A DNA stretch of 64,000 bases from Mizuhopecten yessoensis (lineage: Eukaryota): the NCBI RefSeq assembly GCF_002113885.1, contig NW_018408322.1, positions 910,570 to 974,569 of the forward strand, written 5' to 3'. The notes beneath the pieces are model-generated. The model was not told the DNA's origin. It did no database searches and saw only the letters and a program-made list of their open reading frames with translations. The position numbers and the translations under genes were made by a program. Position 1 is the first letter of the stretch. The number at the start of each line of letters is the position of its first letter. Positions 1-64,000 of this stretch are shown one piece after another.

Positions 1-569
1 AGATGACGTTTGATTTTCCTCCCTACATTAGTTATCAACCACGGCCCCGGATGCGACCACACTTGTAACATCACATTTAGCCATCCTGCGTTGCGCTTAA
101 GTTTGCGCGGAAAAAAAACCCGTCATTATGTAACTCAACGCAAAATAAATGTGTTATTGTTTTTTATAAAATTCTTTATTTTTGTTCGAAAATACGTATT
201 GTATTTTCAAGCTCGTTTAAAACATTTGTTTAAAACATGAACATTTAATGAAAATAATACAGATCCTTCGAGCAGTCAAATATGTCATATTGAGAATTCT
301 CAACAGGAACTTTTACGTGTAAGAGAAAACCCACTGACGACTTTTCGAAGATCGTATTCCAACTTAAAGGTTTGGTTTAGTTTAAACTTTATTTTATTAT
401 CGGTATAATATTCCAATAACATCAAACGCCTTACAACTTTGCCACAGCGCCCCCCCCCCCCCATTTTTAAGGAACCTTGTCTTACTGCCCGCCAAACACT
501 GGAGAAATCCATTGCATGTTTTCATACGTCGTGTGACCTCTCTTAATTTCGTTTGGATATACTGTTATC

Positions 570-641
570 AGCTAACTCCGTTTGTTAGAGCGAATACTGT
601 AATGTGATCACAGGTCCAGGGTTCGATTCCCGGCCTAGGCT
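570..641 (+). pseudogene. tRNA-like fragment (tRNA pseudogene or SINE head)
   Basis: Degenerate A box (gctaactccgtttgttagagcg) and a clear T-arm/B box ccagggttcgattcccgg; no convincing acceptor stem. Confidence 0.45.
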
Positions 642-3600
642 TATTGCACGATCACTCTCAGAAACTGTTGTTGATAGTTTCTGTTTATTTAATCTTTATT
701 ATTTCCCCCCCCCCCCCAAAAAAAAAAGGTCTCCAAGGTAGGATAGTTAGTGTCCAGTAATTATTGATCTACGCTATTGTCGTGCCGGAATTATTTTGAT
801 TTCACAGAAAATGGACAGGATGTCTCATCATAAAGAATAAGACAAGGAAATCCTATACCCGGGATATCCTGCAACTCCTTTCTAGGTCAGGAAAAGTTAT
901 TGTATGAGGTTACCACAGTACCAGAAGGCTAGAATTAGACAGTGCTGGTTCGTTCAACATTCAGCAACGCAGCCGAGGGGAAATTTCATGTATATTAATT
1001 TGTATTTTTTTAAAAATGTAACCTCACCCAAACTGTAGCCGCTCTGCTTGGCACAATGTTTCTTCTTATCTCAGTCTTTTTCTTGTATCTCGGTCTTGTA
1101 TTTCGAATACTTTCAAAATCAAACGTTTCCCCTGTTTTCTCATCCCGAGAAAGACCAAGTGTTTCGTTTATGGGGGGAAGTGGCGATGTTAAGACATAGC
1201 CTTTCCTTGGGAGGTTCACGGAACATTCCATCGGCATCTCACTTTGAGTAAGGGATCAGACATTTCTGTATTTCATTATTTGATGTAAAAAACAATTTGC
1301 CTCGCTTTGATGTCGCTCTGCGTTGATTACGAGAGCACCAAAGACTCCCCATCACACGACCTGGCTGGCATATATGTTTCAGCGAAAAACAACTCAATAC
1401 TAAGCGAAGCGAACTCAAACCATATTATCTTCTTTATAATAAGATTTTTTTCTCTGTACAATACCAAGATGTTTCTGAAAAGCATCACACTAATTTATAC
1501 TGAGTACGCTAGAGAGCACGGGTTTTATTGTCGTCGTATCCATCGATAGAAAGTTTCCAATCAAGTATTTTGCATCTCTTTAACTTACTTTTATAATACG
1601 CTAGAACCCCCCCTCCCCCACCCCCCCCCTAAAAACAATACCCCAATAAAAGCAAAGCACATTTAAACCAAAACATAATAATACATATACGTGTCCTCTT
1701 GACCTTGACCTGTGACCTGTGTTGACGATTGTATAAGGTTTTGTGTCATTCCATAGGAAGAAAAAATGTTAAAAAATATTTTTGTACTAATGACCTTGTG
1801 GCCGAGACCTTTGACCTGAAGGCAAGACAACGAAGTTCACACGTGTCTAGATGATAGGTATATTAGATGTGTTGATTTTCCGTTCAACGCTGTATATTTA
1901 ATAAATAAAACACAGGACATTGACCTTTGACCTTGGATCTCAGACTTTATACTCCTTTTTTATGGGAACACCTGCAGCAAGTGTTGTGGTATTTCTTTCA
2001 TTAATGTTTATTCACGTGACCTTTAACTTTAACCTTTGACCTTTACACTTCTTCCGTATGTTTCCGGCAGTGAACATGGCTTTTGTCGTTCTTCTCTTTA
2101 CTTTAAGGGTGATAGTTTCACTGCATTTAAACTTATCTCTAAAGACTGAAGAGTTCATTCTGGCTTATGTCATTTAGAGTGCCCTTCCATTGTCTCCTTA
2201 ACTTCCCGCCAAATAGTACTTATATATTGTATCATTAATAGATCTTCAGAATGATTTTTTTTTTTACCACAAAATTTTGTATTTTTACATTGAGTAGTAT
2301 ATAATTCGCTTGTACTTATGTCAGGTGCCGGTAAATTACGGTTCGACTCCTTACTTCGGGGGTAACTTGTGTCAGACATCTGGACATGGTATTTATGTCT
2401 ATTTATAACGCATGTGAATGAGAGGGAGCACCTAACAATGAAAGAAAGGCAAAGATAATGAATTAAACGGAAACAAATGTTCGAATTGTTTAACAGCTGC
2501 GGATATCGCCTTCACATTGCACATATACAGCCACCTTTCACTACTTTTGTGTTTAATTAATTATATTCTACCTCGTGAAAAAAGTCCTTCTTTTATCCTT
2601 TGTGATTCAATTAATCTACTTCTTTAAATTAGTAATTTGATCCAAGAGATTGATACACAATGTCCGTCATGTCAAATCGGAAATAGTCGGTATCCCCTGG
2701 TGTGAAATCCGTCATTCAGCGGCTACCGGAAGTGAGTAAAAGGTCTGGTGACATACGTCTGGGGCAGATTAACAGAGATTAGTAAATCCGTCCAAACCAG
2801 CACGTGATAAAAGCCTCCTCCCCAATCACTCCACACACAGACAAACTACACAAAACCCATTTCTCGGAGTAACAGGGCCACAAACGCGAACTAAGTCCTA
2901 CTGATACTATAACTTCCTAAAACTACAATTTTCGCCCATCTTAGCTAGGAATGAGTTGATTTGTTGACCCTCATTAATATAAAATCTTACCATGATCAAA
3001 ATCAAAATCAAACTCAAATCACCCGATCATGTTTTCCTTACGCACGACCAAACTTTCACGAGATCAATGTTTGGTTATTGATCTATGAACCACTATAGAC
3101 AGTTTATTATTAAAAAAATGGATAAAATTAAGGCAAGGCAGAAGCGTTTCAATGGGTACAGTATAACGGTTTTCGTTTCTCTTATTCAAATAAACGGACT
3201 GCAAAGGAAAAAGCAGGGGACCCACATTGGACGCCTAAAAATGTATGGAGAGTGATTCCCACACATTGGTCGCCTCATACATAGATATAGCACTTCTTTT
3301 CTATCCAACGAAGAAAATTTTGCATTGGTTGAAAAAGTCTTTAAACTTTATCTATGAAATTCACTGAAAACGATATATTATCATTTAAAGATGGGTTACA
3401 GTTTTTAAAAATTAATATCGCCATGTTTTTTGTTAAGTTAAATTGAAAATGGCTCGATTGAGTCTGAACAGTATGGCACATGGTGTTGTTATCCTATTTT
3501 TCATACTCTTCAAATGGTTACCTTACCAAGGTGTGAGTGAATTCAGGATGATTCTATTCCAAAAATAAAAGTCATAGTAGCAGTTACCTGCGCTATCACG

Positions 3601-5477
3601 CGCATAAATAATCTAATTGATTACAATAAATAGGCCTAGAGGAGTACACTAGCTCCAAGAAAATGTTATAACTTTACTGCAGGCTTGCGCTAGGTGCAAT
3701 AACTAATGTTATTATCAACTTTATCGATCGAGCTCATATCTCTTTTGAATTCGATATTTATGGAAGTATCATATAGAAATTAGAAAAATATCTGAATCGC
3801 CCAAAATAAATGTATTAAATAGAAGCTTAAATGTCAAATAAATACAAATGAAATATACCTATTGACTAAAAAGGGGAGACATAATTATGTTTTGTTCACA
3901 GAAACAAATCCCTAATTATGCTTTTCTGCACGACTATTATCTCCATCTTTTCTCTTCGTAACAAAATCAACCGCATTTAGTGAGTTATCGACCTTTCGTT
4001 TGGTGGAAGGTTCACTGCAAGCGGAGGACTGTGGACGTACACTGTCGGTATTATCTGTATTATTTAACAAGCCCAGTGCTTTAAAGAACGAACGAACTAT
4101 CTAATCAAGTTCCGCAATGACACTTCAGCAAGATGGCATTTTAAAGTGGCCCTCGAGCAGCCCGATCGTCTTTGGACATCATCTTCGTGTCACCTTAGCT
4201 GTTACAAGCACGCAAATCCCTAACCAAACAAACAAGGACATTTTATGTAAAATTTGTGTTGAATCAAACCTCTTCAAGTTTACTGACATTCATCCCAGCG
4301 GAATATTCACTATTTGTAGAACAACTCAAATACTTATTCTACAGCTACGTATGTTCGAACACATGGGTAGCTCAAACCTTTTCCGTTGTTTCGACCGGCT
4401 CGAGTTAATTGTATTTTATTGAATGTCTACCCTATTGTTATATCTTATCCATAAAACAGCGTGTCTGATTGGCTTATATTAATCACACCATAGAAAAATA
4501 AAACATCATGTTTAACTTACGCGCTCGAATTTTCCCCGCTTACATGTCCAAACTATTCGGAACCTCTCTAGAAAAATGAGCAAGGCATACAACACGAGCA
4601 TTTTGAGAACTTAAGACAGACAACAATGGCAGGGAAGCCTGGTCATATTCATTGTTGTGCTATCATTCTACTACCCCCCCCCCCCCAACTTATACCAATT
4701 TATGACCGACTTCAACTAATTGAAGATTTCTTTATTGTGATTCCCTAACATTTTTCTATTGTGATTCCCTATCACAAAGGCAATACATGTATAATATACA
4801 GTTATTGTTACGCTGTGTTCCGAATCTGTGGACGTGTCACTCCTTATTGAAGGATTCCGACGTACTACTCCCACGCAGTGATGCTCTATTGTGAAGGGTG
4901 CTTGACCTTGACCCCATCCCAGCAGAACCGATATGATGGGCATATTTCTTAATATAACAAACACACACAGTTATGCTTCCCCTCAAAACTAGGAAGAAGT
5001 GAGTTTTGAAATTTACAAATATTCAAAACTGATGTTAGGTCGATATTGGTAAATACAGAAAAAGACAATGTTTAAATTTGTCCATGTCTTGAATTTGATT
5101 GTGCCTTCATATAGAGTAGTTTTACATTCTTCCTCCTTCAATATACTTTCTGTCGTCGACTATGGTAACATAAACATTGAGTACGTATATAACAGCACTG
5201 TTGGCCGTCAGGGAGGGACATAACTCGTTCATCGTACAAAGATCAAAAGTATACGACAAAATGCTATAGCAAGGTTATGGAAAGTTTAAAGGTTATTTGA
5301 CCCTCGTTGTTTGACGACGTGGTATTTAGTAATGCAAACGAGGGGAATTAGTTTACAAGTTAAGAATTGTAGAGGGGGTGAACTGGATTACACATGTCCT
5401 CTCCGTCTTTGGATACTTTGGACTTCTAGCCTTTAATTTTAAGATATGCTAGTAAACCTTGGACAGCCACGTCCTCC

Positions 5478-5663
5478 ATACTCCAGGGATTAAGCTCACT
5501 CTCGCTCCCTGCGCCCCTGATATATGTTATAGCAAAATTTGAAGGCTTAGTGTGCGCCACCTTGTGGATGAGACCAATCAAATAGCTAGCAGTGTGTCTT
5601 TCAATTTTGCTATGACATATTCCAGGGGTGCAGGGAGCGAAAGTGAGCGTAACCCATGGAGTA
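5478..5663. mobile_element. MITE with ~60-bp TIRs (same family as 59068-59418)
   Basis: atactccagggattaagctcactctcgctccctgcgcccctgatatatgttatagcaaaa ... ttttgctatgacatattccaggggtgcagggagcgaaagtgagcgtaacccatggagtat. Confidence 0.8.
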
Positions 5664-7309
5664 TCAATGATGGGATTGGAAAGTTCATTTTTAAGGTCAA
5701 AGGTCAATGTCACTGTTCTTGAATGACTTTAAAACTCACACACATCAGCCATTGTTATTATCCCTTAATCGTTCTTGATTGAAAGGTCAATACGTCACTG
5801 TGATTTGGAACGTTTGAAAAACTTACTATAACTTAAAATATTTCAAAAACAGCAAGTTATGAAAATGGCAAGCCATGCACGATTTCCTTAAATGCCGTCA
5901 GCCTCACATTTGTTGACAATGTCAGCAAAGTGTTGGGATATTATATACTACCGACGAGAAATTTACCGGGTATGTCGAACACTCTGATGGGGTCTAAGTT
6001 GCTTCCTTCGTCATAACGAGACACTATAGTATAATGGTAAATGTACCTGAGTAACAGATTTAGTACCATACAACACATGGACATCTGGTACTGGAAAAAG
6101 GCGGAGCAGCTTTGAAAGCCGTCAACGGAGACGAAAACAAATACCCCCTCCCATCTCAAGATCGCCTCGACCTTCTTTCGGAGGAGGATTTTGAAGTGCG
6201 ATCAAATTGAGGTTAATCTCCCCCCATTGAGCCTATACCGGTTTCATCTTTCTTATCGCTTCCAGAAATAACGACTAGATTAGTGTGCACACGCCAAAGG
6301 CGGGAAATAGCAAGCACCGTGAACTTCCGGTAGATAGGTTGTATTTGTGATCGGTATGCTGTATACTCGATGGTGGGTCAGATGGAAAAAAAACCCAGTT
6401 GTTTTTAATATTTAATCTTTGATGAGAATGTTTATGTTTAAAGAAGTAAATAAACATATTTATTTTTCTATAGAGGTAGACTATCTTACCCTCCATATAA
6501 CGGCATCACTTCGTTAAATTGCCTTCTGGTTTTAGTGCCATCATTTTCAATACTATTGTGATATTTAATCTTTTAACATTTCTTTAAGTCTTCTTCAATA
6601 ATATTGTCAAACTTCTTCACAACGCCAACACGCCGCTGTACAGTATGTCGAGATTATATTGAATGTAATTCTGAATTATACTATTGCTGTCGTTAACATT
6701 TGAAAAAAAATTGGCTATTAGTTGATAAAGCAGAAATATTGGCAAATTACCATGATGTATAGTTACCGGAACAAACGTATTTTAAGATAGAAAACAGCTA
6801 TTATTCTATCGAATTTTAAAGTGATCTCATCTGCTGATTGCGAAGCGGATGTACCGATATGTTTCCCCATGACGTCAGAATTGATTACAGAGGATGTCTG
6901 TTCTACATGCCAACACATACGTACTAACTGTTTGCTCTCCTCCTTCGTTTTGTGAATGAGAGTCGGTGGAGACAGCGCGCTGTGTGATAAACACGGAGAG
7001 ACAGAAAGCACGCAAGGCACGGGCGAGGGTGGGGGCGGGGGTATACATGTGTCTGTGTCAGTGGCGGCAAGGTGGGAAACATGCATGACGTCGGAGAGAA
7101 TATGTTAATGCGGGCGGGGAAATGTTTATGTAGTCGAAGAGGGATGCAAATGTGGGGATGGGGTGGGGAATGTGTTTGTAACCTTAGGAAGTAAGCGTAC
7201 AGGACGAAAATTGTGTATGTATTGGGAGGAAGTGTGGGAAATACGTCTATAGTTAAAATGTGTGGCGCGAGGCTGCAGTTGAAAGCATTAAAGTGAGATG
7301 CAGTACAGA

Positions 7310-8450
7310 AAATATATCTGTAGTCGGAGGCATTGTGGGAAATGAGTCTGTAGTCGAAGGCAGAGTGGGAAATCAGTCTGTAGTACCTCATACTACTGAC
7401 TTATATCTAATACTGCCTTCGAATACAGTCTAATTTCCCACAATGCCTTCGACTACAGACTTATTTTGGTAAATAAATTCCTGAAATATTGGAAACGTGC
7501 CTGATACCAGAGGTAGTGTTGAAGTCAGTGTGGGAAATTATTTCGTAGTAGAAGCCAGTGTGGGAAATTAGTCTGTAGTCGAAAGTAACGTGGGAAATCA
7601 GTCTTTAGTAGAAGTTAGTGTGGGAAATAAGTCTGTAGTAGAAGGCAGTGTGGGAAATAAGTCTGTAGTAGAAGGCAGTGTGGGAAATAAGTCTGAAGTA
7701 GAAGGTAATGTGGGAAATAAGTCTGTAGTAGAAGTAAGTATGGGAAATAAGTCTGTAGTAGAAGGCAGTGTGGGAAATAAGTCTGTAGTAGAAGGCAGTG
7801 TGGGAAATAAGTCTGTTGTAGAAGGCAGTATGTGAAATAAGTCTGTAGTAGAAGGCAGTGTGTGAAATGAGTTTGTAGTAGAAGGCAGAGTGGGAATTTA
7901 ATATCTGCTTTTGGGCATTTTAAGAAATGAGTCTGTAGGCTTAAGGAGTATGGGTAATAAGGATGTAATCTAAGAAAGTCTGGGAAATGAGTCTGTTTAC
8001 TCGAAGGCAGTGTGGGGAATGAGTCTCTTGTCAGAGGCAGCTTGGGAAATGAATCTGTAATGTAATGCAGTATGGGAAATGAAACCAGTCGAGGGCAGTG
8101 TGGGAAATGAATCTGTTGTCGGAGGCAGTGTTGGAAATGAGTCTGTATTCGAAGACAGTGTGGGGAATGAATCGGTAATCTATGGCAGTAAGGCAAATGA
8201 AACCGTAGTCGAAGGCAGTATGGGAAATGGGACTGTAGTCGTAGGCAGTGTGGGAAATTAATCTTTTGTTGGGGGCCAGATGTCAAGTGGTAAATGAGTA
8301 GACTGAAGCAGTGTTGGAAATTAGTCTGTAGTAGGAGGCATTGTGGGATATCATTTTGTGTAATATTCGAATTCTGCCTGTTACCGGAGACAGTGTAGGA
8401 AATGAGTCTGTAGTCGAAGGCAACATGGGAAACCAGTATTTAGTCGGAGG
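7310..8450. repeat. 30-bp minisatellite (gtgtgggaaataagtctgtagtagaaggca)n
   Basis: Homogeneous core ~7545-7890 with degenerate flanks; it accounts for the repetitive ORFs here. Confidence 0.93.
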
Positions 8451-8609
8451 CAAGGGGTGATGTGCCTATTATAGGTGGCAGTGTGGGTTCGAAGTAGTAC
8501 ATTTAATCAGTTGGGTGAGAATTGTTACTGTTAAAGGAAGTTACGTGAGAAATGCGATTGTAATCAGTGCCAATACACTCGGTGTGACGTGTTACTCTGA
8601 TCTCCGTGC

Positions 8610-8790
8610 GACAAGTTCGTTCCATCAGTTCAAAGCAAGGATCCCCATGTGTGACATATTGCTCTATCAGACGTACAACAAGGATCCCCAGATGTGATAT
8701 ATTGCGCCATCAGGCCGTAGCACGGATCCCTAGGTGGAACGTGTCGCTCCATCAGTCCGTAGCAAGGATCCCCATGTGTGATACCATACG
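8610..8790. repeat. Degenerate ~41-bp tandem repeat
   Basis: About 4 copies of gtgtgacatattgctccatcag..gtagcaaggatcccca. Confidence 0.6.
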
Positions 8791-11700
8791 TAAAACGTAT
8801 CCTCCATCAGTAGCGCTGTGTTCCCCGCTATAATGATAGGATCGTACCACATCCGACAGCCAGGCGGGGAGGCAGGATACAGCGGGCCAGGATACGTATG
8901 TAGACCGTGACAGGTGGTTGTCACTGACTGGGATTCTTTACACACGAATGATCGCTTACTGAGAGCATGTGCTGCAACTCAGTGGCAATACCTAACAACA
9001 GTTCATAGTGGCGGCGGTTTACGAACATAGCCTTTTATAAATTGCACATGTTATGACAAGATAGTGACGTCATGATATCATGACCACCGAACAAAAGGAA
9101 TATGTTTATATCATTTGTACACATTGTCTGTCAATAAGGTTTTGCGAAATATGTGACTATTCGTTTATTACTATTTAGAAGTGTCGAATTCTCTATTCAT
9201 CTAGAGCCGAGATTTCGTCAGCCTGTTCAGTGACACGCCTCTCCAGTCCATCATTGTATACCCTCATTCTTAAAGAGTGAAACGGGGGAAAAATAATTTC
9301 TGAAATTTATCAGGTAAAAAATCATTGGCAAAACTGCGAAAACTAGGAACTTTCAAATGTTGACCAATTGTGAAATTTTCAATATTTCACACAATATAAT
9401 ATGGAAAGTGATCTCTCTTCGAAGGGAAATATAGTAAGTATTCGTCTAGAAACTATGATGTTTTTTTCTACCACCTTTACAAAGAACAAACAGTTATGTC
9501 ACTAGATCACCAGAACGAAGTTTTCTATTGAACTATTATATCTTATACCCTACTGGTTTTGTTTCACGAATTCATGGTTTCCAGCGGTATTTATAATGTA
9601 AGCTTAAACATGACAGAATAAGCAGGTATGCATTTGGATGATGTATAACATAATGAAGCGAAGCCAAGCGAAGCCAAGCGTTTGCACAAAAACGTCTAAC
9701 TAGACAATTAGCGGTTTATATTTTCAAACTGAGTTGACCGCTTAGGTAAGGTGGCCCGCTTGTGAAAAAATACCCGTGTAACGGGCTCATCCCTTTTCGA
9801 GACAATCCATCCCTTTTTTCAAGACAAACATATCGATCAATTTCATTAAACGAAATGCCGGACAAAGAACAATATTCACATATGTGTGTTACTATACCAA
9901 GAAACAGCTCGTTGTTACATTGATCTCATCCTCCCTGTCAGTCACATGGCTCCGCGTCTCGTTATCAACTTAAACCACCGGAAGTAGCTACTTGTGTCAA
10001 GAACGAAATAAGCATAGGAACACACTTCAATCTAATAAAGGATTATCATAATAACTGAGGTCAATTTTTTTATTTAAAAGTCAAAGAAATATAAACGTAC
10101 AATGAGCACTAATTGATCTCCGTACGCCAACCACTTTCGCTATCAGCAGAGAAGTTTTGAGGTCGTGAGGCGGCTGTTCTGGGGGTCAATTTAATATAAA
10201 AAGGTCAATCTGAGCTCTTAAACACTGGATGGACAGAGGAACAACCATATCAGTGGTGACTGGATTACAGGCGTGTAAAAAAATGCAAAAACAAAGTTCA
10301 AAACAATAATATCAATGAGAGGACGATGGCATTTCGATGGCGACTTTGCTTTTGACGTCAGGGCAAAATTTGCAAATACACATCATTGAAAGACATTGCC
10401 GCCAAAACCTCTCAGTTGTTGCTCTATACGTTCAAACTTCAAAACAAGTAAGCGTCAACATCCTTATTTACTAAATCACCGCCGTAAATGAGGTCACTTG
10501 TCAGCATGGATTATCGTTTAATCCCACGACCGCTTTTACCTCGGTGCATTACGTGCACAAGAATCTATGCCAACCATGCAAAATATTTCTGTAAAATTCC
10601 GTTCATTTCTCCAATAACAACAAAGTGCATATAATGGCTATGGTTACCATGGTAACGAACAACATCTACATCCGGTGATAAAGACATCACATTGTGTTCT
10701 ACTTATATTGTGTTTGGCACACATCAGCCGTCGTGTCTCCTCCCACACGTCAGGACTGGAAAGTTGATTATGAAATTAACTTTAAGAAACTGTTGAATTG
10801 CAATTATTATGGGGTTTCAAAAACTGACATACATATTTGTGCAGAAGCCAGCTAGTGAGCCACTTGGAACTATTCATATATCTTAATTACGATATAGCTA
10901 ACTCGGAATAATGAAGTCACAAAGTAAATTTAACGTTAGTATCGACTTTTGTATTTTATAGCGGTAATTTATAAGCCTATTCTTTTACATGTGTAGATAT
11001 AATGTAACACCTTGATACAATTATGTCCATAGTTCATCTGCCACTTCGATTATCGCCCAACAATTTCCATCCTCTTTTCTCTCTCTCACTTTTTACGAGA
11101 TTCTTTTATACTCTTTCCCCAATATATATCATTTGCCAAACCCCTTTATAAAGCCAAACAATATGGCTGCAATAGAACGGGGTTACCGTAGAGATCTCGA
11201 ACCTTGATATATTGTATGTAGCGATATTTCCACGAATCGACAAATATGTTCACTATTATTATTTTTATTGTCAATTCAAAACAACTAACATTTTGAAATA
11301 AAAGGAAATAGTTGATAAATCTAATAGCTGTAGTCTCTAGTTGCTATACTGACGCTACGTACGTCAGATATGTCTATTAGACGTTTCCTATATCTATCGG
11401 AGTGACCTCCCGTTGCTGTTACTGTCAGTACCTGATGGCGTAGGACTAGATGCTGAGACGGATGATAGCAAATAGGTGACGAGAATGCGTCAAAGATAGC
11501 TATAAAATATCAGTGAATATTTACGGACAAGGAATATAAACAAGTATTCTACATTTACATCGACATCTTGACTTTTAAGGGGGAATAATTCCATCACACA
11601 AGTTTCGTGGTGGTCAGTAGGGTCGCGTTTAAAACATCAGTACGTTTATCTAATGATTGAATTCTGTTTTGTTGAGGTTTATGGGGTATAAAACTCAACA

Positions 11701-12828
11701 AAATGGGATTCTATCCTTATATTTACATTCAGAGCGATATTGATATTTGTTCGGATAATTTCTAAAATATCGGTCTTGTGCAAGTCTAACACCACGGAAG
11801 GTATCAACAATTATGACGTCATTACTCACTGTGAGACGTCGTCATGGTAAGATGAATAAGCAAATTAAGATGTTAGTTATTTTTTGAATACAATTGAATA
11901 CTTCTGACAAAAAAGCAACAAATTGAAAACAATCTTTGAATGGAACTACTTCCCGCGTTCCTCGAAATAACAGAGTAATCAGGTTGATAATATGCGGATG
12001 TATTCATACGCCAACTGAAAAGTTCATTGAAAAATAACCTTTAAAATGTTAAGTTGGTATATTGAGTCCAAGTTCAGTAGAAATGTAAATATATGCCTAT
12101 GTCATCCCTCTAAGGCGATGGTGGACCGATTTCCCTCAGGCTTCAATTCCACACATTTTGACGGATGTCTAATTGTCTCCAGTGTGGTGTCGGGGCCAGA
12201 TGAAACTTGAACTAAACCGGTGGTATGATGTAGTTCAGTTCTTATTTTACCGGTCCGATAAAGAAGTAGTTCATATGCTGTCTCAATTCGCTGATTGTGG
12301 TTTATCCTGGGTTTACCTGTGACGTTGGACGGGAGGTGTAAGTCCCACGTCATAAACAATAGTTGGCTGATACTAGCGCCCTCTGTTGCACGACCAGAAA
12401 ATAACGTCAGTGTTTCAAAATATAAGAGAAGTATTTATAAATTGCAATATCACAGGTTTCAGCGTTTATGCATTTAATCAAAATGGTGGTTTCTTGAGTC
12501 CCCTAAATACGTTTTTAATGCAAACGTGTAATCTACATGTCAACACTCGCGCGACACGGGTAGGGGAGGGGGAACATTCAGGATTTGCCAACACACGCTC
12601 TCTTGTGTTAAGAAATAAATGGGGAAAAATCGGTCCTGCAACTGGGATCAATATATGGATTTAGAGACTGGCCAATGTCCGAACCAATTCCATATTTTTA
12701 AAAAAAATATATGTTCCTATTATCTCAAATCAAGTGCCTGTGGTATATGGACTGTAACTTTTGCGTTTACAAGGTATTGGTCCAATGAGCTGTATCGATG
12801 TTCGACCAGCACTTCATAGAATATCCAT

Positions 12829-13190
12829 GTGGGTAGTCTAGTGGTAGGACGCCGAGCTCGTGACCGAAGGGTTGCGGGTTCCAGTCACGGCACGACACTG
12901 TGTTGTATCTTTGAACAAGATACTTTACGCTGCTTGTTCCAGTCTACTCAGCTGTAAATGAGTACGTGGTTGGGCAGTGCTAGAATTGTTGAATGCTAGC
13001 TGTGAGCGCCGAAATGGCAGCACCGGCTGTATGCTCCCCCGGGAGTTGAGAAAGATATTGGCTGGTTGCAAAGGCCCTATAACCACGGATAATAATTTGT
13101 GAACCGCTTTGAGACGACCTTCGAACGAGGTTGTGATAAAGCGGTATATAAGAGCCTCAAATTATTATTATTATTATTATCATTATTTAT
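12829..13190 (+). mobile_element. tRNA-derived SINE with conserved central domain and L2-like (tta)n tail
   Basis: A box gtctagtggtagg; B-box-like gcgggttccagtc; central gtgttgtatctttgaacaagatactttac...cagctgtaaatgagtac; 3' tgtgaaccgctttgagac..aaagcggtatataa followed by (att)n. Confidence 0.8.
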
Positions 13191-16100
13191 TCATACCCTA
13201 ATGGACTCTCAATTCATACGTGTGGGACAGAACGTTATGAAAATGAATTTATAGAATGGAAATGGACCCGTGCATGTCACCTTTCGCATTACTGCCATTA
13301 TAGACTGTCTCACGAACTTTTGACATTCAATTATCTCCGCGAAACTGTCTTGGTTTTGAATTTTTAACGATTAAATCAAAATTAAAAATCCCTTTCAAAA
13401 TGTATGTGAGATTGCCATTCGGACATCAAGTTTGAGTTATATTGTAATTGAGAAAACGGAAGAGACAGATACTTTTAAAATGTGGTCGGTCCCAGATGTA
13501 CAGTTCTCAGCGTTTTGCAATACACTTGCGTCCCCAATTATGTATTGCGCCAGCGGGCGCATTGTGTATTCACTTAAGTCAGTCAGGCGGAACCGCTATA
13601 CGGTTCATTCATAAAATCTACGCCATAAATATAAAACGGAGATGGGAATCACACTTGAGGATACTTGCGCATACTGCAAATTTGATATGTTGGCGTGGAG
13701 TGCATACGAATTAGTACAAGAGACATCGTTTGAGAGTTTTTGTTGTTGTTTGTTTACAATAATTCCAATAATTATGCATGCATGTGGATGTATCATTACT
13801 ATCTGTGGTAAATTTCTACAGTATATTGATTTATCGGAATATCCTGCATAAACCTTTGTTCAGTATAAAAAAGTGTCGTCTGCGCAAACTCCGTGAAATA
13901 TATAAGAGATAGATATCAAAATAGATTCATAAACACCTCCAAGATAGACATTTTTTTTTTTTTATCTATTTTACAATGTTCCAATGATATTCGTTCCGTT
14001 TGATTCCTCTATTCTGAAATTTAGTGCTATTCAAATTCGTTCATGTGGAAAAAAACAACCAATGAGTTCAATGACGAAAAACATTAAGATTAATGAGCAT
14101 TGTCTACGGAGAAGAAATGTTAAACTGAAAAAATAAACTCTCCGACTGAATAAAATACAGTCAAAGGAAATGTCGGGGCTATAACGGGTAGAGCGTTATA
14201 TCGATTAATAAGTAAAGAGGAGTTGCTATGAAAAAAATGAAATTAAGACCTTCAAATATGATGGCAGTAAGAGAGACTGAAAACAAAACGATGGGCGTTA
14301 TATTAAGTTCTTATTGTATTTTACGATAGAGCGTTTGAATTTGAGAGCAGACGTTATTCCCGCCACGTTTTATATAACTTATTCAACGGCACGAACAGTA
14401 AAAACGAATATACAGGGAAGATTAAATGGATCTTTTACTGAAACGTAAAGTGGTATTTTAAACAAATTACTCTTGTCAATTTGAAAAGATTTTTAAGAAA
14501 GAAGCAAGCATCTTGACGTTTTTTGTCTGTGCGCAGGAAATGGGGAGACATGTACAACCTTGAAATGATATAATGATGTCTTAGAGAGTGACAAATGACG
14601 TCACGATAGAATTGTCGATTACGATCAATCAATTTCAAAACCTCGTTTTGACCCTTGCCCTATATTGTAACGTATGAATGAAGACATATTAGTCGTGTTA
14701 TCTAGACCAAAGCCGCGGATTTATCATTCGGGTGACATTTAAATGAGCTAATGGATTTTATTTTAAAGCACCGTTCTTGTTACATAATGTGATTTTATTT
14801 CATAAAAGTATTAGTTCGGCATTATAACTTTAACCAGACAGGGTTCGTCAATATACATATACGGGATTACTTTTCAATTTCTTGTAAACACTTGAGATTG
14901 ATTTGATTGTCCCTGGGCTTTGAAATACTTTCAATATCCATGTCAACATTGGATAACTGTATAACAGTACAGTATTGACAGAGGTGTAAACAAGAGCATT
15001 CTTTACGTACCTACTCTAACAATCACGATCCGATACCCGCGAAAAGAAAACAACAACACAACAAAAAAGGGGTAACCGTCGACTATATCTAAGGATAACG
15101 ATTGATTCTTAAAGAGACATAGCTTAAATGTTTGTAAATATCAAAATAAATGTTCTTTTACTTAAAAATAAAACTATACTCGGGTTTTACCTTAATGCAG
15201 ATACTTTCTGGAGCCAGTTGCTTGCAGTCTACTTAACTAAAACGATCAGGTGTGATTTTAATTAGAAATAGTCTATTTTTTTTAAAGTATTTTTGTGTTA
15301 TATATTTATATATATATATATATATTATTTGAAAAGATATAAAATTAAAGAAGTGCGTTAAGTTGTATTTAAACTACTCACGCTTTTGAGCAGCTAACCT
15401 TGTTGATACTATAGTTAACAATCACTGGCTACCTATATAACCGTACTAGTGGCGGTTAGTATGTCGAACTCCCACTCGTTCACCGAAAGGTGATTAAAAG
15501 CTTATATCGTCCTGATTTCCGTTTGTCAAATTGCCGGAGTATTTTCGATAGCTCAAAATAGAAATATGTACCAGTAAGAATGTACCAGAAATCTACCATA
15601 TGGATGCACAAAGGTAATTTTTCAACAGTTTCCGAAATATCACACCTAGTGAAACATAAACACACATGAAAATTCATTAAATAAAAAGTCCTTCCATAAT
15701 GAAACCGGGGGTGATTTTTTTAACCTCTTTCACATAAAACGGTTGTTATCAATTTAATGAAAAAAACATTTGTTTTGCAATGAGTGGGTAAAATTTTGTT
15801 GAAATGTTTGGATGAACTACTGAGGACACGAATTCTAACACCCGCTATATACGTAAAAAGAGCTGTACATTCTGCACAAAGCATCATACGGCAACAATTA
15901 TTCAAATTAACCAGCTTAACCGGAAGTCTTCAAATAAACTCGTTCTATGTATGGCTAAACATGCAGATTCGCTCTGACCTACATTATGATTTCCGCTGCA
16001 GGTTCTAATAAAACACCCTACAAAAGAATTACGTCCTTACGCCCATGAATGTAAGTTTTGGAACAGTGTCATTTTGACGCTTCTCCACGGCACCTTAACG

Positions 16101-17859
16101 TAAAACCAACGCAAGAGGCAAACACTTTAGGCATTTTCCCCAAGAAATGGTTTATGTATAGTTCACTCATAATTAAATCCGAGATTCAGTACTCTTCATG
16201 TATATTGGTGCTATCTAGGAAATCGACAATATCAATTAAATTTGCCCAGGCAAGGCTACAGAGTAGGAATGTAAATACAAGTCATAAAATCGAGCGGCAT
16301 TCTTTTAATGGCTACGCCGTTATGACCACAGGGACTTAAGAATTTGTCACAGCTATATTGGACCTAAACTAAGGTGTTCAGAGTAATCTAACACGTGACC
16401 TACAACCATAAAACATGTAAAATTATTCCGAATATCTTAGTTTAGGTCCAAATAAAGCTGTAACAAGTTCTCATGTCCCTGTGGTTATGAAAGTAAGTGC
16501 AAGTATGCAGGGAGCTTTGCTTTCTCGCAAACAGATGATGAAACCATTCAATAGCCACTTTATAGTGGTATCTCACTGAAATAGCATAACCTGGATACGA
16601 CAGCACGACACTACACGTGATTACAATATATTTAAAACGGGATAACAAGGACAAAATGCAATGTCTTAAAATAAGATATGTTCTTCAATTTTTTGTTTAT
16701 AATGTGACAAGACATTTGTCATACATGAGTTGGATTTGTGTCGAGAGTTTGTCCCAAGCTCAAGAGCTGCTGCATCTCTTTTGAGGTGGGGTGGGGTGGC
16801 TTATACATGCTGAAGCGCCGAGGAAGGGTGGGCATTTGAAATGGAGACTGGTAGCGTATTGGTATACATCGCCTTAATGCCTTTTATTGATTTGAAAATA
16901 TAGAGAAAAACAGCTCAGCGTGAACAAATTATTATATCATTAATTTTCTCGGTATATAAAAACCTTGTAAATTATTAGCTTTAGTCAAACCAACTTCAAT
17001 GGATAATGACGTGTTAAGATATTCATCTGTGACAATATCATCAGGATCTCTTTAAATTGAAACTTTGGCTTGTTAACATGATATTGGGTAACAAATAGGA
17101 CGCGCCGGCATTTACCGGAAAATCATTAGGTACTATATTACAAAGATTTGACATGTAACACCGCTCAGTTTGTCAGCAAAATATCACGCTAGATCTATCA
17201 ACGAAATAAAAATGACCGTTCTCCTTTTAAATTAACAAAAAAATATTATAAAGACGAAGAAAAGCTCGCATGTACAACGGCGATTTCCTCGTTAACGACA
17301 ACAGATGTTTCGGATGATAGTGTTAATAACAATACGACACAATATGGTGTCGACAGGATCGTGTCACGACCCACAACGTCACCGCAAGGATTTTGTTTCA
17401 TATTCAAAATCAGAAAAACAAAAGTTCAAAGGGAAAATATGCGAAATGTCATTGCGCATGAAAAACCCTGTCACGACATTCTAGGTAAAAAACAAAAATG
17501 GCGGCTATGTAAGTAGCTCTGTTCGCTTTCTCCGTGAAAATAGGTTTGGCTCTGCTAACCTTGTAGCAGTGTTCAAAAACAAAATAAAGTTGGCTTAACC
17601 CCCTATACAATGTGGTATGACAGACACTTATATAGACGTGGAATATAATGGTGTACATTTAATAATCATCTTTATGCACATGTGACACCCAAGTATTTAT
17701 TTGGAACATGCTGGTATGTTTAGGTGATACAATGTATATATATATATATGGATCACATGTGTATGTTATATAAAAGTGACAACTGTATTTATATGGAACT
17801 CACATGTATTTATGACACATGTATCATATGGAGCACAGGTGTATGTATATGTGCCATAT

Positions 17860-18900
17860 GTACTTAAATAGAACACATGTGTATTTATATAGAAGATACA
17901 TGTATTTATATAGAAGATATCTGTATTTATATAGAAGATATCTGTATATATATAGAAGATATCTGTATTTATATAGAAGATATCTGTATTTATAGAGAAG
18001 ATATCTGTATTTATAGAGAAGATATCTGTATTTATATAGAAGATATCTGTATTTAAATAGAAAATATCTGTATTTATATAGAAGATATCTGTATTTAGAA
18101 GATATCTGTATTTATATATTCTATATAAATACATGTATCTTCTATATAAATGCAGATATCTTCTATACAAATACAGATATATTCTATGAAGATATCTGTA
18201 TTGCTGTAGAACACGTCTGTATTTATTGTGAACATCTCGGCATTCAAATAACATGGCTATCTTTATATAGAACACGTCTGTATTTATTGTGAACATATCT
18301 GCATTCAAATAAAATGGCTATATTTATAAAGAACACGACTATATTAATATAGAACACACCTGTATTTATACAGAACACATCTGTATTTATATAGGAGATA
18401 TCTGTATTTAAGTAGAAGATATCTGTACTTATATAGAAGATATCTGCATTTATATAGAAGATATCTGTATTTATATAGAAGATATCTGTATTGCTGTAGA
18501 ACACGTCTGTATTTATTGTGAACATCTCTGCATTCAAATAACATGGCTATATTTATATAGAACACGACTATATTTATATAGAACACATCTGTATTTATAT
18601 AGAGCATATATTTTTTTTTATATAATTATATAGGCACATCTTTATTTATATAGAACATATATGTATTTATATCGAAAACACCTGTATTTATACAGAACAT
18701 ATCTGATTTTATATAGAACATCTCTGTATTTTATATAGAACACATCCTTTTTTATGCGGAACACACTGAATTTAAATTGAACATCTCTGAATTTATATAG
18801 AACCTCTCTGTATTTATATAGAACACATCTGAATTTATATGGACCATCTCTGCACTTACATACTAGACATATGAATTTATTTGGAACACACATGAATTAT
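17860..18900. repeat. 21-bp minisatellite (atatctgtatttatatagaag)n
   Basis: Clear 21-bp periodicity with degenerate flanks. Confidence 0.92.
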
Positions 18901-19069
18901 ATAGACCACATACGTACCTATATGGAACACAGCTATATTCCTATATTATATGTAATAAACATACATCTATGAACATCAATCATGACGTCATCATGAAATA
19001 ACAAACCATCATAAAAACCTTATAATTATGTAAAATCAAAAAGATCACGGTTATCTAAAATAATGATGA

Positions 19070-19233
19070 NNNNNNNNNNNNNNNNNNNNNNNNNNNNNNN
19101 NNNNNNNNNNNNNNNNNNNNNNNNNNNNNNNNNNNNNNNNNNNNNNNNNNNNNNNNNNNNNNNNNNNNNNNNNNNNNNNNNNNNNNNNNNNNNNNNNNNN
19201 NNNNNNNNNNNNNNNNNNNNNNNNNNNNNNNNN
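19070..19233. other. Assembly gap (N run)
   Basis: 164 consecutive N. Confidence 1.
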
Positions 19234-19837
19234 AAACTACTTCTGTGATATCTTTTCAGGATCCAGGCCTATTTGTCGAAAAACTTTATTAAAGTGAATG
19301 AAAAAACCCCGACAACGACGACGGCAAATGCGTTTAAATCTTCAATTTTTATGCATTTTTTTCTTATTGTTTACCGAAATGAAAAGGAAAAGACAAGTTC
19401 TATGTCTGGTGGAAGGGAGGTAATCGCTAGAAATCACTGTTATGCAACACGAGTCAATGAGTAAAGGGAAGTAACTGAAATACACGAAACGAGTAATGGG
19501 ATTCTTATTCTGAAATGTTGCTTCTTTAACGGGTTGTAGTTATCTTACATTCTATTGTAAGTTTGGCTCCCTTAATTAAAACACCAACAACGTGTCATTA
19601 TGACAGCATTAGCAGACTCCCTCAAATATCTTCATGATTGACTGTATTCTCTGATTGCATGTAATGACAGAAAATTGAATATTTCAGAGCAAACAGAAAA
19701 GATTTTGCACTTAGGTTCTGCCCACAAACCAAACTTATATGATAGTCAGATAAATATCACCTGTTAAGGTATTTATTTTAATTAATACTTGTATTCTACA
19801 AAGTGTTCCACCTTATCTTAATGACATCACTCTTATA

Positions 19838-20030
19838 TTAAATAAATAAATAAATATACAACATTTGATATAGTGCCCTATCTAGCTTCCATAAGCCACT
19901 CTGAAGCGCTTTACAGTACATAGATATACAACTTTATACAGTCAATACAATTAGCATATATATTAATCAATACAATATTGAGGAAGTCGCAGGAGCTGCC
20001 TTATCAGGCGCTAACTACTAGTTATATGCC
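19838..20030 (-). mobile_element. SINE 3' fragment with L2-like tail
   Basis: Reverse strand reads agcgcctgataaggcagc...tgtaaagcgcttcagag...gcactatat..(attt)n. Confidence 0.55.
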
Positions 20031-20371
20031 ACCTGGCTAATATCTCCCTATGTGTGTATGCCTGTATGTGTGCTGGAGATGTATTGTGTCCGCTTATTTT
20101 GCTTAACATTTAAGCTCGTCTTACCACGTGATACCATACGTTATGCGTGTGTGTGCTGGACGTGGTGCAGGTGCTTTGCTTTTTATGGGCATTTACTTCC
20201 AACGGAAAATGTATAGCTATATTCCACTTCAATACGAGGGTGATCCAATCGTAATATGTACATATGCAGAAATTATGATATAACTGTCCAGGGTAAGAAA
20301 GGAGTACAACCATTTTTATCTTACACTCCTGTTCACGTCACATCTGGGCAACAATGACGTGATGTCAGGAT

Positions 20372-20660
20372 CGGTTTGGTTTGGTTTTATTTTGTTTAAC
20401 GTCGTATTAACAGCTAAGTTCATTTAGTACATGCTTCCATGCATGTAAAGTATGTGTGCATGTGTGTATGTGTGCTGGAAGCAAATTATGTAGATGTAGT
20501 ATCTTCAATGTATGATAAGGCGGATCTGATGCCGACTTTAGAGTGCTACCTCTCTGAAACACCATGCAGCAGGCACCCATCACAATATTCCACCCCGTCA
20601 CATGTTGCGATAAGTCTTGAGCAGGGAATAGCAACTACCATTTTTAAGAACTTCGGTACC
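20372..20660 (-). mobile_element. Meta-domain-like SINE, partial copy
   Basis: Shares the ggtttggtt..tttaacgtc..acagctaag tail and the gcggatctgatgccgac and agcagggaatagcaactacca blocks with copies at 52105, 53480 and 60920. Confidence 0.65.
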
Positions 20661-21298
20661 TCAGGCTATCGGAAACCATTTCGATTTCCCGATGCGGAAT
20701 TTGCGACATATTTTGTGGTTTCTGAGGTTAGTCTGGTGATTGGAATAAGCGAAAAATACTGTTTCATGCCCTTTGATGTAAAAAAGGGAAATTCCAACCT
20801 CGGGATTTTCAAATTTTTGCAAAACAATGTAAAGGCCTTGGTTTTTCCCCAATTTGAAAACTCCTTTGGTGGAATTTCTCTATCCTATAATAATACTCCG
20901 CTCTAGGCAGGTGGAATTCAGAGGTTCAAAGTTTGTTTCTGAAGGACCAATCTAGATTTCACCGCATGTGGATTCTAACGTGCCACTTCTTTGTCACTAA
21001 ACCCGCGCCATATCAATTGCGCTAGGTGCCACCCTATGCGAACACTAACACGGAAGCTTATGCTAAATTTACTCGCGTTTTCACAACACACGTGAAAGCT
21101 CGTGAAATGATATTCCATCTGTAGTTAATATATAATCGTTCTGTATCCATGCATAGAAATAACATGGTTTTGGTACACAGCAGAAAAGATTATTTTTTGA
21201 AGAACACTAGTACTTTAGTACAACTTTTATTATTGTGGCGAGTGAGCCATTAGCAACAAAACATAATTTCGTGTCATTCCTTTGTGCTGAACAACATT

Positions 21299-24200
21299 TT
21301 ACTGCCAATTGTGATTTGCGATGAGACGTTTAGCACGCGCAACTACGTCATTGCTGTAGTCATTTTGTGTTGTGCCACCGTCAAGGTTGGCCCAGGACTG
21401 GACGTTTCTTACTCCAAAGTTGTAGGCAGCGATACCACCTGTCAATCAAATGGAACCAGATGTGGATACTGGAAATAAATCTTTTCTTTCGAATGTTATA
21501 TTCGAATCTATTTCGAGATAATGCAAGTTGAATGAAATATGAAAAAGACTAAGTATAAGTGCGTTAGTGTTTGTTTTCCATGTACATGTCAAACTACACG
21601 AATAAAATATGGTTTTAACTTAATACTAATGAATATAAATAGGCCTACTCCCAATATTGAATGAATGACAAACATTGCGAAAGCAGATTTTAGCGAAAAT
21701 AAATACCACAATGTACACAGTATAAATTGAATGGTGTCCAAACTAAAACACAGAGTTGCTAGCACATTTGCCCATATATGGGTTCAGCAAGCAACTGTTG
21801 ATGAAACTGCGTTTCCTGATGAATGCATACATGGGCCAAAGGGATAGCAACTCTTTCCTTTCTAGTTTGCTTATTTTGATACATACAGTAGCATACGTAA
21901 AAAATACCGTGCTTTTTTCGAATGTTATACTCGTATCAATCTCGAGATATGGGTCCCCTATAGTCCGTTAAATGTGTTTACAAAACACAGAAGAAAAGTT
22001 CCAAGGTTTATAAATGAAATATTATTACGAATCCTTCGCTTTCACTCAATGGCTATGGCGTCATGTGATCGTATAGTGATGCCAGTGATGTGCTGGACAC
22101 TCCCTGGCTGACATGGGTTACCCAAGATGTTATGAAGGTAAAGCTGTCGGGTGTTACTGACACGCCCTTGTAGCCAGCGAGCTGGTCATGACGACTGCTA
22201 TACTATTAGTGTAAGTCCTAGTGTTTCAAGCAAGAGCGATTTGTTAGTTCTACTGGTCCCATATTTATACCTAATGTGTACGTGACGACTGCACGTGCGT
22301 CTAGAACAATGGATGACTTAAGCTCGTCACCAAACTGTCAACAGATTTCAATTTTATCTTAAACTCAGACTAATTGGCATCTGATGTGGTTTAATGAAAA
22401 TTCAAGTAAGATCACTTGATCGAGAGTGGTACCAACCGTTATTTTCTAACTGAAAACAGCATAATCTGCGGTTCAATGAATACACGGCTTTTAAACATAA
22501 CAAATATATTTTTATCTTCCATATATCAATTCTAACTTCTATCAATCGATTCCCTCTCTATCAGTGAAGCAGTCAGCTTCTTGTACGGGTTTCAAATGTT
22601 ATTTTCTTCCTTCTGTTTACGCGGAGGGGATTTTCAAATAATGTTATTATAATCTATATCTGGGCTTTAATATGGCTACTCGCCTGTGCTAACCCCTATA
22701 GGATTACAAGATTGCATATAAATGACTTACTCTCAATATTGAATTAATGGAAAACATCGCAAAATTGTTTTAGAGAAATAACAATTTTATAGAATATCGA
22801 CAACTTGCAAATTTTGTGGAGACATTTGAAAACTTACCTTGGAGCTTCTGATCTTGGGACCACGTGGGATGCTTACGCGCCACCTGGGTAATGTAGGGAA
22901 CAAGAACATTCCTGACCATAAGTTCCATGTGTTCACAGCTGTCCCAAGCATAATTCTCGCAGAAGTTGTGGTGGCGGGTGTCACACTAGAGAGACGGATC
23001 AGAAGGTGGTCGTGTAATACTTAGGGGATACCCCTACTGTGCATTGTGATTTGTGTCAGTATATCGCGATTATTCGAGAGCCATTCAATAAATTCTGTCA
23101 TCACATAGCTCCCGTGCGAACGGGCAATAAAATAGTTCAGCGCCGAGGTAGACTGTAAAAGCATTTAAAGAGCAATGCACCTGCAAAATTTCGACATCAG
23201 CCGACAAGAATTAAAGAAGTTTTTCATTGTTGAAGTTTTTGAAGCACAGATTGACAACCTACCCTGTTCACCAGATCTAAGTCCCTGTGACTTTTTCCTG
23301 TTTCTTTTATTAAAGAAAATGCTCTCTAGGAAGCGTTATGCCTCTATGAGTGCTCTTGGTAGTGCAATCTTTCAGTGTATCGGCAGTATACCAAGGGGAG
23401 ACTACCGCGCGGAGTTTATGTCATGGATAGCGCGATTGAGAAAGGGCGCTTCTGCCAAGGGAGGAATCAAATTATATACAACCTACGTGTAATTCCTTAC
23501 ATTGGTGATAGAATTTATTGCATAGCCCTCGTACTTCAGACTTTTACTGGCGATTGAAAATCTAAGGTAAGCATAAGAATGCCATTGTTTCGCAATTGTT
23601 GTACAGTATATAAAGTTTACTTTTAGGTAAAGCGCTCAATTGACTAAGACTGACTTAGCCCGATATGTCCGTGACCGTTACAGGCCAGTGATTACCTGTA
23701 ATATACCGTAGGCATTGTGATGGTCTCCCCATCCTCCTGTTGACGTCAGAAGACGTCCCCCACGTGATTCCCGACTGGCCAAGGCGGCAATTACCGACGG
23801 CTGGATACCTGATGGCGAGAAAACACATACATGTATTTTCAAACATGTATAATATCCGTATTTAATCACTCAAACTGCATACAACGGTAAGTACTGGTAT
23901 TTTTCTCTTAAGGTTCACGCACATATTTCTACTTAAAATCCATACATTTTTTTTTTTTTTTTTTTTTTTTAAGGTTCAAATAGATATATTATATTTAAGG
24001 TTCACACAGAGACATTCTATTTAAGGTTCATACAGATATATTCTATTTAAGGTTCATACAGATATATTCTATTTCAGGTTCATACAGATATATTCTATTT
24101 AAGGTTCAAACAGATATATTGTATTTAGAGTTCATACAGATACATTCTATTTAAGGTTCAAACGGATATATTGTATTTAGAGTTCATACAGATACAGTCT

Positions 24201-27200
24201 ATTTGAGGTTCATACAGATATATTGTATTTAGAGTTCATACAGATACAGTCTATTTAAGGTTCATACAGATATATATTGTATTTAAAGTTCATACAGATA
24301 GATTGTATTTAAAGTTCATACAGATATATTGTATTTAAAGTTCATACAGATATATTGTATTTAAAGTTCATAGAGATATATTGTATTTAAAGTTCAGACA
24401 GATACATTCTATTTAAAGTTCACACAGATATATTGTATTTAAAGTTCATACAGATACATTCTATTGAAAGTTCACACAGAGACATTCTATTTAAGGTTCA
24501 TACAGATATATTCTATTTAAGGTTCATACAGATATATTGTATTTAAGGTTCATACAGATATATTGTATTTAAGGTTCAAACAGATATATTGTATTTAAAG
24601 TTCATACAGATATATTCTTTTTAAGGTTCAAACAGATATATTCTATTCAAGGTTCAAACAGATACATTGTATTTAAAGTTCATAGAGATATATTGTATTT
24701 AAAGTTCATACAGATACATTCTATTTAAAGTTGACACAGATATATTGTATTTAGAGTTCATACAGATACATTCTATGTAAGGTTCACACAGAGACATTCT
24801 ATTTAAGGTTCATACAGATATATTCTTTTTAAGGTTCATACAGATATATTCTATCTAAGGTTCATACAGATATATTCTATTTAAGGTTCAAACAGATATA
24901 TTGTATTTAAAGTTCATACAGATACATTCTATTTAACGTTCATACAGAGACATTCTATTGAAAGTTCACACAGAGACATTCTATTTAAGGTTCACACAGA
25001 GACATTTTATTTAAGGTTCATACAGATATATTCTATTTAAGGTTCATACAGATATATTGTATTTAAGGTTCAAACAGATATATTGTATTTAAAGTTCATA
25101 CAGATATATTCTTTTAAGGTTCAAACAGATACATTCTATTTAAGGTTCATACAGATATATTCTTTTTAAGGTTCCTATAGATATATTCTATTTAACGTTC
25201 ATATAGAGACATTCTATTGAAAGTTCACACAGAGACATTCTATTTAAGGTTCACACAGAGACATTCTATTTAAGGTTCATACAGATATATTCTATTTAAG
25301 GTTCATACAGAAATATTCTACTAAATATTCATACAAATGTTTTTCATACAAATATTTCCTCCTTCAGGTTCATACAGATTATTTCTATTGAAGGTTCACA
25401 CAAATATTTTTACTTAATTTTCATACAAATAATTTTACGTAAAGTTCATTAAGGTTTGTACCACACCGATTTCATGCATGTAAATGAATTCACAATTCCA
25501 AGTTCTTAACTGTATTTTCCTTATAAGTTCTTATAAATACAGGACTCGGTGTATCTTTATAAACTGTGCCATAAAGACGTTGGTGATTTTGACATGGATA
25601 AAATTCCAGGAAATAAATGTTCAAAATGTCGCCTGCTCTTGTACTTGGAGAACGTGCCAGCCCTTGTCATCGTCCCATCGGTTTTTTCCCCAAAATGAAA
25701 TGTACTACTTCATGTCAATCTGATCGTGAACTTTTGGTTTGCAGCCATTGCCTGGTCATGTGCATACAGGTCACATCACGCCGAGCCTGTCGACCGTGCG
25801 CTTACATTACACCGCGCCCGTCTGGTCGTGTCATTACATTACGCCGTGCTCGTCTGGTCGTGTCATTATATCACACCACGCCCGTCTGGTCGTGTACTTA
25901 AATTACGTCGTACCCGTCTGGTCGTGTCATTACATTACGCCGTGCCCGTCTGGTCGTGTACTGACATCACACCGCGCCCGTCTGGTCGTGAACTGACATT
26001 ACGCCGTGCCCGTCTGGTCGTGTCCTGACATTACGCCGTGCCCGTCTGGTCGTGTCCTGACATTACGCCGTGCCCGTCTGGTCGTGTCCTGACATTACGC
26101 CGTGCCCGCCAGTCGTATACTGACATTACGCCGTACCCGCCTGGTCGTGTACTGACATTACGCCGTACCCGCCTGGTCGTGTACTGACATTACGCCGTGC
26201 CCGTCTGGTTGTGTATAGACATTAAGCGGCGATCGCCTGGTCGTGTACTGACATTACGCCGTAAACATTTGGTCGTTAACTGATATTACGCCGTGCCCGT
26301 CTGGTTGTGTTTTGACATTTCGCCGTACATGCCTGGTCGTATGCTGGTGTTACGCCATACCCGCCTGGCCGTGTACCTGTATTACTCCGCGCCCGCCTGG
26401 TTGTATGCTTGTATTACTCTGCGCCCGCCTGGTCGTGTACTTACAATTCGCCGTGCTGTCTGGTCGTGTGCATTTTTATACCCTCTGATTTTTCGTGTAC
26501 TTACAGTGCGCCGCGCCTGATGCGTAGTAACAAGATTTCTTGTTGTTCAGGTCACGGTAATCGTGCTCTACTTCATTTTTGGATGTTGTAACACCTGTGG
26601 GAAAAAAATGTCAGTTGCTTTAGACTCTCGTTGAGGTTGAATGCTAAAAGTGTTTCAGAAATCTAAAAAAGAAAAGAAAATTAGACTGCATACAGAAATG
26701 ACCGTGGAATACTAAGGGGAGGTGTTTTCATCCTAACCAGCAAAGACATTGTCTCAACGGAACAACCAGACCTAATACAACCTTTGAGATTGAATGGGAA
26801 AGAGTAAAGGTAAAAAATATCTCTTCATAGGTGTTCCTACATGCCACATTGGAACACTTTGACTGTAGATGATCTAGTCACCGTGAAACTAGCAACATAA
26901 AACCCTTCTTCAAATAACTTCATGCTATCATGCGAGTTCAATTACCCTGGTAATGACATAAACAGGGAAAATTTAACAAAACGAAACGAAGCGCAAATGA
27001 CAAAGAAATCCAACGTCAGCGAATTGATGCAAACATACAAGCATACATCACGCAAATCCATGAAGAACCTGCTAGAGAAAAGAGCCTACCCAGTAATTAT
27101 TACAAAACCAAGCTTAATCAATTCATCAATTAACAAACCAGTATCTCGGACCATGACATCATTGTAACTGACATGGACACCAAACCACATTACCAGAAAA

Positions 27201-30200
27201 TAATAACAGGAAAATCCTTCTTGTGAAGAAGAGCAAATTGGGAGGGAAGAAAAGAAATGTACAGCCTTAGTCAAGACAATAACAAATAGGATACGAATAA
27301 TGAAGGAGTAGAAGAATGCTGGCTGTAATTCTAAAATTATCTTCCTCACTCACTAAACTCAAATATACCAACTCAAACTACAAAATCCAATGGTTCAACA
27401 AAAGGATAAGGAAAATGCTGCAGGAAAAACAAAACCTCTACAATCAAGCTAAAACGACTGACCAAATATCATCGCCATAGGCCTCTTGGTTATTGAGAAG
27501 AGGCCGTATAAAGAGTTTTAGACATTCAACCCCTATGACCTTGAAACTAGGTCAAGGTCAACCATTTTCACAAACTTGATAGCCAATACCTGAGCACTTT
27601 ATCTGTTAAATATCAAGACCCAAGACCTTGTAGAACTTAAGAAGATTTTTTGAATGTGTTACCCAAAATAGCAATTTTGAAATTTGACCCCTGCCGAAAA
27701 CTGGCAGTTGACATTTTACACAAAAATGTTTCCCGAGAAAAAGTTTTCTATTGTTAGGGTTAAAAATATATCCAAAGATGAATTTAATATGTTCAGCCAA
27801 TAAAGAGTTATGGTCATTAAGGTAAAAACGGATATGACGTCATGGCGGCCATTTTGTTTTTTCAAAGAAGTCAATAACCTAACCAAATTCGAAACACTAT
27901 CTGAGAAATTTTGTATTCGATAAATAATTGGAAAAATATCTCACAGATATTGGAGAAAATTGATTTTAACATATTGTCGGCATTTCAAAAAGATCGCAGG
28001 AAATTTTCAAAACGGCGAACAGTGCAACCGGAAAACGTTTTAGAAAAACTGAAGACACCAAATACATCGGAATGACATACTGCATTTCAAAAAGAATTTT
28101 TCAAAAGTATTGAAAATTGAAAAAGTGTTGACCTTTGAACCAACAGCGAGGATTTTTATTTGACTTTTTTTGTAANAGACTGACCCAAATGAAGCACTAT
28201 CACTCCTATATAACATAATATTGAAAATCCTAGATAAACATGCCATGATGAAAACTAAAAGGGTCAAACGAAACAAACAGCCGGAATGGTTTAACGAGGA
28301 CATAGCCAATGCAAGGCGCTTACGAATTTCATTCGGCAAAGGATTGGGATAACTATAGGTTATGGAGAAACAAAACTAATTTGCTAATACTAAATTCAAA
28401 GAAAGTTAGTTAAAAATGCTGTTACTGATCACAAACCTAGCGCCTTACTTTGGAAACACGTAAAATANTTAAGGTAAAAACGGATATGACGTCATGGCGG
28501 CCATTTTGTTTTTTCAAAGAAGTCAATAACCTAACCAAATTCGAAACACTATCTGAGAAATTTTGTATTCGATAAATAATTGGAAAAATATCTCACAGAT
28601 ATTGGAGAAAATTGATTTTAACATATTGTCGGCATTTCAAAAAGATCGCAGGAAATTTTCAAAACGGCGAACAGTGCAACCGGAAAACGTTTTAGAAAAA
28701 CTGAAGACACCAAATACATCGGAATGACATACTGCATTTCAAAAAGAATTTTTCAAAAGTATTGAAAATTGAAAAAGTGTTGACCTTTGAACCAACAGCG
28801 AGGATTTTTATTTGACTTTTTTTGTAATAACATGTATGAAGAAAAGGCTAGCCATGTAGAATATCTACAAATAATATAATTGCATGACTGCTGTACAATA
28901 AACAGTTTTTGAGTTATGGCCATTTTAAGATTTGACCTATGACGTCATGGCGGCCATATTGGATTTTTGATCTCCTTGAAAATGTTGCAATGACACCTTT
29001 TGACCTTTGCCTACAATATACTTATAAGATTGTTCACAAATCTGCTACTAATCAAAAGATTAGGCGGCAACAAATTCAGGAAAGAAGAATAATAATAAGA
29101 AGAATAAGAAACATAACAATTCTAATATAGGTTATGGAGAAACAAAACTAATTTGCTAATACTAAATTCAAAGAAAGATATGTTAAATAATACTGTTACT
29201 GATCACAAACCTAGTGCCTTACTTTGGAAACACGTAAAATGCATGTCATCCAGTGAATCTCGAAGTACTATTCCTACTCATCTTAAAAAAAAAATAACGA
29301 CATGACCATTACTGATAAACAAGTAATCATAGGCAGAATAAATATGCATTTTGTTGATGTCTCCAATATGGTCGATAAAAAAACACTGGATTATAATGAT
29401 CATTTTGTGACGNTGGACTTGGTCCAAAAATACTTAAAATTTGCAACCATATTATATCTCCATATTTAAATTATATCATTGATTTGAGTATATCAACGTC
29501 CATCTTTCCATCGCTCTAAAAATAGCAAGAGTGACACCACTACACAAGGGCGGAGATAAGGATATTCTAGATAGTTACAGACCAATATCTATTCTACCTA
29601 CTATATCCAAAATATTTGAGAGACATACTTCAAATCACTTATATAAATATTTATTGAAGTATGACCTTTTGCATAGCTCGCAATCAGGCTTTCGAGCGAA
29701 ACACTCATGTCAGACTGCCCTAGTTAACCTAATTGATAAATGGATTGAGGGTATTGACAATAATGAAGTAATTGTGCCTTTGACTTGGTGGATCATGACA
29801 TTCTTCTACATAAACTTAAGATACTAAATTCTCTAGCACCAGTGTAAACTGACTAACATCATACTTAGAAAATAGAGTGCAATCTGTCAAATCAAACAAT
29901 ATTTCATCTTCACCTAAAGTAATTAGGTCAGGTGTTCCTCAAGGCTCAAAACTTGGGCCGTTACTATTCATTATATATATAAATGATATGCTATTATATG
30001 TACAAAATTGTTTGATTGACATGTATGCGGATGATAGTACAATGCATTTGAAGGGAGATAACTCCTCTGCCATTGCAGATAATCTCCAAGATAATCTAAA
30101 TCATATAGTGAGATGGTGTGTGAATAATAACATGAAATTGAATACAAATAAGACCACAAGTATGGTAATAGCCAGCAAACATAAACTTGCAAATCTAAAT

Positions 30201-33200
30201 CCATTACGTTTGGTAGTAGACAATGACGAAATTGCGTCTTCCTCCTGTCAAAAGGTTCTGGGTATGTATATTGATAACCATCTAAGTTGGGTAACCCAAG
30301 TGAAAAAAGTATCTTCCAAATTAGCAACTTCTGTTGCACTTTTGCGTAGAATGGCAGGCTATTTGAATCAAGAAGCCCGAAAATTTTACTATAACGCCTA
30401 TATATTGCCAATACTGGACTTTGCTGCTATTGTGTGGGGAAATGGTTTAACAATTGAACAAGGAAATTATATCACTAAAATCCAGAAAAAGGCTATACGT
30501 ATTGTATTAAATAAGCCCATCTTAACTCCAAGCATTGAACACTTTAAATAATGTGATACTCTCTCTTTTAATTACAGAGTTAAATATCATACTTGTATAT
30601 TAGTATACAAAGCACTAAATGATTTAGCACCAGGCTACATTAAATCTAACCTAAGTCTATGCCATGATACATATAACTATGGGTTAAGATCAACTTCTCA
30701 TAATAATCTAGTTATACCAAGACACAACACTGAATTATTCAAAAAATCTTTCAACTATACCGGTGTTGTGTCATGGAATAATCTTCCAAACCAAATTAAG
30801 AATGATATAACAGTCTTCACGTTTAAAAAAAATCTCAAGAGTCACCTATTGTCTCTTTACTTAAATGGATAAATGAACATTATCAATTTCATGTTAATAA
30901 AAAGTTTGGTATTGAAATTCCACAGGACACTGTCAAAACCTATAATGTAAGGTTCCACATATGCTGTTAGTATATGCAAGATATTGTTGGACATACGTTA
31001 CCATAGACATTACAACACATGTAATTCTAGTCAGTTTACAGTAATCTCATTAATGGATTGTGTTTGTAGATTGTAGTTATATCATATCATTGTGTTATGT
31101 AATATCTTTATGCATTCATGTACTATATGTGTTTGAGGGCCGCATGGAAGATTAGTCTTGTACTAAATGTGTAACCCCCTTTAAATAAAGTTATTATTAT
31201 TATTATTATTATTATTAATAGGTCTTTTCACCTGTTGGCGAAAAGCCCTAATAACTTCTATCACTTCCAAAAAACAACAACTCAGAAATAAGAAAAGCTG
31301 AAAACGAATATGTAAACAAAGTTCAAGATAGACAAAATCATAACAAATGAAAACCATTCTGGAAATACATAAAATCAAGGAATCAGGATAACATAGGTGT
31401 GGCAGCACTAAAATCACGGGACACACTTGTCAGCGACAGGAACAGCACAAATCATACTTCACCAGTTCTCATACATCTCCACCCGTAGTAACAACAACAC
31501 GCCAAAACACGTATACACGTAGAACATTCGATTTCTATGGTATGGTGGCATATTTCTGCCATCGAGTTGCCGACTTGCGACTTAGTGATGTCGACATAAT
31601 TCCTGAATTATGTCGACATAATATGAGAAGATGTTAACATCACAGAAGACGATGTTGTCCTAAACTGAAGAATATGTCGACTTGCTAATTTACCGGCCAA
31701 GATAATAAATCCAAGATAATTGTCTAGCAAGTCGGAAAGTTGACTTTATATCGTGTTCGTGCTCGGATATGACACCAGTTTGTCAGTTGTTTATGTCGAC
31801 ATCTAACTAGAAGATGTCGAGATCTGGTCAGATCTTCTCTCTTGTAGGTTTCTCTTCGAAATAGACTGGATTGTCTACCGTAGTTTCAACTCTCCTCCAG
31901 GCTTCAATTAGCGTCTAAGTGCGCAGTTTAGTGGGAAAAATGGTACTTAGTCTGACAATCCAGTCTAGATTCGGAATTATCAAAGAGCGCAGCCTATCGG
32001 AGAGAAATGGTACTTAGGCAGAATATCGAGTTGAACTGTTCATTTCTTTCTTTTTTGATAAGAGAAAAACGATTCGTAGTTCCTAGTGAATTTACAATAC
32101 ATATTGTTTTCAATTTGCGCCAGTTTGGCTTAGATTAATACGGGATCGCGCTAGCATTAGTATCATTTCTGATAAAAATAATCTTTTAAATCAGCTAATG
32201 ATTACGATATTTTGGTAGAAGTCACATTTCTGATCTTTTCGTAAAAATCTTAAATCCGTCTTTCTATTATTGATTCAAAACAAGCTACGTCATTACCTCC
32301 ATTGGCTCTACCGGTGGGATGAAGACGTCTGACGTCACCATGGCAGGTGTATGATACTGAAACAGAAAGCAATTTACAACAAGAATGATGAATTTATATT
32401 CCGGATATAACGCCTGGAGAGGGATATCTAAATCTCGATATACCCGTTTTTTAATGCGACTAAGCCTTTCCGATTTGAAATGGCGTACCATTGGTTTTGT
32501 TGTTGATTTTGGTTGATAGAATTAATTCTTTTTCGTTTATATACACCTGAAAGTCATTTATCTCAAAATATATACTGGAGAAGGAATTTTTCAAAGTTGT
32601 TTCGGGATTTTTTTTTTATGAAATTTTTTGAAAGACATATTCATCAACATAAAATTTGAAAGACGTAAACATTTTGGGCTTTTCCTTTAATTTGTTACAA
32701 AGGCGTCAGTGCAGCAGGATAAATAAACATTATGCAAAGATATGAAAATTAATTTTACAATCATCTTTTCCTTACAGTATTCAACGGTTTTAATGGAATA
32801 TTTTTTCTTGCAACAAACAATCATGTAAATAATCCGACACAAACTGTTGAAAAACAGCAAAAAGATCCGTTGTACGTTCATATTATATTTTAGATTTGGG
32901 ACATTCTTTTTCATTTTTATATACGTATAGAAGCAACGGTTCAGGTTCAGGTTCCTTGGCAGATTCCCTCGTTGTCTTGTCGAGGCACCGCTACTTCCTA
33001 GTAGCGTAGAATATCGGCTCAGCAATAAAATCTGTACAGATATGTACACAGTCAGGGCGTATGTACACAGGGATCAAAAACTAAAGAGTTCTATTCTCTT
33101 CCATAAAACATAGTAAAGTTTATATGAAAAATATCATTAGTTGGTCTGCCATTCTCCTCTGTATCTAGTTCTGCAAGTAGCTTAACTCGTCGTAGATGGA

Positions 33201-36200
33201 TTTCTTGCAAGTATTCTCTACTGTGAAGTTCAATTTTGTTGATCTCATCATTGTTAAAGACATGGATATCGCTGATCTCTGGGTGTGTGCAATCTAGTAT
33301 CAGATGAGTGAATTTTGTAGGATTTGAAGTCAGTTCTGTATATTGCTGGAATACTTTGTAGTCGAAGATAGGCATGACCCCTTATTCTATCGTATGCTGT
33401 ACACACGGCAATGAAGTGTTGCCGGTCCTCTGGCCCTGTATGACATAGTCTGCATTCCGGGTTGACGTTGTATTGGTTGACGGCTGCTCTATTTGCCTGT
33501 ATGGTATATGTGCCCTTGAGGAGTCTTGTCTTGCATTCGGCTCGTTGGACATCGTGTTTGTTATTTCGCACTGTGGAGTAGACATGGTGAGGTTCTTTCA
33601 AGGTAACGGAATCAGGGTTAATGTATTTGAGTGACGATTTGGTGGCGAAATCATCTTTCCAGCTGTCTTGAATATGCGTAGATATCCCCCTGTCTAGCAT
33701 CTCTTTCCATTGACTTTTGAGTGGAAGATCTTCGAGGAGAGTAAATGCCGTTAGAAGATTGTACTGTCCCAGGAGGTTCCTCACATGAGAGAACTAGCTA
33801 TCCTCGTCTCTCGATCTCACTGCTAGTTGACGGTATGCTATAGAGTACTCTATGGAGTAGGGGTTGGTAATGATTCTGTAGAAAAGGTTCAGTGTGTTTC
33901 TGTCAATGATACAGCTCCAAGTAATGCCAGGGATATAGATGTTGCTGTCCTGTCCGGAAGATGTTGTACCTGTCTTAGTGATTTGGTCTGGAATCGTTCC
34001 AGGTCTTTCATCTGCGTTTTTGTGTAGTTGAGTATTTCCATTCCATATGTGAGCCTTGGGACGACATAGGTTTTCCAAAGATGAGCTTTAACAAGTTGAG
34101 ATGATCCATTCTTCCCATGAAATCCAGATCCCATGAGTGAGTAAGCTGTTTTCCTTCCTGTCTGGACAGTTTTCTTGCAGTCTATGGTGTTCTTGCCATT
34201 TCTAAGGACTCCAAGATGGGGTAACTGGTCTGTTATCTCTATTGGTTCATCATATATGGGGAATGTTTCTACATCTTTGGTGTTGTACAGTTTTATCTTA
34301 CTTTTTGAAGGGTTCCGTAGATATCTTTCTTGAGTTAAATGATTCTCTACCCTGGTCAGCATATGTTTCATGTCGAGAACCGTGTGAGCTAGAAGGGCAA
34401 TGTCATCCGCACATGTTGTGTGTGGGATTCTGATGTATCCTATATTGGCTCCCTCGCATTTTTCTTCCAGATCCTTCAGTAGGGGATTGTTAAAACGTTT
34501 GTAATGAGATGTGGAGAGTACTCCCCCTTGACGGACTCCTTGTCGAATAGTAAAGGGGTCTGAAGTCTGTCTCTCCCACTTGACGCCTGATGTGACATCT
34601 TTGTAGAGATCCTGAATCATCAGTCAGTCAGCGCCCGTGATTCCGTCGGCATAGAGCTTGTTTAAAAGAATATATTGATCCACGACATCGAATGCCTTCT
34701 GTGCATCGAGTGTTGTTAATAGAAGAGGCTTTCTTTGTAGACGGGCTTCCTTAAGGCATTCTGTTACGATGAGAGCTGAGTTGATAGATGATGAACCTTT
34801 GGTAAAACCGGTCTGTAGTTTGGATTGTGTTGGATTCAGGATAATGTTATGTCTGGCGTTGAGAATATGTTCCACGATTTTAAGTATGACTGTGGTAACG
34901 GTGATCCCACGGTAGTTGGAGGGGTTTTTCTGATCTCCCTTTTTGTAGATTGAAGTAAGTAGTCCAGATTTCAGCATTGCCGGTACTTTCTTTTTCTCTA
35001 GCATACTGTTGATAAGAGTTTTTAGGTAGGGAATTATGGTATCTCCAGACATTTTGAAGTATTCGCTAGTCATTGCCATGCTGTCAGCTGCTTTGTTGTT
35101 ATTTAGTTTTGAGATGGCTTTCTTGATTTCGGAATCTGAGGCCGGTGTTATTCCAGCTGGTTCCTGCTCACTGAGTATGTGTATAAGGTTTGTTGTTTTA
35201 TCAGCAATCTCTTTGTGGTCCTCCTTGAACAGTATGTTTTCCGAAGGGGTTGCCAGTCGTGAAAAGTGCTTGTTCCAGCAAAGAAGGCCCTCATCTGGTG
35301 TTGTATAGGTTACTCCGTCCAGCATAAGTGTTTTTGGTCCAGTAGCTGAAGTCTTCCTCTGTGATTTTACCAATTTATAAAATAGTTTCTGTTCCCCATA
35401 GGAGGTTATTATATGATTGGTCCATTCATCTCTCTTCTTGGCTGATTGTTGCCTCTGTAGTATCTGTAGGGTCTTTTTTCTGTTCTTCATATCCGGGTAC
35501 AGTAAGTTGGCTACATGACGAGGTTTTCCAGCTTCTTTCCATTTCCACATTGCTTGCTTACTGAGTTTTGCTGCATGCTGTATCTCATCACTCCATGGTG
35601 CTTTCTTTTTTCTCTTTAGTTGTATGATAGGTTTGTAGTTGGGTATACTTCTTGACGTTGCGTCTGATAATGTGCCTGTTAGATGCTGAATTGCCGATAT
35701 GGTTTCAAATTCATTAGCTGGTGTTTTTAGGTGATCCAGGTTATTTTCAATATATCTGTGGTAACTTTCGGGTCGCATTTGCTCCAGTTTGGTTTGTTGT
35801 TGATTGTTGTGGTTTTGTCTGTTTATCTTGTGTGTAGATCTAATTCTAGGATTACCGGGATATGGTCCGAGTGGTTGGTTGGGTTTTCCTCCAGGATTGT
35901 GCATTTTGACACCATACTCTCACCTTTCTTATTGAAGAGGACATAGTTAATTTCAGCAGTGTCCTTAGCATTTACATGGAAAAAGGTGTCAGTTCTGCAT
36001 TGTGCTGTTTGTAGATCCAGGTCCTTGCAGAATTTATACAATAATTTGTCTCTGTAGTTGTTGGGGCGTAGTCTGAGTGAGGCATTCATATCCCCGCAGA
36101 TGAAAATGGCATGAGTATCAAACTTTTGTATAATTTCCTCAATCTCATCTAATGTCTCTTGGTAGGCTGTCTCGGAGAGTCTCCCTCTACATGGCATGTA

Positions 36201-39200
36201 TACATTGATGATACAGACTGGGGGGTTTGTATCTAGTTCTAAAACGGTGATTCTTTCACTGCCGTCAGTGTGATGGGTGTAATTCACATCCATATCCTTT
36301 CTGTGCAGGGTTGAGACTCCACCATAGCTCCTCGGAACTTGGAGAGGGGATATAGGATCTTTGGAATCAGCAAACTTGGAGTGTGGATGGTGGGTGCCTG
36401 TGCTAAGGAGTTGATGTTGGAATTCAAAGAGCCAGTGTTCCTGTATACAAAGTACATCTGTGGTCTGTAGAAGTTGTTCTAGATACAAGCTGTTTGACTG
36501 GATATTTTTTATATTGAAGGTGCCTATATTGATTGATTTCCTTCCTTCCGCCAGTGTCTGTTTGCTGCACGGCCATGCCGTAAAAAAACCTGCCCTGTAG
36601 TATTGGAGTCATGGCTGTTTTTTGTTGACGACGGTTCATTCAGAGTGTCGTTGACAACCTTGGCTGTGATGCTGCTCGTATCAGGGTCCGGCATATGGAC
36701 AAGTTACGGTGGGGGCTCAGTCGTGGCAAGTTTTGCTGCGGAATTTTCATCTGCAAATATGACCTTTTTAGGAGTTGAGTGTGGCGTCAGGTGATGTAAT
36801 TATGACGATGTGGTATTCCTCCTTGTATCTACAGTACCAGATTCAGAGCGTCGTTTATGAGGAGGTAAGTATACCGGTTGACCTGTTGTCGGTTTTCCTG
36901 CTTGCCGTCTGGGGGGAATATTTCGTTGTGGATATATGCTTTCCTTAGGGGTCCCCGAGGGTTGGCTCCTTGGTCGTGAGGGTCGATTCTGGTCCCCCTG
37001 ATAACTTGTTCTTTGGGTTCCTCCCCACGTATTGGTGTGTGTTGTTGGCGTGCTCATATGATACGGTTGTGTTGATACTGCAAAGCCTTGACCGCTTGTA
37101 AGTACATGGGGGTGTACCGGAAGTTGGTGGAAATGAGGAGGTATCCCTAAGTACGGTGGTGGTGGGAGTGCCTCAACGGAAGTGTCCTGGGGTCAGGATA
37201 AAACTGTGGCTGTTGAACCATATAGGGTGTATAGTTGGTTGGTAGACGATGATAGTTGTCAAGTTTATTCTGAATTACCATCATATTCTCTATGCTGTTG
37301 ATTCTAGACCGCATTTGATCCATCTCCATTATCTGTAGTCGGTTTTGAAGCATATTGACTGTGTTGTGCATATCTAGTTCCATGGTACGTGTGCTTGTCC
37401 TGGTCCATGTCGATGGAGTTGCTGCCGGAGTGTGGTCTACCGTATGGTGTTTTGTTGTGGACTTCAACCTGTTTTTGCCTTTGTTTTGGTTTTCCCTTTG
37501 CAGTTTTCTGGGGCTGCTTTACTGGTATGTCTAGATTGTTAGAGTTTAGGACTGGCGACAGTTCCAATACCTTTGTTGTGACTGTTGAAGGGCCCATTTC
37601 TCCATCTGCTACAATAGCCTGACATGTATCGGAGTCATGTGTACCTCGGTGGTTGTTGTGGTCCATTGTGGTGGTCTTTATCTCTGTAGTACCTTCTGTT
37701 TCTTGATGTGCGATAGGCGGTCTAATTGAGATTTTAGTAGCGTCATCTTGGTATGTTTTGATGTGTACTTCATCATCTCGACCAATATCCATGGAGTCCG
37801 GTTCAAGTAGCGAGGTAATATGGATGTTCATATCGGAAATTTGAAGAGTTTCTGATCTTGCAGTTAGATGTCTGCATGATAGGCAACTGTAGACGGTATC
37901 TCCTTACTCATAAAAGTCTATGAAGTTCTGATCTAGGTGTTCACAATCATAATGGTACCATAGGGAGCAGACGTCGCATTCAAGGCCTACCTCTACATGA
38001 AGTTTACAATGTGGACATAGGCTTATGTCTTCATTGGTGCTGCATTCAATGTCTGGTATAGCAACTTCATTGCAGGTTTTGTGACCAGCTCCAGCCATAG
38101 TATGTTCAACTTCTGGGCATAGGGGGTCCCCATATATGCTAGTGTGTGCATCTGGTTTGTCAATACTCTGTGCTAGACATCTGTTTATGAGTGCTGCGAA
38201 GTGTCTGTCCAGTGTTGACATATTTGGATTCTGTTTTACAGCTTCTATGATGTCGGGTAGAATCTCATTTTGAAATTGTGGTGTTCCTTTTATCAACAGT
38301 GAGCATTGGGTATGGTACATGTTGATTGTGAATTTATGTCTTTTTCCCGGTTGTGAGTTTTTAAGTCTGTTGTTAGCCTTTATTATGGTTTCCGGGGAGT
38401 TTCCCTGTTGATCGTGGACCATTTCCAGTGCAAATGACATGTTGTACTTGTCCATAATTGTCTGGTCATTTGTGGCAGAGATGATTTCTGACTTGATCAA
38501 TTCCTAGCACCCGGTGCTGCATTCAACTTTGAGTTGATTGCCTCCATCTTTGGGGATGATGTTTATGAATGGAGTTTCACATTTGTCCTTTTCTTTTTTG
38601 AAGTGAGCGTTTTTGGTTCATGGTATATGATTTGGTTCTGGTATGAGGGTTGATCTGATAATTAATTAAAGGTGCAAGTTCATTATGTTGGTCAATGTTG
38701 ATTGTACATACATCAGTGGAAGCCATTATCATGCTGTCCGCCATCTTGGGTATACCCTGCTTGTACGTTGTAATGGTGATGGAAGTTTTTTGGCGATAGG
38801 TTGTAGTATGGCATACGGTCGGAGAGTTATGGTGATACAGATTGGTACAAGTCACTTTTCCAAATGGATTTTACATACTTCAGCTGTTAATGTAGATCGG
38901 CTTTCATGAATACAGGTTCATCGACGTGGGGCCGCCATCTTGGAAAATTAGACGACAGCTCAGTCTTCGTCGAGATACAGGGCAAAGGCAGACACTCCGT
39001 CACCAAGGGCCGGGGCGGTAGTAATTTTAAAAGTGAAATGGATATAAAAGAGTCAATGCGGCCTCTAAAACGCAGTAATTTAAAAGCAGTCTATTTTCTG
39101 CAACAGGGGAACGGTTTCCCGCCACTATAAAATGGGGTAGGACACATAAAAGTCAATAAAAACAGTTCTGTACACTTACTACACCCCTAAAAATATAGCT

Positions 39201-39500
39201 GTATGCTATATACCTAATCTAAAAACTTTATAAAGTCAACTGTAGGCAGGTGGAGCATTAAAACCAGTTAAAATCAAGCTAAAAACAGAGCAGATAAAAA
39301 AAACACGTCTTCACTCCACCGCCGTTAAAACCACCACGTCATATCTGAAACAACATACAATCTATTTTACTTGATTTTCTAGATTTGTTTTCCTTATTTC
39401 TATAACAATCCCCAAAAATAAAGAATAAAATATTTAAGAAAGTACCTGCCCAGGCACAAGTGCTGATAGCAAGAAGCGTGACTATCACAAGCAGGTTCAT
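21299..39500 (-). CDS. lyg: Goose-type (g-type) lysozyme, copy A, 6 coding exons, 201 aa, secreted
   Basis: Exons on the minus strand: 39446-39500, 32297-32356, 26505-26594, 23696-23808, 22838-22985, 21299-21438. All introns GT-AG with compatible phases; total 606 nt. Protein: [201 protein letters not shown]. It has a signal peptide, catalytic SRES Glu, and the GWGD, GILQCD, AYN and [10 protein letters not shown] motifs of g-type lysozymes. Confidence 0.96.
23200..23470 (+). mobile_element. Tc1/mariner transposase C-terminal fossil in lysozyme intron 4
   Basis: [18 protein letters not shown]...W..R motif, matching the mariner YSPDLAPxD box. A more degraded copy lies at ~54780-54900 in copy B. 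Confidence 0.7.
23970..25330. repeat. 26-bp minisatellite (aaggttcatacagatatattctattt)n in intron 3 of lysozyme A
   Basis: Roughly 50 tandem copies. Confidence 0.95.
25750..26500. repeat. 32-bp GC-rich minisatellite (acattacgccgtgcccgtctggtcgtgtactg)n next to the exon 3 donor, copy A
   Basis: Roughly 23 tandem units running up to the exon 3 donor at 26504. Confidence 0.93.
27470..31254 (-). mobile_element. Non-autonomous Helentron-like element split by the CR1/L2 LINE
   Basis: Terminal inverted repeat taggtcttttcacc..ggcgaaaagcccta at 31219-31250 continues into the (aag/aat) microsatellite at 29080-29128. Internal tgaccttga/aggtcaaggtca and tgacgtcatggcggccat motifs at 27470-29080. Confidence 0.6.
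29129..31216 (+). mobile_element. 5'-truncated CR1/L2-group LINE
   Basis: RT motifs [33 protein letters not shown] and MYADDS (ORFs 29531-29827, 29877-30551). 3' end is aataaag followed by a (tta)n tail ending ~31216. Confidence 0.9.
31862..31968. repeat. Short inverted-repeat element
   Basis: tagactggattgtc ... gacaatccagtcta, a perfect 14-bp inverted repeat. Confidence 0.55.
32939..39335 (-). mobile_element. Near full-length degenerate non-LTR retrotransposon (RTE-X-like) in intron 1 of lysozyme A
   Basis: ORF1 fragments 38855-36800 with a PHD finger ([16 protein letters not shown]). ORF2 fragments 36488-33091 with APE endonuclease (CIQEHW, GDMNA, SDHIPV), RT ([25 protein letters not shown]) and a C-terminal CxxC..H..C. 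Short (gaacct)n tail. Empty site in copy B at ~57940 (gaagcgacgtcatatctg); acg appears on both sides. Confidence 0.9.
33889..36488 (-). pseudogene. LINE ORF2 (endonuclease + reverse transcriptase), frameshifted
   Basis: ORFs 35823-36488 (APE), 34624-35904 and 33889-34620 (RT motifs). Confidence 0.9.
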
Positions 39501-39552
39501 CGTTGGTATCTAGCCGACGAGACGAATGTCCTGAAGTCTAATCAAGGCCATA

Positions 39553-40011
39553 AACCACAGACCACAATAACCCTTCCGGGTCATTGTAGTGAATGTAGTG
39601 CATAAGGACATTTCAGGTGGGTTACTAAATAATTTTTCCTGTCTGAATTATGACAGATATGTACAGATTTTTTACATGGAATTGTTCAACAATATCTATT
39701 CTAGTGATTAAATTTTATTTGACACTGTTTCCAAGTTTGTCTTGGCACCAGGACACAATGAGTGATGAGGCTTTCGCAGTGATATTTTGTGATTTTTAGT
39801 ATTTTCCCCTTTACATGCAGGGTAGTGACATTCAAATAAAATTATCTTTCTTAAATGCCGGTCATGAGGTACTTTCCAGCTCACCGTACGTTCAGTTTGA
39901 ATAGATCTACAATATGAAATAGGAACCAGGCCCTGCGAAAAGTTTTAAAATATTTTAATAATTTATTTCCTTTGGTATAACATATAGTAGAATTAATTGT
40001 GGTCTGAGGCC
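39553..40011 (+). repeat. Left long terminal direct repeat of the composite transposon
   Basis: Near-identical to 45047-45507; ends attgtggtctgaggcc; outer TIR is degraded (aaccacagaccacaat). Confidence 0.92.
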
Positions 40012-40037
40012 TGCATAGCAGAGAGTTATGCCTCAGG

Positions 40038-40129
40038 CAATCGCAACTTCTCGGCCAATTCCGGCTAGGCGCGGAAGGCGCGGCGCGGAATCATATGCCT
40101 AACCGGAATTGGCCGAGAAGTTGCGATTG
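40038..40129. repeat. 92-bp GC-rich hairpin with ~33-bp arms
   Basis: caatcgcaacttctcggccaattccggctaggc ... gcctaaccggaattggccgagaagttgcgattg (1 mismatch). Confidence 0.85.
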
Positions 40130-40402
40130 AGTCAGGCTCATCGGAAACTTCCGCTGTAGCCGGCACGTTTGAACATGACAGGCTGGAATATTGAAGTTAA
40201 AGGTTTGTACTAGCTGTCAGTGAATGTTTTGAATGAATTTGGATTTTATAGAACTTATTACAAAATAATTAATGTGATTTTAGGTAATTTTATGAGACAA
40301 ATTAGGAAGTTTAGATAGGAACTACAGCTATCCACGTGTTTATAAACCAGCAGTTACTTTCATTTTAACTAGCTTTTGACATTTGCGACAACTTTCTGAA
40401 AA

Positions 40403-40813
40403 ATGGAAGATTTTTGTTTAAAGTACAGTGAAATTTTAGACAAGAAATGTGTTGTGTCAAGTAATGGCCGATGTGTTATTTGGACAGGACCGGTGACACA
40501 CAACAGCAAATATGGTGTTGTTAGATACAAGCATCCAGATACCGGTGTATCGAAAACAGTTACAGCACACCGGTTAAGTGTTATAATGCATACGCAAAAT
40601 TTAAATTTAAGTTCGGACTTTGATGCGTCACACCTGTGTCACAACAACCTCTGTGTAGCGATAAGTCATATAAGTATGGAACCACACAGCATCAACAATA
40701 ACAGAATCCACTGTAAACATTTAAATAAGTGCACAGGGCATGGGGAGTTTCCTGATTGTTTACTGGATTTACATATACAGGTACATTACCTGAAATATTA
40801 TATACAAATTTAA
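40403..40813 (+). CDS. His-Cys box / His-Me finger (homing endonuclease-like zinc-binding loop) nuclease encoded by the transposon
   Basis: Open 136-aa ORF with CxxWxG..YG, AHRLS, SHLCHNxxC..H..E...N..R..C....C.GH...C motifs, typical of the I-PpoI-like His-Cys box family. Confidence 0.88.
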   Translation: MEDFCLKYSEILDKKCVVSSNGRCVIWTGPVTHNSKYGVVRYKHPDTGVSKTVTAHRLSVIMHTQNLNLSSDFDASHLCHNNLCVAISHISMEPHSINNNRIHCKHLNKCTGHGEFPDCLLDLHIQVHYLKYYIQI

Positions 40814-41031
40814 ATTTTACCTATATACAAAGCAATATTGAGCACGGCTCAAGCTCGGCTCATCACATGCATAATGACAAGATTTTATTTTTGTTATTTT
40901 TCTTTTTATATGTTTTGACAATATTTTTACTGTGGTAATATTACATTACTAATGAGTTTTTCTACTTATGATAATTGTGCTCATCATTGTTGGAATGCAG
41001 TCTACTGGTTCTGAGGTCAGGGGGGGGTTAT

Positions 41032-44000
41032 CTAGCTGCCCTTTTTGTAATCAGATCTTGCCCCCTTGTTCTGAATATGTCTCTGAATGGCTTCTGCTTT
41101 CAGTTCTAGGGTCCTTTTTTTGAAAGCTGAGCCCTTTTGATACTTTTGGTGGTAATCTTGCTCTGCTTGTATTTGCTGCAGAGAGCGTCTTACCTCAGGT
41201 GCTACAGTTGCACCGAGGCACTCCATTTTTGTCATAAGGGAATGTTCCACTCCATTATTACCTGTGTGAACAGCTCCATGGAATCGCGCGTTCATATTTC
41301 TGCTAAATAACACATTTTTCGGTAACCGGCTATTCAGAAGCCTGAAAAAGGCTTTGCATCTTTGGGTATTTGCCCCAAGTGACATTGCTGTGACATATTC
41401 ATCTGTCAACTTCATTTTCAGTATCTTGAGCATCAGGTGTTTGTCATTTTCATTCATATTCAAGCTGTACAGCTTGTATTTAGACAGGAATATGGGCCTG
41501 TTCCACCAAGTACCAGTACTAATACCACCATTGCATACAAATGAGTATCTTTTACATCTAGAACAATCCCCGCTGTAACATCGAAGGGTGGCATCTAAGA
41601 CAAGGGGCAGTTTTTCGGCTGGTTTTTGTCTCACCGTTACAATCCTTTGTAAGCTCTTTACAGACTAGGCTACATCGAGCTTTTATATCACGGCTTAGCA
41701 CCTTTTGGGATTCTATCTTTCCTTCTCTTGTTTTCATACCTGGGAACATGTCTGCTAAAATGTGCACGCATACATTTTCTAAATTGTGCTTGACCTAAAT
41801 GGGTTGGATCTGCTAGTCGTTTCACATCCCACATGGGTATAAATGCTTTATAAGCTGCGTCAAGACCTGCTACTGATCGCTCGTCCCCATCTGATGTAGC
41901 GTATCGTACAATAAGATCTTGCTGGTATAGCTGCTCACCTACTAGCTTAGCAGCCTCAAATTCTGACAACGGTGTCCCCACCCCTATTGTGGCACTACAG
42001 TCTATATGGCCACCAGGGCATTTTGCATCAAACCCTTTTCTGCGTAACCATTTACCTTTCCAGCATATTTGTGATTGGACAGCTATCCTTATAATGTAAT
42101 TTTTGTCAGTGACATCCTCGCGAGCTATAAGTGCTAACTGTGTAGCACTTGTACCAGGTTTATTACGACAGGTTATTGTTGACCTATTGTACCTGCCATC
42201 AACTTGAACATTAACCATGTTAGGGTCTGCAGCTCCCCTCAACTCCTTTATTTCTCTTACTTCCTGTGCTTTGTTTGCCATATCCTCCTTATTCAATGTT
42301 ATGATTGTTTCTGCTGCAATATTAGCATTTCTCTGCATACTGCTACGGCACGTGGGAACCAAATTCATAGCATTGAACAAACGCCGTGCCCCTGCTGGCC
42401 CCATAGATGTTTTTTGGAGGCCGGCATGCATTGTCAGATTCGGGACAGCAGGGTTTGGGCCCCTTTTAGGGGATTGAATCTCTTTGTACATTTTTTGATT
42501 GTTAGACACCCAACCACATGTTTTGCATACTACTTTGAATTTACATGTTACTCCTACTTTTACCTCTTTGTGAATGTCAACATCTGGATTGTCACACCTG
42601 TGTGACAAGGCAATTTGTATAAGATCACCTATTTTTAGGTCACCTGAGCTTTGCTCAAGTGACCTATTCCAATCACTTTCCGTTCGTCGTCGTGCGTAAA
42701 CTTTTTACATTATCAACTTCTCAAGAACCAGTGGATGGAATTTTTTCAAATTTGGTCAGAATCATCCTTGGTAGATGAGGCTACCAAATTGTAAAATTGG
42801 GATTCTTACCCCAACCCTAGGGGCCAGGGCGGGGCCCAAAAGGGAAAATTAACTAATATTTCAAATATCTTATTCTCCAGACTCAGAGGTATTACAGTCA
42901 TTTTCTCTGCATGGATGGAAAGATCATCAGGGGCTTTATTTAAATTGTAAATTTCAGGACCCCCGAGCTATCCGTTCTCCCTTGGGGAGGGGGTAAAGTT
43001 TACTATAGTTTATATAGGGAAACAACACTTTTGGGTATATTTTGACAATTTTCTGTTGGAAATTATTTTTACTTGGTCAGAATCATCCTTGGAGGAGGAA
43101 GATGGTTTTAAATTGTAAAATTGGGATTCCTACCCCAACCCTAGGGGCCAGGGCGGGGCCCAAAAGGGAAAATTAACCAATATTTCAAAAATCTTCTTCT
43201 CCAGACTCAGAGGTATTACAGTCATTTTCTCTGCATGGATGGAAAGATCATCAGGGGCTTTATTTAAATTGTAAATTTCAGGACCCCCGAGCTATCCGTT
43301 CTCCCTTGGGGAGGGGGTAAAGTTTACTATAGTTTATATAGGGAAACAACACTTTTGGGTATATTTTGACAATTTTCTGTTGGAAATTATTTTTACTTGG
43401 TCAGAATCATCCTTGGAGGAGGAAGATGGTTTTAAATTGTAAAATTGGGATTCCTACCCCAACCCTAGGGGCCAGGGCGGGGCCCCAAAGGGAAAATTAG
43501 CCAATATTTCAAAAATCTTCTTCTCCAGACTCAGAGGTATTATAGTCATTTTCTCTGCATGGATGGAAAGATCATCAGGGGCTTTATTTAAATTGTAAAT
43601 TTCAGGACCCCCAGGCTATCCGTTCTCCCTTGGGGAGGGGGTAAAGTTTACTATAGTTTATATAGGGAAACAACACTTTTGAGTATATTTTGACAATTTT
43701 CGGTTGGAAATTATTTTTACTTGGTCAGAATCATCTTTGGTTGATGACGGTATCACATTGTAAACTTGGAATTCCTGCCCCATCCCCCAGGGGTTAGAGT
43801 GGGGCCCCAAAGGGAACATTTACAAATATTTCAAAATTGTTATCCTTTGATGACATGACAAGTACTGTATTTCACTTAGTTTACATGCTGATTTCCACAT
43901 CACATCTAAACAATAAAATAAAGCTACCAGTACCTATGATATAGCTCAGGTGACTGCTAAGGCCCTTGGGCCTCTTGTCTTAGAATCTATTAGTCTGTTA

Positions 44001-44332
44001 CCCTGATTTTGAACACCATTATCTAACCTAGACCTTTTTTCCCTATTTTCATGGAGGTGTGATGCAACTTCTATCACTGGTTGTGGTTTCTTGGGCCTAA
44101 GGTGCTTGACAATGCCAGGGTTACCTTCAGTGTCGGGAGTGCTAGGAAAGCTACAACCAGGATGCGTTACAGTGACTAAGGAATACATATCAGAACTCAG
44201 TCTCTTCCAGGTACCTGAGACATTTTCACTTGGAACTTTACTCACCCCATGCCCTGCAGTCTTGGTACCCTTATTATGTGGTGTATTACACTTTTTGACT
44301 ACATTTTTACTTCTCTTATACCTTCCCTTCAT
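41032..44332 (-). pseudogene. Disrupted DDE transposase (Kolobok/Mutator-like domain)
   Basis: Fragments 44332-43980, 42631-41688, 41767-41558 and 41634-41032. Motifs CKTC, VQVDGRYN (D1), YATSDGD (D2), DPTH and NTQRCKA (expected catalytic E reads K). Two frameshifts, and interrupted by the 42632-43979 insertion. Confidence 0.82.
42632..43979 (+). mobile_element. Non-autonomous Helentron-like (HINE) element carrying ~3 tandem ~323-bp repeats, inserted in the transposase
   Basis: 5' tttttaggtcacctgagc..gctcaagtgaccta inverted repeat, cgtc microsatellite, repeat units starting ~42752/43074/43397/43721, 3' subterminal ctcaggtgac, hairpin aggcccttgggcct. Inserted in a T-run. Confidence 0.78.
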
Positions 44333-45046
44333 GGTCCTTTCAGGTCAAATATCCCTATCTTAATAACTGCAATACTCAAAAACACCTATATTTACCTAAA
44401 TTGACTATAAACACATATGTTCTGAATATTTACACCACTTAATAAGGATTACAAGCCCACAGGGACAGGATATCTTATCCCTTTGTCACACTGGTATTGG
44501 CCCCTTGAGAGGTGGCACTTGCTTACCTTGCTATGTTTGACATGTATTTACTAAATAATTAGTAGGGCTATAAACTTACAATTACATTCATTTTGTAGGG
44601 GAGAAGTCCCCTTATACAGTGGTATAAGGTTAGACAGGCTGTGATGTCATATAGAAAAGTTATATCATTAATAATGTGTAATTTTTACTTGAAAATTGTG
44701 ATTTTTGAAATTTCATAATTAAAAGTCCATTAAACTTTACTTCTTTTGAAATTTTATAAACTGCATGTAAAATGTGAAAGAGTATTAAATAAGCTTTAAT
44801 TTGATATATGTTATTGATATATTACTTAATTATTACTCGCCCAATAGTCATTTATCTATGAGACCTCTCTGAAATATTAGATGCAGAATACAGCATTGCT
44901 GTGGATTAGGGGTAGGGGAACTAAAAATGAAAGAACTTTTTTATTTTTGGAGTAAATTTCACAATAATTTGCAATAACATTTGTAATTGCATGCCAAATG
45001 TAATGATAGAATAAAAAAAATATGTCTCCAAAAATCACCAAATACA

Positions 45047-45507
45047 GGCCTCAGACCACAATAACACTTCCGGGTCGTTGTATACGAATGTAGTGCATAA
45101 GGACATTTCAGGTGGGTTACTAAATAATTTTTCCTGTCTGAATTATGTCAGATATGTACAGTTTTTTTTACATAGAATTTTTCAACAATATCTATTCTAG
45201 TGATTAAATTTTATTTGACACAGTTTCAAAGTTTGTCTTGGCAGCAGGACACAATGAGTGATGAGGCTTGCACAGTGATATTTTGTGATTTTTAGTATTT
45301 TCCCCTTTACATGCAGGGTAGTGAAATTCAAATAAAATTATCTTTCTTAAATGCCGGTCATGAGGTACTTTCCAGCTCACCGTACGTTCAGTTTGAATAG
45401 ATCTACAATATGAAATAGGAACCAGGCCCTGTGCAAAGTTTTAAAATATTTTAATAATTTATTTCCTTTGGTATAACATACAGTAGAATTAATTGTGGTC
45501 TGAGGCC
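45047..45507 (+). repeat. Right long terminal direct repeat of the composite transposon
   Basis: Starts ggcctcagaccacaat and ends attgtggtctgaggcc, a perfect 16-bp TIR pair. Confidence 0.93.
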
Positions 45508-47188
45508 ATCTTCGGCAGACAGTGTGCATATTTAGAATGGCTTACACTAAGGTCCCTCTTGGTCAGTCACGTATATTATTGCGTACGTGTCCATTCATTA
45601 TCCGTTACTGTCTGAACGGGAAAACACAAACTCACTGGATACTCACAAAATATTATTTACCAAATTTGATAACTTATACCTTATTTAGTTTATCTCCGAC
45701 ATAAGCCAATAGGATTTTCGACAAATATATCTATTTTATATTCCATCACAGAAATATTAAATCTCAATGAAAAATCTGAATAATTTGGGTTAAAGGGGTT
45801 TGACATTGCAAGGGGAACTAACTGCTGTTTTCGTATGAATTAATGTATTAACAAGGTACTATAATTTTCCTGCAATTCGTAGTTTAGCAGGAAACATTTG
45901 TCTGTTCAGGTTCGACCAGACACATGTACAGCTACTCGTGAATATTCATGAGTTGTTTGTAGGGTGCACGAGTTATCGGGCAAAGTACTAGGGAGTAGTG
46001 AGCAGGTGTATAGAGTGGTCATTCTAGCCTCGAAGCTCACAGCATACGGTCAATGTTTATTTCAAAATTTTGAATATTTTGTAAAAAAAAAATCCCAAAA
46101 AAATTCAGATGTGACGACAGCAGTTTTAGAGATTTGTTTTGTTCTTGTGTCTTGATTGACAGATCAGTGGAGATATTCTAAGCGTGAAGCAAACAAATGT
46201 TGTACATTTCATTATACCTGCATTTTATATACATGTATATGTATTACAATAGCTAAGTGTTTAGCGTCAGAAGGTTTTCCAGAGTTTTTGCCTTATCAGT
46301 TTTATCTCTGGTTTTTAGCCCAGGACGTGAGAACACATTGATTGTTGGTATTCCAAGTGAGTGAGAGAGTTGTTGTATACTTATACATATATTGTTGACT
46401 CTCGTACATGTGAAGATGATGAATGAATAAACGCCGCTCCATAGAGGCCTTCAATGAGCAGGCTCATCCTATTTCATAGTTGTGTTATTGATTGTGTCTA
46501 GATAGGTAGACAGGTAGGGCTACTGTCCAGTATAGGACAGACGTGGAGATACATACATGTGTACCTATGTACACGGTATCTACACAAGAACATAGAGATG
46601 CACACATGCACAAACAGATTTAAGCAATCTTCCCCATCATTGGGTACCTAAGACACAGTAAACTCAACTAAAGTTTAAGATTCTTAAATGGCTAGCCTGA
46701 GGCTTTGCCGAGTTTAACATTCGTGCTGGACAGCCAAACTCTTACCCTCAGGTTAAGATTTCCCTGTCCACGAACCACACCCATGAGGTATTTTTCATTG
46801 AATCTATATTCTACGAACGAAACAAAATATGTCCCGATGATATCCAGAATCGGGAGCCATGGAATTTCTCAAAATAAATTATAACGAATAGTCTCCAATC
46901 GTATATAAATGTTACTTGTTGTAATTGCGGTGAAGGTTCTCCTTGTGAGGAAATTAACAAGACAATTTTTTTCTCGATATAATTTTAGTAACAAGGAAAG
47001 TATGAGGAAGTGCTTGAGTAAAAAAGCGACTAGCTTATACATATTCCCTCTATTTATTTGAAGTTGGCACTTCCTAATTGCTAATTGATTTTTTGCCATG
47101 TATAGCCGATTATTCCCCATATTGATGTTCATATTCATAGCGGAAGTATAACTTGAAATAGCCTAGCTAGTTCTACCCCTGAAATATG

Positions 47189-50100
47189 TAACTAATCATT
47201 ATATTATGTTTGTACGTTGCAGGTAGCAGTCATCCTTTATTTAAAGAATTCGAAAGAAAGGAAGATGTTAATTCTCATTTATGACTGCTACCACTATGTA
47301 TACATCCCCGACACCCAGCCAGGCATGGATTAGGGTTATCGCCTTGTCATCAAGCCATCGTTCATCACTCATTTTTGCCACATCTTAGGATCACATCATG
47401 CCAGTGTTACAGTGCCCTGTCGCAGGCTGTATATGGACGTCTCAAGACCTGGCAGCAGAATTTGCATCTGCCCTCACTGCTTCTCTTCAAATTCATGACA
47501 GGACCGTCCATAGAACCCCAGCAAATCCAACACCACCAAAGCTCAAGTTAGACCCACCAATTGTTTCTGCTGGATGTGACCCAGACCAATGGTCAGCTTT
47601 TGCCAGGCAGTGGAACATGTATAAGGTTGGAATGGCCATTACGGAGACTGTTCTCCCCACTGCGCTATTCTACTGTTGTGACACTGATCTACGGACAGAT
47701 GTTCTACGTGACCTTCAGTGCGATGTAGCTAATATGGCTGAGGCTGATCTATTAAGAGACTGGCAGTTAAAGATGAAAGCACTGACTCTACACGGTCAAC
47801 ACGCATACTTTGCTATGTATCTGACACTATGGAAAAGGCTTTCCTTTGCAGGGAAGCGCTCATATCTCTCGGGGTCATTCACATGGACTTCCCCAATGTG
47901 CCTACGGATGTCACCGCCCCAGTTGAGGACTCTGAGGAGATAACTTGTTCTTGTCCCAGGCGTCAAACGGAACCCCCAACACTGCCGACTACGCTACCCC
48001 CAGGACTACGGGCCACAGAAGAGAACATAGGGACTCTCACAGATTTGTTTCTTGACTATTATGGTTCTACAACCTTCAATGTCTGTAAGCATCAACCATT
48101 GCCTCTTATGAAGGGTGAGCCCTTACAGCTCCATGTTGATCCCAAAGTTAGGCCGGTGGTACTTGTCCCAATTCATTGGCAGGATAAGGTCTATGCTGGT
48201 ATTGAGAGGGATGTTCGCATCGGTGTTCTTGAGCGCGTTAGTCCAAACACTCCTACAACATGGTGCTCGAGGATGGTTGTGACTGGGAAAGCTGACGGGA
48301 CTCCACGTCGTACTGTAGATCTACAACCTCAAAATCGCCATTCTGTCCGCCAGACTCATCATGTGCCTGGCTCCTTCCATCTGGCAGACCGTGTTCCTCA
48401 ATGTACGAGAAAAACGGTAACAGACACCTGGAATGGGTACCACTCTGTGCCCATCCAAGAAGACGATCGACATATCACTACCTTCATCATGCCATGGGGG
48501 CGATATAGGTTCAAAGTGGCTCCACAAGGATTTCTCGCTAGCGGTGATGCTTACAACCAGCGCTTTGATGCAATAATTTCCAATTTCCGGAAAAGATCAA
48601 GTGCGTGGATGATAATTGCATGTGGGCAGGGTCCATTGAAGCGGCATTCTTTCAAGCATGTGAATGGTTTGACCTGTGTGCTCGAAATGGCATCACACTT
48701 TACCCAAAGAAGTTTCAGTTTGCCCAGGACACCGTTGACTTTGCAGGACTGACAATCACTCCAACAAACATTCGACCTAGTGCTAAGTTCCTAGATGCTA
48801 TCAGAAATTTCCCCACACAACGGATATCACTGGTGCCAGGGCATGTTTCGGGCTTATTTACCAGGGTACGTATGCCTTTGCCAGGACAGGACAGGACAGA
48901 TGAAACCTTTTCAGACTCTGCTAAAACAATCTACAAAGTTTGTCTGGACAGATGAGCTGGACCAGCTATTCAATCAGTCCAAGGAGGTCATCATACAGGA
49001 GATGAAGGAAGGGGTGCTCCTGTTTGACCCTGACCGATCGACTTGCTTGGCTACTGACTGGTCCGTTGATGGAATAGGGTTCTTCTTGATGCAGAAGTAC
49101 TGCCAGTGTACTGGTAAGACTCCCACTGCTGCCCTGATGGTTGGAAGCTGTGTTTAGTTGGCAGCAGGTTTACACATCCTGCTGAAAGCCGCTATACTCC
49201 CATTGAAGGCGAATCCTTGACTATTGTTTACACACTACACCAGACTCGCTATTACGTGCTAGGATGCAAAGATCTACTCATAGACACGGATCAAGAGCCA
49301 CTACTTCAGATCCTGAACGATAGGTCACTTACAGATATTAGTAACAGACGACTTCTTAGCCTCAAGGAAAAAACTCTTGGGTACAGGTTCACAGTTGTAC
49401 ATGTTCCTGGAAAGAAGAGCCAAGGTCCGGATGCTACTTCTAGATACACTGCCTCCCCGCCCGAGCACCTACAATTGCCTGGCGAAACTTTGGAATTTGA
49501 TATGAATGACAACACATCTATCCCATTTCATGACACCCTGAATAGCCTTTGCCAGCATAGTGAGAACGAGGACATGGCTAATGACATAGGATTTCATCGG
49601 TCGCAAATCCACATGCTAATTGCAGGGCTGAGATGGCAGTGCAGACTGTAAACCGCATGCTCATGGACAACATAACCGCGTCTGGGTCTCTCGATGTGGA
49701 CAAGTTTCAGAGGGCCCTACTGATGTACAGAAATTCCATTTACCCGGAGACAAAGGCATCACCAGCGTTAGTTTTGTTTGGTCGACCCATCCGTGATGCC
49801 ACCCCAATACCGATGGGTAGATACTCACCTCATGAAACATGGACAGAGCTAATGTCCCATCGAGAGAAAGCACTCTCCAGACGTCATGCCAGGGAACATG
49901 AACGGTGGAATGAACACACTCACCGGTTACCACCACTGCAGGTTGGAGATCACGTCTACATACAAAACCTGGCTGGAAACCATCCTCGGAGATGGGAACG
50001 TACAGGGATTGTTGTGGAAGTGCGTCAGTTTCACCAGTATGTCATCCGTGTGGATGGCACAGGCAGAGTGACTCCGAAATCGCCAGCACCTTCGTAAGTT

Positions 50101-50801
50101 CTCTCCCTTTCATTGCACTACCTCTTGGGCTGCAGTATCACGCCTACGTCAGATGAACGACCGCCTCCGGAAGCGCCTTCCGGCGACAAAATATCTGCTC
50201 CATCCCTAGTGCCACAGCTGGACCAACCTACAATACCGTTGTCACCACAGGCCCTACAGGCTCCACTTCCCTCGCCATCACCACATGTGCGACAGTCACC
50301 ATCTAACAGGATCAGGCCACAAGCTACCACCCCTACACAGGAGTCTCTGTCAACGCGACATCGATTGAATTTTGATATGACAGACCATCAAACTCCCAAA
50401 CTTGTTGAGCCTGTGGTGGCTCGTACCACGAGCTCTTGCCCGTCTTCAACCTCATACTAAGGCCGTAGTAAAGGAACTGGAACAACCACGAATACTTCGT
50501 CATTGCACCATGGAGGAAGAGTCAGGACTTAGGGGGCCTGAAAAACTAAAGTGACTTTTGTGTGTCTGGATTATTTTTGAGAGACTATCGTTGTGCTTGT
50601 TTTTGTGATCAGTCATTAAGGACAGATGACTTATTCAAGTTATCACTCGGAGACCTGGCTTATCAGTTTTCTATGTTCCATATAAAACTTGCCCTTGGGG
50701 GAGGAGATAACTAATCATTATATTATGTCTGTACGTTGCAGGTAGCAGTCATCCTTTAGATTAAAGAATTCGAAAGAAAGGATGATGTTAATTTTCATTT
50801 A
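47189..50801 (+). mobile_element. Ty3/Gypsy LTR retrotransposon, internally deleted, with 93/94-bp LTRs
   Basis: LTRs 47189-47281 and 50708-50801 (TA...TA ends). 5-bp TSD atatg at 47184-47188 and 50802-50806. PPT gggggaggaga before the 3' LTR. Gag fragment from 47398; RT (WCSRMVV, RRTVD, DTWNGYHSVP, PQGFLASGDAY, xDD); RNase H (TDWS, DTDQEPL); integrase C-terminus (ALLMYRNS, SPALVLFGR). Empty site in copy B at ~59605-59620. Confidence 0.92.
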
Positions 50802-52102
50802 ATATGTATTTAAGTATAGAAACCTCTGGCTTTCCACGGGGAACCTTCCCTAGAATAACGAGTGTTGTGTGTTTGTGAAGGGATACAATTGGTGATAGTT
50901 TATATTTAGAATCTTTGATTGATCACATATAATAAATACAAATCAAGGGGGAGTTGTTTAAAAAAGGATGTGGGATACATGTTTCCCATGTTCAACTTCT
51001 TTAATTAATAATTTAAATCAGGTAAAGGTAGGACGAGCGCCGTCCCCTCGGACATGGGAAACAGATAAGAAAATACAACATATTTGACAATCCCTTGACG
51101 CGCTTGGTGCAGTACATACCAAAAAAAGCAATACTTTAGTCCATATTCAATAGATTTTGTGGTTTCTCGGCTCAAGGAATTCGTATATCAAAATTATACG
51201 ATGATTTTTAATAACATTTGTCTTGAGATAGTGTCCATATAAAGTGCGAAACGTTAGCGATACAGAACAGAATTGAATATAATTGAATCTATTTTCTACG
51301 AACAAACAAAATATGTCGCAATAATATAAAAGAGTTATTTTCCAGAATCAGGAGCAAAGACATTTTCTAAAAATAAATTATTACGAGTAGTCTCCCTTCA
51401 TGCATAAACGATACCCGTTGTCATTTCGGAGTTATTTTCTCTCCTTCTGAATGGTTTCTCTAGAACAAAAATGTTCGGGGAGATGGAATTGATATCATAA
51501 ATATGACGTGATGTTACAATGGTGGAGGTTTATTAAGGGAAATGCAGTAATACCATACCATACAGTGAAGATATATAGATTGAGTAAAACCTCGATATAA
51601 TGCCCTCATTTCATTTGCCACCTCGTTTACAACCAAGACATTTCAAGATCACCTTTTCTCTCTTTCTTAAGAATTCTTTTATATTTCTAACTAAATTTAT
51701 TGCCAAACTTCTTCGAACGCTTAAATTTTTCTGGATGAATGTTGGCAGTATAACGAGGTTTAACTGTGCTTTTTTCACGAAAATGTACAATTTCAGGAAA
51801 TTGAAAATGAACGAAGATGTTGACCGATGTTTGAGGTCAGCAGCCTTGAGCATTCGCTTCAAGAAGCGGACAGTTCAGTACTATGTGTCCAGGGGCAGTA
51901 TACTAAAGACCAAGGAAACCTTAGTGACACCGTATATGCCATTTTCAGCTTGGTAAATATTGTTTTTATTTGGTTTGTTCAGTGTTCAGTGACATATGCT
52001 GGACACACGACGAGGAGTGCCTACCAGACACCACTAGAAAGAAAGAACTGGTAGAAAAAATTAAATGAAGTCCCAATTGTTGAAACTAAAGCATTATATC
52101 AT

Positions 52103-52584
52103 GTTTGGTTGGCTGGTTGGTTAGTTTTACAAGGTTTAACGTCCTATAAGTATCAACAGCTAAGGTCATTTAAGGTCGTGCCTCCATATGTGTTGTGTAT
52201 GCGTGCTTGTGTGTATGTGTGCCGGAGACCGGGTATGATGTTGTGTTTGCCTCCTTGTGATAGCGCGGATCTCATGCCGAGCCTTTAGTGCTAGTCTCAC
52301 TGAAAACCATGCCAATGGCACCAAACACAGCATTTCGCCCGGTCACATTATACTGACAACGGGCGAACCAGATGTTGTTATTGCCCTAAATGCTGGGCGT
52401 TAAGCAGGTAACAACAATTACCATGTTTAAGATGTTTGGTGTGTCCCGGCCTGGGGACAGAATCCATTGCCTTCAAAGCCAAACGGGAGATATTGCCTAA
52501 GCAAGGTGCTAGGAAATTAAAGGTAGATAGTAGTAGAGAGAAATGTTAAGATCCTAAATATTGTAATGGTTGCAGCAGATTTAT
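52103..52584 (-). mobile_element. Meta-domain-like SINE at the end of duplication unit A
   Basis: Same family as 53480-54115; paralogous to 60920-61500; truncated at the duplication junction. Confidence 0.75.
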
Positions 52585-52751
52585 CATTACTATTGTGTGA
52601 GTCCTTACCAACAAAGCATACTCCAATGTCCTGTGCTTATAACGATAATTTATTCACCATAATATTAACTATCTTTCTTCGAATATCAATGCCAAAATCC
52701 TGAAATCAGCATGAATAATTTTCCTGTCATTCCCTCGTGCTTCACGACATT

Positions 52752-55700
52752 TTAATGCCAGTTGTGACTTGCGATAAGGTGTTTAGCACGCGCAACTACG
52801 TCATTGCTGTAGTCATTTCCGGTTGTGCCAACGTCAAGGTGGGCCCAGGTCTGGACGTTGCTAACTCCTGAGTTGTAGGCAGCGATACCACCTGTCAATC
52901 AAATGGAACCAGATGTAAATACCGGAAACAAATCACTGATCAAACGTTTTCTGGGCTTCGTTTATTTCGAATGTTATATTCGCATCTATCTCGAGATAAT
53001 GCAAGTTGAATGAAATATGAGAATGAATATGTATAAGTACGTTAGTAATTGTTTTCAAGTTGTCAGAATAAAATGTCTTTTGTAATTGTACATGATGTTA
53101 ACTGACATGAATAAAATAGGGTTTAAAGTAAAAAACTAATGGAATAGGTCTCCTGTCGATATTGAATGAATGCCAAACATTGCGAAGCAACTTTTAGCGA
53201 AAAAAACTATGACAATGTACACAGTAAGTATAGATTGAATGGTGTCCAAACTAAAACACAAAGTTGCTAGCAAATTCATATATATATATATATATATAGG
53301 TTCAACAAGCAACTGTTGATGAATCTGAGCTGCCCGATGAACGCATAAATAGGCCAAAGCGATAGCAACTCTTTGTTCTGGTATGTTTTTTTTTATTCAT
53401 ACAGTAGCATACGTTAAATTATAATGCTTATCTCGAATGTTAAACTCGAACCTATTTCGAGATATGCAAGATAAATGAATTTTGGTTTGGTTTAATTTTG
53501 TTTCACGTTCTATTTACAGCTAATGTCATTTAAGGACGTACCTCCTTGTGTGTAGTGTATGAGCGCTTGCGTGTGTGTATGCAGGAGACAGGGTATGTTG
53601 GCGTTCTTGCCTCCTTGTGATAGCGCGGATCTGATGCCGACGTTATAGTGCTATCTCACTGAAATACCACGCCGAAGGCACCAAGCACAGCATTTCGCCC
53701 GGTCACATTATACTGACAACGGGTGAGCCAGTTGTTGCCATTCCCCTAAATGCTGAACGCTAAGCAGGGAATAACAACTACCTTTTTAAGGACTTTGGTA
53801 TGTCTCGATCTGGGGACAAAAAACCCATTGCCTTCCTCACCTGGGCGAATGCTCAACATTAAAGCCAAAAGTGAGGTGTTGCCAAGCAAGGCGCTAGGAA
53901 ATATAAGGTTGTTAGAAGTAGAAAGAAATGTAATGATACCAAATATTGCTATGGGTTAAGCAGATTTATTTTGGTCGCTTTTGTGTCCCCAAATAGAGGA
54001 CAAATAAAGCAAATCCCAAATTCTGCAGGGGGTTCCTACATTAATCGCCTCCCACGATACATGGAGTGGGTAACAGCAGGTGTATTCTTATCTCGATCCC
54101 CCACATGCAGGGGTGGCAAGATGAATGAAATGACTTACTCTCAATATTGAATTAATGGCGAACATTTCAAAATGGGTTTAGAGAAATTACAATGCATATA
54201 TTATACAACGCATATTTTACAGAATTTCAACAACTTGCAAACTTTGTGAAGACATTTGGGTACTTACCTTGTAGCTGCTGATCCCGAGACCACGTGGGGT
54301 GCTTATGCGCCACCTGGTTGACGTAGGGAACAAGAACCTCGCTGACCATTTGTTCGATGTGTTCACAGCTGTCCCAAGCATACTTCTGGCAGGAGTGGTA
54401 GCGGATGTCACACTAGAGAGACAAGATCAGAAGGAGGTCGTGTAATGGAGGTTTGTAATACGTAGGGGATACCCCTACTGTGTATTGTGATTTGTGTCAG
54501 TTTACCGCGATTATACGAGAGCAATTCAATAAATTCTGTCATCCCACAGCTCCCGTACGAACGTTCAGCGCCGAAGTAGACTGCAAAAGCATTTAAAGAG
54601 CAATGCACGTGCAAAAATTTCGACATCAGCCGACAATAATTTAACGAGTAATTCCTTGTTGAATGGTATGCACTCGTGACTAGTGACTACTTTTCAATGC
54701 TACAAATGAATCTAGCTAATTCGTGACAATGCCTTATCCCGAAAAAGCAATATTTGTAAAGGCATTTTTGAAGGAAGAGAAAATGGCCAAGATTGACCAC
54801 CCGCCATATATCTAAGTCCATGTGACTTCTTTCTGTTTCCTTTACTAAAGGCGAGGACTACCGGGCAGCGTCAACGTCATGAACAGTGCGATTGCGAAAG
54901 ATTATAAACAACCTACTTGTAATTCCTTACATCGGTGACAAAATGTATTGCATGACCCTCGTACTGGAGATTGAGAATCTAAGGTAGGCATTAGAATGTC
55001 ATTGTTTCGCAATTGTTGTATAATATATAAAGTTTACTTTTGGGTAAAGCGTTCAAGTGACTAAGACTGACTTAGCCAGATATGTCCGTGACCGGTACAG
55101 GACAGTGATTACCTGTAATATACCGTAAGCATGGTGATGGTCTCCCCATCCTCCTGTTGACGTCAGAAGACGTCCTCCACGTGATTCCCGACTGGCCAAG
55201 GCAGCAATTACCGACGGCTGGATACCTGATGGCGGGAAAACACATACATGTATTTTCAAACAGGTATGCTACCGGTATTCATCAATCAAAATTAAACAGA
55301 CATTAATCAATCAAACTGCATACAACGGTAAGTACTCCACAAAGATCATACTGGTTCACGCAAATATTTTCTACGTAATGTTCATACAGATGTTTACTTA
55401 TAAGGTTCATAGAAATATTTTCTATTGAAGGTGCGTGGCAAATCGTGGGAGGATCTCGTTGAGCGTAGTTTGGTCGGAATGGGATTTCCTAGGTCGGGTA
55501 GCTTCACGCTTTCCCCACGCTTATATTGAACATGCACAAGCTAAGCGTAGCCGGGTCGTGGCCAAAAAAAGCGGGGCAAAATCTTATTCTGAACGTAGTT
55601 GGCACGCCATTATCGTACAAGCAGCGTGGACCAAACGTGGGAGGATCTTCATGTGCGTAAAAGCATCGTGGTGAGATTTCTGTGGTCTTAATGAAAACGC

Positions 55701-58109
55701 GGCACCGTCGGCAACTATTTCGAGCCGTTTTAATTACGCTTTTACCGTGCTCCCGATACGCTCCCTCTACGCTCAATACGATCTAGAAGCGTACTAGAAG
55801 CGTAATATGGTCAGCACCAGAAAAGCGTCACACAGTCTTCTAGGTCTGTGTAACAATGTAGTATGTTCCTGTACGTCGTAGTGGCAACGTACTTGTAGTA
55901 GAAACGACCGCTTGGTCGGCATTGGTCTAGGTGTAATCGTAGTGACAGCGAGTCAGCAGCGCTTTTGACGTAGAAGCATCGCAGTACAGTCGTGATGTAA
56001 TTTTTAATTTGGCTGAATTTTGACGGCGATAATGCCCCGATTTGATATTCGTTTTTCAAATCGGGGATGATCGGTATGGTCTTCGCAAGGTCGCAGAGCT
56101 GTGTGAATGGGGTAGAAGGTTCACAAACATATTTTTATTTTATTTTCCTTTCAAAGCTTATACAAAGATTTACCTAAAGTTCAATAATGTTTATACCACA
56201 CCAATTTCATGCATGTACATGAATTTGTGTTTTCCTTATAAACCTGGTCATGTACTGACATTATGCCGCGCCCACCTGCTCGCGTACTGACATTATGCTG
56301 TGCCGGACTGGTCGTGTTCATGTATTACGCCGCGCCCGCCTGGTCGTATACATGTATTACGCCGCGCCCGCCTGGTCGTATATAGGTATTACGCCCCGCC
56401 CGCCTGCCGCGCCCGCCTGGTCGTATACATGTATTACGCCGCGCCCGCCTGGTCGTATACATGTATTTCGCCGTGCCGTCTGGTGGTGTACTGACATTAT
56501 GCTGCACCTGCCTGGTCGTGTAGTGCCATTACGCCGCGCCCGCCTGGTCGTGTAGTGATATTACGCTGCGCCCGCCTTCTCGTGTACTGACATTACGCTG
56601 TGCCTGCCTGGTCGTATACAGGTATTACGCTGCGTCCGCCTGGTCGTATACATGTATTACGCCGCGCCCGCCTGGTCGTATACATGTATTACGCTGCGCC
56701 CGCCTGGTCGTATACATGTTTTACGCCGCGCCCGACTTGTCGTGTGCATTACTATTTTGCTCTGATTTTTTGGTGTACTTACAGTGCGCCGCGCCTGATG
56801 CGTAGTAACAAGATTTCTTGTTGTTCAGGTCATGCAAATCGTAATCTACGTCATGGTTGGATGCAGCGACACCTGTTGGGAATAAATGTCAATTGTTTTA
56901 GACTCTCTATGAGGTTCAAAATATTTAAAAAAGACTACTTTCTACAAGCTGAAGTCATGAGATCAGAGGACCTCTACATAAGTGACTTAATTCAAATAAG
57001 GACCACGAAATACTGCAAAATGTTCCAAATTTTCCAGGGGGGATGAGGAAAATGGTGAAAAGACATGTTTTTTAAAGAAAATGTTCAGGTGGGTTCTTGA
57101 AGCTTAAAAAGACCCATATGGGAATGCGTTAGCATTAGTGTCACTTCTGATAATATAATCTTTAAAATTAGCTAATGATTACGATATTTTGGTAGAAGCT
57201 ATATTTCACATCCTATGGTCTTTTCGTAAAAATCCCAAATCCACTTTTTTGATTATTGATTCAAAACAAGCTTCGATAGTACCTCCATTGTGTTCACCGG
57301 TGGGGTGGAGTCGTCTGACGTCACCATGGCAGGTGTATGACGCTGAAACAAAAAGCAATTTGCAACACGAATGATAAACTTATTTTTCCGGATTTAATGT
57401 CTGGAGAGGGATATCCAAATACGGATATATTAATAGGTTCTTGAATGGATGGAGGCTTCCCAAAACAACTTCATCAGGTGTACCCCTGGTACATGTACAT
57501 GTACTTCCGTGTTTGTTGTTGATTTTGGTTGATAGAATCGTTGTTGGTTTTTTTTCATTTATATATCTAAAAGTCATTTGTTTCAAAATATATACTTGAG
57601 AAAGTTGTTTTGGGAAATATTTTTTCAAAATGACATATAGTCATCAACATGAAATTAGAAACACATAACTTTTTGGCCTTTTTCCTTAATTTTGTTGCAA
57701 AGGCGTCAGTGCAGCAGGTTTAATATATATTGTGCAAGAATACGAAAATAAATTTTACAATCAACTTCTCCTTACAGTATTAAACGTGTTTGATGGAATA
57801 TGTTTTTGCGCAACAAACATTCATATAAAGTTACAATGCATTTTAGTATATTGTTGAAAAATTCAAAACCCGAGGAACATTAATATTATATTTCAGATTG
57901 GGACATTGTTTTCGCTTTGAAATTTATAAATATAAAGAAGCGACGTCATATCTGAAACAACATACAAATATATATATTTTCTTTCTAGTTATTTTTCTGA
58001 TTTAAAGAAATAAAAAATCCCCTGAAACAAAAAATAAAATATTAAGAAAAGTACCTGCCCATGCACCGGTGCTGATAGCAAGAAGCGTGACTATCACAAG
58101 CGGGTTCAT
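52752..58109 (-). CDS. lyg: Goose-type (g-type) lysozyme, copy B, 6 coding exons, 200 aa, secreted
   Basis: Exons on the minus strand: 58055-58109, 57283-57342, 56783-56872, 55113-55225, 54268-54412, 52752-52891. GT-AG introns; total 603 nt. Protein: [200 protein letters not shown]. Confidence 0.97.
53480..54115 (-). mobile_element. Meta-domain-like SINE with ~14-bp TSD in intron 5 of lysozyme B
   Basis: TSD gcaagataaatgaa (53466-53479) / gcaagatgaatgaa (54116-54129). Reverse strand has accaaagtccttaaaaaggtagttg..cctgcttagcgttcagcatttag..tcagtataatgtgaccggg..tttcagtgagatagcactataa and an (aaacc)n tail. Confidence 0.8.
55433..56114. mobile_element. CpG-rich non-autonomous DNA transposon fragment in intron 3 of lysozyme B
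   Basis: Abrupt GC/CpG-rich block flanked by gaaggt on both sides, ending gtgtgaatggggta. Copy A reads ctattgaaggttcacac uninterrupted at ~25385-25401. Confidence 0.6.
56240..56780. repeat. 32-bp GC-rich minisatellite next to the exon 3 donor, copy B
   Basis: Roughly 16 units; dominant variant gtattacgccgcgcccgcctggtcgtatacat. Confidence 0.93.
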
Positions 58110-58739
58110 CGTTGAAATCTGGCCGACGAGACGAATGTCCTGAAGACTAGTCAATGCCATAGAGCATATGTCTTATCTTCGGTAGATTGAGTATATTTAG
58201 AATGGCTTACACTAAGGGCCCTCTAGGTCAGTCACGTATATTATTGCTTACGTGTCCATTCATTATTCGTTACTGTCTGAACGAGAAAACACATACTCAC
58301 TGGATACCACAAAATATTATTTACCAAATTTGATTACTTATACCTTATTTAGTTTATCTCCGACATAAGCCAAATAGGATTTTTAACAAATATATTTATT
58401 TTAAACTCCATCACAGAAATATTAAATCTCAATGAAAAATCTGAATAATTTAGTTTAAAGGGGTTTGACCTTGCAATGGTAACTAACTCCTGCTTTCGTA
58501 ACTGTAAATTAACACAAATGAAAAAACAACATATGTATAGATACATACACGTGTACATATGTACACGGTATCTACACAAGACAGAGAAATCTCAACCAAA
58601 GTTTAAGATTCTTAAATGTCTAGCCTGAGGCTTTGCCGAGGTTAACCTTCGTGCTGGACAGCCAAACTCTTACCCTCAGGTTAAGATTTCCCTGTCCCCG
58701 AACCACACCCATGAAAGGGTTTTCATTGAATCTAAATTC

Positions 58740-58887
58740 TATGGTGGCTTATATATGACATTTCGTCGTTTCGCTTTGTCGCCCACGAAATAAGGGTTTT
58801 CGTCTTTTCGTTATTTCACTTTTTCGCTTGGCGTTATTTCTCGGGCGACAAAGCGAAAAGACGAAATGTCATCTATAAGACGCCATA
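58740..58887. mobile_element. Small foldback MITE with ~54-bp TIRs, specific to unit B
   Basis: tatggtggcttatatatgacatttcgtcgtttcgctttgtcgcccacgaaataa / ttatttctcgggcgacaaagcgaaaagacgaaatgtcatctataagacgccata. Flanks aaattc/atattc; empty site gaatctatattctacg at ~46800-46815. Confidence 0.82.
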
Positions 58888-59067
58888 ATATTCTACGAAC
58901 GAAACGAAATATGTCCCGATAATATCCAGAATCGGGAGCCATGGAATTTCTCAAAGTAAATTATTACGAGTAGTCTCCCATCGTACATAAACGTTACTCT
59001 TGTGGAGGTTCTCTTGGTGAGGAAATTAACAAGACTTTTATTTCTCGATATAATTTTAGTAATGTGC

Positions 59068-59418
59068 ATTCTCGATATCCAGGGGTTACGCTCACTTTCG
59101 CTCTCTGCACCCCTGAAATATGTCATAGCAAAACCGACGGCACGAATAAAGCTGTTTGATTGGTGTCAGGTAAAAAAAAAGACCAATTGCTAGGCTGATA
59201 CCTGTCCTTTAAAGATTACAAAGCAGAGACGTCCGACTTCAAAGCCTGTCAATGTTTACCGTTACGTGACCGCGAGATTCTTTTGATGTACAACAAAGGA
59301 TCAAACTAGTATTCTTGTCTCATCCACAAGGTGGCGCACACCGAGCCTTCACTTTTGCTATGACATATTCCAGGGGTGCAGAGAGCGAAAGTGAGCGTAA
59401 CCCCTGGATATCGAGGAT
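59068..59418. mobile_element. MITE with ~65-bp TIRs, specific to duplication unit B
   Basis: ctcgatatccaggggttacgctcactttcgctctctgcacccctgaaatatgtcatagcaaaa and its reverse complement at 59353-59415. Absent at ~46990 in unit A. Confidence 0.85.
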
Positions 59419-60919
59419 TAGTAAAGTATGAGGAAGTGATAGAGTAAAAAAGCTACTAGCTTGTACATTTCTCCTCTATTGTTTTGAAGTTGGCACTTCC
59501 TATTTGCTAATTGATTTTTTACTCTCGATAGCCGATTATTCCCCATATTGAAGTTAATATTCAAAGAGGAAGTATAACATGAAATAGCCTAGCTAGTACT
59601 ACCCCTGAAGTATGTATTTAAGTATAGAAACTGATGGCTTGCTGCTTCTTTCCACGGGGAACCTTCCATATACAACTAGTGATAGTTTATTTTTAGAATA
59701 TTAACATCAATAATTTATCTCATATTATTAATGCAAATCAAGGGGAGTTGTTTAAAAATGGATATGCGGTACATTGTTCACCATGTTTAACCTCTTTAAT
59801 TAAAAATTTGACTCAGGTAAAGGTAGGACGAGCGCCGTCCGCTCGGACATGGGAAACAGATGGGAAGAAAATACAACATATATGGCAATCCCTTAACGCG
59901 CTTCGTTCAGCACACACACACACACACAAAACAAAAATACTTTAGTCCATATTCAATAGATTATGTGGTTTCTCGGCTCTCAAGGAATTCGTATGTCAAA
60001 TTGTACGATGATTTTTAATCATATTTGGCTTGATATAGTGTCCATATAAAATGCGAAACGATAGCGAAACGAAAAGAAGCGAAACAGAATTGAATACAAT
60101 TGAATGTAAATTCTACAAACGAAACAAAAGATGTCTCGATATTCAAAAAGAGTAATTTTCTAGAATCAGGAGCAAAGACATTTTCTGAAAATAAATTATT
60201 ACGAGTAGTCTCCCTTCATGTATTGTCATTTCGGAGTTTGTTCCTTCTCCTTCAGAATGGTTTCTCTAGTCAATCGTATCACACTTTTCAAAATAACAAA
60301 AATGGTCGAGGAGAAGGATGTGACGTTACAACTGTGGAATTTTATTAGTGGAAATGCAGTAATACCATAACATACATTAAAACATCGATATAATGCCCCT
60401 CATGTATCTACAGTAAAACCTCGATATAACGCCCTCATTTTATTTGCCACCTCGTTTACAACAAAGACATTTCAAGGTCATCTTTTCTCTTTTTCTTAAG
60501 AATTCCTTTACATTTTTACCTTAATTTATTGCCAAACTTTTTATAATATTTTTCTGGACAAATGATGGCAGGATAACGTACACCACTATTTTTACGAAAA
60601 TGTACAATTTCAGGACAAATGGAAATGAACAAAGATGTTGACCGATGCTTGAGTTCAGCAGCATTGAGCATTCGCTCCAAGAAGCGGACAGTCCAGTACT
60701 ATGTGTCCAGGGGCAGTATACTAAAGACCAAGGAAACCTTAGTGACACCGTATATGCCATTTTCAGCTTGGTAAATATTGTTTTTATTTGGTTTGTTCAG
60801 TGTTCAGTGACATATGCTGGACACACGACGAGGAATGCCTACCAGACACAACTAGAAAGAAAGACCTGGTAGAAAAAGAAGACGAAGTACCAATTGTTGA
60901 AACTAAGGCATTATATCAT

Positions 60920-61510
60920 GTTTGGTTGGCTGGCTGGTTGGTTGTTTAGTGCTTAACGTCTTTTAATATCAGCAGCTAAGGTCATTTAAGGACGTGCCTC
61001 CATGTGTATTGTGTATGCGTGCTTGTGTGTATGTGTGCCGGAGACCGGGTATGATGTTGTGTTTGTGATAGGGCGGATCTCATGCCGACCTTATAGTACT
61101 AGTCTCACTGAAAAAACATGCCAACGGCACAAAGCACAGCATTTCGCATGGTCACATTATACTGACAACGGGTGGACCAGATGTTGTAATTGCCCTTAAT
61201 GCTGAGCGTTAAGCAGGGAACAACATTTACCATGTTTAAGGGCTTTGGTATGTCCCGGCCTGGGGACAGAATCCATTGCCTTCAAAGCCAAACGTGAGAT
61301 ATTGCCTAAGCAAGGTGCTAGGAAATTAAAGATAAATAGTAGTAAAGAGAAATGTTAAGATCCTAAATATTGTAATGGTTGCAGCAGATTTATTTTGGTC
61401 GCTTTTGATTTTTAGTTAACCCTCAGCAGGAGACAAAAGCAAATCTCCGATTTTAAAGTGGACCAGCATTGTTCGCCTTTCATGATAAGATACCGTGGAA
61501 AACAGTAGAT
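60920..61510 (-). mobile_element. Meta-domain-like SINE at the end of duplication unit B
   Basis: Same family; paralog of 52103-52584. Confidence 0.75.
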
Positions 61511-63079
61511 CTGTTATTTCAACGTATCTACAGGGGGTGACTCTGTACATACAGATTTTTTTTATTAGCGATTGTACGAATAAGGAGAAAGTCTGCCACT
61601 CGACAGAGGCGGGCCTAGGTTTGGACTATATACACTGTTTACAGTTAGCAGAAAGTGGAAATTTATCAAAGTTTTTATTTGATTTGTATATTTAAGCCAA
61701 ATTCCCATTTGAATGTGAACGTGGCCCGTTAAAGGGAACTGAATCAAGCCCTTTAAGTACATCACAATAATATTCATGACGCTAAATACATTTTTGTATT
61801 TTCTTTAAGTACTTAGTTTGAACCGGTTTAAGTTTAATACTTAACGGGAAATGACAAGAAAAAAAATAGTCATAATTAGAAAAAAATGATTTTAAGGTCA
61901 GAACATACTGACACGCAAAGGAAAATGCAACCTCCAATTTTCGGTAAATATATTTTGAATATTTCATTCAAAAATTCCGTTTAAGTAACAGAGCCAATTA
62001 AAGATACATCTATTCTATTGGATAATTCAGTTGATTTAGCGCAAGCAACGATCACTTTGGCAAAACAACAGTCAAGATTGAGGAGCGGGTGGAAATTGGA
62101 ATTTTCCGACTTCAATAACGGGTATGATCCCCGAAATGGAAGAATATACAGCAAAAGTACAACAAATTTGATACTATCCAGGTTTTGATAACATGTTGGG
62201 CTGATAAGTAAACAATTATATGGCGATAATGGTATATGACTGTAGGAGAGGACGACCCCTCCCCCTTGCAAAGAATTCGTGGAAGTAGATAAAATGTTTA
62301 GCGGCAGTCCCTCCAGGATTAGGAACGAAGGAAAGTGTAAATGATTTTTCTCAGAAAGAGAAATTTTCAGCAAATTCTTCTATTTGTTGAAAAAAAATTC
62401 ATCGAGTAATGATAAGGCTTATTCTCCTATAAATAAAAAGAGGCGAAAAGATTTGAAAGTACCAACTTATTTTGTTTTATAAAATATTTAGAAAATGCCA
62501 TTATGGTTATCTATATTTGTCAAGGAACAGTACAATTAAGGGGTAGTAATGTAGACTGTATGATCATGCATAAAAGAAATTTATTTTATGTGACCCGATT
62601 GAGTATACACAATAGCCAACGTCATCATTGACAATGTGATTTTATATTGCCGGTTGCCATAACAACCGTTTTAAATGTTCTTTTTCAGATGCAGCAACAC
62701 CGAACAAAGTCATTCTAAAGCACAGAGCGGCGTACGGACGTAAACAAACTCGACGAAATCATCTGCTGCCGAAATGTACTGTGCATTCGCTCTCTCACCA
62801 CCGACATTTCGTAGACGTCTTCGAAATCAATCACTTGTATGACATACATAACTCAAAGGAGAATACAGGGAGGACAACCGTCTTTTGTTTTATCGACAAC
62901 ACCCGCTACGCAAAATTCTGACAAATCCAAATGGTGTCGCGTTCCTGCAGAAAAAAACGCGGCAATGGCAAACTATTCATTGTTGTACGACATACGGATA
63001 TTTTCTCGTTATTGTTGTAAGCATGTATCAATGTGTCCTTGTAACCCCAAACAATTGAATATAAAAATGTTCGCCAGGC

Positions 63080-64000
63080 TATTAAGGATAGGCTTATACT
63101 AGATTAAGGTTAGGCTTATACTAGATTAAGGATAGGCTTATACTAGATTAAGGGTAGGCTTATACTAGATTAAGGATAGGCTTATACTAGATTAAGGTTA
63201 GGCTTTTACTAAATTAAGGATAGGCTTATACTAGATTAAGATTAGGCTTATACTAGATTAAGGATAGGCTTATACTAGATTAAGGATAGGCTTAGACTAG
63301 ATTAAGGTTAGGCTTATACTAGATTAAGGTTAGGCCTATACCAGATTAAGGATAGGCTTATTCTAGATTAAGGTTAGGCTTATACTAGATTAATGATAGG
63401 GTTATACTAGATTAAGGTTAGGCATAAACGAGATTAAGGATAGGCTTATTCTAGATTAAGGTTAGGCTTTTACTAAGTTAAGGATAGGCTTATACTGGAT
63501 TAAGGATAGACTTATAATAGATTAAGGATAGGCTTAAACTAGATTAAGGATAGGCTTATTCTAGATTAAGATTAGGCTTATACTAGATTAATGATAGGGT
63601 TATACTAGATTAAGGTTAGGATTATACTAGATTAAGGTTAAGCCTATACTAGATTAAGGATAGGATTATACTAGATTAAGGTTAGGCATAAACGAGATTA
63701 AGGATAGGCTTATTCTAGATTAAGGTTAGGCTTTTACCAAATTAAGGATAGGCTTATACCAGATTAAGGTTAGGCTTTTACTAAATTTAGGATAGGCTTA
63801 TACTAGATTGAGGTTAGGCTTGTACTAGATTAAGGATAGACCTATACTAGACTAAGGATAGACTTATACTAGACTAAGGATAGGCTTATACTATATTAAG
63901 GATAGACTTATTCTAGAGTAAGGATAGGCTTATACTATATTAAGATTAGGCTTATACTAGACTAAGGATAGGCTTATACTATATTAAGATTAGGCTTATA
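63080..64000. repeat. 22-bp minisatellite (ttaaggataggcttatactaga)n running off the window end
   Basis: About 42 tandem copies with alternating gata/gtta variants. Confidence 0.95.

Follow-up and report, generated by a model that had tools for sequence, protein, structure and literature searches.

In the window analysed here, a 64,000-nucleotide stretch of the genome of the scallop Mizuhopecten yessoensis, a mobile element lies directly in front of one of two g-type lysozyme genes (copy A), and RNA contigs of this gene begin with sequence of the element. Transcription of copy A probably now starts within the left terminal repeat of the element, at about position 39572 (probability roughly 0.6). 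By this reading, the transposon destroyed the core promoter of a gene for an innate-immunity/digestive enzyme, for which it appears to have provided a new start. The tandem paralogue, located 18 kb away and free of the insertion (copy B), represents a natural control.

The lysozyme gene pair and the insertion site

Copy A extends over about 20.4-52.6 kb of the window and copy B over about 52.7-61.4 kb. A self-comparison of the window aligned 39336-39552 with 57943-58161 (83.5% identity) and 45508-45835 with 58175-58500 (91.8% identity), and detected more collinear A/B blocks on either side of these two matches; copies A and B are therefore tandem duplicates, of which copy A is heavily expanded. 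The features of the gene pair that are needed below are as follows.

39446-39552, minus strand: host part of exon 1 of copy A, with the 5'UTR (39552-39501), the ATG at 39500, the signal peptide, and the donor site (GT) at 39445-39444
32297-32356, minus strand: exon 2 of copy A, with AG acceptor and GT donor; joined to 39446 in RNA contigs
45508-45835, minus strand: displaced native promoter block of copy A, 92-93% identical to copy B, with a TATA-like sequence (TAAATATG) at 45534-45527
58162-58174 (in copy B), minus strand: 13 bp that are missing from copy A, with the predicted native start site; AGATAAG at 58178-58172

Exon frames of copy A were similar to solved structures of g-type lysozymes (GH23), i.e. 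those of cod (3gxk, E 1.8e-7) and of swan and goose (E 2.5e-10), and they also matched the g-type lysozyme chains of ostrich and salmon. The solved structures replaced Pfam for the identification of the lysozyme, because Pfam searches with single lysozyme exons yielded SLT matches below the cut-off only, as is expected for queries that are single-exon fragments. All six exons are open in both copies when the exons are read separately; read in the same way, copy A contains the catalytic glutamate in SRES and the acidic residues of GWGD and Q-x-D, with the ASRESRGG (SRES) and GWGD motifs in the frame at 23869-23681 and with CD where the next exon begins. The known g-type lysozymes of scallops (Chlamys farreri, Argopecten irradians and Mizuhopecten yessoensis) likewise have a signal peptide and the SRES, GWGD and QxD motifs, and the C-terminal block GGIAAYN... 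is common to known scallop g-type lysozymes and copy A. Partial lysozyme proteins that were retrieved from RNA assemblies with the exon query comprised relatives at 64-79% only, and not copy A.

Copy A spans 19 kb, versus 5.4 kb for copy B, and has received many mobile elements. Its intron 1 is longer than that of copy B by 6.5 kb, and the additional sequence represents a degenerate non-LTR retrotransposon (LINE; 32830-39335) on the minus strand, i.e. in the orientation of the gene, with an AP-endonuclease, zf-RVT, and a reverse transcriptase that is split into two pieces. The upstream part of copy A also contains 93-bp direct repeats (94.7% alike) that enclose a segment of about 3.6 kb (47189-50801); this segment has no equivalent in copy B. 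Long minisatellite arrays were found at 7517-8362, 17736-18908, 23963-25449, 25773-26469, 56242-56745 and 63081-64000, two of them within lysozyme introns; the array at 25.8-26.5 kb and at 56.2-56.7 kb starts where the third coding exon ends. A 359-bp stretch occurs twice, at 27817-28175 and 28469-28827 (652 bp apart, 100% identity), which points to a recent duplication or to an artefact of the assembly.

On the plus strand, the host sequence of copy A reads ...caaggccata up to 39552, followed by the element (39553-45507; 5,955 bp) and by host sequence again (atcttcgg) from 45508. The start codon of copy A (39500-39498, minus strand) follows the junction at a distance of 52 bp. A preliminary description of this DNA had placed the insertion about 50 bp from the start codon and the promoter about 6 kb away from its gene, and both values agree with those measured; the conserved upstream block also begins at 45508, as described, and matches copy B from 58175. 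The uninterrupted site in copy B is located at 58156-58182 and reads gccatagagcatatgtcttatcttcgg; the coordinates given previously (58157-58183) were one base too high. Thirteen bases of copy B (58162-58174, gagcatatgtctt) are without counterpart in copy A, consistent with the loss of 11-13 bp noted before. The sequence CTTATCT (AGATAAG on the minus strand) is found at 58172-58178 in copy B, and its reported destruction in copy A was confirmed, with only AGAT being kept; chance alone would yield a GATA-type 6-mer about once in 500 bp, and the significance of AGATAAG is without statistical support.

The 4 bp on either side of the element are unlike (CATA on the left, ATCT on the right), i.e. 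the insertion is without a target-site duplication. The earlier observation that a TTAA duplication is absent holds in the wider sense that there is no duplication of any kind; its reference to TTAA is not relevant, since the element is not of the piggyBac type, a reading that was rejected because the repeat family makes 4-bp duplications of varied sequence. The left boundary of the element is uncertain by about 5 nt, since the AACCAC at the start of the left repeat (GGCCTC in the family) represents either mutated element or residual host sequence.

Copy B contains a TATA-like sequence (TAAATATA) at 58199-58192 on the minus strand, and its native start site is predicted 25-35 bp downstream, at about 58164-58174. 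This prediction falls within the 13 bp that are absent from copy A, which would make it likely that the initiator was removed there. The element appears to have split the TATA box of copy A from the 5'UTR, TAAATATG and exon 1 now being 5.95 kb apart. From 6 kb away, the displaced native block may still act as an enhancer.

Anatomy, family and class of the element

The element comprises two long terminal direct repeats and an interior with several coding and nested sequences, as follows.

39553-40011, plus strand: left terminal direct repeat, 457 bp; 8 private changes in its first 40 nt
45049-45507, plus strand: right terminal direct repeat, 457 bp; K2P 0.040 from the left repeat
40012-45048, no strand assigned: interior; nested inserts apart, it is common, at about 95%, to the full sister copy (C4568) and to a few fragments elsewhere
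40036-40136, no strand assigned: nested palindromic insert of about 100 bp with 27-bp inverted arms; the sister copy is without it
40403-40813, plus strand: ORF of 136 aa with a match to the His-Me finger endonuclease zinc-loop (PF05551, E 8e-9)
41032-42608, minus strand: Mutator-like transposase in two pieces (306 aa and 200 aa; PF20700, E 8e-47); a pseudogene
42632-43978, no strand assigned: nested 1.35-kb repeat in which a 324-bp unit occurs 3.2 times in tandem; splits the transposase gene
43946-44332, minus strand: N-terminal piece of the transposase, 128 aa, corresponding to the beginning of the sister copy's 672-aa ORF

Each terminal repeat is tipped by a 16-bp inverted repeat (GGCCTCAGACCACAAT). 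The repeat family is represented by at least 162 candidate copies in the genome, and the units that flank the element are mobile on their own: 12 of 30 inspected family copies are single units with clean 4-bp target duplications, and these duplications vary in sequence (ACAT, AATT, ATAT, CGGT, ACTT, AGAC). The term composite transposon, under which the element had been described, is fair for this anatomy, in which solo-mobile units bracket a centre; as a mechanism it is not proven.

The left and right terminal repeats differ by a K2P distance of 0.040 (0.032 without the first 40 nt), and the non-coding blocks of the A and B duplicates by 0.074-0.119; the insertion is therefore considerably younger than the gene duplication, if the repeats were identical at insertion. 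In the left repeat, 8 of the 14-15 private changes are located within the first 40 nt (binomial p about 1e-5). Such clustering could have arisen from an imprecise insertion or deletion, or from later change around the new start.

The upstream block was found in two copies only (A and B) in the 988-Mb genome, and this search yielded no insertion-free allele or haplotig of copy A; the assembly is thus without an empty-site allele. The share of the words of 39400-39600 that DNA runs contain ranged from 0.57 to 1.00, and two runs from other samples and other studies (X2 and X3) contained 0.95, so that the junction words are present there. These data bear on an explanation that we regard as hardly probable, namely that the allele expressed in the RNA donors contains a solo repeat, with the native block only 457 bp upstream and still driving transcription or strongly assisting it. 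The direct repeats are 96% alike and thus substrates for recombination, single units constitute most members of the family, the variable word share among the DNA runs would be accommodated, and the RNA covers the left junction only, which is common to both alleles. However, neither a solo nor an empty allele was encountered, and the genome contains the upstream block as A and B only; the two additional DNA samples contain 0.95 of the words, a share that does not distinguish a full element from a solo repeat.

Many single 457-bp units of the family are without a target duplication and have TGCA(T) after or (A)TACA before the unit, the flanks being otherwise unrelated. TGCA(T) was found on the right side at L005, L008, L014, L017, L024, L026 and L027, and (A)TACA on the left side at L007, L009, L021, L022 and L026; the interior of the full element likewise begins with TGCAT and finishes with ATACA. 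No second repeat was found within 10 kb of the TGCA/TACA-flanked single units at ten such loci. A pair of repeats on C2988 was considered as another composite and rejected, being rather a 99.8% identical duplication across an N gap and probably an assembly artefact; the two stretches (L002/L004, C2988:38426-45548) are 99.8% identical over 1,960 bp, with an N run between them.

The only full sister copy of the element (C4568) has flanks that differ from those at lysozyme A and contains an intact 672-aa transposase ORF (PF20700, E 4e-55 over profile positions 1-357, i.e. the whole profile). Sequence of the interior was also found on C3051, C5393, C2599 and C76745. Its left and right repeats are 98.5% alike and have 3 derived sites in common, and there are no left-left or right-right sites shared between the two full copies; the repeats of C4568 are each other's closest relatives, which represents LTR-like behaviour or gene conversion. 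The nested 1.35-kb repeat is not present in the sister copy. This repeat occurs in very many copies across the genome (3,421 candidates at first look, with 90-98% identity; also L035-L044), and an 8-bp overlap in the sister copy suggests that it makes an 8-bp target duplication. The 3' repeat of C4568 is split by a 2.6-kb insert (L046, 4694-7291) with a 4-bp overlap, and this insert includes a 99-bp piece of the 457-bp repeat family.

The element fits no standard class: its architecture, in which a Mutator-type transposase is framed by direct repeats that have inverted tips, is odd and is flagged here. In C4568 the two direct terminal repeats are closest to each other, which is a feature of the LTR type. 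A canonical LTR retrotransposon was ruled out by the termini, by the lack of a primer-binding site and of a polypurine tract, and by the coding content: the repeats begin with GGCC and finish with GGCC, and not with TG...CA termini; neither a TGG-type primer-binding site after the repeat nor a purine tract before the 3' repeat was found; and the interior contains no reverse transcriptase or gag/pol genes, its coding content being a Mutator-like DDE transposase and the His-Me nuclease-like ORF. The Mutator-type transposase (PF20700) is found in both full copies. The remaining anatomy is not that of a Mutator-like element: the inverted ends comprise 16 bp only, the long repeats are direct, and the flanks of both full copies (lysozyme A and C4568) are without an 8-10-bp match, a target duplication being missing at both.

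Transcripts of copy A and their 5' ends

The RNA evidence consists of Logan contigs, which show neither the start nor the end nor the level of a transcript. The runs were picked for containing copy A words, and no inference is drawn on level or tissue; four runs were aligned to 39100-41100 at a likeness threshold of 80%. Runs X13-X17 were guessed to be RNA, a guess that is supported by their spliced contigs, and X19 is a certain RNA run. Words of exon 1 of copy A were found in seven RNA or probable-RNA runs; five probable RNA runs (four studies) contained 0.52 of the words of 39400-39600, which is approximately the share of exon 1, and two certain RNA runs contained 0.29. Two features adjoin the 5' end of these transcripts.

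39553-39572, minus strand: 19-20 nt of element sequence at the 5' end of copy A transcripts; the RNA contigs stop at 39571 and 39572
39573-39579, minus strand: ETS-type motif CCGGAAG, outward-facing, directly upstream of the RNA 5' ends

At its 5' end, the mRNA of copy A carries element sequence, which continues into exon 1, and exon 1 is spliced to exon 2. One contig of X13 (record 1, 390 nt) covers 39446-39572 and one contig of X16 (record 9, 221 nt) covers 39446-39571, both with 0 mismatches and both stopping at the contig's own end; contig depths were 16-41. Copy B differs from copy A at 10 of the 107 host positions of exon 1, and these contigs are therefore from copy A. The loose end before 39446 (X13 and X19) corresponds exactly to exon 2 of copy A (32327-32356) and has 2 differences from copy B. 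Copy A is thus transcribed, and its 7.1-kb intron 1, including the degenerate LINE, is correctly removed. Spliced copy-A-specific contigs were obtained in at least three RNA data sets, which refutes the silencing of copy A that had been put forward as one of two outcomes of the insertion. The coding exons and splice sites of copy A had been described as intact, which is in accordance with the open exons and, for the junction of exons 1 and 2, with the RNA.

Copy A might be functionally crippled, with low-level aberrant RNA from a cryptic site, and copy B might carry the lysozyme function; we consider this improbable. The removal or displacement of the TATA box, the predicted start site and AGATAAG would be in line with such a fate, as would the load of mobile elements in a gene of 19 kb (5.4 kb in copy B) and the modest contig depths, but copy A has retained six open exons and its catalytic motifs, the splice across the 7.1-kb intron is exact, and transcripts were assembled in runs of several studies. 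Furthermore, no copy-B-type contig on exon 1 was found in X13 or X16, at the 80% threshold and in runs that were selected for copy A.

The ends of the X13 and X16 contigs lie within 1 nt of each other, which suggests a real 5' end. Copy-specific bases of the left repeat (39553-39557, 39572, 39583 and 39589-39591) render the 31-mers unique up to about 39620, and a break of the assembly at 39572 caused by the repeat is therefore unlikely. Position 39572 is itself a variant site (C here, A in the family), and a polymorphism there could have broken both assembly graphs. The second outcome proposed in the preliminary description, drive of copy A by the terminal repeat, fits the contigs, which reach 19-20 nt into the left repeat and no farther. 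The description had named an upstream non-coding exon, which would make the element merely intronic, as contrary evidence, and no upstream exon joined to exon 1 of copy A was found in the RNA contigs.

A start farther upstream is rather doubtful; it could be located elsewhere in the left repeat, in the interior (by read-through from the transposase gene on the same strand) or at the displaced native promoter, with the contigs being truncated. Such a start would be compatible with contigs that do not define ends, with the variant site at 39572 relative to the repeat family, with an A/T-rich, TATA-like stretch at 39624-39638, and with the abundance of the repeat family in RNA contigs at 39591-40104. 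However, the RNA contigs on the repeat, among those listed, have 2-26 mismatches each, and none is joined to a lysozyme contig; the cleanest (2 mismatches) was traced via its loose end to C4568, and they are therefore from other copies. RNA depth over 40105-40908 was zero in X13 and X16, which argues against read-through from upstream, and the agreement within 1 nt of two runs of different studies, at a place where 31-mers are locus-specific, is also contrary to a start farther upstream.

For a start at about 39572, within the left repeat, the ETS-type motif is the candidate promoter feature. The stretch reads CCGGAAGTG in the family consensus and CCGGAAGGG in this copy, and CCGGAAG is present at the equivalent place (repeat positions 21-27) in 21 of 29 family copies. 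Neither a TATA box nor an Inr was found at the expected distance from 39572; ETS-type motifs are of the kind that sit at the start sites of TATA-less promoters. The true start site would be located at about 39572, and the ETS motif would drive initiation.

Tandem duplication of the g-type lysozyme gene would have come first. The element would then have landed in the core promoter of copy A, 52 bp before the ATG, with the TATA-like box on one side and the predicted start site on the other. During or after the insertion, the target duplication would have been lost along with about 13 bp of the host sequence, and this copy of the element would have decayed later, through nested inserts and the breakage of its transposase gene. 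Copy A remained active, with transcripts that would begin about 20 nt inside the left repeat, beside the outward-facing ETS-type motif, cross the old 5'UTR, and are spliced normally over the 7.1-kb intron 1.

Meaning and comparison with known systems

The 457-bp family as a whole might be equipped with a portable core promoter of the ETS type, which faces outward about 20 nt from one end and would have taken over initiation at lysozyme A, with the cluster of eight changes as later tuning and with regulatory subfunctionalisation of the paralogues; this wider reading is tentative and on balance unlikely. If it were true, the more than 160 other copies would constitute a genome-wide reservoir of ready-made start sites, and the duplicate would have been kept alive under new regulation. 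Re-seeding of a promoter may require no more than a short ETS motif at the end of a transposon. The locus represents a concrete and testable case in a mollusc, a group in which regulatory effects of mobile elements are little documented, and it bears on the regulatory divergence of duplicated immune genes. A scallop g-lysozyme promoter was analysed by He et al. 2012 (PMID 22366552), as cited in PMC11576321; the published 'promoter' may or may not be transposon sequence, so that the case may also be of practical relevance.

In its anatomy, the element resembles bacterial composite transposons (IS-cargo-IS, as in Tn5 and Tn10), in which a short, self-mobile unit likewise brackets a centre in two copies, and, as in these, the whole scallop element occurs at a second locus with other flanks. 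Unlike in the Tn5/Tn10 type, the scallop element encodes its transposase in the centre instead of in the bracketing units, these units are direct rather than inverted, the full copies are without a target duplication, and the repeats of C4568 are closest to each other. With MULEs and the animal Phantom-type elements it has in common a central ORF that matches PF20700 over the whole profile; in contrast to MULEs, it has neither long terminal inverted repeats nor an 8-10-bp duplication, and its short units make 4-bp duplications.

Promoters derived from transposons are known, for example the IAP at mouse agouti A-vy, LTR alternative promoters in mammals, and Accord upstream of Drosophila Cyp6g1. 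The replacement of a promoter by a mobile element is thus known in kind, and it is unusually well documented at scallop lysozyme A. As in transposon-initiated chimeric transcripts, the element is located immediately upstream of coding exons, the 5' end of the mRNA is derived from the element, splicing to the downstream exons is normal, and the native promoter is displaced. In contrast to the known LTR cases, the donor in the scallop is an end of DNA-transposon-like type, associated with a Mutator-type transposase, and not an LTR with a known U3 promoter. The scallop case also differs from the known cases in that the element replaces the only known core promoter instead of adding an alternative one, that the start would be located only about 20 nt inside the element, and that the host gene is a bivalve immune/digestive gene duplicate.

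What the first reader, a model, noticed from the sequence alone, without database searches (positions are those of the whole stretch)
39553..45507. Eukaryotic composite-like transposon: two TIR-bounded ~460-bp direct repeats around a DDE transposase and a homing-endonuclease-like His-Cys nuclease
Seen: two direct repeats (39553-40011, 45047-45507), each a MITE-like unit with 16-bp TIRs ggcctcagaccacaat. They enclose a DDE transposase (-) arranged tail-to-tail with an intact 136-aa SHLCHNxxC nuclease (+). The layout resembles a bacterial composite transposon or an LTR element, but it is a DNA transposon. Established: this matches the described KolobokP lineage of Kolobok elements, so the class is probably not new, although this family may be. 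Inference: recombination between the repeats could leave solo repeats or circles. The nuclease ORF is still open while the transposase is dead, which could be chance given its small size.
Basis: partly seen in the sequence, partly recalled or inferred. Interest (0 to 1): 0.85.

Follow-up and report, generated by a model that had tools for sequence, protein, structure and literature searches.

The report
Decayed KolobokP transposon in scallop
This is a worn-out copy of a KolobokP DNA transposon, a composite-like kind described in 2022 and already reported from this scallop genome, so it is ordinary apart from belonging to a family that paper does not list.

Summary
Two direct repeats (39553-40011, 45047-45507; about 96% identical) carry their own 16-bp inverted ends. 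They enclose a broken DDE transposase (minus strand) and an intact 136-aa I-PpoI-like His-Me nuclease (plus strand), tail to tail.

This is the LTDR-INT-LTDR architecture of KolobokP (Kojima & Bao 2022, PMC9587614).

The genome is Mizuhopecten yessoensis ASM211388v2, which that paper analysed. The paper lists two families there. This element is a third, unlisted one:
- It shares no nucleotide similarity with them beyond the inverted ends.
- Its transposase is 41% and 28% identical to theirs.
- It is closest to KolobokP-1_PeMa of Pecten maximus.

The same junctions recur at other loci. One copy (C4568) keeps an intact 672-aa transposase but a frameshifted nuclease.

Solo repeats are abundant and have 4-bp duplications of the form ANNT, not TTAA.

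This copy is immobile:
- Its outer left end is damaged and it has no target duplication.
- The transposase is split by a Helentron-like insertion, frameshifted, and carries E543K.
- The open nuclease ORF is compatible with chance.

One point is unexplained. About a third of repeat ends genome-wide abut 4-7 INT-like bases (TGCA or TGTA) with no INT behind them.

Interest is low: a new member of a known kind.

The parts
39553..40011 (.). Left LTDR (459 bp). The inner TIR (39996-40011) is perfect. The outer TIR (39553-39568) is degenerate (AACCACAG...). 8 of its 14 private changes lie in the first 39 bp.
40012..45046 (.). Internal region (INT). It is 5035 bp here and about 3576 bp without the two secondary insertions. 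It starts TGCATAG and ends AATACA, as KolobokP-1_PeMa-I does in the opposite orientation.
40030..40137 (.). Secondary insertion of a roughly 105-bp palindromic MITE (41-nt arms, 90% complementary). It is absent from the C4568 copy and has dozens of copies genome-wide.
   Evidence: (I1)
40403..40813 (+). Intact His-Me finger (His-Cys box, I-PpoI-like) nuclease ORF, 136 aa. S76-H77, C79, C84, H89, E93, N98, C104, C110, H113 and C119 are all present.
40965..42634 (-). Transposase remnant, residues about 119-672. It has 2-bp deletions near 41752 and 41615, further small indels near 41038 and 41020, a 12-bp insertion at 41522-41533, and the catalytic E543 changed to K (RCKAFF).
42635..43977 (.). 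1343-bp secondary insertion that splits the transposase gene. It looks like a Helentron/HINE non-autonomous element and carries 3.2 copies of a 324-bp tandem repeat (42786-43836).
43978..44332 (-). Transposase remnant, N-terminal residues 1 to about 119 (ATG at 44332-44330).
45047..45507 (.). Right LTDR (461 bp) with perfect 16-bp TIRs at both ends.
57943..58500 (.). Paralogous empty site in a diverged segmental duplicate. The left and right flanks of the element are separated there by only 13 bp (GAGCATATGTCTT), which are absent at the filled site.

Best explanation
The stretch 39553-45507 is one old, immobilised monomer (LTDR-INT-LTDR) of a KolobokP DNA transposon in the Yesso scallop genome. 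The family is the scallop relative of KolobokP-1_PeMa and is distinct from the two families published for this assembly. In an active member, the INT-encoded Kolobok-type DDD/E transposase acts on the GG...CC inverted ends of the 461-bp repeats. It can move the whole composite or a single repeat and makes a 4-bp target duplication (the duplications are shown for solo repeats; action on the whole composite is inferred). The small I-PpoI-like nuclease is inferred, following Kojima & Bao, to cut inside a repeat or at abutted repeat ends. That would provoke unequal crossover or re-entry of an INT-plus-repeat circle into solo repeats, which would regenerate or multiply composites. This step is not shown here or anywhere else. 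This copy inserted 52 bp upstream of a signal-peptide exon, after a local segmental duplication. At that time both repeats were near-identical to the family majority. It has since accumulated about 4.4% divergence between its repeats. It lost its left target duplication and the tip of its left end. It took in a palindromic MITE and a Helentron-like element, and its transposase suffered frameshifts and a catalytic E-to-K change. Its nuclease ORF stayed open, most simply by chance.
For: Architecture. Gene content: PF20700 8e-47; PF05551 8e-9; I-PpoI is the best PDB match, aligned across SHLCHN...H...E...N. Published definition of the lineage. Genome identity: KolobokP-1_MiYe ends fall at C107:320557-320591 and 324609-324643 and at C134:566416-566450, the coordinates given for NEDP02000107.1 and NEDP02000134.1 in the paper's Data S2. 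Same junctions elsewhere: C4568 is complete, and C4672, C5393, C3051, C16600 and C57953 are partial. The intact 672-aa transposase in C4568 aligns over its full length with the KolobokP-1_MiYe transposase at 41% identity, and the DGRYN, CCHC, SDGD, DPTH, CYSGDCxxC and QxxE columns are conserved. The nuclease is 44% and 35% identical to those of the two published families. Distinct family: only a 33-bp TIR hit to the published copies, and none of contigs 4995, 4568, 5416, 1125 or 4672 appears in the paper's copy list. Relation to KolobokP-1_PeMa: same TIR, shared blocks in the repeat, and INT ends tgtata... / ...ctatgca. 4-bp TSDs on solo repeats. 58 of 111 termini have flanks starting with A. 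Decay of this copy.
Against: Neither complete composite (window, C4568) has a recognisable TSD, so movement of the composite as one unit is not directly shown for this family. No multimers were identified. No phylogenetic tree was built; placement rests on pairwise identity to two named members and on an eye comparison with the printed KolobokP-1_PeMa consensus. Current Repbase or Dfam could not be consulted, so 'unlisted' refers to the 2022 paper only. The nuclease's role is hypothesis only.
Confidence: 0.93

Rival explanations
1. Chance juxtaposition: two independent insertions of a 460-bp MITE happen to flank an ordinary single-copy Kolobok/Mutator-like transposon, and there is no composite unit.
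For: The 460-bp unit is mostly solo: 170 first-look candidates against about 10 INT-bearing loci. It transposes on its own with 4-bp TSDs. The composite has no TSD of its own here.
Against: Base-identical LTDR-INT junctions occur on both sides at C4568 and on one side at C4672, C5393, C3051, C16600 and C57953. The same architecture and the same INT termini occur in Pecten maximus KolobokP-1_PeMa. The architecture is lineage-wide.
Confidence: 0.02
2. It is a Mutator (MULE/MuDR) superfamily element, as the Pfam name of the transposase model suggests, and not a Kolobok.
For: PF20700 'Mutator-like transposase' matches at E 8e-47 (window fragment) and 4e-55 (intact copy).
Against: TSDs are 4 bp, not the 8-10 bp of MuDR (established knowledge). 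The transposases of the published KolobokP-1_MiYe and -2_MiYe hit the same Pfam model even more strongly, so the name reflects Pfam's labelling. The DxxH motif and the two zinc-finger blocks that the paper gives as Kolobok/KolobokP signatures are present.
Confidence: 0.03
3. The nuclease gene of this copy is kept open by selection. It would serve the family in trans, complementing the C4568 copy whose transposase is intact but whose nuclease is frameshifted, or it would be host-domesticated.
For: All catalytic and zinc-binding residues are intact. The window copy keeps the ancestral N-terminus that C4568, C3051 and C5393 have lost. A second open copy lies on contig C56327. The decay is complementary: transposase intact only at C4568, nuclease intact here.
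Against: pN/pS against the C56327 copy is 0.49 from only 3 synonymous and 6 non-synonymous differences, which cannot be told from neutrality. With about 2% lineage divergence and about one small indel per 250 bp between copies, a 411-bp ORF stays open by chance roughly one time in three (my estimate). No expression data were available.
Confidence: 0.12

Closest known systems
KolobokP-1_PeMa (Pecten maximus; Kojima & Bao 2022, Data S1)
   Same: Same TIR start (ggcctcagaccacaattaatt). LTDR 460 vs 461 bp, INT 3609 vs about 3576 bp. INT starts tgtat... and ends ...ctatgca in the transposase orientation. Long identical blocks in the LTDR, e.g. gtgagctggaaagtacctcatgaccggcattt.
   Different: Different host genus. 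By eye the LTDRs are only about 70-75% alike, so it is a separate family by the usual 80% rule. This was not aligned by a tool, because the consensus exists only as printed text.
KolobokP-1_MiYe and KolobokP-2_MiYe (the two published families of this same assembly)
   Same: Same architecture, same gene pair tail to tail, same Pfam models. Transposase 41% and 28% identical, nuclease 44% and 35% identical, 4-bp TSD.
   Different: No nucleotide similarity except 33 bp at the TIR. Different TIR tip (GGCCTCAG vs GGACTAAG / GGACTCAC). None of this family's contigs is in the paper's copy list.
I-PpoI, His-Cys box homing endonuclease of a Physarum group I intron (PDB 1A73, 1CZ0, 1EVW)
   Same: Best PDB match by sequence (E 0.002 with a 3-sequence profile). 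The SHLCHN motif, the H/E/N catalytic set and the Cys/His zinc ligands align.
   Different: Encoded in a DNA transposon, not in an intron. Only the core of about 60 residues aligns. The target site is unknown and no cleavage has been shown.
Bacterial composite (compound) transposons and IS26 pseudo-compound transposons
   Same: Two copies of a short, independently mobile TIR-bounded unit flank a cargo. Solo units are common.
   Different: Here the flanking units are non-coding and the transposase sits in the cargo. The arrangement is an inherited lineage trait, not an opportunistic one-off.
LTR retrotransposons and their solo LTRs
   Same: Long terminal direct repeats that were near-identical at insertion and diverged afterwards. 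Abundant solo repeats.
   Different: No reverse transcriptase or integrase. The repeats have 16-bp TIRs. The encoded proteins are a DDE transposase and a His-Me nuclease.

Membership tests
KolobokP (Kojima & Bao 2022) | LTDR-INT-LTDR: an internal region between two long terminal direct repeats | tested here: met
   459-bp and 461-bp direct repeats around a 5035-bp INT. Same structure at C4568.
KolobokP (Kojima & Bao 2022) | LTDR length about 450 bp (or about 660 bp) | tested here: met
   459/461 bp, within the 445-480 bp class of Table S1.
KolobokP (Kojima & Bao 2022) | Each LTDR has its own short TIRs; termini are 5'-RR ... YY-3' | tested here: met
   Perfect 16-bp TIR GGCC...GGCC in the right LTDR and in most solo copies. 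The left LTDR's outer TIR is degraded (13 of 16).
KolobokP (Kojima & Bao 2022) | Short TSD (3-5 bp, mostly 4) without strong target specificity | tested here: met
   Perfect 4-bp TSDs on at least 11 solo LTDRs: ACAT, ATAT, AATT, ATAA, AGAC, CGGT. 58 of 111 termini have flanks of the ANNT type. Not met for this copy or the C4568 copy individually.
KolobokP (Kojima & Bao 2022) | INT encodes a Kolobok DDD/E transposase with a CCHC zinc finger after the first D, a C/DxxH motif, and a second zinc finger before the last E | tested here: met
   The intact C4568 protein has D264 (DGRYN), C309/C324/H328/C331, D367/D369, D394-P-T-H397, C472/C477/C480/C487 and E543. All are in columns conserved with KolobokP-1_MiYe and -2_MiYe.
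KolobokP (Kojima & Bao 2022) | A small His-Me finger (His-Cys box) nuclease downstream of the transposase on the complementary strand | tested here: met
   136-aa ORF, PF05551, I-PpoI best PDB match, convergent with the transposase.
KolobokP (Kojima & Bao 2022) | Solo LTDRs present | tested here: met
   170 first-look candidates, 40 scored at 87-100% identity, against about 10 INT-bearing loci.
KolobokP (Kojima & Bao 2022) | Multimers (LTDR-INT)n-LTDR | tested here: inconclusive
   None recognised. C3051 and C76745 hold rearranged or duplicated fragments. No further loci could be fetched.
KolobokP (Kojima & Bao 2022) | Transposase falls inside the KolobokP clade in a phylogeny | not tested
   Only pairwise and three-way alignment with two named members. 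The paper's alignment is held only as printed text.
Kolobok superfamily, classical definition | TTAA target site duplication | tested here: not met
   TTAA appears once among 111 terminus flanks. The paper itself reports no strong target preference for KolobokP.
MuDR/Mutator superfamily | 8-10 bp TSD | tested here: not met
   TSDs are 4 bp. The PF20700 hit is shared by published KolobokP transposases.
Bacterial-type composite transposon | Transposase encoded by the flanking IS units | tested here: not met
   No ORF of 60 aa or more lies within either LTDR. The transposase is in INT.

The most novel reading that the evidence does not exclude
About a third of all repeat (LTDR) ends in the genome abut 4-7 bases identical to the INT termini, with no INT behind them and no clean TSD. 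TGCA(T) is always on the INT-facing side of a left repeat, and TACA is always on that of a right repeat. This may be a sequence record of how KolobokP works. Either repeats are copied out of composites together with a few donor bases (a circle-junction, copy-out mechanism), or breaks are made next to the repeat-INT junction (by the nuclease or by the transposase at the inner TIR) and then end-joined. Either would be direct genomic evidence for a step that the 2022 paper could only infer from a few footprints.
Probability: 0.25. Interest if true: 0.45.

Novelty: new member of a known kind. Interest (0 to 1): 0.2.

Why it matters
It matters little for the class. KolobokP, its composite-like build and its nuclease were published in 2022, and this species is in that paper's table.

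The modest additions are these:
- A third family in Mizuhopecten yessoensis, sister to a Pecten maximus family. This suggests long vertical persistence in scallops.
- One locus (C4568) has an intact transposase and another (this window) has an intact nuclease. These are candidates for functional tests of the unproven nuclease role.
- The target duplication has the form ANNT.
- The insertion has a paralogous empty site and lies 52 bp upstream of a secreted-protein gene's start codon.
- There is an orientation-specific excess of INT-derived bases beside solo repeats, which may bear on the transposition mechanism.

Tried and rejected
1. The second 'pair' of repeats on C2988 (3.7 kb apart) looked like different cargo. 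It has an assembly gap beside one copy, and both copies have the same 1.5-kb right flank at 99.9% identity, so it is an assembly or duplication artefact.

2. I looked for a TSD of the composite. None was found for the window copy (CATA vs ATCT) or for C4568 (TACA vs ATGT). The paralogous empty site shows that 13 bp plus the expected left TSD are missing at the window's left junction.

3. I tested whether solo repeats with a TGCA flank share a non-autonomous INT. An all-against-all BLAST of 1.5-kb flanks of 30 loci found none. Five unfetched copies share TGCATAGAACGCG.

4. I scanned for TSDs outside a 3-6 bp carried extension. Only 3-of-4 matches turned up, which is not convincing (reasoned).

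5. A single-sequence PDB search gave only E 0.02 to I-PpoI; a 3-sequence profile improved it to 0.002.

6. Selection on the nuclease ORF: the counts are too small to tell.

7. Not run on purpose: the large protein-database searches, structure prediction and complex prediction, because the verdict did not depend on them.

9. The KolobokP-1_PeMa consensus was compared by eye only, because it exists only as printed text and was not typed into a tool.
Full report
OBSERVATION

The window holds two direct repeats at 39553-40011 and 45047-45507. They are 95.6% identical over 459 aligned bases and 97-98% identical in ungapped blocks (D2 and D5; alignment). The right copy ends in a perfect 16-bp inverted repeat, GGCCTCAGACCACAAT / ATTGTGGTCTGAGGCC (I14). 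The left copy has a perfect inner end, but its outer end reads AACCACAGACCACAAT.

Between the repeats lie two genes:
- An open 136-aa ORF on the plus strand (40403-40813) matches Pfam PF05551, 'zinc-binding loop region of homing endonuclease', above the curated cut-off.
- Several minus-strand ORFs match PF20700 at E 8e-47.

WHICH GENOME

The assembly has 987,588,634 bases in 82,659 contigs. A 35-base string from the start of the published KolobokP-1_MiYe LTDR hits C107:320557-320591, C107:324609-324643 and C134:566416-566450. These are the end coordinates that Kojima & Bao's Data S2 gives for NEDP02000107.1 and NEDP02000134.1. The published KolobokP-2_MiYe copy at NEDP02002015.1:1937250-1941697 likewise holds a transposase and a nuclease ORF at C2015. 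The genome is therefore Mizuhopecten yessoensis ASM211388v2, and contig Cn corresponds to NEDP0200n.1.

IS THE COMPOSITE A UNIT?

The 461-bp repeat has 170 first-look candidates in the genome; 40 were scored, at 87-100% identity. The interior occurs at only about ten loci. The decisive point is that the repeat-interior junctions recur.
- C4568 has repeat, the same interior, then repeat. Its right repeat is split by a 2.6-kb insertion.
- C4672 and C5393 have the interior's right end abutting a repeat.
- C3051 has a repeat abutting the interior's left end.
- Terminus searches add C16600 and C57953.

A further apparent pair on C2988 is an assembly artefact: there is a gap next to one copy and the two flanks are identical.

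WHAT IT IS

A full-text search for 'KolobokP' finds Kojima & Bao 2022 (PMC9587614). The paper defines KolobokP by the following features:
- each LTDR has its own 11-18-bp TIRs, ending 5'-RR...YY-3';
- TSDs of 3-5 bp;
- many solo LTDRs.

Every testable feature is met here. The C4568 copy has an intact 672-aa transposase ORF. It aligns end to end with the KolobokP-1_MiYe transposase at 41% identity and with the KolobokP-2_MiYe ORF at 28%. The following are invariant in that alignment (motif definitions):
- first catalytic D, in DGRYN;
- the CCHC block C309...C324-x3-H-x2-C331;
- the second D, in SDGD;
- the DPTH motif;
- the CYSGDCxxC...C zinc finger;
- the last E, in QxxE.

The window nuclease is 44% and 35% identical to the nucleases of the two published families. 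I-PpoI is its best match in the PDB, at E 0.02 alone and 0.002 with a three-sequence profile. The alignment runs across SHLCHN, the second His, the Glu, the Asn and the Cys ligands. Pfam's name for PF20700, 'Mutator-like', is no contradiction, because the published KolobokP transposases hit the same model at E 4.5e-91 and 4.6e-25.

WHICH FAMILY

Table S1 of the paper lists two families for this assembly:
- KolobokP-1_MiYe: 4505 bp, LTDR 452/453 bp.
- KolobokP-2_MiYe: 4193 bp, LTDR 460 bp.

This element is about 4.5 kb without later insertions (2 x 461 bp plus about 3576 bp). It shares only a 33-bp terminal match with genomic copies of those families. None of the contigs carrying it (4995, 4568, 5416, 1125, 4672) appears in the paper's copy list.

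Its LTDR and INT ends resemble the printed consensus of KolobokP-1_PeMa from Pecten maximus instead. They share the first 21 bases, long identical blocks, and INT beginning tgtat... and ending ...ctatgca. I compared these by eye only and estimate about 70-75% identity. It is therefore a third family of M. yessoensis, unlisted in that paper and sister to a Pecten family. Whether Repbase has since named it could not be checked.

TARGET DUPLICATIONS

Oriented solo LTDRs show perfect 4-bp TSDs: ACAT four times, ATAT, AATT twice, ATAA, AGAC and CGGT. Among 111 termini with a perfect 16-mer, 58 have outward flanks beginning with A. That implies TSDs of the form ANNT. TTAA is not the rule.

STATE OF THE WINDOW COPY

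Alignment with the C4568 INT gives 96.1% identity. It shows the following changes in the window copy:
- A palindromic MITE of about 105 bp near 40030-40137.
- A 1343-bp insertion at 42635-43977 inside the transposase gene.
- 2-bp deletions near 41752 and 41615, and further small indels.
- The catalytic Glu changed to Lys (RCKAFF against RCEAFF).

The 1343-bp insertion sits between T and T. It has a 5' hairpin, a 3' subterminal inverted repeat followed by the palindrome GGCCCTTGGGCC, and carries 3.2 copies of a 324-bp repeat. This is the build of non-autonomous Helentron-type elements, from my own knowledge of that group. The same kind of 3' end recurs in several other loci and in the insertion that splits C4568's right LTDR.

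A diverged segmental duplicate inside the window (57943-58500) is an empty site. There the two flanks are 13 bp apart. At the filled site those 13 bp, the expected left TSD and the tip of the left TIR are missing or altered. Of the 20-odd differences between the two LTDRs, nearly all are private to one of them against the family majority: 14 in the left copy (8 of these in its first 39 bp) and about 6 in the right. So the two LTDRs were near-identical at insertion and have diverged by about 4.4% since. The left end also suffered local damage. This copy can no longer move as a unit.

THE OPEN NUCLEASE ORF

The window ORF keeps all catalytic and zinc ligands and the ancestral N-terminus.
- C4568 has a 2-bp frameshift at the catalytic SHIS|MEP stretch.
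- C3051 and C5393 carry stops.
- The small contig C56327 holds a second open copy.

Against that copy, pN/pS is 0.49 from 3 synonymous and 6 non-synonymous changes, which is uninformative. Given the indel and substitution load between copies, I estimate that a 411-bp ORF stays open by chance about one time in three. The family does still have one intact transposase gene and at least one intact nuclease gene, but on different copies.

MECHANISM

Shown:
- TIR-bounded LTDRs insert with 4-bp TSDs.
- Composites with identical junctions exist at several loci.
- The two LTDRs of this copy were alike at insertion.

Inferred:
- The transposase moves the whole composite by its outermost ends.
- The nuclease cuts within LTDRs or at abutted ends and drives unequal crossover or re-entry of LTDR-INT circles into solo LTDRs. 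This is the model of Kojima & Bao.

Nothing here tests the nuclease's role.

UNEXPLAINED

42 of the 111 termini have outward flanks starting with TG: TGCA 23, TGTA 10, and others 9. INT begins TGCATAG and ends AATACA. In oriented copies, the TGC-type flank is always on the side that faces INT in a left LTDR (8 of 8), and TACA is always on the side that faces INT in a right LTDR (5 of 5). Only about ten of these flanks continue into INT. The rest diverge after 4-7 bases, lack clean TSDs and share no common flank. A symmetric target preference cannot explain this. Two explanations remain open: donor bases carried over when an LTDR leaves a composite (compare the 1-5-bp footprints), or breakage next to the junction followed by end joining.

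CONTEXT

The left end of the element lies 52 bp from a minus-strand ATG (39500-39498). That ATG opens a signal-peptide exon ([19 protein letters not shown], then a GT donor), and the paralog has the same exon at 58109.

VERDICT

The class is known, and this species is already listed as a host. The family appears to be an unlisted member. Interest is low.

Noticed in passing
window 42635-43977 (also L062:6194-8791, and 3' ends in L004, L017, L037, L067): Helentron/HINE-like non-autonomous element inserted between T and T. It has a 5' hairpin and a 3' subterminal inverted repeat followed by the palindrome GGCCCNNGGGCC and TCTTGT. The window copy carries 3.2 copies of a 324-bp tandem repeat, so it is a mobile carrier of satellite-like DNA.
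   Followed up: partly
window 40030-40137: Palindromic MITE of about 105 bp (41-nt arms, 90% complementary) inserted in INT. Dozens of copies across the genome match on both strands.
   Followed up: partly
genome-wide LTDR termini; e.g. L005, L006, L012, L016, L024: 38% of perfect LTDR termini abut TG-type flanks (TGCA 23, TGTA 10 of 111). These equal the first or last bases of INT, are orientation-specific, lack a clean TSD and have no INT behind them. Unexplained.
   Followed up: partly
window 20375-52584 versus 52117-61407: Diverged tandem segmental duplication (about 72-92% identity in blocks). The second copy lacks the KolobokP insertion and serves as an empty site at 58161/58175.
   Followed up: partly
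window 39339-39500 (-) and 57960-58109 (-): First exon of a secreted-protein gene (signal peptide [19 protein letters not shown], then a GT donor), 52 bp from the element's left end. A paralogous exon lies at the empty site. Another note of this scan calls it lysozyme A; not verified here.
   Followed up: partly
window about 33200-38500 (-): Non-LTR retrotransposon with endonuclease-like (35823-36488) and reverse-transcriptase-like (33889-35904) ORFs, apparently inside the first intron of the flanking gene. Judged from the ORF translations only.
   Followed up: no
L062:3340-5358 (-), genome C4568:428339-430357: Intact 672-aa transposase ORF of this family, in a copy whose nuclease has a 2-bp frameshift at the catalytic stretch and whose right LTDR is split by a 2.6-kb insertion.
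   Followed up: yes
L061 (genome C2988:39926-44050): Two LTDR copies 3.7 kb apart with identical right flanks and an assembly gap beside one. This is probably an assembly duplication, not a composite.
   Followed up: yes
window 19070-19233: Run of N (assembly gap or masked stretch). Left as it is.
   Followed up: no
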